A model generated the notes under the pieces. That model was not told where the DNA came from. It searched no databases and saw only the letters and a list, made by a program, of their open reading frames with translations. Below, one piece after another: positions 1-64,000 of a stretch of 64,000 nucleotides of DNA. The position numbers and the translations under genes were made by a program. The DNA comes from Eledone cirrhosa. Taxonomy: Eukaryota. Positions within the stretch are counted from its first letter, which is position 1. Each line of letters begins with the position of its first letter. The stretch is taken from the NCBI GenBank assembly GCA_964016885.1, contig OZ024753.1, positions 992,001-1,056,000 of the forward strand. The letters are read 5' to 3'.

Positions 1-744
1 AAACACTTATTGTGCGATACAATGTCAATCTCCATTTGGTGGCTTTAATATGTCTGGAATTGGCAGAGAATTGTAAGTACAAATCATACACAAACACACA
101 TGTGTATACATATACACATATGTCTATATGGACCTGGAACTCTGATGGAGTTGTAGGGACAAATTGTGGTGTGCAGTTATTTATTACACTAACAGGTCCT
201 GCTTACAAGAGATTCGTGTTTCATTGGTATTGTCAATTCATCAGTTTGGCCATCTTGGAGTGGCTATGTTCTTTCTCACCTCTTTTATAGAAGAAATCTA
301 AAGAAAGGGCTAATATTATCTGAGCCCTTGAATGAAGCAAGAAGCAAGCCTCTGGCTCATCTGAGAAGTCAATAGCTCCACTTGAGTACTGACTCAGCCG
401 TGATAACCCGTCTAACTCTTGCTAGCATTAAAAGATGATGATGATATATTCTCTCTTTCAGCATGATATATTCTGTCCTACACCATCTTGTTTTTGTGAC
501 CAAAAACTAGTTGGTGTAGGACAGAATGAGGGAGAGACACAAAATAACAACAAAGGTAGTCATTGAAGAGGTCACAGAATGTTATATAACAGGCTGAATG
601 CGTTAAGTAACTCTATATGTCACTGCTGTAACTAATTATATATATAACTAGTTGCGGCCGGGGACCATTGAGTTAGTGACAGCAATCTTCATTAATTTTA
701 TATAGTATATATATATGTTTGTTTTTCTTTTGTTCAATTTTCAG

Positions 745-784
745 AGGAGAAGATGCCCTCCATGAATACACAGAGGTGAAGAAT
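745..784 (+). CDS. Penultimate coding exon of an ALDH1/2-family aldehyde dehydrogenase (gene begins upstream of window)
   Basis: Polypyrimidine tract and ttttcag acceptor, gtaagt donor. The 40 nt read (x)GEDALHEYTEVKN, matching the ALDH1/2 C-terminal motif GRELGExGxxEYTEVKT. Confidence 0.75.
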
Positions 785-1074
785 GTAAGTAGCTAAGTTT
801 TGTTGACTTATAATGGTTTAACATTCTGACAGAAGGCCAGTAATATTATGTAGAAAGTAGGAAAGTTAATTATATCAACCTCAATATATTACTGGTACTT
901 TATTTTATTGACCTTGCAGGATTTGAACTCAGACAGCAAAGAGCAGTACCCTAACACTACAAACTATTTTTGTTCTGTGCTCTAACAAGTCTGCCAAAAT
1001 ACTAGATCTTTTATGGGAGGGGGCCATTAGACAGGTTTCTATTAATGGACATTAAATGATGATGGTGGTGATGT

Positions 1075-1460
1075 TGAAGGAAGATTATCACTGAAGATTT
1101 GGGCATGTGAAAGATCTGCACGATGGTTGTGCCAAAGCTGCTGAATAATGACCAGAAGGAGCAACACATGCAAGTGTATCAGGACATCCTCGAGCATCTT
1201 GAAACCAAACCAGACTTACCATGAGTCATCAACAGTGATGAGTCCTGGATCTTCGAGTACGACCCATTTTCCGGACATGGTAGCCATCCAAAGGGCCGTG
1301 ATGACAGAGCTGCAAAATATCATGAGAGAATTCTGCCAGGAGTGTATGTAGGCATGGCAGAGAAGGATGTGTTAGCCTCAAAGGGGATTATTTTGAAGGG
1401 GAAAACTTGTAGTTTGGACTTTTTGTAACCACAGTTCTGTTTCTTTTCTGACATACCTTG
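1075..1460 (+). mobile_element. Internally deleted mariner (DD34D) relic with right TIR
   Basis: Decayed frames IITEDLG..K.....VPKLL, DESWIFEYDP, KGDYFEG. Ends tctgacataccttg|TA. Confidence 0.75.
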
Positions 1461-1602
1461 TATATTCATTTATATTCTGAGTTCAAATCCTAGAGATGAT
1501 TTAGCTTTTTACCCTTCCAGATTCAATAACATGAAGTAAGATGAACCAATGACAGCCTGTACATATTCGCAGTACATCTTAGAAATAACAATTGAATGTC
1601 AC

Positions 1603-1819
1603 TTAACCCTTTAGCATTTAAACCGGCCATATCCAGCCAGAATTATCTCAACTGTTTCTGTTTAAACTGGCTGTAACTGGCTACTCATAATGATGTTAAG
1701 ATATTGTTCTCAAAATAAATGATATCAAAATCTCATAGATTTGTTATTATGTGAGATAATTTTGTGAGGTAAAGCCTTTACCATGAAAATATAGAGTAAT
1801 GTAAATACTAAAGGGTTAA
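1603..1819 (+). mobile_element. piggyBac-like MITE, orientation A (also 6644-6770 partial, 32065-32272, 40561-40787, 51877-52105)
   Basis: TTAA|CCCTTTAGCATTTA...TAAATACTAAAGGG|TTAA with a shared ~215-bp body. Confidence 0.8.
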
Positions 1820-2192
1820 AACACACTTTAATCTCTTATTTCAGAAGAGGACATGTTAAATAATGTAATTCTGCATACATTTACAAAGGCAGAATGGTCA
1901 CTAAATAATAAATATCTAAAATATATACCAGCTATATTGTACACAGTTCTAGGAGAGATTTGGCGTGATACGGTATGTCACAAGGTGCACCCTTTCATCT
2001 ACAGATGAAACAACTCATTTTTGCTAGTTGAATGGTTACAGAAACGTGAAATAAAGTGTCTTGCTCAAGGACACAAGATAAGCCAGGAATCGAACTTAAG
2101 ATTATGAACCAAACAACCTAACCACTAAACTATGTGCCTTCATTGTTGGTGATATGAAATGTAGTATCAACCGTTTCTCCGTTGTTCTATAG

Positions 2193-2234
2193 ATTAGCTG
2201 GACAAAGGGAGATAACTCTTTTTCACACTCGTAA
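2193..2234 (+). CDS. Probable terminal coding exon of the ALDH gene (ISWTKGDNSFSHS*)
   Basis: ttctatag acceptor, phase 0 compatible with the previous exon, TAA at 2232-2234. A short last exon after EVK(T/N) resembles the ALDH1/2 gene structure as I recall it. Confidence 0.55.
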   Translation: MSWTKGDNSFSHS

Positions 2235-3296
2235 TTTTTTGTTTTCTACGTGAAGCTTTTCGTGTTTTTGTAGTTTTTCTTATCTTCGTGTGAGCTCTAA
2301 TATAATTTAAAATGTCCCATCAATGACCATGTCATCGATTTTAAATTCGTAGTGTATGTAGGAACATATCGTCTAATGAGTACTTCTTTTTTTTTAATAG
2401 TTGGGAGTCGAAAGTTTTATAAATAACATTATAAATTGTTCGCAATTCGTTCATAAGAACATTACAAATATAATGTCGTTGATAAACACAAATATAAACG
2501 CATAAAAGAGAGGGAAAAAACATGAAGGAAAGGGTGGGGAGACAAAACCGACCATCAATTCACCACCAAGTGCGACAATGGGACGCACATCACATCATAA
2601 GGATTAAGTGCTTTGAGAGAGATCTATCTGCTAATCCTAGCAAATCGCAAGACTACGTTCAGGCTCTCCCGTTTGTATTTTCATGTTGCTGATGCAGATG
2701 ACCAAAGATATCTAATGTGGTCCTTTCTTTTTTAACTCTTGACAGCCTAAACGGCCATAGTTTTATGATACGAATCTCTCCATTTTAAAATATTCTTAAT
2801 ATACCATCAACATTTATTAAAAGATATTTTTCTAAGTAATGTTGAAAGCACCAATTTAATAATGAAAAGGTTAATTATTTTAACAAATTCTTCCATATAT
2901 CTTATAATTTTCAAAATTAATTGACGTACATAGGTAGTGTATTTAATTAGAAATAGTGTTGTTAAGTAGAGAAAAATATGAAGGGAGATTTGGTTTGTAT
3001 TTCTAACAAGCCGAATAACCACATAGATTCTCTTGTTACCTCATGTTATTGTAGAACAGACCCAGTTCAACTTTGATCCAGCAGATGTATGAATAAAAGC
3101 ATCCCAGCTGTAACTATACCATCTTTTATCAGGAGTGATATATCTTGGACTACAAGATGCAATGACCTTCCATTTTAAAAACAATAGAGACATTATTTGA
3201 AGGAGAGTTGACTGCCATTCTTAGCAGATCAATCAACCATTTTATGTACAGGTTGAACTAAAGTCAAAGAAAGCCAAGTTGACACCAAGATATATA

Positions 3297-3397
3297 CAGG
3301 GTGTCTCCAAAAAATATATACACACTTCAACAGCATTCTAATAAATATTACCTGTACAGGTAATCAAAGTATATATACATTTTTGGGAGACACTCTA
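3297..3397. mobile_element. ~100-bp Tc1/mariner-type MITE (second copy 29665-29763)
   Basis: TA flanks, TIR cagggtgtctccaaaaa / tttttgggagacactct, conserved core in both copies. Confidence 0.75.
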
Positions 3398-4743
3398 TAT
3401 CTAAAATAAGAGAATTATTAAAGATATTAAAACGTGTACACATCTAACTAAAATAAGTTACCATTACTGATCTTGAACTACAAGATCTCATGTATTCTTT
3501 CATTTATTTTATGACACAGAATGTCATTTTGTAGCTATTTCTACCACATCAAGTAACTTAACTGCATAGAAAGCTCCCAATATCAGTGGTTTGCCATATA
3601 AAGTGCCATGTAGAAGACTGGGTATATAAAGGAAAAGGTCAAATCAGTTACTGGCAAGTGTTATTTATAATGGTCTCAATCATACAGTGGACTGCTACAT
3701 TAGTCAACAATCTTTCTTCTAGTGACCTTTGACCTTTACAGCAATGATAACAATTTGTACAGTTAGTACATATAAATCTATTTCTGTGGTGGAGGTTGTT
3801 TTTTTTTTTTTTGTTTGGTGGGTTTTTTTTTATTGTTTAGACAGGAGAAAGAATAGTTCCCAGGACTCTTTTTAGGGCCACTGAGACTGGTGGAAGAGAA
3901 AGAGGAAAGTATCCTTTATCCGTGAAGTAGAATATTTATAACAGAGTAGATGCTGCCAAAGATACCCAAGGGCTAGGTGGTGGTGTTAAACTAGGCAGCT
4001 AATAGTCTACCATCTAATTAACTGGGTAAATGATTTGTAGGGGCTGTACAAGCCATGTACAGGGATACATACAGCAAGGTGAGCATTAACAATTGAGAAT
4101 AATGATGAATTTTGTATGCAAATAAGGGTCCACCAGTGCTTACTTCTCAGTCCCCTTCTATTTATAGGGTCATAGAGGTGCTGTATTGACATACTGCGTT
4201 TCTTTGACATTTTAAGCCTGGCAGATCCCATCCCTCTCCAAGGCTGAGTATAGCAGATTTCTTCCAGAGAAAGATAGAAAGTGGGAGAGAGGAAATGAGA
4301 AAGAGATATAGAAGAGGAATCGACCCCAGTACTAGACTAGTACTTTTTTTTATCAACCTCAAAAGGATGAAAAGCAAAGTTAACTTCGGCGGGATATGAG
4401 TTCAGGGAGCCAGAACGAATACCATAAAGCATTCTATCCAACATTCTAATGGTTCTGCCGTCTACAAAAGCTATAGTAGAGTTAGACAAATTCCAAGCAT
4501 GAAAGCAAAACCTGTAATTGTAAGACCTCAAAGTAAAGTTCTAGTGAACTGTCTGTGCTCAGTTTGCAGAAAAGGAGTAGGGAGAAATTCCATATGGTGT
4601 ACACAATGTAAATTATAGATATACAAGAGATGTAGTGGAAGCAAAGGCAGGTTAACAAAACTGCAAGTGTCATATGTATATATATAAATTATATTTGGAA
4701 AAAGGAAACAAGATAAAGAAAAATTTACCTATCTATTTAGAAT

Positions 4744-4812
4744 GTCCATACTATAGTTTCATTGAGTAACTTCAGTTTTGAGCACTGTGGAAACCTCAAC
4801 TTATCAGAGAAC
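4744..4812 (-). ncRNA. Degenerate type I hammerhead motif
   Basis: GUUCU-CUGAUAA-GUUGAG...CUCAAU-GAAA-CUAUAG-UA^UGGAC. G8->A in core, palindromic stem III. Confidence 0.5.
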
Positions 4813-5440
4813 TTTTTAACAAGAAAGAATTCTCCTAAAATTTTCTGCTACCAGCAATAATTTCGAATTGGGAGAATTATCATGAGATTTATGGTCAACA
4901 GAGGGGCAATAGTAGGTTGATAATGGCAAGTAATGGGGCTGCTAGTAGAAGCAGTCGCAGTGTGATTTGGTCAAATCTTTTTACTCAACCTTTAGGGAAT
5001 AATTAACAAATTTACTGCAGAAGAAGAAAAAAAAAAAATATATATATATATATTGTGGAGGCATGTGGCTAATTGGTTAGAGAATTGGATTCACAATCAT
5101 TAGGTTATGAGTTGGAATTACTTGACTGGGTGATGAATTATATTTTTGAGCAAGACACTTGCTCCTTCTGGCTGGATTTGCGACCGGTAGATAGTATTAG
5201 CAATTGGAAAGACCAATGGAAACATTGTTTCCTCGGTCCGATTTGACGAGGTCTGGGATTTTGTTGATCGACTGTCGATATATATCATCATCACCATTTT
5301 ATGTACGTTCTTCCACGCTAGCATGGGTAATATGAAGGATTCAGGACCCCGACAGCTGAGCTCCTGCCATTTCAACAGCTAGATCCGAACAGATCTAGCT
5401 GTTGAAATGGGAGCTCAGCCATCAGCATCCCGAATCTTTC

Positions 5441-5544
5441 ATATATATATATATATACAATTTCTCCCTACTATATATATATATATATATATATATACAA
5501 TTTCTCCCTACTATATATATATATATATATATACAATTTCTCCC

Positions 5545-5579
<35 letters not shown>

Positions 5580-5624
5580 TTCTCCCTACTATATATATAT
5601 ATATATATATATACAATTTCTCCC

Positions 5625-5669
<45 letters not shown>

Positions 5670-5717
5670 TTCTCCCTACTATATATATATATATATATAT
5701 ATACAATTTCTCTCTAC
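5441..5717. repeat. Compound array: 14-mer CAATTTCTCCCTAC x6 (+1 variant) separated by variable (TA)n
   Basis: Units start at 5458, 5498, 5534, 5576, 5614, 5666, 5704. Confidence 0.95.
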
Positions 5718-6231
5718 TCCTTTTCTGCAAACTGAGCACAGACAGTTCACTAAAACTTTACTTTGAGGTCTTACAATTACACATTTGTGTTTAACCTTTC
5801 ATAGTTTTCTTTGAAGAATGATAGTCATAGAATCACACAGAAAGGGACTGAAATAATACAGTGATATCTATATTTTGAAGAAAGAAAAAAAAAAAGGAAG
5901 AAAGAATGTATGAATGACAGAACAACAAAAATAAAAAAATATTTACAAAATAAAAACTATATTCATTCAATGATTCAGACATAAACAGGACAGGAAGTTT
6001 CTTGAAATATATACAATGGTGACCAATCTTTATGTATTTGTATTTACATACATACTTATTCCTATTCATACATACCCTCTTACACAGGATTTGATAAGAA
6101 TTTTTTAGAAATTCACTTCACAAAGTAGATAGTAGCGGTCGTTCCCCTGGCAGTGGAGATTTGGTTGAAAGTGTGTTTATATATATATATAAACTTTTCA
6201 TCATAATCATGTTTAAGTTATGCTTAATAAT

Positions 6232-6408
6232 TGTTTCTACTTTTGGCACAAGGCCAGCAATTACCCAGTGCAATACTGGTACTTTATTTTATCGACCCCG
6301 TAAGGATGAAAGGCAAAGTTAACCTCGGCGGGATTTGAACTCAGAATGGCAAGGGCCGTAGTGTTATGCGTCAAAGCATGGCGTCCGACCCTCTACCGAT
6401 ACTGCCAA
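6232..6408 (-). mobile_element. Young SINE with Meta-type core (near-identical copies 29914-30102, 63762-63940; related 40371-40560, 40967-41180; + strand 10720-10818, 17424-17552, 20667-20779)
   Basis: B-box gagttcaaatccc plus core gcctttcatccttacggggtcgataaaataaagtacc. 13-bp TSD tatgcttaataat at 6219-6231 and 6409-6421. Confidence 0.8.
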
Positions 6409-7739
6409 TATGCTTAATAATGATTTGTAACGAAAGAGTTAAACATGCACACATATACACCCACATATATTTACTCACATTCCTATACATGGGAACAGCT
6501 TTTCCTTTAGCTATATTTAAAAGACAAATATTTTCAGATTTCAGTATTTTTATTAGTTATTTTTTTCAAATTTTCCTGAGTTTCTTGCTGTTTATTTGGA
6601 AGAATAAAGTGTCTAGACTCTCACATCTTTATGATTTAACCTATTAACTTTTAAACAGGCCATATCTTTCCTGCTGCTCATACTGATGTTATGGTAATGT
6701 TCTCAAAAAAAAAAAGATTCAATATTATGTGAGATAATGTGAGGTAAAACTTTTACTGTGAAAATACAATGGTATATCAGCAGGCTATGAAATGTTATTG
6801 GCTTCTGTATTGTCACTTTTATTGTCAAATGAAACAATATACACAAATCATAAACAAAATAAACATCTGATGGATCATCATCATCATCATCGTTTAACTT
6901 CCATTTTCCATGCTAGCATGGGTTAGACGGGTTGTCCCATTTGAGGCAAGTTGGGTCAGGTGACGAGCCGGATCAGTTGCAGACGGTTGCTTCTGACAGG
7001 ACCTGTTGGAAAGAGTGTTTGAGAATTCTACCCCACTCTCCACTCCCTAAATTAAGTGGGTGAAGAAGATATATAAGAGTGTTGTAGTTTGCTTGAAGCA
7101 TTATGCGTTAAGTATAAGAAGGTTTGTAATTCGAAGGCTGCGACAATGCGAAAAGTGTGGTACGATTCAATCTGTACACCTTATATATACATATGTATAT
7201 GGCTATGGTATTTATTTACGGAATTCTACGTCCCGTGTTCAAATCCTGCTGAAATAAATTTTGTTATTTCATCCTTCTAGGGGTGATAAAAGAAAGTATT
7301 AGTCAACAACTGAGACCGATTTCAATTTCCTATAACACGATAGGGTGACACTGTAATAACCAAGCGCCCTCGAGAGCATCACCAGATACATCTGTAAGGT
7401 GAGCAATGACAAACAAAGCTCGTTGTCAGCGGCCCAACTCCTCTAAACCCCTCGAATGTCACAGGCGTTCCATTGTCTTATCTTCGTCATCACTTGCTGC
7501 AATGCTGCGAGTGTGTTGGCTTGCTTCAAAGAATTATTAGAGGGAACTTCAATTGTCCCTTGTGGTGTGTGACTGCGTAAGCGAGTCTTTTCCCATTCAT
7601 CCCCCTTTTTTTAACATAAATTTCCTATTTCTTAAATATAAATTTCCTATAAAGCATTCTAATTGTGAATGGAATTATTATACAAGTCAAAGTCTAAAAG
7701 TAGCCATTGTTCCAAGAATACTCTTGTGTGCGACAGTGG

Positions 7740-7963
7740 TTTAGCCGTTAAGCTCGTCTCACTGTGAATCAACACTTGACATTAGAAGAGAGAGGGGGCA
7801 CCCTCTAGTGATAGAGATAGGAAAATAACGAAAAACAAAAACAAAACAAAAAACACACTAGTTGCTAGCAAGGGGCACATAACTCTTACCTCTGACGTCA
7901 GACAAACATGGAGGCTTATGTCCTTTCACGATGTCCAGAGATGTTTTGATGTTTCAGGTAAGT
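7740..7963 (+). promoter_or_regulatory. Candidate promoter/first exon with CRE and CTCF-like motifs
   Basis: Non-repetitive CpG-retaining DNA, perfect CRE TGACGTCA at 7893-7900, CTCF-like gcaccctctagtga (~7798) and ctagcaaggggcac (~7865), consensus donor CAG|GTAAGT at 7957/7958. Confidence 0.45.
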
Positions 7964-8552
7964 GAAGACCAGTATTATATTGGACGGGGTGTAACCAATT
8001 CCTTTTATCTCACACGATAAATTCTGGATCTACAATCCCCACTGATCAATAGAATCCATGCAATAGGTGATAGCGTGGTAATTATTTTACGGATAAGGCA
8101 CCTGTTACAATTCGGAAAAAAAAAAAAACAATCGATGTACTTAAAACATGACAGTCACTAAGACACAACACATATATATATTTTTTGTGTGTCTACATGT
8201 CACACACACACGCATATAATATATATATATGTGTGTGTATAAATGACATCTGTCTAAATGAAGTAAAGAAGAAAAAAAAAACAATGAACATCGTTTAACA
8301 CACACATATCTATCTATATCTCTCTATATATATATCAATACAAATCCGAGACAATATTCATTTGGTTTTGGTTTATTAAATAAAATCCGTAGTATATATT
8401 TCACTGAGGACTATCAGTTACGACAGCCGGAGCTTCTCAAACGGTAAACCCATAAAACAACGAAATATTAAAAAAAAAAAGCTTAAGATTTGGAAGAGGT
8501 TTATTTTTGTTGATACAGGGGACCACCAAACGTGTGATGCTATTTCCCCATG

Positions 8553-8584
<32 letters not shown>

Positions 8585-9590
8585 CACACATGTGTGTGTG
8601 TATTGTTTGCATGCAAAGCTTAAGGAGCGCGCAGTAAAATTGAAATGAAAGAATTTTAGGCCACTACATTCGGTATTGGCTATAAATATAGTTGAGTAAA
8701 ATAGGGAATATATATATATAACGAATGAATTGTGGTAAGGAACCAGATGGACCATAACGCACCTGAGTACTCAATACTTAGGGTAGTAGAGTGGGTAATA
8801 GGAAAAGGTATGACCCCGACGGCAGACCTCAAGCCGTTTCAACGGCTATTTCTGAACTCATATAGCCGTCGAAACGGCTTGAGCTCTGCCGTCGGGGTCA
8901 TACCTTTTCCTATATATATATATATATAAGATTATGTGTTTATAATATTGTAGTGTTTAAAACATTAAATAAAAGAGTGTTCAATATTGGTGGGTAGAGT
9001 ACACAAATTTAAGTGATAGTGACTTCGAAGTTTCAGCTTATTCACTTCATCTGATGTTTATAATAATAATAATATTAAGATGAACTTTCATCATAGCGAA
9101 AGGAAAAGGCAACGAGACAAGCTATGGAGAGTGTTTGGAAGAAACAGAAAATACCAGTTTAAAATAAATCAAAAGATACTAGAAAACATGCGTTGTTCTC
9201 GGCATTACTTCGCATTATTATTTGTTAGATGTATTGATTGATTTAATGTTTTATAAATAATGTTGATCTCAATTTCTTCTTCATTTGCCTCTGTATCCGT
9301 CCATATCTATCTAGCCATACATATTTATTCTCACATATATAGTGAATCGGTGTGTATTGATACTTCATACTTCGTTCCTGCTCATATATATATATATATA
9401 TAATGTAGAAGTTATATTTAAATTGTTGGGATACAACAAGCAAATATTTTTATAACTGATATAAAGCACTCAACAAATTATTGGAGTAAAAATACGATAT
9501 ATTAACAAATGGAAACTATATTTATAAAACCATGGTCGCATTCTTTAAGGGTATGTCAATATTTATTTAGAAAACTGGTCTATATTATAT

Positions 9591-9649
9591 TTTATCTGAT
9601 GAAAGCACACCATAATTTAACTTGGTGTCCTTGAAATATGTATAATAAA
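9591..9649 (+). ncRNA. Type I hammerhead ribozyme motif with intact core
   Basis: UUUAU-CUGAUGA-AAGcACACCA(loop)UGGUGUcCUU-GAAA-UAUGUA-UA^AUAAA. Stems I and II pair, stem III is near-palindromic. Confidence 0.7.
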
Positions 9650-9826
9650 TATGGTTTTATAAATATAGTTTCCATTTGTTAATAATCGTATAGATATCGT
9701 CTCCTTGAACTATATATATATATATATATATATAGTTCAAGGAGACGATATATATTTTATGTGCGTATTTAATCAAAATAAAACTTTATACATAAATCAT
9801 CACAGCCGAGGCTTTATCCTCACACA

Positions 9827-9861
<35 letters not shown>

Positions 9862-10845
9862 AAGACGTTCATATAGACACAAGAATATGTTTATATATAA
9901 AAAATAGCTGTTTATATGTATGTGTATCAATCTATAACAAACTAATTCTTAAGCACTAGATAGATATATTATACTCGACAGAGAATCCTTATTTCAACCA
10001 GCTCCTGTTAGTAGCAGACAGTCACCAATATTATTTAGTGTTCTGTACACCAGACATTATATTGTATTTATGTATGTATAGTTATTTCTATTTAGTTACA
10101 AACACTGGCGAATGCTTTATGGGAACACTGAAGTGGACTAGTTGTGCCTCTCATTCCCTCTCTCTCTCTGTATATATATATATATATTTATATATATACA
10201 CACACACACACATATATATATATTATTGCTGGGACTCCCGTTTCGACATTTGGAAGCTAATTTCATTTTCGCTGAATCCGCCACCAATAGCGAAACTTGG
10301 TGTCCCAGTCAATGGTATTTCCTCCACCAGTAACTCTTTGTTGTTATTTAATTTCCCATAAGTTCACAATCCACAACAATAAACCTATATATAAAATACT
10401 TTTCTAATATAAGCATCATCATCATCATCATCATCATTCGTCGACTACTGTCGAGATGATGGATCTCACTCTCATGCCCCAGAACTCCCTGTCCCCCATC
10501 GCTGCCCCCAGGTCCTAATATGAGCACAAGGCCAGGAAGTTTTCGGAGGTGTGTTGGTGATGAGAGAACTTAATTATATTTCCCTCAGTTATCGACAGTT
10601 GGCCCCAGAAGGATGAAAAACAACGTTGACAGAGACAGGTTTTGAACTCACAACCTAAAGAGTTGTAGCAAATACTGCAAAGCATTTTGTCCGACTATCT
10701 ATTGATCGTGCCAGTCCACCGAGGTTAACTTTGCCTTTCATCCTTACAGGGTCGATAAAATAAAGTACCAGTAATGCACTGGGTGATTGCTGGCCTTGTG
10801 CCAAAAGTAGAAACAATTATAATAACATAAACACAGCTGTGTGAG

Positions 10846-10899
<54 letters not shown>

Positions 10900-11039
10900 G
10901 TGTATGCGTACGTTTGTATATTATTAAAAGTGAATAGAGCTGCTTCATTCTCTATATAGAGAATATGTAAATTCCACGTGACTGTTTGACACACACACAC
11001 ACATATGTGTGCGTGTAAGTGTATAACACACACACACAC

Positions 11040-11108
<69 letters not shown>

Positions 11109-12339
11109 TGTTTGTGTATTATGTAGCACAGACTATATATAGCCCCATAATCACATACTAAACAGAAATGTGTGTGTGTGTGTATATATATAAACAACCG
11201 AGGGTGGTAGAACTATCTGCTTCCGACAGATTCTCTATACATGTATTATTCCGCCGATCTTTATTTTCACGTCGAAGAGACTTTTAATACTGGCATTCGG
11301 GTGTTCCCATCCGCCATATAACAAGCACTAGAAACTCACTGTCAATGAAGTTCCCTCCGCCCCTATATGGCACAGACTGACAATGGCAGTCCTATTAAAT
11401 GACGACACCAACAGTTTGTCTTGTTTCGTTATATATGTGTGTGTGTGTGTATATATATATATGTGTGTGTGTATTTATATTTGTGTGTGTCGTTGTTATC
11501 CATCCTTTAGGCTATGTATCCCTGCGTGTGTCTAAAATGTGTCTTGTCTATCCATCTATCTTTCGTTAATGATCAAATATCTTGTTTACCAGAGAATGTA
11601 TGTGTTAAACTAATTCTTAAAGAATGAAAGAGAACTAGTCCTGTAATGACCACATTCACTATCTGTGTTAAGTACTTTGCTTCAGTTATGGTTCTTTAGT
11701 TCCAAACAGAAAAGAATAACAAGAATATATATATATATATACTGTATATATATATATATATAGCGAGGGAGAGAGGAAAAAGGGTTAGTCTGGATCTAGC
11801 TGACGAAACGGCCGGAGCTCAGTCGTCGGGGTCCTGACTCTTTTCCTATTACCAAGTCTACTACCCTAAGTATCAAGTACCCTGGTGTGTTATGGTCCAC
11901 CTGGTATCTTACCACACCTTCTTTGTTTTATATATATATATATATATATCATATATATAGATATATTTTGATAAAAAAAACTGGGAGGTTATATCCGAAG
12001 TTGGTAGAGCGCTCAGTTCAAAGGATGAGTTTGCTATAGAGTTAGTCCCACACGTATCCTCGATTATGATTTGCTAATTTGTTGTGGAACTAACCAACTA
12101 TATATATATCATCATCATCATCATCGTTTAGCGTCCATCTTCCATGCTAGCATGGGTTTGTCCCATGGAGGCAAGTTGGGTCAGGTTACTGTGTCTTGCT
12201 CATATAGGACTGTTTCTGGCTAGATTTCTATGGCTGGATGCCCTTCCTAATGCCGACCACATTTACAGTGTGTGCTGGGTGCTTTTGTTGTCTCCTACAT
12301 GACCACTATATATAAACACACAGGCATATATATATATAT

Positions 12340-13281
12340 GTTTGGAAAGCTGTGAATTGTTGTAAAGAGCAAGGAAATGTGTCGGATAGACCCAGAAGTG
12401 GAACACCGCAAACTAAACAAACTCTTACTCATTAAAGCCTTTCGAGAAAGGATAAAAAGAAATCCGATAAGGTCCCTGAGAAAAATGGCAAATGAGGTCC
12501 AAGTAAGCCCTAGGACAATGAGAAAGATCATCAATGATGACTTGGGAATGTCTTCCTTCAGAAGAGACAAACCCTTTCTGTTAAGACAAAACAAAATAAG
12601 GCTACAGAGAAACAAGAATTTGCTTAAAGATATGAAAATGTCTGGTCAGATGAAAAGATTTTCACTGTTGAGCAGACACACAACCGAAGAAACGATCAAG
12701 TCATTGGAAAAAAAGCACCAGCAATCAGTGTTGACCCCAAATCTGTATTCCATACAATAAAACCAGCTTCTGTTGTGGTCTAAGGGCTGTTTCATCATCT
12801 TGGAGGTTTTCTCTCATTTTTGTGGAAGACAGGACAAGAATCAGCTCCCAATAAATGGCATTCTGGAGTCTATGCTTGCTTTTGCAACTGATCATTTTGA
12901 CAATGATTATCTGTGGACCTCCCAACAAGATGGAGCCATCTCCCAGAGACCATTTTTCGAGGTTCTGGCCTCCTTGTTTGCCTGATTTGGACCTTATGGA
13001 CTTTTCAGTATGGTCTATCCTTGAAGGAAAAGTCCATAAAACAGTCAATGATTTAAAGGCATCTTTACTGAGCACTTGGAAAGAAATTCCCCAAGAAATG
13101 TTGTGTGCTTTGGTGAAAGATGTTCGACGGAGGTTAGAGGTTGTTATTGCTGCAAGAGGGGGCAATTTTGAATAAACTCTATACATTATATTCTAAAGAT
13201 ATGTACGTTGCTGGGCAATAAAGTTAGTAGTTTTGTTATTAAAAGCATTTTTATTTGCTTCCAAACTTATGGCCCACCCTG
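12340..13281 (+). mobile_element. Decayed IS630-Tc1-mariner element, maT/DD37D (Bmmar1-like)
   Basis: Frameshifted RIKRNPIRSLRKMA, WSDEKIFTVE, QQDGA, WPPCLPDLDLMDFSVWS, IAARGGNFE. Right TIR ...ttatggcccaccctg|TA. Confidence 0.85.
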
Positions 13282-14239
13282 TATCTAGTGGGGGTATTTT
13301 TGTACTTTCAGTTATTTAATGACAATGAGTCTGGGATAAACGCGGATTTGATGAGCCTCTAGGTTTTGGACAGGCTTTAAGTCTTTAACTTTAATATATA
13401 TAAACAATAAGAGGACTGTTTTATATACAACACATTTGTCTTTGTTTTCTATCTATGTTTGTCTGTCCCCTCTTGCTGTGATGTTTTTATAGTGAAACAA
13501 CAAATGATATATATTTCTTTTTGAAGTTTTGGTCTTATAGTGTTTCAATGATAAAACTACTTGATGTCTCTCTCTCTCTCTCTCTCCACACATTATTTAC
13601 CCATACAAAACATTTGTTGTTTTGTCCCAACCCAATCTCTACTAATGTGCATTGAGTGCCCATTTGAAACTTATCTACCCTTGTAGTTAGAAATACCCCT
13701 GAAATATGTATATATGCTATGGTTAAAGTACCTTTTCTCGATTTTGATTTTTTCAAACTGAATAATATTCTCATAAGTATGTGTTTTGTTTTAAACATGG
13801 TGAAAAGAAAGACAAGAAAGCACAAATTAACTATACCTGAATGTCTATGGCATCCCTTCCCACAAATTTTAAAGGAAGAACTGACAAAAATCTATAAATA
13901 GACTGACTCTGGTTTTAGTGACTTGGTCAGAGCTTATGAACACCAACATCTACAACAATAACAGCAACATCAAAATGATAAAAAAGCCAAACAACATCAT
14001 CCACTGCCATCACTACCACCCAGTCAAAATGATCAAACTTTATGAAAACACACTAGCAGCTTCAATTGTACCCATGCTTTCAAAAAAAAAGAAGAAAAAC
14101 TCCCAATCTCCATCATTATTTGCATCGCTACCAGCAACAGTGGCCACAACTATAGTATTAATAATAGTAATATATATGTGTGTGTGTGTGTACGCATGCA
14201 TGAGTGTTTGAGTGTGTGAATAAATGTGTGTACATATGC

Positions 14240-16395
14240 ACGGGTGTCATTAAGTGAGAAGGAAACTCCTTAAAACTTGCAACTGAAGCAAGGCATGTCA
14301 CTGGACTCTAGTTGTGGATACTTAGAGAGTGGTACTCATTTTGTACAGGCATTTACCACTATAAAATGCTGATGTACAGACGTCATATCTTTCTTCGTCT
14401 ACCCTATTTCTGAAATACTGCAGTGATAGACGAATGATAACATGTGCAGACCTGACCAGTTGCAAGCTTATAGTCACAAGTCTGCACACTGGGGGGCTTG
14501 AGCTTACTTTGCCTCACTCAAGCAGGAATAAGAATAAAACAAAATGTAAAAAATACGCGAAAGATCAAGTCAAACGTCTGGACATCCTGAGCATAGAACT
14601 GCACTTGTGACAAAAGAACACAGAAGATTGAACATAGGCATATCAGCTTTATCAAACATGTTTGCCAGGAGAAGATCAATTAACAAAAGTATCATTTGTT
14701 CTCTCTTTTTGGGGTAGGTAAACCCATAACTGAACGGAGAATAGGCGGTGTTGGCTTTGCCATATGAACATCACTGCTTGATCGTATGGAATGTCCTACT
14801 GGTGTAACCAATAACATTATGAAGCTTTGTATTCCTCTGACACATGGCTGTTATGTAACACTCTTATCTCTTTATGCACCAACCCTACAGACAAGTGAGG
14901 TGGTATTTGATTCTTTCTAAAAGTCTCTTTATGCTGTCATTGCATGCAAACCTGCTGACGATAAGTTATTACTTCTCAGTGATTTCAATGCTCTTGTGGG
15001 TGATGATCACATGACGTGGGACACATTCGGTATCGGTAAAATGAAGACTAGCAGCCTGAGGTTGCTTGAACTCTGCTCAGAAGCTCAAATATAAATCTAC
15101 ATGGTATCATCCAAGATCCAAGTATGGACACATGATTGATTTCATCATCACTCGTAAATGAGATCTAAGGGATGTGTGTACAGTGTGTGTTTTGCAGTGT
15201 ATAATGTGGTACTGACCACAAATTACTAACTGAGGAAAGTTCAAGATGAGTATCCACAAAAGAATTCATATGAGTGGAGTGAAAGCACCGAAATGCATTG
15301 ATGTCACCAATTTGAGGCAAGCAGATGTATGTGCAACCTTAACTGAAAGATTTGATAACTTTGATTTTGATGGCATTTTGGAAAACTTTAGAGTTCAGGT
15401 TTACTCAGTGGGAGCTGAGGTACTTGGCTTCAGAACCAAAAAACACCAAGACTGGTTTGATGACAACAATCCTAATATCAATCAGCTACTAAAAACCAAG
15501 CACACTCTCTATGAAAAGTTCCTGAATCAGAATCCCATAGCACAACCAGCTGTCGATAAAGCCTACAAAGATCACTAGGCAACACTGCAACACAAACTAC
15601 GCATGATCAAAAATGAGTGGTGGAGTAACATCTCTTCAGAAATCCAACAGGCTTTTAACACCAAATATTCAGTCATTTTGCTTATTGATACGCCAAGTCT
15701 TCGGCCCAACAACATACTCAGTAACTCCTCTGAGATCTAAAGACGATGCCAATATCACCATCAAAGAGCCATCAAACATCCTTCAGTGTTGAGAGGAACA
15801 CTTTACTGACCTATTTGACAACCCATCAGCAGTCAATTTTGAAGTGATAGAGGGCCTTCCTCACTGTGAAACAGTGCATTGTATGGATCGACTTCTCTCT
15901 GCTGATGAAATAAAGCTGGCAGTCAAGTAGGTTAACTCTGGCAAGGCACCAGGTCCAGATGGTATCCCAGTCGAACTGCTGAAAGTCGGTAGTGATAAAT
16001 GTCATCACAGATTGCTGGAATGGGACCTCGGTTCCGCAGGACTGGATCAATGGTATTTTGTTATCATTATACAAAGGCAAAGGTGAAAAATCGATGTGGC
16101 AACTACTGTGTTATCACTGTGTTGGAAGCTGTTGGCAAGGTTCTTGCAAGACTTTTGCTCAACAGACTGGAGGATATCTGTCCTATATCTATCCCAGAAT
16201 TTAGAGGAGGAAGAGAAACAGTTGACATGTTTTTCTCTGTAAGACAAATACAAGAAAAATACATTGAGCAGTGTGGCCCTCTATATCAAATCTTTGTTGA
16301 CCTAACAAAAGCTTTTAACACAGTTAACAGAGGGAAAGTAGGATATCCACCCAAGTTTGTGTATATGCTAAATCAGCTGCACAGAAACATGAAGT
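14240..16395 (+). mobile_element. Decayed RTE-clade LINE (APE endonuclease plus N-terminal RT), 3'-truncated
   Basis: Motifs GVGFAI, DFNA, WYHPRSK..HMIDFII, TDHKLL, APGPDGIPVELLK, RGGRETVDMFF, FVDLTKAFNTVNR with many stops. Confidence 0.88.
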
Positions 16396-16434
16396 ATGTA
16401 TATATTATTGTTATTATTGACATATGTCAGTATT

Positions 16435-16975
16435 GAAAGACTATGGATCTGCACCTGTAGAATTAGTCACCTCTCCAGGGCGCAGGCCTGAGTAGGGTTT
16501 TATGGGAGATCGGCAGTTGCCCTTGCAGCATGTCTCCCCTCTCCACACCACTGGTGTTGTCCAAGGGAAGGGCAGAGGCCAATACAGTTTGGCACTGGTG
16601 GGGTTTCAGGAGTTGCCAGAATGAGGTTGAACTACTTTAGGGACTCCGTCTCCAGATTTATCGTTGGGGTTTACTCCTGAAGCCTTTTCCTCAAGTGGGT
16701 ATAGCTGCAAGGCAGCAGAGGTTTAAGTTCAGAGTTTGCCTCCTAGGCTGACGAATTCAATCTACCTAAAGCACTGGTTTGAAGGCACCAGAACCCACCT
16801 ATGCCCCTCTGTTGGTTGAGACATTTCCACTAGGCTTGTATGTTAAGCCACATAAAAAGGCCAGGAATTGGACTTGGTTGCCAGAGGATATTTGAGGTGC
16901 ATGCCGCAAGGAGCATTTTTTGAGCAGTGCGAACTCATCCCCACTGCTACTCCTCGGCCTAGCAACCTTGGAACC
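16435..16975 (-). mobile_element. 5' UTR-type segment of an RTE element (AviRTE-like, from memory)
   Basis: Minus strand has blocks ctgccttgcagctatacccact, aaggcttcaggagtaaacccc, ggagtccctaaag, ggagaggggagac. Similar to the tail of the SINE at 25865-26190. Confidence 0.55.
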
Positions 16976-16997
16976 AATGTATAAATATATGTATATG

Positions 16998-17033
<36 letters not shown>

Positions 17034-17048
17034 AAAATAACAGATTAA

Positions 17049-17099
17049 AGTTTAAGCAAAGAATTGCTGCTTTCACCCTTAACAGGATCTTCTGAAACT
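17049..17099 (-). ncRNA. Type I hammerhead motif with one core change (CAGAAGA)
   Basis: AGUUU-CAGAAGA-U-CCU guuaa GGG-U-GAAA-GCA...UGC-UU^AAACU. Partial second copy at ~38863-38907. Confidence 0.55.
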
Positions 17100-17666
17100 A
17101 AAAAAATCAATCTGTGAACGTAGATGTAAATATTTCGAAAAACGTTGCAACCGAAGGAAGACAGGAAGACAATACTTTGGTTCCCTGGCAAAGAACGGAA
17201 AAAACCGAAGATAATACAACATTATTTGGAGCGGTGAAAACAATTACACGCAAAGACAAAGCCATGTTTATGGTATAAATGAAGTCGTAGACTAATATTC
17301 TATTAGGTGGTTCGTGGAGACGTTCTCTGGCAATGAACGGAAAAAACATATATATATTTGATATATATTTATCCTTATTGAGCCTTCTTTGGATTTTAGT
17401 CTTCAAATTTATTATTATTATTATGACGCCATGCTTTCTAGCATAGTTACGGCCCTTTCCATTCTGAGTTCAAATCCCGCCGAGGTTAACTTTGCCTTTC
17501 ATCCTTACGGGAGTCGATAAAATAAAGTACCAGTAATACACTGGGATAATTGGCAGGAGCTCAGCCATTGGGGTCCCAACTCCTTCATATTACCACACTC
17601 TACTACCTCAAGTATCGAGTACTCTGGTGAGTAATGGTCTAACAGGTTTTTACTGCAGCAATTCTG

Positions 17667-17724
<58 letters not shown>

Positions 17725-18024
17725 CTTCCCCGAAAGAAGTCGGCCCACTCTCTCATCCTATTACAGCTAAGCCCTAAAAATATCTAAATTTGTTTAACGG
17801 CATAGTTACTCTCCCACCCACCCATATCCACCACCTTCTGGTTTGCTGTTTGGCAGACATGGCTTTGCATTCCCCCCCCCCCATTACTTTTCACAGTTAC
17901 CCTGCTGCATTGTATATTATTTGTATTGTATGTTGTATAAATTGTCTATAAACATATATATGTGCATATTATATATGTATGTTGCATCTGTATATATACA
18001 TATTGTGTATGTCATATTTATATC

Positions 18025-18061
<37 letters not shown>

Positions 18062-20021
18062 GTATGTCATATGTTATTTATATATATTATATATGTATAT
18101 TGTGTACTACATGTGTTATATACCTGTATTATGTTATGTATATGTATGTAAACCCAGCTCAGCCCACACCATAAGTGGAGTTTTGTGCTTAGGAAGGGCA
18201 CCCAACCAAAACATGGGCTCAATATGAGCAAGGTATAGCATGGCCAGGCCTGCCTCATATCAGTGCCAGCCAGTTCCACATTGTAAATGTGGTTGGTGTT
18301 AGGAAGGACAGCCAGTAGCCATAAAAAACCCAGCCTAAACATGGTCCCTGCTATGAGCAAGGTACGGCACAGCCAACTGGCTAGACCTCCCTCATAACAG
18401 GACCACCCAGCTCCCTAAATATGGTTCCGCTATAAGCCGGATATGGCACGGCCAATTGGTCAGACTTGTTTCCTATCAGGACCACCCAGGTCCTCACTGT
18501 AAACATGGTTGGAGGTTTGGTAGGACATCCAACAACTGTGAGAAATCAGCCTAAATGCAATCCCATTATGAGCAAGGTACAACATGGCCCACTTGTCAGA
18601 CCTGTCTGATAACAGTGCCACTCGGTTCCACACTGTAAACATGATTGGTGTTAGGAAGGGCATCCAGCTGTAAAAAGAACCGCATCCATAATACAGTTCC
18701 TTTTGAGCAAGGTATAGTGCGGCCAACTGGCCAGACTTATATTGTAAAATGGACGACCCGTCTAATCCATGCAAGCATGGAAAAATGGAAGTTAAATGGT
18801 GATGACGATGATGATGATTCATACCCATACACCCTATCACTGCCCTCCCAGCTTGGGCAAAGACATAAGTGCTCTTGTGTTGAATAGCAGTAGTGTTGTT
18901 GCCACAATAAAAGACATCCGGCCCACACTGTTAAGTGGTAACGTTGGTGCCACAATAAAATGTACGCAGCCCATGCTGTATAGTGGAATGCTTTGTTAAT
19001 TCATAAACTTTATATCATGTGGCAGTGTATGTTTGAAAAACTTAATCATTCCCTTTGATAAACTGATAAAGAAGTGAGTAAAAATTTCTTTTGATTTTCA
19101 AAGTCCTCAGCTTTCTTGAAAACACAGTTCAAGCAAATTCAATGTTCACAAAACCTTACTCTGTACAAGGCACCATTATTTTGACTTCAGAATCAATTTC
19201 AACATTTCCTTACAAATGTCATTTTTCATCATTAACCATTTCATACAATAATTTTATTGATATACACTCCCCCGTGTGTTTCAATTAATCATATAAATTA
19301 ATCAAGAATCTAGACTAACTAAATGTTGCATAATTAAGGTGTTGTCTGGGATATAACAAGAACTTTTCAGACAATACAGTCTTGTCTGATGACTCTGAGT
19401 AGATAAAAGAAACTCCACAAGACTCAAGCTTGGTTTTAATATAGAATACATAGTGTCTGCAGTACAGAGATGTGGAAGACCACAAATGAGAGAAGCACTC
19501 AATACTTAATACTTGTTATGATACAGAGTTGGTATATTAGTGAGATAGAAGATCGACTACGGGCTCAGGTGGTTTAGGCTAGTATCCTCTTATATTTATA
19601 TATATAATCTGTGCTAATGATAAATATATGGTGTCATCATCTTACGTCCGTTCTTCCACGCTAGCATGGGTTAGACGGGTTGTCCTGTTGTGGCCAGTGT
19701 CCGGTCGGCTGACCTTTTTTGCTCATACGGGAACTGATTCTGGCTTGATTTCTACAGCTGGGTGCCCTTCCTAACACCAACCTCATTTACAGTGAGTGCT
19801 GGGTGCTTTTTTTCCGTGGCGCCTACACATCCACTTTACAGTGTAGGTTGGGTGCTTTTTTGCTGTGGCACCTCCACGACCACTTTGCAGTGGGAGGGTG
19901 TGGGGGCATATTGTCTATATGCTTCAGCTTCGGCTTGTACCCGTGGGGGTCGGGTCTTCTGTATTACTGCGTGACGCCAGAGGTAACAGTCGTGTGTCAT
20001 TGTATTTGAGAGGTGTAATTG

Positions 20022-20074
<53 letters not shown>

Positions 20075-21618
20075 TCCCGGGTTCAATCGGGGGTAACCAC
20101 ATTTAGTAAGGTACTCAATACATTAGTAGAGTGTAAACATCAAGTTTAATATGGAAATGGCTTCTACAGGACTAGAACTGTTTCATTAAAAAAAAAATCA
20201 TTCTTTCGAATATATATATATATACATACACCATATGGTCAACATTTTTTGCCGTAAAGTCTTCAATCCCCTTTTGTAAAAGAGACAATGTAAAAGCCAA
20301 CGACACTTTATATCATAAAGATGAGACTGCAAGAGTCTAGAAACTTTGACAGTGGATTTAGAAACTTTATTCTTCCAAATGAACAGCAAAATTTCATAAG
20401 GAAATACGAAAAAAATACCCAAAACAAATTTTTAAAAAGTTAATCAAGGATTAGTTTATATTTTTTATTTTCATTCTATTCTATTTTATAATATATAAAA
20501 TATTTCGTGTCATAGTAGAAAAGACACCAGCCAGTGCGTATGTGTAGATGTGAGTGTGGAAGAATTGTGTAGCATGAGCGAATTTATAAGTGTAATATTT
20601 ATCGATGAGTACGAATGAAAAATGCAGGTCAATGTATTTATGCCTGGATATTATATTTGTGCAGTTGAGTTCAAATCCCGCTGAGGTTAACTTTGCCTTT
20701 CATCCGTACGGGGTCGATAAAATAAAGTACCAGTAATGCACTGAGATAATTGCTGGCCTTGTTCCAAAAGTAGAAACAATTTTATTTGTGCAGTTGTAAG
20801 GGTTAAAAGGGAATCTACTTTTTCTGTTGTGCTCTTCTTCCTGCGTTATATAGGTGTTCACGTCCAAGGCAGCCATATATGACGTGCACAGCTGATGAAT
20901 GCTTACACTGCACATACATCAGTACGTATTATTAATACACAAAACAATTTCTACTGTAAACATTGTAGGATAATTGTTCTTCCGATTAAAATACATTTAG
21001 CTATGACAACCTTGGGTAATGTTTATATATTTATCTACTTAGGATGCTGCATTCACATACATACCCCCTCAAACACACATAGTTCGAAATTAAAAAGGGG
21101 GCGCTCGTTATGTGGTAACTCGACCTGCTAGAAATATCAACCAAATCTCATCAAATCACACGCCGGAAATGAAAGACACTTAAACAGATTACAGAAACAA
21201 AATAGGATAGCCATATTAGAAAAGGATCATACAGCTGACGTGAGCTAAACAACTGTAACAGTAAATAGATATTTATTACATCGCTAAGTGAATGATCGAT
21301 ATCTATATACCACCCCTGTATATACATTTTCAAATTCCGCTCACACATACATATATATATATATATACACATTCATACATATACATTTGTACATACATAT
21401 ACACACACACATTGTTTACATTTGTAACTGCTGTCTGTATTTCAGTTATCGTTTTGAAGGAAGTCATTTACGTCATTAAAAATCACAAATGTGTGTGTGT
21501 TTCAGCAATCACAACTAAGTTGTGATGGATGTGTACCAGTTATGCACTGGGGACGATTTAATAGACTTCCTCGTTTTCAAATTGCTAGCTTTGTGTGTGT
21601 GTGTATATAATATACATA

Positions 21619-21668
<50 letters not shown>

Positions 21669-22776
21669 GTAGTACTTTTATTGGGTCGTGACATTTCTGA
21701 TGGAATCGTAGGTGTAGTTCTGAACACAGAAAGAAACAAAAGAAAAACCAATAATCGCCCCCCCCCCCCCTTATTGAACTTTGCTATTCTATCAACGGCA
21801 ATATTTCATTCGTATTGATACAGCAGCTGGAGAATTTAATAATTATTTTATTTTACATTAAAATATATATTTGACAAAAAAAAAAAAAAGAACATTACAA
21901 GAAATCCCATATTCACGTTCGAACGTTCACTATACAATTACCGACCCCGACTCCGCCTCCACCGTTTATTCCACCCCATCCCATCTTATAAGAATTTAAG
22001 CAAATGACCAACCCCCCTCCCTATTATTTGAGACCCCGAGATTAAATCTAAAAGTGATGAGACCCTCGGCATGATTTGAAATCAGAACATTCTATCTGTC
22101 TTTTATAACGACTCCGTTATAAAATATAGTAAACAGATATGAGTATAAATGCAACCAATATACAAATAACTTTAAAAGTATCCTCCTATTACTGTCAGAA
22201 AGTAAAACCTACGAACACCTCTCTCTCTCTCTCTCCTCCTTCTTCTTCTTCCCCATCATTATGGCCTCTACCACCATCGCACCCACCATATCAACCCTAG
22301 TCCATTAAGAAAGTTTATCTAGTGCATCTACCCCCTTCTTCGCCACCTCTTGCCTTTCTTCTCTCACTCTTTGCCACAAACATTATTGTTTAAAGTCATG
22401 TCAGTGATCATCCCATTTTTAGATATTTGTTTTATTTTTATGCATACAGTGTATCGAGGACTTCATTATTCAATGTGTCCTTCATATTTTGTTAAAGTAG
22501 GCTTTGCTGCTATTTCTAGTTAATCGTCCGTTGTCTTTCAGGCCATGTCTGTCCTGTCAGAGCAGTTCTGTGTTCAAAGACGACTATTGTATATTAAAAA
22601 ACAAATCCATCATTTATGACCTACCTAGGACTACATTATATAAAGTCTTTTTTGTTTAATATTTAAACACGATCTGGTGTGATTTGGCTGCTATTTCTAA
22701 CAGGTCAAACGACCGCTTTAGACACTCATTGGCTCGTACAAAGCTGTTTTGTATTTCTCGTCTGTTTCCACTTCTT

Positions 22777-22816
<40 letters not shown>

Positions 22817-22953
22817 ATTTAAATCAACATCGCTCTATCTCATTTATTTATTTTTTTCTATAATATATTTATCACACTTTCTCCCGTTTTGTGTCTATCG
22901 ATGTTTTTCCGTCTGTCTGTTCTCGTCCATCTGTCTATCTAAATATTATTGCT

Positions 22954-22988
<35 letters not shown>

Positions 22989-24278
22989 GGTATTTTGTCG
23001 ATCAACCCTCTCAGTATTTCACTCACTCTCTCTCTGTCCTAGCATAAAAATATCCCTCTCTTTGTTGTCATCGCAATCTCTCTCTGTCTCTCTCTCTCAT
23101 ACACACACATTTCTAAGCCGTCTTCCTCACACACTCACTATTACTCCCCCTTTCACTCCCATACTCAACATAACAGATCAGCTCAGCTGATTTACCAATA
23201 ATTATATATCCGAAAGAGAAAGCGATGTTGCTGTACTGTCATGGCTTGCTTACCACTACATCACTCTATACTACAAACAGGCTTTAGCGAGTATGTTGTT
23301 TTTTTTTTATTTCCTCTACTATTTCTCTTCCACATACAGACATATATTTATATATATGACGTTTACGTGGGGTAACAATGTCTATATACAACACGTTTAA
23401 GTGTTAGTCTATATATTATTTATATACAGTACACACGTTCTTGTTGTTCCTATTCTAAGATATGAAAGAAAGAAACAGGGGAGAGTGTACTTCCTCTGCC
23501 TTTGGTGATATATGGTAATCTGGAACTTTATAGGGGGTTTTCGTCCCCAATTACCCTAGTTTGTTCTTCCCTACTATTGGGTTTTTTTCTTGTTGAAAAT
23601 TCATTGTTACATTTTTGTTTTTGTTGATTTCGAACCTTTTTGCTGTATGTAAACCCCATTTTGTGTTGTAATTCGTCCTTGTATTGTCCTTGTTAATAAA
23701 AGAAATTATATATATATAATATATAATCATTTTACGTCCACTTTTCATGCGGGAATGGGTGGAATGAGTTGTTTTGATCCAAGAATAGACTAGTTCGGGA
23801 ACCACATCTTACCCATATGTTCCATATTTTGGCATGGTTTTTACACCTTGATGCCTTTCCAAACACCAACTATTTTCCCCAGTGTACTAAGTATATTTTG
23901 TTCTGTCACCACCACTATTACTTTAAAGAGTGTACTGGGTGCATTTCATCATGGCATCAACACTAGGAAGGTTGTTGTGCTCTTAATACAACTGAAGACT
24001 CCTCTCAGTCCTATGTTTGGCAAGTTTTCTATAGCTGAATGCCCTTCTTAACACCAACCTCTTTACAGGATGTACTGGGTACATTTTTCGTGGCACCAAC
24101 AATAGAGTTTGTCAGTCATTGACTCAGCTGAAGAACCCTCTCTACACTATGAAAAGGAGGAACCTAGTCCTAAAGGTGTGAGAGGTGGTGTAAGATACCA
24201 TGGGTATGTATATGACAGTAGATGGGAGTGGTGGTGGAATAAGAAAGGGTGACATTTATGTCATTAGTATGGTGGTAT

Positions 24279-24490
24279 TTAACCCTTTAGCATTTACATT
24301 ACTATATATTTACTATTGTATTTTCACGGTAAAGGCTTTATCTCACATATTATCAAATATATGAGATTTTGTTATTATTTTGAGAACAATGCCTTAACAT
24401 CAGTATGAGTGGACTGTTACAGCCGGTTTGAACAGAAAGAGGTGAGAGAATCCTAGCCGGATATGGCCTGTTTAAATGCTAAAATGTTAA
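24279..24490 (-). mobile_element. Same piggyBac-like MITE, orientation B (also 26363-26594, 36880-37095, 53814-54030, 54716-54930, 59493-59698, 59765-59991)
   Basis: Reverse complement of the 1603-1819 family with TTAA flanks. Confidence 0.8.
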
Positions 24491-25864
24491 GAGCATGATG
24501 TGGTAGTGGGGGGATATATTATGGGTTTATGACAAGTTTGGTTTGGTTTAACAGGATGGAGCAAGGGTAGTGGATACAATGGGGATGAGATGTGCTATAA
24601 AAGAGCGATGGTGAGGGAGTTGGGTAAGCAGAGGTCAGGTGATAACTACTCAGAGGATCTTTAAAATGGGGCATGTGTAGCTGGATAGATATGAGGGTGT
24701 AGAAGATCCTATAGCAGCAATGGGTGAGCAGGGGTTACTGGAAGCACACTAGGCATCTTGTTTTATGCCAGTAGGTGAGTTTTCTCCATTACCACTTATC
24801 GCCAATCCTTGTGATCCTTCGTCATCTCTAAGGTTGGACTTTACTACTTCATCGTGTGTATTTCTCGATATACCCCACTCCATCCTCCCACTCCCGCCAA
24901 TACCACCCTTTCTCTATAAAGTTATGTTGGTACTACAACATCCAGTCCGAACTAATGAGATTGTGTAGGTGTCACGACAAAAAAACACATAGTCCACGCT
25001 GTAATGTGGCCGTGTAGGTAACACGGTAAAAAGTTCCCAGTCCACATTGTAAATATGGTTGGTGTTAGGAAGGGTATCCAGTCGTAGAAAACTTACCAGG
25101 TAGTCCTATACGAGCGAGACACAGTCACCCGACCAATCTTGCCTTAAGTGGGACAACTCCCGTCTAACCCATGCAAGTGTGGAAGATAGACATTAAACGA
25201 TGATGATGATGGTACCACATTCCATGAGTCCCATCTACTGGCGTTTTTTTTGCATTTAACACCACTGTCATCTTCCATATACATCAGATGTCCATACCAG
25301 CATAGTCTTCTCTCATGCACACTGCATCCGATTCTTCTTATACAATTTTTTCTCTCTGCTCACCTGTGCTGTATTGTTCATGCAGACTAACATTGTTCAT
25401 CTATTGGAGCATAATGCCTTCATTTCTTTGTAGCCTACACTGAGTGTATTTTATCATGACACCAGCATCAGGGAGGTTGTTATGTCTTTGCCACAGCTGA
25501 AGAGTCCTCCTGACCCTTTATGGCTGGATGCCTGTTGGATTACCATTCATGAAAGGAGTAAAACTTTTCTTTTACAGAATCAAAGTACCACTGATTTAAG
25601 AATGTTCCATTCTTCTTCCATCAAGTTCCCTTGAACTTGTTGATTACAAAGACCTTTCAGCTCAGTGTGGTATTATAATTATTGCGACCATTGAAAACCT
25701 TGAAGATCTTAAGCATTTAATTTCTTTCTACCAATATTACATTGACATGTAGGTGATGGTTTTATTTCAAAGTTTTAATTTTGTTTGAATTTAACAGTAA
25801 TCTGTAGATGATATTGATCTTGTTAGCTGCACTTATGATATATTACATCTCTAAGTGTAAAGAC

Positions 25865-26190
25865 CCCCTTCAGACCATGGGATTTGTACCTAGAAAGTTC
25901 CCCTCCGAGGCACAAGTCCGGGAAAGCTTGTCTGTGGAAGACCAGTAGTCACTCATGCATACCAGTCTCCCCTCTCCATGCCACAGGTGTAGTCTAAGGG
26001 AAAGGGAAATGCTGATACAGCTTAGCACCAGTGACATTGCAACTCATTTCTACAGCTGAGTGAACTGGAGCAACGTGAAATAAAGTGCTTTGCTCAAGAA
26101 CACAACACAAAGCCCGGTCCGAGAATCAAACTCACAACCCCGCGGCTGTAAACCCGACGCTCTTACCACTAAGCGATGTTCCTTCACATC
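25865..26190 (-). mobile_element. tRNA-derived SINE with RTE-related tail
   Basis: A/B boxes on the minus strand (cttagtggtaag; gagtttgattc), body cttgagcaaagcactttatttcacgttgctccag shared with 2000-2140, 30136-30400 and 35940-36215. Confidence 0.7.
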
Positions 26191-27904
26191 TCATCTCTGT
26201 ATAATGATAAAATCCATTAGTTGTTTTGAATGGGGATACATTTGTGTCGTGTAGTTTTGTGTATGTTATTTTCGTAGAAAATAATATCATTTCTTATTAA
26301 AATCTTCCAACATAATTTTTTATAAGAACCATATCTTAGTAATGAAATATTCCATGATTTTATTAACCCTTTAGCATTTACATTACTCTATATTTACTAC
26401 TACATTTTCACGGTAAACACTTTACTTCACATAATTATCTCACATATATGGAATCTATGAGATTTTGGTATTATTTATTTTGAGAACAATACCTTAATAT
26501 CAGTATAAGTGGCCAGTTACATACAGCTGGTTTGAACAGAAAGAGGTGAGAGAATCCTGGCCGGATATGCCCGTTTAAAATGCTAAAGGGTTAAATCCTT
26601 CATAATTCTTTATTAATTAATTAAAATAGAGTGTATTTCCTTAGAAACACGATCCAACCAAGGGTCAAAAGATGCCAAATTAGTTTAGTTCAACTCTGCG
26701 AACAAAAAAACAAAAATAAAATGCCAATATGTTTTATGGATGACTGAATCTTCATTTGTTTAATAGAGATCACAAATAGAGCTCACAAACAGTGTAATGT
26801 TTATGGACGGTATCAGCTATGAACAGGGAAGTTAAAACATTAATCTATATACAGATGAGGGAGGGGTTTAGGATTAGTTGGTGGCTAGACAGCTGTTCTC
26901 CCAATCAACAGTAGTTGTCGTAACTGAGGTGATGAGTTAACTCAGTTAAAATCTGTACCGAACTCATCTCATATTAGTTATTTTATCAGCTGTAAATTGG
27001 TTATGTCATTAGAGCACTTGATTAAAACCTTCTGGTATTTGAAATATGGCTGTTCCAATACAAATGATAATAGTTAATCACTACAAATATGTTGAAAAAA
27101 TTGGGTATGGTACCCCTGAAGACAGAAAGAAATGGAGAGAGGTGCCTGTGTTCAACTTTTTTTTGCCTCCAGGGGAATTTTAAGCAATTTTCTCAACTCG
27201 TACTTGTAGTGATCGACTGCTTTCAATGCCCATGTTTTGTTACCATGTCATAGGCATCATACAGTCTACCATTTGAACATCAATCAACTCTATCTCACCA
27301 GTCTGTCAGAACCTGAAAAGATCAAGGGTGCTGCCTCTACATAATTTTAAATCTTAGTTATGTTAGCATTTGTTTCCTGGGTTTTCGAAGACAGCTTCTG
27401 GTGTGGCACCATCTTAACTACTAATGTCCTTACCACATGAGACCGCATTAACAAGACATTATTTTTAAAAAGTTCAAAACAGTACTATGACTACATCATA
27501 AAAAATTGAAGCCTTTTCCCTAATATTGTAAAATTTCCTACCAATCTGTCCTTTAGTAAAGATACTATAAACATTTGAATTAACAGACCTGTTTTCATAT
27601 TTTTTCTGCTAAAACATTACGGGTTGTTAAGAGTTAAACATGAACCCATTACATTTGTCCTAACATACAATGTTCCTTACAGTTTTATTGCCTTCTTTGC
27701 TGTGTACCACCTCTCCGTCTTTTGTTATTGTTGTATAGCCTCAGGTTTCAGCCAGCAGAGTTGTGATCAAAGGTGTCCCAACCATGACCATCCTACCTTT
27801 TCTTCAGGTATAACATATCTAAGATTACATTCTCCAATGTTTATTGCGATGATGGAATGTCAGTTTCTCTCATCATCATCTACCGTCCATTTTCTCTGCT
27901 AGTA

Positions 27905-28162
27905 AGGGCTGGACAGATGGTCACAGATTAAGTTAGTACTGAAGTGGAGCTACTAACTTCTCAAATGGGCCAGACTGAGTACTGAGGTAGAGCTACTAAT
28001 GAGGGCTGGACAGGTGGTCACAGATTAAGTTAGTACTGAAGTGGAGCTATTAACCTTTCAAATGGGCCATACTGAGTTAGTACTGAAGTGGAGCTACTAA
28101 CCTTTCAAATGGGTCATACTGAGTTAGTACTGAAGTGGAGCTACTAACCTTTCAAATGGGCC
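27905..28162. repeat. Irregular ~47-bp tandem repeat
   Basis: Recurrent agttagtactgaagtggagctactaacctttcaaatggg. Confidence 0.85.
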
Positions 28163-28629
28163 TGGAACCTGCATGTTGCTTATCCTAAGTGCTCCATATT
28201 ATACACTGTTAATGAAAATTAGATAAGAATAAAAATGTGGGGAACCTTCATATTGTCACTCAATCTACAAGAAATAGTAGTCACATCACCCTTATGTTAC
28301 TCTATACCTAAGAGCTTAACTCTTTTATTACCATATTTCTTATGTAAAACACTGTCCACTACTTTCAAATTATTTTTTAAATGCTCAACAATTTAGAAAT
28401 AGTTAGTAATATTACTAACTATCTCATTATTGTACTGTTGTACTGGTGTTTGCAACATAACTTAACAGTTTTTACATAGAATTTAGGATGGAAGTTTTTA
28501 GATAAATATAAACACTTTAAAACAATTGGTCATGATAGAACCAGGTGAAGTTTCAGACGATTTTGTATGATAGGGCCAGGGAAGTTTGAAACGGTTTTGT
28601 ATCATCATCATCATCCAGTTCTTGATTAT

Positions 28630-28830
28630 GCAAGACACAATTAATCCCTAAGTAAGGGTGGTTCCTGCCTGACAGTATTCCTTAGCGTCCCGCTCCATGT
28701 ATTTCTGTCTGCTGGTTTCACTTGGGCCAGGCCAAGCCTAGCTTGATTCTGATGGGCAGCCTCTATCCAAGTCCTTTTTGGTCTTCCTGGGCCTCTACTG
28801 CCTCCTGGATTGACATTCATCACTTTGCTA
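28630..28830 (-). mobile_element. 3' end fragment of an RTE-type LINE ORF
   Basis: GGSRGPGRPKRTWIEAAHQNQARLGL...DRNTW matches the RTE C-terminal GRPxxxW..DR..W signature. Confidence 0.65.
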
Positions 28831-29273
28831 TCAAGGCAATAATGAGTCAGAATGAAAAATGAAAAAATCCAGATGATTATGGCCATGTCACCTTTGTAGA
28901 GTGGGATGGTTGCTTGATAAAGGTGCGGCTGGCACTTCTCTGTCTAAATGACAACGGCAATCTCAAACATCCCCAAAATGAGCCTCTGGAAGATTTTTGA
29001 GTCATGATAAAAGCTTGTACCTGGGTGGATTTATTTACTGTGACTAAATTTTCATCAGCTGACTGACAAGTGATATAAATATATCTCCCCCTCCCCACCG
29101 TGTATTGCCTGATATACTATGTACTGTAACTTCCATTTTATCCTTGTGATGTCATCATAGCTGATTGTTGCTATTGTTTCTGTCAGTCTTTAAGGCTCCC
29201 TCCCCCTCCCTCTTATACAGTTTTGTTCTTTTATTGATTACTCTACTTATTATATCTCCTGTCTTTTTCATTA

Positions 29274-29324
<51 letters not shown>

Positions 29325-29536
29325 ATTAGTCCTTCATCAGTGATCTTCCTGATGAAGGACTAATTTTATTCATATGTAACCCATTTGCAACCACGCAGCA
29401 CGCCACCTGTCATATATATATATATATATTATGTGTGTGTATATATATGTATATACATATGAGCAAGGCATGGTCAGCCGACCGGACACTGCCCACAGCT
29501 AACCCATGCTAGCATGGAAGAACGGACGTAAAATTA

Positions 29537-29571
<35 letters not shown>

Positions 29572-29624
29572 CTTCTCTACAGATAATTTCCTTACAAGTT
29601 AGTCTCAAAAGTATTGTATATATG

Positions 29625-29664
<40 letters not shown>

Positions 29665-32600
29665 CATGGTGTTCTAAAAATATATACACACTTCAATAGC
29701 ATTCTAATAGATATTGCCTGTACAGGTAATCGAAGTGTGTATACATTTTCGGGGGACACCCTGTATATATGTGTATATAAAGTCCACAGTTCAATGATTG
29801 CAAACAGTGAAGTTGTAAAAGAATAAATCAAACTATCATTTTTATAATCTATCATAGCTGAACCCAAAGTGGTCTCTGCAAACTAATTCTAAGGTTTAGT
29901 GAAATAATGTATAATTGTTTCTACTTTTTAGCACAAGGCCAGCAATTACCCAGTACATTACTGGTACTTTATTTTATCGACCCCGTAAGGATGAAAGGCA
30001 AAGTTGACCTCGGCGGGATTTGAACTCAGAATGGAAAGGGCCGTAACTCTATGCGTCAAAGCATGACGTCCGACCCTCTACCGATACTGCCAATCCACCA
30101 CCCGAGTCTATCAATAATGTATAATATGCTTTATGTGTGAAGATGCAGCACATAGTGGTTAAGGTGTTTGGCTATTGATCATACAGTCTTGAGTTTGTTC
30201 CCTGGTGGCACTTTGTGTCTCTGAGAAAAGTACTTTATTTCAGGATGCTCAAGTCCACTCAGCTATCAAAAATGATTTGTACCTGATATTTATAAGGTTA
30301 GTTTTGTCACATAGTGTCACACAGAATCTCCTATCAGAACCACGCTATTGGTATATGTGTTTGTGGAATGTTCAACCATTTGCAAGTTAATTTCATGAGC
30401 AGTCTCTAGTTCTATCATAAAAGCCTTATAATAAAATCTATAGAGAAGCATGTCAGATATTTATGTGTCTATATTTACACTGGTCTGTAAATGGCCTTTC
30501 TTACACTTTCAGTCTTTCCAATTTCACTCACATAGCTTGGGTTAACCCAGGACTATGGTAAAAGGAACTTGCCTTAGATTTTACATTGTGGGACCCAGAA
30601 TTTAATAATTATGAAGTGAACTTCTTAACTATTCAAACATCTGCATCCACATATGGTTGATAAAATAAGTACTAGACAAAATATATAATCAGCTAAAACC
30701 ATTGAATGCAGTGCCCCAGCTTGGCCACAGTCCTGTGAGTAAAACCAGTTAAAGAATAGAAATTTGTTGTCTCATGATTGTACCAGTTTAAGAGATTTAG
30801 AAGTTGTGACTGTTTGGGTCTTTATTCCCTTTTGATATTGTATTTTTAATGAAAGACCCAACTTATGTCTTTAGCCCTTTCATTACCATTTTTCTAATGA
30901 AAGACACTGCTTATATCTTTAACCCTTTCATTACCATATTTCTAATGAAAGACACCACCTATGTCTTTAACCCTTTTGTTAGACAATGTCTTTCATTAGA
31001 AATAGAGTATGTCTTTAACCCTTTCTTATTATTAAGCTGGTGTCTGGAGCATAACTTAACAAAGGTTCTTAAATAAAATTATGATGGACGTTTTTTTTAG
31101 ATAAATATAAACTCTTTAACAGTTTTTTTTAATCATAGAACCAGGGCCAGTTTTAGGTGGTTTGTGCTCAAAGACACAATGTGCTATCTGGTCCAGGAAT
31201 CAAACCCATGAACTTAGAATTGAGAGCCAAACACCCTAACCACTAGGCCATATACCTTCCTTGATACTCTATGTTTGAAAAATAGTCAGGGTGGTCACAA
31301 CTGGAACACCTTTGATCATAGGTCTGTTGGGGCAGGAATGATCTGGGGTTAAACACAAAGGAGCTTCTATTTGAACATACAACTTGCAAACATTTCCTAA
31401 AATGGCACCCCACTATTTTGAAAAAGGACATTGGATAATTTAGTTTTAAATACACTATGTAAAAATAAAAAAAATAAAAAATAGGATGGTCACAGCTGGA
31501 ACAGCATTGATTATAGACACGTTGCATAATGTAGTCATAGACACTCTATATGAAAAGTAAAAGATGGGATGGTGGTCGTAACTGGAATGCTTTTTCTCAT
31601 GTCTGTTAGATCCGTGGTGGGTTTCAGGCAGTTTGATAGCAAACTGGCTGAAACTGCCCCTCAGTTCTATGATACTAAGCTGTTTATTTTAAAAACTGTT
31701 CATCATAATGTTTTATAAGAAATTTTGTTAAGTTATACTTCAAACACCAATTTAACAATGATTTCTCATTTAGGAACAAGGCCAACAATTTTGGGGGAGG
31801 GAAAGTTGGAAGGATGAAAGGGAAAGTTAACCCCAGTGGGATTTGAACTCAGTATGTAAAGACTTGGAATGCTGCTAAGCATTTGCCTGTCCCTCTGATA
31901 ACCATGCCAATCCACACCTTCAAAATAGCAAAACCAATTTAATAATGAGAAAGTTAGTTATATTATAAATCCCTCTAAAATCACAAGCAGTGTATTTCAA
32001 TAGAAATATGGCAACAAAAAGGTTAAAACACTATTAAGGAAAATGAAAGCCTAGGTTTTATGTTTTAACGCTTTAGCATCATTTAAATCGGCCATATCCA
32101 GCCAGAATTCTCTCACCACCTTCTGTTCAAACCTGACATAACTGACCACCGCTCATACTTATATTAAGTAGAATAAATAATATCAAAATCTTATAGATTC
32201 GATATTATGTGAGGTAATTTACTGTGAAAATACAATAGTAAATATGAAGTGATGTAAATGCTAAAAGGTTAGATTACAATATCAAGTAGTCTTGTTGACA
32301 ATTTATGTAGAACAGATGTAGAAACAATATTGACATTAGCCAGATCCAACTTACCCAAGATCAAAGTCACCTTCCCACCACTGTGGCTATCCCATTTTAT
32401 TTAGAGCTATATACCACTTACATTAGTTAATGTAATCTTGGTTTATTATTCTACTATTAACATCCTGTAATGATTTAGCAGAAAATATCTAAAAACAGGT
32501 TTGTTAATGCAAAATGTTTATAGTATATTTACTAATGAACAGATTGTTAACAATTACAGAAAATTAAATTAAATTAAATTAAAGATTTTGTCAATAATTC

Positions 32601-34564
32601 CTAGTATTTTAGAATTATATTGAAATATCTGTTTTAGCATGTGATTTCAGATGAAGTCTTTTGTCAATCCTCTTTTATTGGTTCCAACTAGTTGGGTGTT
32701 ACTATACAAAATAAGAAAATGGTTGGTGTTAGGAAGGGCATTTGACTTGCCAAACAAGGGTTAAGAGGATCCTTCAGTTTGAGTCAAAAGACACAACTTC
32801 TCCTCTGCACTTGATAATGAAAGTATGTAAGTGGAATACAGACTGCTTTGGCCTGTCAGTAGTCCTGCTTCAGTACTGACTGCTCAACCCTTGCTAGCAG
32901 GGAAAGCAGATGTTAAATGATGATGATGAAGTTTACATGTTTGAGATGAGATGTTCTTAACACCCTGTAATAATTTAGCAGAATATGTCTAAAAATGGGG
33001 TCTGTTAATTCAAATATTTATCGAGTATTTAATTGTGAAAATTTGATTTGACTTCTATTTTCAATGTGATGCTAGGGTGAATTTACAGAATATTTGGCTA
33101 CTATTTCTAGCATAATGGCTTTATATGTTAGGGTATAGTGGTAGTAGGGTCATTGTTATCACTTTGTATATACTCATGTTAGTTTGTAATATATACTTGG
33201 CCATAATCATGATGATAGTGGTATTAGTAATTTGTTATTAGTCAGATCCTCATCAAAAACTAACTATACTGAGAGAATTATGTGTAAGATTAAGAGGGAT
33301 TAAGTTCAGCTTTTAGGAAGAAGTAATAAGTGTTTTGGCTAGTAAATTGAAAGGTCACATGTATGTAACCATTGACCTTTATTTGTAATTAATGGGGGGA
33401 GGGGTACTTTTTATTGTTCTTCTGAATTCAATTATAATGGAGTAAACACTACATGTATGGAACTAAAGCTGTTCTTCTGAAGTCAATTATAGTGTACAGT
33501 GCTGATTACAACACTACATGTATGGAACTAAGGCTGGTGACTGATTTTCAAATGTTTTTATTTTTTAAATATTCAGTTTGGTGCCCAAGCGCACAGATAG
33601 CCCACTGGGGGGTGAGAGACTGCTAGTTCTTGTTATGACATCATTCTAGGAGAAGGAAAACTCTTATGTAAAACTTGTGACTCAATGGCAGCTATTGATG
33701 TTGACCTGTTCTTCTTTTTGGATACCTGTCGCCATTGTTCAGATAGTGGGATTGGTCCAGAAGACTTTCTTCATTTAAAAAAGCTTTAAGCACAGATATT
33801 ACTTGATCTAAACGAGTTTCACTTGTTAAATGAGCATGGTCTTTTTTTCTTTCACTGGAGCATATGCAGAAAGGAATCTAAGTCCTTGGCAGGGTTAAAA
33901 AGTTCTGTTCATGTCACCCATGTATGAGAAAAGGGTCAAGAGATGGAAATTCTCAAAATCAAGAAGCAGCTAGTATATATATATATATATGCTCCCAGTA
34001 TATGCTGTAATATAGTTGATTTTATGAAGAGCATGCAGTTGTAGAAACCAAATCAGAAATGGGGCATATGAACAAGATGTGTCAACACCCTGCAGTGCAA
34101 TAACGTTGGTGATGATGATATGTGTGTATGTGTGTATTTTGTATATGTTTGTGTATATGTGAGTGTGAGTGTTTACTTCTTTCAATTTACTACTAGTTAA
34201 CCTTGTCCTCCCCACTCCTTCCCATTCTTCTTTCATTACTGCAGCTATTCCTATTCTACAGAGCAATAGAGCACAACATTGCTTTGCATACCATTAATGA
34301 GTCGCACACATTCTTTCATTTCTTGTCTGTCATCTGATAATTAAACAGCAAGTTTACTGTGGCATTTAAATCAGTAGCACCAGCAAAAAATGAAATTCCT
34401 AACTCAAAATAAATGAAATACCTACCTTAAAATAAAACATTAATTTTTACTAGTACTTTCTCATATCTACACATGTAATTTATCTATTTATCTATCTATA
34501 TCTCATCATTTTTACATCCATAATAGAAGAGACATTGTCTTGTACACTATATTTGATTCCACTT

Positions 34565-35757
34565 TGAAGAGTGGGCTGAAAGGTTCATAGGCTGACTATA
34601 AAGGATTGATGCTAGAGCTGTGGAATCTTGCACGCATTAATGTTAACTCTTCTTATTAATAACTGCATTGTTTCTTTCCAGGTAAACTGACATCTGACTG
34701 TTTAAAGAAGACTTCAAAAGTAACTAGTAGCGACTACTCTTGAAATTTGACAAACTGTGGCATTGTGGTGGTATCAAGTACCTGCGGGAAAAGTGTACAG
34801 CCCCAAAGGACATTTATGCTGACATAGTTGCTACGTTAAGGGATGGTGTTTCAGCTTTATCAACAGTGCAAAATTGGGCATCTAAATTTAGCAGGAGAAG
34901 GGAGAGTCTTGAAATGACCCAAGGTCTGAACGTCCTGCAACTGCCACCACCAAGGAAAACATTGATTGTGTTAACCACATTGTGATGGATGACAGGCAAT
35001 TAACTATAAATCAAGTAGCCAATGTTATTAGCATATTCCGTAATAGTGTTGAGAATATTTTGTACAATGAACTTGGCATGATGAAGGTTTCTGCTGAGTG
35101 CATGCCATGTCTTATGACACCTGATCAAAAGCACACCAGTCTGATGTCATCACGGAAAAATCTGACATTGTTTGAGGCAGATCCAGCTAGTTTCCTTGAA
35201 CATTTCCTAACCCAGGATGATGAGCTTTGAGCCAGAGTCAAAGAGACAATCTATGCAGTGGAAACAGCCGTCCTCGCCTGCTCCAAAGAAGGCCAAGTTT
35301 GTTTCAAAGTGATGGCCTCAGATTTTTGGGATGCAAAAGGCATTGTGTTTATTGACTATCTTCAAAAGGGTCACACCATCAACAGATGCCAATTTGCTGA
35401 GGCAATTATGAAAGGCTATCAAGACCAAACGCCAAGGAAAACTAACGAAAGGGGTCTTGTTTTATCAGGACAATGCTCCAGCGCACAAGTCATTGATTTC
35501 AATGGCTTCTGTTCCCTAACATGAAAAAAACACTTGACTGGGAACCAGTATCACAGTAATGATGACATCATATCTGTTGTTGATGACTTTTTTTACCAAT
35601 AGGATGAAAGCTTCTTCACTAATGGGATCCAAACACTACAACAGCGATGGAAGACATCTGTAGACTACAAGGGGGGCAATGTTGAAAAATAAACCTCATT
35701 TAGTCACATTCCATAAGAGTATCTTGGTCAGCGTATAAACTTTTCAGCCGTCTCTCA
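34565..35757 (+). mobile_element. Near full-length decayed mariner (irritans/Hsmar2-like)
   Basis: TIRs ggctgaaaggttcataggctgac / gtcagcgtataaacttttcagcc. Transposase fragments DDRQLTINQVA, KVMASDFWDAKGIVFIDYLQKGHTIN, QDNAP with stops and frameshifts. Confidence 0.88.
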
Positions 35758-35939
35758 TATACCCATTTTCTCTCATCATTCATACATCACACAACCATTG
35801 AAGCAAGCTTGCATCATTTCTCTCCATCCTTCACATATACTCTGCATTTACTGCCCATGTTTCACTCTCATTCAACATTGTACTTTGCATACAGGTATCA
35901 TACAGCCAGTTTTAAGTAATTTAGTATTTTGTATCTAGG

Positions 35940-36215
35940 TGAAGGCATGTGGCCTAGTGGTAAGGGTGTTGGACTTGCGATCATAATGTCATGAGTTTGA
36001 TTCCTGGGTTGGGTTGCATGTTGTGTTTTTGAGCAAAACACTTCATTTCACGCTGCTCCAGTATACTCAGCTGGAAATGAAGACCAGCAATAGCTGGGTG
36101 TTAACCCTGCGATGGACTGGCGACTTGTCCAGGAGTGAGTTGTGTACTCTGTCTCCTCACGCCATGGAAACCGGAATAAGTACAGGCTCAACATGCTGTT
36201 TGCAGCGCACCAGGG
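35940..36215 (+). mobile_element. tRNA-derived SINE
   Basis: gtggcctagtggtaag A-box, gagtttgattcc B-box, core aaccctgcgatggactggcg. Confidence 0.7.
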
Positions 36216-39200
36216 CATGCATGCATTTTGTATCTATTACTTTATTTTACTAAATATAACCCCTCCCACTCTCTGTATTGTAGCTTAATTATACACACAC
36301 ACACACACACACACAGATCAAAGTGGGATATGTACAAGAATATACTTGGGTTGTAGCAACAATTTTGTGTGTTTGTTTTGTTATAGTTAGTTGTTAGGTG
36401 ATATTGTCGAACCTTTATGTTTTATTTTACTGACAATAGAAGGTTGTGGTAGGGGAATAAAACAGTCAACCAACAAACAGCTTTACAGGAAACAAAAACA
36501 TATATTATGCTCGCTAATCATGTCTAAAATGGCAGGCAATCTCAAGAAGTTAATGCTGTTGGCCTTGACTATAGGTTTTTTTCAAACAATCTCACAAGTC
36601 AATAGTCATTTAGGCTGTTTAACATTATTTTTATTTCTTGTAACCTATACATAAAAGTGTGTTTCTATTTAGATAAAAAAAAGGTTATAAAAACTGACCC
36701 ACATTATATATTATATATATATTTAATGAAGAGAACAATTGAGGTTGCGCTTATATAACTAACATTGTATGGTGTTTAAATCAAAAGTACATAGACACTG
36801 TGGTGGTTGTTGTTATGGTTCATACCTGCATAGCCTTCCTCCTATAAGATTCCATCTCTTATGAGGCTTTTTGCATGGTTTAACTCTTTAGCATTTACAT
36901 TACTCTATATATACTATTGTATTTTCATGGTAAAGGTTTTACCTCACATAATATCAAATCTAGGAGATTTTGATATTATTTATTTTGAGAACAATACCTT
37001 AACATCAATATGATTGACAGGTTACCATCGGTTTGGACAGAAAGCGGTTAGAGAATTCTAACTGGGTACAGCCAGTTTAAATACGAAAGGGTTAATGGTT
37101 CTAGATAATGGTCTCTGCACTCCAGTGAGGAAAATATATATCCTGAAACCACCCTGGATTTATGACACAGGACTACTAATTTTATGCCTCTTTATTCTAA
37201 AGTCTAAGCCAATCCCTTTTTGTCCAACTTAATACAATAGTATATTTACACTAGTATATGCAAAACACAGCTAAACACACATGCAGGCGTACGCAATAAG
37301 CTTCTGCACATTTTACATCTACCAAATTCCATTGACAAGTATTGGTCATCTTTTCACGTTTAAGTTAAAAGACAAAGTGCTGTGCAGTGAGATTGAACTG
37401 TCAACTACATAGTTGCAAAGTGAACTTATTAATCACCCAACTCAATTATTGATTCCTTGTAACACATGTTTTTGCTCTTATTGACCATACACCTACTGTT
37501 TTATGATTGAAACATCAAATAAGAAAGCAACAAAATATATATTGGCTTTTACAAAGTTCTTGTTTGTTTTTTAACCTATATATGTGGTACACATTGATTT
37601 CATACTGGAGCACTAGGTCTCTTACTGATAGGAGGGGGAGGAGAAAAATCGTGATTGTGTGATGTTTATTGCTTTAAATTATTATTATTATTATTTAAAT
37701 TGCTATACTTAAAATGTTTATTAGTATGTAGTATCTTTGAGCAAAACACTTTATTTTACATTGCTCTAGTCTACACAACTAGAAAAAGTGAGTTGTATTT
37801 GTATTTCAAAGGACCAGTCTTGTCACACACTGGTTCATGCTGAATCTCCCTGAGAACTATGTTGATGTTGTATATGTCTGTAGAATGCTCAGCCACTTGT
37901 ATGTTGATGTCATGAATAGGCTGTTCCATTGTTTGAACAACTGGAACACTCATCTTAGAAACCAATGAATGTACAACAACAACAATAACAACAGTACCCA
38001 TTTTACAAAGTCTTTTCTTTTTGTTTTTAAGATGGTAGGATGTGATTTGAGAGAATCTGGCTGCTACCTCTAGCAGGTTGAGTGACCACTTAGATTCTCC
38101 TTCTGGGCAATGCCTATTGTCTTTTTAAGTCCTCCCAGACTGGCGAGATATAGTTGTATTAACGAAGTGGAATTACTGTATAATGGTTAAGAAATGTTAC
38201 TTTGCAATCATTAAGTCCATAATTTGATCCCAGTGTGTGACATCTTGCACAAGTGTCATTTACCATAGCCTTGAGTCAACCCATGTGTGAAATTGGGTTG
38301 ACAGAAACTGTTTGGTAGCTCATCAATTGGACTGTATCTGTTACTCAATGGGCCATCCTTCTCACACTGAATCTTCCTGAGAAGTATGTTATGGGTACAT
38401 GTGTCTGTGAAATACTCAGCCACTACTTACATGTTAATTTCATGAGCAGGCTGTTCTGTTTATTGAATGACTGTAACACTCACCATTGGTACTAACACCA
38501 GTTCATTCCAAACTAATGAAATAGAATTATATAAACTTAGCTGTGCTGAAGCTGACTGCTATTCTGTTGATCTTGTCTGCTTTGTAGCCTATATAATTGC
38601 AATTTGTTAGCATTATCATAAAAGAAATCATATGTAATTTATGCAGCTATGCTAATTACCTTAGAGCAATCTAGAAAGGTATTTTTATGTTAAATAGAAT
38701 AACCTGTTCAAGTGTAAAATGAAATTGTAGCTGATATAATGCTCTGTAATATTGTTATTATATATATATATATATATATCATCATCATCATCTTCGTTTA
38801 ACATCCATCTTCCACGCTAGCATGGGTTAGACGGTAAGTATATTTATTAAAATAACAGATTAAAGTTTAAGCAAAGAATCGCTGCTTTCACCCATAACGG
38901 GATCTTATATATATATATATATCATTTTATGTTTTCTGACTTGAGATGGGTGGGTTGTCATGGTCCTAACCTAGATGGATCAAAAGGACCTCAAATTGCT
39001 CATAGATTTCATATTTCGCATAATTTCTATGGCTTGATACCTTTTTTTAATACTAATCACCATATGTAGTGTACTTGGTGTGTTTTATTGAGGCACCAAC
39101 ACTACCACTTTATTGAGTGGCTTGGGTGCATTTTATTGTGGCACCAACACAAGAGGTTGTCGTGTGCTTAGCCAGATTGGAAAGGTCTCTGTTCGATTGC

Positions 39201-42200
39201 CAACCATTTTACAGAGTGTATTAGGTGCATTTTATTAAGAGATACTTGCCCAGTGTGTGACAAGACTGGTTCTTTGAAATACAAATACAACTCATTTGTT
39301 CCAATTGGGTAGACTGGAGCAATGTGAAATAAAGTGTTTTGCTCAGTCAAAACAAACCTCAAAACAAATGTTTGCGTAGTGAATTTCTGTACCATACGAC
39401 TACACCTGTGACCTCAATTGTTAATATTATTATGCTATTATTATTAACCATTAATTTACCATTTTAAATGTTAGGGTTTACTGATTACTGATAAGTATAT
39501 CATTTAAGTTGCAAATGTAAAATTATTACCAATTGTCATAATTAGACCAATAAGGTCTGTGTTTTAGAGGAAACTGAAGTTCATGTGTTTGGTCCCACCT
39601 TATAGTTGTCCAATGAATCACACACACTTTCTCCCTACCTATATCACACTTTCTCCCTACCTACGTCACACATTCTCCCTACCTACGTCACACATTCTCT
39701 CTCCCTGTCACACTTTCTCCATACCTATGTCACACTATCTCCTCATTTAAGACATAGTTTTAAACTCTTTCTTCAGTAATATTCCAAACATCAGTTTAAT
39801 AATGAAATAACAAGAAAAGAATTCCAGTGAAAATTTTGATTATTTTCAAAATTAATCTAAACCCATTTTAATGACAAAGGGGTTTAAGTTGAAAGTGGAC
39901 AAATATTTTAGAGTCATGGGGGGGGGGGGGGGGGGTAATTGCCTGTTTGCTAGTGAAGTTTCATAAACTACATCTATTTTTGCTATAAATTTCTGTCTGA
40001 ATCATCTAGCAGGTCAGGCTACATGGTATTTAATTACAACAGCTTGGGACATTCCCCCCCCCCCCCCTTTCTCTATTCCCCCAATTCACTCTCTTTCTCT
40101 CTCTTGTACTCTGAACATTTCCCTTGATACTGTCACATAAGCAGCGCTAGGATTTGGTAATGTCAACAAGTAGGCTGTTGCATTAATCTGTTGTTTGCTA
40201 TTGCAGTTGTTGAAGTATCTCACACATCTACAGATCTAAATTTTGACTCTGCTCCATCGATGCAAACATAAATCCACTCATTTATCATTTAATTTTGTTG
40301 ATTCAGATCCAGCAACATGAAACTGATTTCTAATATAGGCACAAGGTCAGCAAGGGTTAAGTCTATTATATTGTTTCTACTTTTTGGCACAAGGCCAGCA
40401 ATTATCCCAGTGCATTACTGGTGTTTTATTTTATCGATCCCGTAAGTATGAAAGGTAAAGTTAACCTCCGTGGGATTTGAACTCAGAACATAAAGGCTCA
40501 TAACTCTATGCTGCAAAGTATGGTGTCTGATGCTCTACCGACACTGCCAATCCACCACCCTTAACCCTTTAATGTTCAAACCGGCCAAAACCGGCCAAAA
40601 TTCTCTACCCCTTTCTGTTGAAACTGGCTGTAACTGGTCACTAAACTGATGTTAAGGTATTGTTCTCAAAATAAATACTTTCAAAATCTCATAGATTCGA
40701 TATTGTGTGAGATAATTATGTGAGGGAAAGAATTTACCATGAAAATACAATAGTATATATAGAGTAATGTGAATGCTAAAGGGTTAAGTCTATTATATTT
40801 ATCCCAGGACTTGACGGGTACTTTATTTTATTGACCCTGAAAAGAAGAAATGCAAAGTTGACTGTGACAGGATTTGAACTCAGAAAGTAAAGAGCTGGAA
40901 GCAAATACCACAAATTATTTTGTCTAGCACCGTTCTACCAATCTACCACCTTAGTAACATGAAATAATTGTTTCTACTTTAGGCACAAGGCCAGCAATTT
41001 GAAGGGTAGGGGAAAGTTGATTAAATCGACCCCAGTGCATTACTGGCTGGTGCTTTATTTTATCAATCCTGTAAGGATGAAAGGCAAAGCTAACCTCGGT
41101 GAGATTTGAACTCAGAACGTAAAAGGTCATAACTCTATGCTACGAAGCATGGTGTCCGACGCTCTACTGATTCTGCCAATAATAAGAGTAGTTCTTGCAG
41201 GTGATTGGTTGACTAGTTTCCTATCCTGTTCTTAGATTGATCTACTGTCACAGAAAATGGTACCCATCTTGATCATTCCATATAATGGTATTGGAGTGAG
41301 TCAGAGATCTTGTGAGTTTCAGAAATTCTCTCCAAATGTCCACTCTGTTGCAGATCGATGTCATCATTTGTGCTGTTCATACAATGATTCTGATTGAAAT
41401 TTCATCAGTGACAGATGCTTTGTATGTCCATTCAGGTTCTGCAGCTGTTGTCTTCCATATGCTCCAGTGCATTTTTGAAGGCATCAACTGGAGTGACTTT
41501 GTCACCAACATTGAAGTTCTTGAATAGATAGAGGATGCAGCCTGTGTTTTGCAGGGCATATTTCTCAGATGGAAAATGGTAACATGATGATAGGACAGGG
41601 ATCCCGATCAGTAAAACATTAATGAAACTTGATAGAAATGCTACTTTTCAGATGTGTCAAAGACAAGACAACCTTCCTAGTGCTGGTGTTATGATAAAAT
41701 GCACCCAGTGCACTCTCTTGAGTTTGGGAATGAATGTACGAGAGATGCAAACTCTCAGCTTCTTTCAGTGGTCTGTAGCTCCGCCGATTATTTACTGACT
41801 TGGTCTGTGACAACCCTCCAACCCTTGCTAATAGGGGAAAACAGATGTTAAATTATATTGATGATGATGATGATGGGTATGATTTCTAACCATATTTCCA
41901 ATCTGATTTTCTTGTCTTCATGTCTGCCAGCTTAGTGAAATTCGCTGTGTATTGTTCCAAAAATTGAGATATTAATCTTTAGATGCATGTTTGCACACCA
42001 CCCTCTCCATTACCATGGCTACCACCACCACCACCATCTTTCTTTCTTTCCTTTTGTTATTTTCTCTTTGATTTTACTTTCTTCCATCTATCTTCCTCCT
42101 CTTTCTCTCTATTTTGATGACCTTTGTTGGCAAATATTCTCCAAACACCTATTGTTAACTTTCTTTATATATCTTTCTTGCTGTGGTTGTTATTGTTGTT

Positions 42201-42570
42201 GTTACTCTAGTTGTATTTGTTATTATTGTTGTTGTTACTCTAGTTGTATTTGTTATTATTGTTGTTATATATTTTTTACTCTTCTCTTATTTTTGGATTG
42301 ACATCAAATCCTTCAAATTCAGTACTTAACAATAAAAGTAGTAGATATAAATATCACAGGTTTTTTTTAATCAATATTGTAATATAACAGCTTTGTAGAC
42401 AGATCAAAACCTGACCATTCCCCTCTCTTCCCCTATCCACAACCAACATCTGCTTTCTTCATTAAATACTTGGCTTATATTTTCTTGTAAGACTCACCTC
42501 TGCTCCCCTGAACCAACTGGTTGTGTACCATCTCTTGAATCCCACTCAACCTGCCTCTATTCCTCTCAAC

Positions 42571-42805
42571 ACTTTCACTGTCTCACCTCCTCCCATCACT
42601 TTCACTGTCTCACCTCCTCCCATCACTCTTACTATCTCACCTCCTCCCACCACTTTCACTGTCTCACCTCCTCCCATCACTTTCACTGTCTCACCTCCTC
42701 CCATCACTCTTACTATCTCACCTCCTCCCACCACTTTCACTGTCTCACCTCCTCCCACCACTTTCACTGTCTCACCTCCTCCCATCACTTTCACTGTGTC
42801 ACCTG
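42571..42805. repeat. 27-bp minisatellite, ~8-9 copies
   Basis: Unit actttcactgtctcacctcctcccatc. Explains the spurious TFTVSPPP/GGGETVKV ORFs. Confidence 0.95.
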
Positions 42806-43687
42806 CTCTGTCCAGAAGCAGAAAGCTATTGTAATAATTAATGCTAGAATAAGTAGAATAAAGTGACCAGATACAGGATAATTGTTTAAATGTCTCTCTT
42901 TGCACTCCCTAGTTCTCTCTATCGATTTTGTTTATTTTGAAACTCAGTGCTACTTTCTTAGAGAATCCAACATTTACATTCTCAGTTCAAATGCCACTGT
43001 TGTTTACTTGGATGGTAGACTTAATCTGTAACCTAGTTTAACACCACCATCTGGGCCTTGGCTACTTTTAGCAGAGGTCTCACTGTTGCATGCATTTGGA
43101 CCACACTTGTAAGTTAAGGATACCTTTCTCAATCCCTCTAACCAAAAAGGACATGGGAACTGCTCTCCCCTCCCTGACTAAACAGTGAAAAAATAATAAC
43201 TACCCTAAATTACTGAAAAACTGAAGGATTGATATTTATGAGGAACTTGACCAAAGAACAAAGAATCAACGTCTCCCCCACTTATGTTCTTACTAGTCCT
43301 TATTTTATTAAATTCTGAGGGGCAGGGGTGGGAGGTTTAAAATAAAATAAAGTCCTGTAGGAATTGAACTCAGACTACAGGCTGAAAATAAAAAGGGTTT
43401 GTCCAAGTGGCTGCCAACTCTGCTAGAAATAGCAGCCATATCTCTCAACCATTCTCTTCCTCCTCCTCCACAATATAATGTAGTTCAGTGTATACTATGT
43501 CTGAAAATAAAAAGATGGAATGGTCATGGTTAGAATGCTTTGATCAAAGGTAAACAACAAAAATGTAGCTTAAATAGTCATCCAGGTGTTCCACTTTGTC
43601 TAGCAATTTGTCACTTCTTCACTTATAATTAACGAGTGTGCATACATATAGAAAGTCTAATTAACAGTCATGTTTCTGTCTTATCTA

Positions 43688-43955
43688 CTAGCTGAGGGAC
43701 CTAGCTTCACCCAGATGATAAGAGAAGACAGGATTGGATGTGTTGTCTGCTTTATAGTATGAAGCGAGACTACAGTGTGTGACGAAAAAAAAAAGTCAAA
43801 TATCTTCCATAGTATATGAAGATTTCTAGATGTCCTGCTCATGAACAACATACATATAACTGTCCATGGGTAAAAACAGATTCTCTCATATTCAATCCTA
43901 CAACTTTGAGACTGACCCTGAACTTTATTTATGGTCATAGCAAAATTCTGAAGTT
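43688..43955 (-). mobile_element. Helitron 3' remnant (PIF1-type helicase C-terminus plus CTAG end)
   Basis: FAMTINKVQGQS and frameshifted VFTHGQLYV (Helitron FAMTINKSQGQS/FSHGQLYVA). Terminus gggtgaagctaggtccctcagCTAG|T. Confidence 0.75.
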
Positions 43956-44015
43956 TTGAGAATTTGATTGACAGCTCAGTAGAGGAAGAGATAAAAGGAA
44001 TCTTGGGAATAAATG

Positions 44016-44620
44016 AATTTAAATTAAAGTTGTACAAGATACTAAGACCCAATTTAAATTAAAGTTGTACAAGATACTAAGACCCAATTTAAATTAAAGT
44101 TGTGCAAGATACTAAGACCCAATTTAAATTAAAGTTGTACAAGATACTAAGACCCAATTTAAATTAAAGTTGTACTAGATACTAAGACCCAATTTAAATT
44201 AAAGTTGTACAAGATACTAAGACCCAATTTAAATTAAAGTTGTACAAGATACTAAGACTCAATTTAAATTAAAGTTGTACTAGATACTAAGACCCAATTT
44301 AAATTAAAGTTGTGCAAGATACTAAGACCCAATTTAAATTAAAGTTGTACAAGATACTAAGACTCAATTTAAATTAAAGTTGTACAAGATACTAAGACTC
44401 AATTTAAATTAAAGTTGTACAAGATACTAAGACCCAATTTAAATTAAAGTTGTACAAGATACTAAGACTCAATTTAAATTAAAGTTGTACTAGATACTAA
44501 GACCCAATTTAAATTAAAGTTGTGCAAGATACTAAGACCCAATTTAAATTAAAGTTGTACAAGATACTAAGACTCAATTTAAATTAAAGTTGTACTAGAT
44601 ACTAAGACCCAATTTAAATT
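44016..44620. repeat. 35-bp minisatellite, ~17 copies
   Basis: Unit aatttaaattaaagttgtacaagatactaagaccc with three recurring single-base variants. Confidence 0.97.
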
Positions 44621-44802
44621 TAGATTAGGCAAACTTAAGTGATAAACTCTATTCAACAAGGCTGTTGATCAGAGTGGTGGTGGTGCTGCTGGTGATGGTA
44701 ATGGTAGCTGTAGTAAAAAGATTTTACTCTCAGTGTCCTATCCCTCCTATAGATTTAAATAAATTTGCATAAGGAAGGCCTTCTTATTTCAGCTTCTACT
44801 AC

Positions 44803-44840
<38 letters not shown>

Positions 44841-45814
44841 ATGGTGGTGATGGTGGTGGTGATGGTGGTGGTGGTGGTGGTGGTGGTGGTGGTGGTAGTA
44901 GTAGTAGTAGTAACAGCAACAGCAGGAATTGTTTAGAAATTGTATCATCATCATTACTCTGTTTATTTTCTAAGTTGGCAATGGCTGGGGTAGTGTGGTT
45001 TGAGTGGTTGAGCTTGATACACTGAATCTTTTTACATGTCTCAGTCTTGTATAAGCTATCCCTTATTCCCCTGCATATATCTATATATCTGCAGCCCTCA
45101 CAGTCTTCTTATTCATTTAAGTAGCTTTACACTCCTCCCTACTGCACCACTTTTGCTGATTCACTCCACCCTAATCTGTTGTGTATATGTATGTGTGCAT
45201 GTATATGTATGTGTGTGTATGTATATGTGTGCATGTGTGTATATATATATATATGTATTTGATAGTGTGTAGTAAATAGATAATTGTCTACAATATTTAA
45301 AAGAAAAAAAACACTTCAATCTTGTTTGTTTCATCTTTTGTAATTTGTTTGTATTTTTTACTTTATTACATTTCTTAAAAAGTGCCCCCCCCCCCTTTCT
45401 CCCTTCCTCCTCCTATCCCTTATCACCCATTTTAAAAACAAATTCCATGTTGTCAGAAATTAAATGTCTGCCCTGCAATACAACACAATATATCATCCAC
45501 CTTCCATGACTCTGGGAGCAACTACCCCATCACATTGGTGAAATGTTTAAATATCTATCTTGAGCCATACAAATATTTGTAAAATAAATCAAGTTCATGT
45601 ATTACGAGAACATAAGTGTTCTGGCATTTAGGGCAAGGGCTCTTTTGGTAATTGTCTTAGCCTTTCATCATCTCCTTTCCCTTTGGAGACCAATAAATAA
45701 GTTACCTAACTGATGATACTTTTGCCAAAGTTGATCAGTTTTAATCCAAATAAATTGTCATCATTGTTTTTGTTACCATCATCATAATCAGTTATTGTAA
45801 TTGTTTCAATTTCA

Positions 45815-46345
45815 ACACACAGTCTCAGATCAAGTCACTTGCCAGACAAGTACAACTATGACTAAAATGACTCTTGCATGTTGTAATTGCTTTATTTTAG
45901 CACAGGGTCTCAGATCAAGTCACTTGCCAGACAAGTACAACTGTGGCTAAAATGACTCTTGCATGTTGTAATTGCTTTATTTTAGCACAGGGTCTCAGAT
46001 CAAGTCACTTGCCAGACAAGTACAACTGTGGCTAAAATGACTCTTCCATGTTGTAATTGCTTTATTTTAGCACAAGGTCTCAGATCAAGTCACTTGACAG
46101 ACAAGTACAACTATGGCTAAAATGACTCTTCCATGTTGTAATTGCTTTATTTTAGCACAGGGTCTCAGATCAAGTCACTTGCCAGACAAGTACAACTATG
46201 GCTAAAATGACTCTTCCATGTTGTAATTGCTTTATTTTAGCACAGGGTCTCAGATCAAGTCACTTGCCAGACAAGTACAACTATGGCTAAAATGACTCTT
46301 CCATGTGATTGTTTTAGTTTCAACACACAGTCCCAGATCAAGTCA
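45815..46345. repeat. 85-bp minisatellite, ~6 copies
   Basis: Unit starts at 45901, 45986, 46071, 46156, 46241, with degenerate end copies. Confidence 0.95.
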
Positions 46346-49300
46346 CAATGTTCAAAGTTAATGCTATGTGAGACTGTCCTTTCAATGCTGATAAATCAGT
46401 AATTTACTGGAATATATCTTTTGTCAGGGAAAATAATGTCATGTTTATTATGTGCCTTCTGCTTGTCTTTCTCTATACTAAAGTTCCATAATAGTTTTGA
46501 AGCTGATCATTGAAACCTATCAAAATTTGAGTTACAATATATTGTCAAGGATCTGACAACTATAAACATTTCATGACTGTATTTCTAATGAAATACACTC
46601 AATTTCAATTAATTAATGAAGAATTTTAAGGGATTTATTAAAATTATTAATTATTTCATTTCTAAGATAGTAAGGTTCTTATATATAATTAACGTTGAAA
46701 GATTTTAATTTAAACTGGAAACCTTTAAAATGGGTGGTAAAATCTCTTTTTTATGCTTTTTTCGATTCCTTTGGCCTTCCCTTATTTAAATCCCTCTGTC
46801 TAACTTGTTTTTGTTTCTTAATAGGCTAGGGTATATATATATCATCATCATCATCGTTTAACGTCCATCTTTCATCTTTCACACTAGCATGGGTTAGATG
46901 GTTATTTGATGCAGGAATGGTCGGGAGACTGTGTCTCGCTTGTAATATGAAATAATGCTATAAGGAATTTTATTGTTTCCATCTATAATACATATTTTTC
47001 TTTGAAATATGTGTTTTGTGTATATGCAATACATTGTATACTCTCATGGGATATATGGTTCTCTTTCTCTCAATATACATAAATCTTTTAATTTGAAATA
47101 TATTTATTAGTTTATAGGGTCATTTCAAATTGATGCAGATGTTTCATATTTGATATCATATTAAAGGACCTACATTACTTCTGCCTATGTAGAGAATGAT
47201 CGAGAGAAGGAAACATGAGCTGTTGTTTTCAAGGAGTTCAGATGGCTCTAAAGTTTCAGTTGTTAATCTCTTCTGAACTTATTTAGTGCTATATGCTTTA
47301 AATAAATATCTGCAATCATATTTACAACTGTTATCTCTATAAGGGACTGTGTTTTTGATATCAGCGTAAATCCTTTAAGACATAGTTATCTTAGAGATAT
47401 TTCAAAAATGCATAGAGATATAGATGAATTATTAAAACCACACCCTGAAATCACCAAGGACTCCAAACAACCAAAATTTAAAGAAAAGTTGCATTAAATA
47501 GTTTTATAGATTGTGGAAAATGTTTTAAAATGTGATGAACATATAAATATTAATGTCATTCATTCAGCACATTTGCAGTTGCACAAACATGTGCATCTAA
47601 AATGTTTACATGTATATATGCATGTATAAGCTTGTGCATATTTATATATATATAAACATATAATATTGTGCATTTATTATACATTTGTATTTGTAAATAC
47701 ACATACAAGGAGTGACTTGTATGTGTGTCACCCCAACCCATGTAGGATACTCTTGCAGAAGGCCAGAATCATGTCCCCTTCAACAAACAGTGTAACATAC
47801 CCGCAATAGTCTATGAGGCTGAAGTTGCATCTATCTACTCGACTTAACCAACAGCAGGAGTTGTGGGAATGGCAGAGGGCCGGGTGAAATGCGCATACTC
47901 CAGTATGGCCTGCTAATTTGCTGTGAAACTAACTCTATTCAGAACTCATTCTATGGACTGAGTACTTTACTTACTATGGATGTAACCTCCCGTGTTTTTA
48001 CCACCATATATATGTGTGTGTGTGTGTTTCTATAAATATTTAAATATGTACACAAAGATTTTAAAGAGAGTCAACACCTTGAATATTGAGGCAATGGTAC
48101 ACAAGCATTGTCAACATTGCACCAGACACTTTATGTGAATGAATCATCAGAGAATCCTGAAGCAAGTCCTGTTTTATTTCTGGTTTTGTGTATGAATGTA
48201 AGAAATGATATAAATTATGATGATGATGATAGATGCACACATACCAATGCTTGATATTAAATATAAGTTCATTATGTTAGTAGGTGATGGTAAAGCCAGG
48301 GCAACATTTATGTGATCCATGTAAATTCCTAAATTCCATGACAGTTTTACCCTACATTCATATATGTAAAAGCTGTGTTTCCCTTGTGAATTGTGCGTTT
48401 CTCTAAAAATATTTGTCCCCACTATCAAAGGTCAGGTTATCAGTTTCTCATCTCTTACAAATAATTTACATTCTCATCATTTTAACCTTCCTTCTCATTT
48501 CTCTCTGTTAGCAACACTGTCAAAACTGTTATTTGATAGCCCATAGCCCTCTATTGTTTTAGTTTCATCATACATAATCACTCTATTTTGCTTTGTTTGT
48601 GTGTGGTTTTCCTTCGGTATATATATATGTGTGTGTGTGTGTGGTTTTCTTTCTCTGTGTGTGTGGTTTTCTTTCTGTGTGTGTGTGTGTGTATATACAA
48701 GGGATTATTTTCATATTTTTCTGTTTCACAGATTTTAAATTTTAATGGAAAATTATTTTTCCTTGTCGCATTCAGTCCTCTTTAACTTCTTTTCTGTGCA
48801 TATGTAATGTGTGTATCTCAATGATTATGTATGTTTGTATATGTTTGTGTATGTATGTGTGTATATATATATATGTGTGTATATATATATATATATATCA
48901 AACCCATGAAAGCATGGAAGATGGACGTTAAACGATGATGATGATGATGATGATATATATATATATGTATATATATGTGTGTGTGTGTATGTATGTATAT
49001 ATGTATATATATGTGTGTGTGTGTATCATCATCACCGTTTTACGTCCGTTGTGTATGTATGTATATATGTATATATATGTGTGTGTGTGTATGTATGTAT
49101 ATATGTATATATATGTGTGTGTATGTAGGCATATATATATATATGTGCGTGTATGTATGCATGTATGTGTATGTATGCATACACACTGGCACAAATCCTG
49201 GATTTCCCGGATCTATTAATATTAGGTTTCTCAAATACCCTTCTTTTCATATTAGAGCATTATTTCTTGTCTGTTAAAGCTCATATGTGGTTCAGTAAGA

Positions 49301-51232
49301 CTGAGGGTGGAGGTGCTCTCATCTGCAAACATTGAAGGATGGGATGTGGGTATAGTATCTCTGCTTTAAATTAACTTTATCTAAACCAATATAGCATCTT
49401 CTGTCTACTGTTTGGTTTGACGAGGCTGAGGTGACCTCTGCCTTGTATGACTGACCTGATATTATGTACCTGTCCTAATGGGCATTCATTCTTCTTAGGC
49501 CTTGTAACAATGATGATAGCAATGACAATGAATTGGGAAGAAAATAAAGGCCTCCCTCCACACACACAATGCTTAATTAAATTGTTGTTTAACATACCAA
49601 TTATGGTGATTTAGGTGTTGACTGGGTGTTAAATTAATAATTTAAAATGGTTTCCAGATTGAGAATTTGTGTGTGTGTGCATGTAAATTACATGTATGCA
49701 CTTGTATATGTTTATGTGTAAACCTTTGTACAGATGCAGTTGTGTGTATTCATATGTACGAATGTGTATGCTGTTGCATGTGCCTGTGCACCTACGTACT
49801 TGTGTGTGTGTGTGTGTGATAGGGAGGAGAAAGAGGTGGAAGATTAAAATGAGAAGAGTGAGTGAAAGGAGATAAGTGTGGGGAATAGTGAAAGTGGAAA
49901 TAAGGAAAGGGTATATTTACAGAGAGAGTGGTGTGAAGGAGGAAGAGGAGCAATAAGAATGAAAAGGGAATAGCATGTGTGTCTATATAGTGAGGGTTGG
50001 GTAGAGGGGTGGGGGAATGACCTAGAGAAAGAGAATAAATGAAATAAAGAAAAACAGAACAGAGAGAGAGAGAGAGAGTGAGAGCAAGGCACAGCAATTC
50101 TAATTTATTTATGAATATGTTTTTGGGTGGTGGGTAGGTGGTATGCAGAGGGGAAGAGGAGGATAGTGAAAACAGAGGGACAGAGTAAAGAAATTATGAG
50201 AGGGGAAGTGGGAGAAATGAGAAAGAGAGAAAAATAGAAGAAAAAAAGATTTGTTATGGCATGAGAGGGGGTGGTGTTATTCTTTTCTCGATATTCCATC
50301 ATTATTGAAATTTTCCAAGTTTCATCATCTACCCCACTTCCACCAACATCACCAGCATCATTCCTACTAGCCCACCACCACCACCACAACCACCAATTTT
50401 GATAAGCACTTATTAAATCTGTGAGATGTAGTATAAATACCCAAGAAGTGTAGCTCATCTTCTTGCTGGACTCTTGTTTAGTAGAAAAATAATGACTTCT
50501 ACTCTAGGCACAAGACCAGGAATTTGGTTGGAAGGTAAAGTCGATAGGGATATTTTACCTGATTTTCTAAGCTGTGTTCACAGCTCTTCTCCTGACAAAC
50601 ACACTGAGACAACATAGGGTTAAGAGAACCCTCCAGTCTTGCTCAGCACATGACAACATCTCTAGTGTTAGTGCTACAATAAAATACACCCACTATATAG
50701 TGTAAACTGGTTGGCTTTAGGAAGGACATCCAACTGTAGAAGTTATGCCAAGACATGGAACATCTGAGCAAGATATTGTTATCTGACATATCTTGTCTTG
50801 GACATTGACTGCCTGTCCAATCAATGCCAGAAAATGGACATAAAATGATACTATTATGTATTTCTTTCTTGTGCCTAAAGTAGAAACAATTGTGTATTTC
50901 TTTATCTTTCACATACAGCTTTATAAATCTCTTTCTATCCTTGTCCAGTGTTATGAAATATATTTAACTCTACTTACTGAAATACTATTTTATTTAGAAT
51001 GTCAATACCTTGTTCCTATAAATAAGTATGTAATATATATTCATTCATATATATATAAGTATTATATTGTCAATCAAGTTCTACCTCAGAATACTTGTGT
51101 CTATTATGAATGAATTCCTAATATTTATCATTACTCAGTTTACCAGTGTATGTGTCTATATATTTATTTATTTCCTCTTTTATCTATTTCCATCTCTCCA
51201 TGGTAACCAGTAATTCTGTTGCTCAATGAAGG

Positions 51233-51266
51233 ATGGAATCTGACAGGTCATCCCGTGGCATATATG
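51233..51266 (+). CDS. UBAP1: UBAP1-like first coding exon (MESDRSSRGIY-G)
   Basis: Acceptor ccag at 51207-51210, ATG at 51233, phase-1 gtcagt donor that joins in frame to 52204. Confidence 0.65.
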
Positions 51267-52203
51267 GTCAGTGTTGTTAATTTTACTATCTTTTTCTTTT
51301 TGTTTGCTCTCTGTTGATAATTTACATCTTAAACTGTGGCTGTGTGGTCAACAAATTCGTTTCTCTTACTCGTGGCTCAAGATTCAGTCTGAGGGAACTT
51401 CTTTGTAGCCAGTAGAGGTATCACCCTGAACTTTTTTCCAACTGGTTCTCACTTTGGTTACTGTACTTTTGGAATATACATCTCCACTGCTGATTAGGCC
51501 ACCTAAGTAGCAGAGGCTGTCATTTACTTCTTGGGAGCCATCTAAGTATATGTTTCATGTGTGCTGTTGCTACCTACTGTTCCAGTGCATCTACCACATC
51601 TATACAAAGTCAACAGATTATTCTGCTCAAGATCCTGCTACATCTCTTGTGTAACCAAAGTTTACATTTTGTGAGAAAACTTTCCAGTCCTAGCTGCCTC
51701 AGTTGACTGGATTGAGAAACATGTAGGAATCTTTAAAGCAGTTATGTATCGTACAGCTAAGGACAGTTTAATATCAAAATGATTAAATTAGGAGGAGGAT
51801 TTTTAATGAAAGGAAAATAAAGATGGAAATAAAATGAAGATGAAAAAATTTAGGGTTGATCTGTTGTAAATTAAACTTAACCCTTTAACATTTAAACCAG
51901 CTGGAGCCAGCCAGAATTCTCTCACTTCTTTCTGTTCAAACCAGCCATAACTGGCTGCTCATACTGATGTTAAGGTATTGTTCTCAAAATAAATAATATC
52001 AAAATCTCATAGATTCGATATTATGTGAGATAATTATGAGGTAAATTGTTTACCATGAAATTACAATAGTATATATATAGAGTAATATAAATGCTAAATG
52101 GTTAATGAATTAAACTTATTTCTGAGAATAAGGATTTTGAAAAAATTAACAAAATATGCTTGTATTTATTTATTCATTTATTTATTTAATTTTTCTTTTT
52201 CAG

Positions 52204-52277
52204 GTTTAGCTTCAGCTAACTCTGCCCTTGATGGCATTCCTTTTAGAATTGGCACCACTTTTAAAGTGCCAAACAAG
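52204..52277 (+). CDS. UBAP1: UBAP1-like exon, start of UMA domain (GLASANSALDGIPFRIGTTFKVPNK)
   Basis: ttttcag/gtatat splice sites. LDGIPFRIGTTFKVP resembles the UBAP1 UMA sequence LDDVPFKTGDKFKTP. Confidence 0.85.
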
Positions 52278-53469
52278 GTATATATGTTGCTCCTCTGTCT
52301 TAATATTTTACTTGACATTATAAAGAAAAGAATTATTTTTAACAAAACTAAATACAAAATGTAAACAAGATTGGTTGACTTATGAAGCATTGGGAAAATT
52401 GAAAATATAGTGGCTTCATTGCAGATATCTATAATTATAGTTGCTAACTAGTTAACTAGATCAAGTAAAATACTCCTTGAAATGAAAAAAAAAAGAAAGA
52501 AAAGGGTCGGCTGGTTTCTGTCTCCAAGGGTTACTTGATTTATATATTTATTATTTATAGTTATTAACTATTATTATATTTATCTGCATTGAGGCAACTA
52601 TACTTTCAGATTTAATACAAAATGCTACATATGTGTATTTTGTTGTTGTTGTTGTTGTTGTTGTTGTATAGCCTCAGGTCAGCTTTTATGAAGCATATCT
52701 ATGTTCAAAGTTATTCCATCTGTGACCATCTTATTTTCAGACATTGTTATATTTAAGAATTACATTATCCGAGGTGAGGTGTAATTTGAGGGAGATCTGG
52801 CTGCTATTTTTAGCAGGTTGAATGACCTCATCAGAGATCCATGGTGATTGTCAGGCTTAGCATTTAAAGTAATATATGAGGGATCTAATCATGTGCTATT
52901 CCTGCTTAAGGAGGATGAGGCACTATGATGTTTTCTTGAGATGAGCATTACTTGTGTTTTTTTTGCTGTTGAAAAATATGAAGTCAGCATGACCCCAATG
53001 AGAGTGAGGCCTCCCCAAGTCCCCATTCAGTTGAACTGGGGTGACTGCAAGAAACAGGTTTTGTAGTCATCCAAGGGCAGAGCTAGTTAGCGCATCTCAA
53101 AAATCCTGGCCAGTCCTCCTTCCTATTGAGACCATCCAGCTCCCAAAATACGGTTCCGCCATGAGCAGGGTACGACATGGCCAACTGACCAGACCTTCCT
53201 TGTAACAGGACCATCTAGTTCCAACTAAAAAAAACAGCAAAAATACAGTTCCAGCTAAATGGCTAGACTTGCCTCATAGCATGGATGACCTGTCTAACCC
53301 CTGCTAGCATAGAAAAACAGACATTAAACGATGATGATATTGATATTAATATGTTAGTATGTTGCTTTAGTAGTAATTTTTATATGATAGTATGTTGCTG
53401 TGGTTATGTTTTTATATGTTATGATATGAGTATGTTAACTCTTTTTTTCCTTTCCCTCCTCCTTGCCAG

Positions 53470-53526
53470 GTTTCTATTCCTAAGGAACTCCTTCGCCGAC
53501 GAAATCGTAGTGCTCTTGCCGATGAG
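53470..53526 (+). CDS. UBAP1: UBAP1-like exon (VSIPKELLRRRNRSALADE)
   Basis: Pyrimidine tract and ccag acceptor, gttagt donor, 57 nt, phase 0-0, open and in frame. Confidence 0.8.
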
Positions 53527-55271
53527 GTTAGTAAAATGTGGGGCAGCCACAAATCTTTACTTCCTGTAACACCAGTTAACAGATATATCCTTAACCCTTT
53601 CATTACCATATTTCTAATGAAATACACCACTTGTGTTTTTCAAGTAATTGAAGGAATTTAGAAATAAAATTAACCATATTATTTAGCTGAAGTTTTGTAC
53701 ATAGCTTAACAAAGATACTCTTCCACAACATTATATTTTTATATTTAAATATGAATACATTAAAAATGAGAGTTTTGTCATTATAGAATTGGGGAGGGTT
53801 GGTATTGAAAAGTTTAACTCTTTAGAATTTACATTACTCTATATTCCCTATTATATTTTCATGGTAAAGGCTTTACTTCACACATTTATCTCACATAATA
53901 TTGAATCTATGAGATTTTGATATTATTTATTTTGTGAACAATACCTTAACATGGATGGTTACAGCCGGTTTGAACAGAAAGAAGCAAGAGAATTTTGGCC
54001 AGATATGGCCTGTTTAAATGCTAAAGGTTTCATTTATTTACATCCCTTATAACAGTCATCTGTTTGATCATTGCTTCATGTTTGTGTAATTGTCATTCAT
54101 GATTCTCAGTTATTATCTATCTGTGAAAGCCTTCCTAAGCCAGTGATAATTCTTCAACTTGTTCTTATAACAGAGTCACTGGAATTAGAGATTTAACATT
54201 AGTTTACAAGGCTCTACAACACTTGTTCAACGTTCTGTAATATGAATGTTCATGTATTTTTTAAGAGAATTAGCAACATAAATAAACTGAAATTGTTAAA
54301 AGATAGAATTGAAACCTGGATATGAACTTACTTTGGTGGGTGGCAGCTTATCACTTGTTTTACAGTACTTAAGTGTTTTGCTATTTTGATTGGTGCTAGA
54401 TCATTTGACAAAAGACTTTGCAGTATTTAGTTACAACACTTTAAGTTCTGAGTTTAATTCCTAGCAAGGCCAACTTAACTGTTCATCCTTCCCAAAGTTT
54501 ATAAAATAAATCTCCAATCAAGTACTTGGTCTGATATAATAGACTAATTTCTCTCTTAAATCTGAGACCATCAGTCTATGTTAGAAATTAATATTTAAAA
54601 AATACTACATATATTGAATCAGTTTTGAAACTAGATTTCTAACATAAATACTAGATTAGAAGTTTTTCTATGAAGGAGAACATTCGACTGTGTCATCACT
54701 ATCATCATCATCATAGTTTAGCATTTACATTATTCTATATTTACTATTGTATTTTTGTGGTACTTTATCTCACATAATTCTTATAATATCGAATCTATGA
54801 GATTTTGATATTATTTATTTTGAGAACAATATTTTAACTTCAGTATGAGCAGCCAGTTATGACCGTTTTGAACAGAAAGAGGGGAGAAAATTCTGGCTGG
54901 CTACGACTGGTTTAAACGCTAAAGGGTTAATATCTATTTTTCCATGCTACCAAAGGTTGGATGTGTCGTCACAGACAGGATGACACACCCAACTCTTGTT
55001 AAAAGAGAAAATGGATATTAAATGGTGATGATGCAGTTGACTGTTCTTCCTAGAAGAATTTCAATCATAGTAATTAGCAGCTACTTATTTTATTTTTTAC
55101 CCTTGGAAGGTTGAAAAGTGAAGTTAACTATGATGTATGAAATCAGTTTGTAGAAATATATAACTAAATACAGCAAAGCATTTTCTTTGATGTCTTACCA
55201 TCTACCATCCATCGTCCTTCGAAAATATATATATATATATATTTTTTTTTTTCTTTTTTTCTTTTTTTTAG

Positions 55272-56432
55272 TATTTCTTCCATACTGAAGAAGGTGTTAT
55301 TCTGTGGGCCAAAGCTCAGCAGCAGATGAAGAAAAACAGAGAAGCTACTTTGAAAGAGTACCACGCTCAGAAGAAGAATGCTCAAAGTCGACTGAAGAAT
55401 CCGGTTCCCATACCTTTAGCATCTGAAGGTGTGTACGTTAACATTCATATGGCCGACAAAATTCTTACACCAACACCTATCAAACCGAGTGTCAATGCAT
55501 TTCACACGGATAACCCAACTAACAGCAGTAGCAACAGCAACACAAAATCACAAATAGATGTCACACAGTTTGAACAGGAGGATGACCCATTTGAAAATGT
55601 TGAGCGACAGGTAATCAACGAATTTGAAGAACTAAATCAGGTGTTTCAGAACTCTGCTGAGTCACTGGAGTCACCTGAAGGGAACTATGAGAATATTGTC
55701 ATTAACAAGCCTCCGTTACCTATACCAGATAGCGTTGTTACAGGATCAGATAGTGTGTCACCAAATCCTGTCCCCACATTACAACCAACAACCACCGACG
55801 AGCCTCTAACAAACAGTGAAGAGTCTAATGTAGAAGTAATTCGAAACAAAACTGAAACAGACTTCCAAGAAGGGGAAAACACAGATAGAAACATTGTCTA
55901 TGGGAACTTGCCGTACCGTAAAAAATCAACATCCAGTTCCCAGAAAAGACGAGAGAGCAATAATTATGTAATGGTCTCTTATGCAAATGGTCGTTTGGTG
56001 CATGATGCAACTAAATTAACCACAAAACAATTATCTCTAGATGAAGAATCAAAACCTAATTTTGTATGTAATTATTTCAAGCGGAATTTCTCTACCAGTC
56101 AGGAGAACCCTGGAAGTATTCTTGATGCAACTCAACTGAATGAAAGTATTTACGAAAACCTTCCCATTTCTAGCACGGACAATTATGAAAACTGTCTTTT
56201 ACCACAGAGGTCGAGACATTCAGTAGCGTTTGATGTTGACACAACTGTTAACCCTCCAGCTATCCCTCCCAGAACAGACTTAACCAAATTGCGTAGTACT
56301 CACAGTACACCAAACATCCATCAAGCGTCATCTGACAGAGATGCTGAAACTGTCTCTCCTTTCCATTCCCCCTCTAAACCAGCTCCAAGAAAGCAAGTTA
56401 AATCTCCTGCATCTCCAGTACCAAGAAAACAG
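55272..56432 (+). CDS. UBAP1: UBAP1-like large central exon
   Basis: tttttag/gtgagg splice sites. Begins YFFHTEEGVILWA (UMA YDFxLEKxxIxWA) and contains FEQEDDPFENVERQVINEFEELNQVF, matching the conserved UBAP1 EEDPFDNLELKTIDEKEEL block. Includes ORF 55326-56459. Confidence 0.9.
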
Positions 56433-56516
56433 GTGAGGAGGATATTTATTTTAATTTGAATATCATAATATGAATTTTTTTTTTTTATCTATTTTATTTC
56501 CTGTTTATCGTAAGAA

Positions 56517-56764
56517 GTAGGTATCAGCCCACAGGTGCCAATGCAGGTGTTGTGATGTAGGTATCAGCCCACAGGTGCCAATGCAGGTGTTGTGTTGTAG
56601 GTATCAGCCCACAGGTGCCAATGCAGGTGTTGTGATGTAGGTATCAGCCCACAGGTGCCAATGCAGGTGTTGTGATGTAGGTATCAGCCCACAGGTGCCA
56701 ATGCAGGTGTTGTGATGTAGGTATCAGCCCACAGGTGCCAATGCAGGTGTTGTGTTGTAGGTAT
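56517..56764. repeat. 40-bp minisatellite, 6 copies, in UBAP1 intron
   Basis: Unit gtaggtatcagcccacaggtgccaatgcaggtgttgtgat. Confidence 0.97.
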
Positions 56765-59700
56765 TAGAACATTAGGTGTCCATTTAAAAATGTTCCACTT
56801 GTAAGTATGTATATATATATGTGCAGATGTAATGCACATCTAACATGTAACATTCTCACTTGTATGCATGGACACACAGACAGTAAATGATATATATTCC
56901 TTGTAATTGTTTAAAATTACTATCCATTTATTCTCAATTTGGTTTCATTTACAAAGAAAGCAAAAGAACAGTAACAATAAAAAGTAAATCAGATTTTTTT
57001 AATGTAAAACTTTGCATATGGAAATTAGAGTTTGGGTTTAGGGTTAGTCTTAAAGGTTAGGATTAAAGCTTAAGGTTAGAATTTAAACTTTAGGTGTAAA
57101 GTTTAGAGTTCGGCTATATACAGACGTGTGTGTATGCACTATAAGGTGGTATGAAGAACATCCAACTGTAGAAACCACGCTAAACAAAAACGTATGAGCA
57201 AGACTTGGTCATCTGAACTCTCTAGTCTCAGAACATAACAACCCATCTAATTCATGCTAGTATGAAACATCATCATCATCATCATTTTACGTCCGCTTTA
57301 CCCTGCTTGCAAGGGTGGGACGGGAACTGATTCTGGCTTGATTTCTACAGCTGGATGCCCTTCCTGACATCAACCTCATTTACAGTGAGTGCTGGGTGCT
57401 TTTTGGATATAAAAAGGTAATGATGTTATATATATATATATATAATCATCATCATCACCGTTTTACGTCCGTTCTTCCACGCTAGCATGGGTTAGACGGG
57501 TTGTCCTGTTGTGGGCAGTGTCCGGTCAGCTGACCATGTCTTGCTCATATATCATTATCATTTAACATCTATTTTTCACACTAACATGGGATATATATAT
57601 ATGTATATATGCTAGCATAGAAAAATGGACGTTAAACAGTGACGAAATTGATAAAGGTGATTATAATGGAATATTCCACTATTACTTTTAGTTAGGTGAG
57701 AGAAGCTCAATGCACACTAAAATCCTCAGCTTGTAAGCAATGTAAAACAGACAAAATATTCTTCGAAAGTTAAAGTTCTTGTTGTTGAGGACAGTACAGA
57801 TAGCAGAACATTAATATTTAAAATGAAGAAAAACCAAGGTTAACAACTTAAATATTTAATTTGTATGTTTGTTTTTATACAGGTAACAATGGTACATGCA
57901 TATGTAAATAATAAGTTAATCAGAAACAGTTAATTAGCAATTATTTACACAAGACATAATACATATAACAACTGCATATCTTCAGGAAATATAAGAAGGA
58001 ATAAGGGTTACCAAATTCAAATAATAAAAATAGATCTCACATCAAATATTGGACATAAGGCAAGCATTTAACGAAGACTGTACATGAAATGGTTGTAACG
58101 TGCAAAACTAAAAGATTGTGATTATATGTTGAGGTAAAAAGCATTACCTCATTATTGTTAATAATATTATTATTTTTCCTTATATTGTTAGAAGAATATT
58201 TGTTGGTGGTTAGATAAAATACATTGACAGGAATGTGAAAAGTGAGGCAGCGAAGTGAAATTAGTTTTGGGACAGCAGTAAGAATTTCTTAAGATATAGG
58301 AAACATACGAAAATTATCATTAATATTAATCAGTTATTAATCAGCTTTGAAGTTCCAATAAAAGTAGAGAAATAAATTGGTTGACTTCATAATCTGTTGT
58401 CAGTTATAAGCATTCAAAAATTCATATATTTGAAGATTCAGTTTCACACAGCAAACTCAAAAGTTGTAAAACAGTGTCGTTGAATTTTGCTGTGTTTTTC
58501 TTTAATGTGGCCAGTTAAATATTTGCTCTGAGTTACAGCATGTCAAATTATATTTATTACTAATTACCCTGTGAATTAATGATCAAGGTATAATTAGTAG
58601 TTTTGGTTTAGAAAAGTGGTTACAGATATACCACGTTAATATTATGGACTACCGTAATTATAGTGGTGCTCAGAAGTGCATATACACACACACATATACA
58701 CATACATGCATATACACACATACATGTACCATTATCATCACAGCATGGGTTAGATTGGTTGTCCTATTTGTGGCAAGTTGAAGTCAAATGACCATGTCTT
58801 GCTCATACAGAACCAATTTTAGCTTGGTTTCTACAGTTGGATGCCCTTCCTAAGACCAACCACATTTACAGTGAGTACTGGGGCTGCTTTTTGTCATGAG
58901 ACCTACTAAATAAACTTAAAGGCATTTTTTCATCTTTTGAAGGGGGCTTATTTTGCAATGATGTCCTCTTCACTATTAAAAGAAATAGTAGAAACCTTGA
59001 GCCGAATAAAAAAAACGTCTGCATAAATTGCAAGCAAATATGCATACAAATGACAACATAATTTTCTAAAAAGTCTTGTATGGAGGATGGAAAAGGAACA
59101 CGATAGAAGTACTGACGGGAAGTAACTCTGGCATGAAAAACTCTTTACTTTGAAATTAGCAGAGAGGGGGTGGGGAATTGAAAGTTAGTCTGTTTACTAC
59201 ATACACACATATTATCGATATATATCTATATATCCATTCACATATGCATACACATGATTGTACTGACAGACATTTATCTGTATAAAGCACAATTAGGACC
59301 TTGTGTTACATTTAGTGGGAGGAAAGGTAGAGAAAGAAAGAATAAGATGAGAAAAGCAGCAGGAGGGTATAAACATATGTTCATGGTGAGAGTTAATGTA
59401 AACCCATCCTTGGTAAGTAGAAATACATATAAACTGAATGAGTGATACATTGAGAGAATTTAGGAGTGAATATGTTGTAAAATAAAGTATGATTAACCCT
59501 TTAGTATTCACATTACTCTATATATACTATTATATTTTCATGGTAAAGGCTTTACCTCGCATAATTATCTCACAAATATCGAATCTATGAGATTTTGAAA
59601 GTATTTATTTTGAGAACAATATCTTAACAGACCAGTTACAGCCAGTTTCAACAGAAAGAGGTAGAGAATTCTGGCCGGTTTGAACATTGAAGGGTTAACT

Positions 59701-61093
59701 GTAAATTTTGTGTCTCAACATATTACTCATCACCAAGGATGGGTTTAGCATTATTAGATGAACATTAATCCTTTAGCATTTACATTACTCTATATTTACT
59801 ATTGTATTTTCATAGTAAAGGCTGAATCTCATAATTATCTCACATAATATCAAATCTATGAGATTTTGATATTATTTATTTTGAGAACAATACCTTAACA
59901 TAAGTATGAGCTGCCAGTTGCGGCCTATTTGAACAGAAAGAGGTGAGATAATTCTGGCTGGATATGGCCGGTTTAAATGCTAATGGGTTAACTCTCACCA
60001 TGAACATGTCTTTATATCCTCCTGCTGCTTTTCTCATCTTATTCTTTCTCTATTTTCCTCCCAATCAATGTAACTCTTATTTAATCTTCTGGATGCTCCA
60101 GGTACATTAAGTCGCCGATAGAGTAATCTCCCCTTGCGATGCGATTCATAAAGAGTGCTAAAGGTTAATTGTCTGCCTGGTATGTCGATATCGTCATTTT
60201 AATTATATAAAGTAAACAGACGTTAACGTGAGTACTCAACTGTGCTTTACCATGTGTGTTTATAGATATGAAGAGATATATAGATTAATATATGGCAGGT
60301 TAATTTTCATTATTTTTTCTTTTGTTTTTTCCACTGCTCTTTTCAAAGAAGCATTTTTTTAATACCCGAGTTGCCTCCCTTCTATAATTTTTTTTTTTTT
60401 TTTTTTTTTGCCTGGAGATCTTTTCCAAAATCTCGTCTCACCATTTGTATACACATGCTTGCAGTTAGGCAAGTTTTGTTAGCTTATGAATTATTTCCCT
60501 TTATCATAAGAATTTTGTAAATAATGTCAACGTAAAATGAGCGACTGAAAGAATAATGTGGATGTCAAATTATAATTCATATATGTGTTTGCATACGCAT
60601 TCCCAATTCCCCTTGTCAATCTTTAATCATTGTCCAATCACAGACGGTAATTGCAGTAGGAACAACTCACCCCAAACTGTCTCAAGTTCTATGATTCAAA
60701 ACCACCCCATTTAAACCCTGTAGCGTTTTACCATTTACATTACTCAATATTTACTATTATATTACAGGAATAAGACAGATTAAATCTAGTCCTACACTAT
60801 GTACACTTACAGGAATAAGACTTAGTTTAAATCTAGTCTTACACTATGTACACTCACAAGAATAAATCTTGTACACTTACAGGAATAAGGCTTAGTTTAA
60901 ATCCAAGGTGCTGCACAGTGGGACTGAACCCAAGGTGTGTCAATGATAGAGTCATCAATCCTATTAGTATTTTGTAATTAGATATCGTTCAATTCATTCA
61001 TTCTGCACATATTTTTTTGTCACAGGAAAACACATTAAATGATGACGATGATGATGTCTTTCATTAAATTACTTTCCATATCTTATTCTTCAG

Positions 61094-61333
61094 TCTTGGA
61101 GTCGGCACTCTCCACTAGCACCGATCCGAGCACGCTCCAATGGCCAGGTATCACAGGGTTCAGTAGATACGAGCTGTAGTGATGATAGCCCTACAGATTA
61201 CACTCAGGCTACCGACCCTTTTGCAGCATTGTCACAAGAAGCTCAGACGTTTGCCCAGCAATATCTTTCCATGGGGTTCCCTCGGGCCAGAGTTGCGAGG
61301 GCTGTCCAGAAATTAGGATTACAAGAAAAAGAT
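61094..61333 (+). CDS. UBAP1: UBAP1-like exon leading into the first UBA of the SOUBA domain
   Basis: ttcttcag/gtgagt splice sites, 240 nt in frame. Ends ALSQEAQTFAQQYLSMGFPRARVARAVQKLGLQEKD, with the UBA MGF motif. Confidence 0.88.
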
Positions 61334-62133
61334 GTGAGTATATCAGTGTGTGTGTGTGTGTGTGTGCAATAATGGTTGTGTGTGTGTACACAAAGGAAAT
61401 ATGTGAATAATTTAAGTTGAATGTGAGTTCCATGGCAGTGGTTTTATGTATTTCATGGTATGTCTTTGTAATTTGTGTGTGAGTGTGTATAGATCACCAT
61501 CATATAGATGTGTGTGCATATGTATATATGTGACTGGATGTGTGTGTATATGGGTATAGTTGTGTGCGCGTCTGTATTTAAATAGCGATGTTTGTTTATG
61601 TATATATATGTATGGATATAAATGTAACCTCTCTCTCTTTATATATATATATAGAATGTAAAAATGACAATGATGATGACAATATATATAGATGTGTCTG
61701 TAAGTTTATATATGCAAATATAAATAATTCAAATTCATAGATATATGTATAGATATTGAGAGAGAGACATATACATATATCTTATGAGAAAAACACAGTA
61801 TATTGTTCACACAAAAAGCACATAAATCTATGAAGAATACGTACTTCGGATAGAAAAGGTTCTTATTTCCTTATCGCCATTTCCTGATTCAAGGAGAACC
61901 ATAACTTAAAATCCATCATTGATCCCCAACTATCGATTTTGGTTAAGTTATGGGAGACAAGAATCAATCATGAGAGGAATTACATCAATTAAATGTAGTT
62001 GCAATAAAGTATATTATAGAAAATAACTGTCTATTGAGCTTTAGCTTTTCCACTGAGAAGCACAAATATCATACTTAATATATATGTTATACCTTAAATT
62101 TGTATATACATACATACATATATATATACATAC

Positions 62134-62168
<35 letters not shown>

Positions 62169-62169
62169 G

Positions 62170-62866
62170 ATAGATAATTTAATATATCTACTAACATAAG
62201 CGCACAGATGTACGCTAATGCCAGCAAATACACAGGTTATGTCATAGTACCTAGGTGGTTCAATGCAGGAGGATGCAGAACAATAATATAAGAGACGTAA
62301 AATAAGAAAATTAAAAAAAAAAAATTTTTTTTAAAAATTAACTTACTTACTTAAATTTTCACTCCAACTAATTAGTTTCTGCAATGGGATAAAGACAGTT
62401 ACGTAATGAACTGTTGAGAATTTCATTGCGTCATCAGGGAGGTCATTCTCAGCCAAGTCTCCAGGCAATGCGCGGACACTGGGGACTCATATAAAAATAA
62501 TAATAATTCGGTAAATGGAACAGCTATCGAGGACTGGATTCCAGGTACTGAAAATTCTCACTTCCACTGGTCATATGGCCGATTCTAAAGAATCAATCAC
62601 GTGACACAGAGGCTAGTCAGTAGGAATGGGATGGTAAGATGACAGACGCCTACTAACACCCCAAAAAAATTTAGAAGTGGTTTTGGCAGGTTTGCTCGAC
62701 AAATCAGTGATTTGGAGATAAATATAGATAATTTAATATATCTACTAACATAAGCGCACAGATGTACGCTAATGCCAGCAAATACACAGGTTATGTCATA
62801 GTACCTAGGTGGTTCAATGCAGGAGGATGCAGAACAATAATATAAGAGACGTAAAATAAGAAAATT
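62170..62866 (-). mobile_element. Non-coding retrozyme/PLE-like insert with 143-bp direct repeats and a hammerhead
   Basis: 62170-62312 and 62724-62866 appear identical (554-bp period). Hammerhead lies between them, with (TA)n on both flanks. Confidence 0.7.
62362..62441 (-). ncRNA. Type I hammerhead ribozyme motif
   Basis: CUCC-CUGAUGA-C-GCAAUG...CAUUGC-A-GAAA-CUAAUUAG-UU^GGAG. Intact core, palindromic stem III, C/A mismatch at base of stem II. Confidence 0.72.
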
Positions 62867-62989
62867 TTTATATATATATATATAATGTGGAAAGTGATAT
62901 AAGGCTAAACAATGCAAAATGAACGGTAAGATGAAGGTAACAAAAAAGTAAGTTACCTGGTAATCTTTGTTTTTTTTTTTTTTTTGTTG

Positions 62990-63530
62990 CTGTTGTTTCT
63001 TTCATTCTAATATTTTGGGACTTAAAATTCCCTTCTTCAGAGTATAAGGTACTTTCAGAGAATAATGATCTGGTTTCTTATCTTTGGATTTAAATTTTAT
63101 AAACTGCTTTCAATCGTTTTTCGATGGTTGTTTCATTATTCACAAGAACCTGGAGGACGACATCAATTGCTGATGTAATATTTCATGGAATCAATTTTCT
63201 TGTATCAGATGTTGTTTAGGTTGCGTATGTGTATGCATGTTTGTCAGTGTGTACTGAGTTCTAGTCTGTTATTTATTTCTATGTATGAACAAGGCTGCCT
63301 TAATTCTTAAATTGCCCACATTCCTCTCTCTGGCTTCAATATTGACCGTTATATTTTTGTTGATGTTTCTGCATTTGTCAATGGTGTTTTTTGAATGAGG
63401 ATGCGTGTGTTGAGGTGTTCTGGAGTGCCGAGTCATGCTACCAATGTAGAACTCCTTACATTTACTGCATTCAATCCAGTATACCATATGTGTCTGCTGG
63501 CACCTACCTGTGTCGCGGATAAGGCAGTTA
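62990..63530 (-). mobile_element. Penelope-like element 3' fragment: GIY-YIG endonuclease plus downstream degenerate hammerhead
   Basis: ORF 63269-63487 VYWIECSKCKEFYIGSMTR...LRIKAALFI matches PLE GIY-YIG with the CxxC insert. Hammerhead-like motif at 63004-63045 on the same strand. Confidence 0.8.
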
Positions 63531-63610
63531 GTCAGTGATCATTGGTTGTTGTTGTCTCTGGATTGCTTTTTAGATAGGTATCCATGCAAGCAGATGTAAA
63601 AACAATGATG

Positions 63611-63692
<82 letters not shown>

Positions 63693-63974
63693 ATTGAATG
63701 TTAACTAGAAAATAATAGCAGATAGTATAAATACAATAATTGTTTTGTGACATGAATATTAATTGTTTCTACTTTTGGCACAAGGCCAGCAACTACCCAG
63801 TGCATTACTGGTACTTTATTTTATCGACCCCGTAAGGAAGAAAGGCAAAGTTAACCTCGGCGGGATTTGAACTCAGAATGGCAAGGGCCGTAACTCTATG
63901 CGTCAAAGCATGGCGTCCGACTCCCTACCGACACTGCCAAATATTAATGGTTGCTAATGTTCTCTGTATTTCAG

Positions 63975-64000
63975 GTGATTGACCATTTGTGTATGGTTGA
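63975..64000 (+). CDS. UBAP1: UBAP1-like exon, truncated by window end (VIDHLCMV...)
   Basis: tatttcag acceptor, phase 0, continues UBA helix 3 (cf. QILDYL). Confidence 0.7.

Follow-up and report, generated by a model that had tools for sequence, protein, structure and literature searches.

The insertion at 62170–62866 (minus strand) was interpreted as a recent copy of a high-copy, non-coding repeat, placed in (TA)n by a Penelope-like reverse transcriptase (RT)/endonuclease acting in trans and likely copied from a linear tandem template, a reading to which we assign roughly even chances. It lies in the window, by which we mean the whole 64-kb stretch of octopus DNA that was analysed. By its sequence features alone, the repeat would be a member of the non-LTR retrozyme/Penelope-like element (PLE)-derived kind. 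No cephalopod retrozyme was described in the literature found, which was searched outside Repbase and Dfam, and the words ribozyme and hammerhead are absent from the accessible portion of the O. vulgaris repeat annotation and its supplement (PMC13282606). The family is apparently undescribed; it may already sit unnamed in a repeat library.

For the rebuilding of PLE terminal repeats and the role of PLE hammerheads, one model invokes a circular RNA, and the only in vitro study found internal priming on uncut RNA (PMC11167929). Here the family is young, short, non-coding and high in copy number, it has one hammerhead and a marked terminal hairpin, and its ends can be measured. The ends of the copies alone would therefore separate these models, the discriminating features being whether 3′ ends are fixed or permuted and whether 5′ ends accumulate at the cut site or ahead of it.

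Insertion geometry and host intron

The insertion and its surroundings comprise the following features:

61091..61336, plus strand: UBAP1 exon upstream of the host intron (tblastn range, O. vulgaris protein)
62103..62169, no strand: TA/TACA microsatellite, abutting the element's 3′ end
62170..62866, minus strand: whole insertion, 697 bp = 1.26 units
62170..62723, minus strand: one full unit, 554 nt, 37% GC, non-coding
62313..62337, minus strand: A8/U12 tract, immediately followed by the 5′ truncation point (62866 = 62312)
62724..62866, minus strand: upstream 5′-truncated copy, pseudo-LTR-like, 143 nt, same as 62170–62312, without the hammerhead
62867..62884, no strand: TT + (TA)8, abutting the element's 5′ end
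62973..63588, minus strand: older Penelope-like relic with a GIY-YIG fragment (63272–63538) and its own decayed hammerhead, not part of the unit
63045–63004, minus strand: decayed minimal PLE-type hammerhead of the relic
63975..63998, plus strand: beginning of the following UBAP1 exon (AG, then VIDHLCMV), where the host intron ends

The host gene was identified from an exon at 55272–56456, which was 91% identical to an Octopus vulgaris protein (5 matches among 1619 candidates) whose cuttlefish homologue is named Ubiquitin-associated protein 1. Because the flanking exons (61091–61336 and 63975–63998) are on the plus strand and the unit is on the minus strand, the unit is intronic, as the sequence-only reading had it, and antisense to UBAP1, so that UBAP1 pre-mRNA carries the strand without the ribozyme. 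A PDB search with the UBA exon gave no match, and an Atlas query consisting of the large exon's first 143 aa returned only unrelated leads.

The direct repeats (62170–62312 and 62724–62866) are 143 nt each, with 0 mismatches and a period of 554 nt. Counted from the predicted hammerhead cut, the 5′ end of the insertion is the 54th nucleotide, and the insert runs in monomer coordinates from 54 to 554 and then from 1 to 196, so the template was longer than one linear monomer, with the cut site intact or re-ligated. On the circularised unit the longest ATG-started frames were 27–29 aa, and the RT + GIY-YIG ORF of an autonomous PLE was absent from the unit. These results agree with the earlier description of identical 143-bp repeats 554 bp apart, (TA)n on both sides, a 5′ end ~50 nt past the cleavage site and no credible ORF. 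No target-site duplication was readable at the insertion's flanks, and no second copy of the unit was present in the 64-kb window. With 0 of 143 positions different, divergence between the repeats is bounded at ~2%, and the insertion is therefore young.

The sequence-only reading had proposed a recent insertion by a Penelope RT and had cited the nearby GIY-YIG fragment in support. Recency stood, and a Penelope-type RT is the most likely enzyme; the fragment had to be dropped as evidence for the mobiliser. Its best Atlas match scored 0.95, the matched cluster having PF01541 in 51% of its members, and Pfam gave no match for it (63272–63538, minus strand). About 230 nt downstream of the fragment lies the relic's own hammerhead, in which the G of GAAA is replaced and stem I has one mismatch; the contig depth of this older family peaks on it (63004–63045). 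The relic differs from nearly all its relatives at many sites and has no similarity to the unit except poly(A). As a decayed, separate family, it indicates that PLEs occur here, and it is not evidence for the unit's mobiliser.

Hammerhead motif and terminal hairpin

The predicted RNA features of the unit are as follows:

62362..62441, minus strand: type I hammerhead motif, the locus' only one; predicted cut between 62366 and 62365, after GUU
62441–62438 with 62365–62362, minus strand: stem I, 4 bp
62437–62431, minus strand: CUGAUGA, hammerhead core
62430–62380, minus strand: stem II, 51 nt, with a C·A closing pair, 6 Watson-Crick pairs and an internal loop
62379–62376, minus strand: GAAA, hammerhead core
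62376–62367, minus strand: palindromic helix III, 10 nt; predicted intermolecular 10-bp duplex of −9.0 kcal/mol, a double-hammerhead option
62415..62451, minus strand: candidate 7-bp pseudoknot, 62451–62445 (5′ of stem I) with 62421–62415 (stem II internal loop)
62736..62787, minus strand: hairpin of 23 bp, 7 of them G·U, whose end is 12 nt short of the repeat's 3′ end; second copy at 62182–62233

The core elements CUGANGA, GAAA and NUH and the three helices in type I order were all present, and the minus-strand type I hammerhead named by the sequence-only reading was recovered with a strict type I descriptor. Among 3000 dinucleotide-shuffled versions of the 554-nt unit, 5 matched this descriptor, and 0 of 3000 did so when helix III was set to at least 4 pairs. 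Rfam returned no hammerhead match in the window at the gathering score, nor in 62000–63600 at E up to 10, where 13 weak matches were mostly to TA repeats and none was to this ribozyme class; the hammerhead call therefore rests on our own descriptor. A pattern scan gave 0 matches in metagenome contigs and 0 in viral contigs. Within 62170–62866 no second hammerhead core was found on either strand, only one-mismatch words. Because the 143-nt repeat excludes the hammerhead, the locus has a single one, and it is thus unable to release a cut-to-cut monomer or a monomer circle. The window holds one other strict type I match, at 9585–9655 (plus strand, at 9596), with AT-rich stems; it may be chance or another PLE relic.

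The G10.1–C11.1 closing pair beside the core is absent, its place at the base of stem II being taken by C·A, with G–C as the next pair. Stem II has two A·C oppositions and a 6-bp inner hairpin (62414–62409 with 62400–62395). A U at the cleavage position is poorer than a C. The predicted active fold was −13.2 kcal/mol versus −15.7 kcal/mol for an inactive fold in which the core is paired with helix III (a gap of 2.5 kcal/mol), and computed pair probabilities of stems I and III were near 0.01 in the full locus. At the closing-pair position, an axolotl hammerhead motif tolerates a U·U mismatch (PMC7229834). The core is complete; the C·A, the GUU site and the lower-energy inactive fold lead us to predict slow cutting, and the motif, as modelled, may be inactive. 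The hammerhead thus appears imperfect yet unusually elaborated, with its 51-nt stem II and candidate pseudoknot.

The candidate pseudoknot could be a peripheral contact between stem I and stem II of the sort seen in pseudoknot-stabilised hammerheads (Perreault et al., 2011, PMC3088659). Unlike the hammerheads described there, the octopus motif offers only a 7-bp candidate without covariation, whose complement was reached by 808 of 20000 flank shuffles (p about 0.04), and we treat it as a lead only; a listed family variant at 62415 retains a G·U pair in it. Stem II folded better on the plus strand (z −2.8) than on the minus strand (z −1.6), because its A·C oppositions become G·U there. The inner-hairpin loop at 62401–62407 (minus strand) complements the 5′ strand of stem II with 6 of 7 pairs here and 7 of 7 in an X5 variant, and could be a competing fold or a duplication relic. 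An AUG at 62424–62426 (minus strand), at the start of stem II, was kept in all three sequence variants among the loose ends; the frame it starts is just 27 codons long and is shifted by a common deletion of 1 nt at 62421.

When compared with shuffles, the monomer gave fold z scores of −4.95 (minus strand) and −4.24 (plus strand), and it was computed to be 66% paired as a circle. The 23-bp hairpin forms on the minus strand only (z −6.2, versus −0.1 on the plus strand). Among the family variants listed within it, 3 of 4 keep or add a pair on the minus strand and 0 of 4 do so on the plus strand; one of the four breaks a minus-strand pair, unless an unlisted change compensates. The minus-only hairpin and this variant pattern indicate that the RNA has the same polarity as the hammerhead. 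In our model the hairpin is a candidate RT recognition signal. The hairpin and the unit junction are also spanned by a frame of ~90 codons without ATG (62597–62866, minus strand), which had no useful Pfam match. A B-box-like word on the plus strand (62810) belongs to a hairpin, and a promoter is not claimed there.

Family size and copy ends

Public contigs of runs X1, X4, X5 and X6 were compared with 62313–63610 (monomer and right flank) at 82% likeness; repeat parts, namely 62312|62313 (also the edge of the stretch) and 62885–62972, were skipped, and rows X8–X20, with small word shares, were left out of the family counts. Part of the stretch was present in 20 of 23 listed runs, three of which had half or more of its words; no RNA run with the sequence was among those listed, which speaks neither for nor against expression. 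In X1, 2018 contigs fell on the 1298-nt stretch, and summed word depth was 22,000–531,000 on the unit versus 44–5,600 on the neighbouring relic. Summed contig depth overcounts and is not a copy number, and depth per contig was used instead: at 62743, 21 X1 contigs with another letter averaged a word depth of 5738, and 8 listed long X1 contigs had depths of 4.5–22 (median 6.7). Assuming that these listed long contigs are single-copy, the copies that share exact words number at least about 260, more likely 850 or more, and the family probably comprises thousands of copies. The family is heterogeneous: over the whole stretch, 444, 528, 640 and 406 X1 contigs were identical at 99% or more, 95–99%, 90–95% and under 90%, respectively.

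The family was also present in X4 (64 contigs), which carries the organism label of X1 and comes from another sample, and in X5 (28 contigs) and X6 (1 contig, 62352–62502), which carry other labels and come from other studies. The X6 contig had 0 differences and thus the same letters at the hammerhead. Since the X5 and X6 labels may stand for relatives or trace contamination, no cross-species claim is made. These contigs, their depth and the presence of the family in four runs exclude a single-copy sequence, one of the two cases that the sequence-only reading had named as refuting it. The window copy has at least 1 private letter, as 62563 differs in all the depth of three runs, and its letter at 62743 makes up about 35% of X1 depth. 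RNA editing is extensive in cephalopods. On the minus strand, 4 of 4 listed unit transitions were A/G, as editing would leave them, but the full X5 tally (13 versus 9) had no clear bias and an editing signature was rejected.

Two contigs bridge 62723|62724: X5 contig 21 (62690–62845, depth 53.6 of 61.4) and X4 contig 14 (62670–62820, depth 4.2). The end-to-start join of the unit at this point is therefore family-wide. Overlapping listed contigs cover 62353–62845 without high-depth run-off into other sequence. The 62885–62972 flank had zero depth in all four runs, being a stretch skipped as repeat. The ratio of repeat depth to inner-part depth was 1.51, 1.37 and 1.21 in three runs and does not discriminate between the models.

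In one X4 contig, (TA)n gives way to the unit at 62726. This point is only 2 nt away from where the window copy has its 3′ end, and the junction letters differ from those of the window copy. It could be an allele of the window locus; given hundreds of copies, it is probably another insertion and favours a fixed 3′ end, which comes from this one contig (18 loose ends were shown, with 264 more). The sequence-only reading had proposed looking for dispersed or tandem copies with permuted ends; the only other end seen speaks for fixed rather than permuted 3′ ends.

Template, mobiliser and related elements

The layout of the locus, a 5′-truncated copy followed by a full copy, is that of a Penelope partial tandem. 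PLE insertions are described as partial tandems in which a truncated copy accompanies a full one, and a preference for (TA)n is described for Naiads (bioRxiv 2021.04.23.441226); the octopus locus shares the truncated-plus-full tandem and an AT-rich target with the pLTRs of PLEs (PMC4209133), including those of PAc from Anolis (PMC11167929). For PAc, the RT is reported to initiate within a stem-loop downstream of the hammerhead, at fixed positions, and to nick AT-rich DNA, with uncleaved RNA as its main substrate (PMC11167929). The 3′ end of the octopus element likewise lies at a stem-loop downstream of the predicted hammerhead, 196 nt from the cut site versus about 85–92 nt in PAc, and the octopus AUG is at the start of stem II, where the PAc ORF begins (PMC11167929). 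PLE hammerheads combine a short stem I, a long stem II, an extra nucleotide before G–C and a palindromic helix III, and dimeric forms have been proposed (PMC4209133); the octopus motif has the short stem I, the long stem II, the extra nucleotide ahead of G–C and the palindromic helix III, with up to 3 intramolecular pairs in helix III versus none or one in PLE hammerheads. Unlike PLE pLTRs, the octopus unit is without an RT–GIY-YIG ORF and closes on itself at 554 nt.

On the favoured reading, a source locus with two or more units would be transcribed on the minus strand, and the RT would bind at or near the 23-bp hairpin and start at a fixed site ~12 nt beyond the hairpin and 196 nt downstream from where the hammerhead would cut, with a nick in AT-rich DNA as primer. 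It would then copy one whole unit through the uncleaved hammerhead and 143 nt more and stop at the A/U tract. From there 53 nt remain to the upstream cut site, possibly the 5′ end of the RNA. The monomeric hammerhead would probably cleave slowly, and cleavage may occur in dimers joined at the palindromic helix III; the window copy, with one hammerhead, would be a dead end for release of a monomer or circle. Speaking against the favoured reading, no partner autonomous element was found, and the unit has no sequence in common with the only nearby PLE.

Internal priming on a linear tandem transcript, which we hold at about an even probability, was favoured over a circular template, which we consider doubtful. 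The circle model (PMC7229834, PMC4209133) also fits: double cleavage of a tandem transcript followed by ligation would provide a circular monomer for 1.26 turns of rolling reverse transcription. The insert does read across the predicted cut/ligation point, the two repeats are identical although the family is polymorphic there (at 62743), the monomer pairs extensively with itself (z −4.95; 66% of it in pairs when circular), and the type I hammerhead repeats of coral, mussel and axolotl accumulate as circles (PMC7229834). Yet the locus has one hammerhead, the tandem source is unseen, identical repeats are also expected from a young homogeneous dimer, and the unit is longer than the characterised animal retrozyme circles of about 170–400 nt (PMC7229834). 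Nor is a circle necessary, because a Penelope-like RT can use uncleaved linear tandem RNA and starts on it at a fixed internal site (PMC11167929). That the unit is instead the pseudo-LTR/UTR of a coding PLE, most copies being truncated tails and the window copy a deleted or doubled tail, is decidedly improbable. PLE hammerheads are mostly dispersed single motifs from truncated elements (PMC4209133), O. vulgaris has 6.83% Penelope-like DNA with 31 recently active families (PMC13282606), and our contig comparison began at 62313, all of which would leave room for such a tail; against it, the unit is closed in the majority X5 contig at 62723|62724, a point at which an ORF would be expected by analogy with PAc, the listed contigs over 62353–62845 show no high-depth run-off, and the unit has no coding trace.

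The identity of the two terminal repeats and a repeat depth of 1.2–1.5 times the inner median in three runs could also be expected if an LTR retrotransposon had mobilised a small LTR-type or TRIM-like element in which terminal repeats of constant length (143 bp) enclose 411 bp. We regard this as very unlikely, since TG..CA ends, a purine tract before the downstream repeat and a readable target-site duplication were not found, the hammerhead lies outside the repeats, unlike in plant LTR retrozymes (PMC7761336), and the depth ratio is noisy and below 2. The single copy in the 64-kb window and the lack of an Rfam match there would be in keeping with a local duplication or an artefact of assembly whose hammerhead-like motif arose by chance; high depth, thousands of X1 contigs, four runs of three studies and a family-wide junction, together with a motif matched in only 5 of 3000 shuffles, have largely refuted this reading, which is hardly credible.

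Compared with animal non-LTR retrozymes (PMC7229834), the octopus unit is similarly non-coding, below 50% GC, self-paired and high in copy number, with one type I hammerhead. Stem I is 4 bp and stem II 51 nt, versus 6 and 4 bp in the canonical retrozyme. As set out by Li, Clavereau and Pollet (bioRxiv 10.64898/2026.07.22.740005), animal retrozymes are argued to be non-autonomous PLE derivatives with units of 51–972 bp, non-LTR retrozyme units are related to PLE pLTRs, and only loci with two hammerhead units are taken as active; in their assays, 8 of 9 Xenopus retrozyme dimers remained uncleaved in vitro and 1 of 9 was cleaved. The octopus unit of 554 nt is within their size range and, like theirs, has a PLE as proposed helper. 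Unlike active non-LTR retrozymes, the octopus locus has 1.26 units and one hammerhead, and so falls outside their two-unit definition. With plant LTR retrozymes (PMC7761336) it has in common a non-coding, hammerhead-bearing body and direct terminal repeats, and it differs from them in having a type I rather than a type III motif, placed outside the repeats, and in being without a purine tract and without a 4-bp target-site duplication that could be seen.

The most far-reaching reading, which we consider improbable, would make this the first cephalopod retrozyme, with thousands of 554-nt copies, abundant circular RNA and a novel hammerhead architecture. Its branched 51-nt stem II would dock on stem I by way of the 7-bp pseudoknot, and cleavage would depend on helix III dimers and possibly on A-to-I editing of the closing C·A; the unit would also be a natural minimal substrate for mapping the hairpin recognised by a PLE RT. 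If the RNA does cut and circularise, retrozymes would extend to cephalopods and gain an elaborated hammerhead variant; if it does not, the unit is one more Penelope-type repeat in a Penelope-rich genome.

No tRNA gene was found in the window. At 29319–29370, beside (TA)n, a short motif that contains CUGAUGA but lacks GAAA occurs twice, inverted head to head, and this pair looks like the inverted termini of a further PLE-type insertion. At 15234–16436 (plus strand) lie broken fragments of LINE-type reverse transcriptase (RVT_1, E 1.2e-6). Broken frames at 12356–13175 and 34913–35524 (both plus strand) had only a weak HTH match and carry motifs that we take to be those of Tc1/mariner transposases. 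Young minisatellite arrays occupy 44016–44620, 45795–46346 and 56517–56808, with periods of 35, 85 and 40 nt, respectively.
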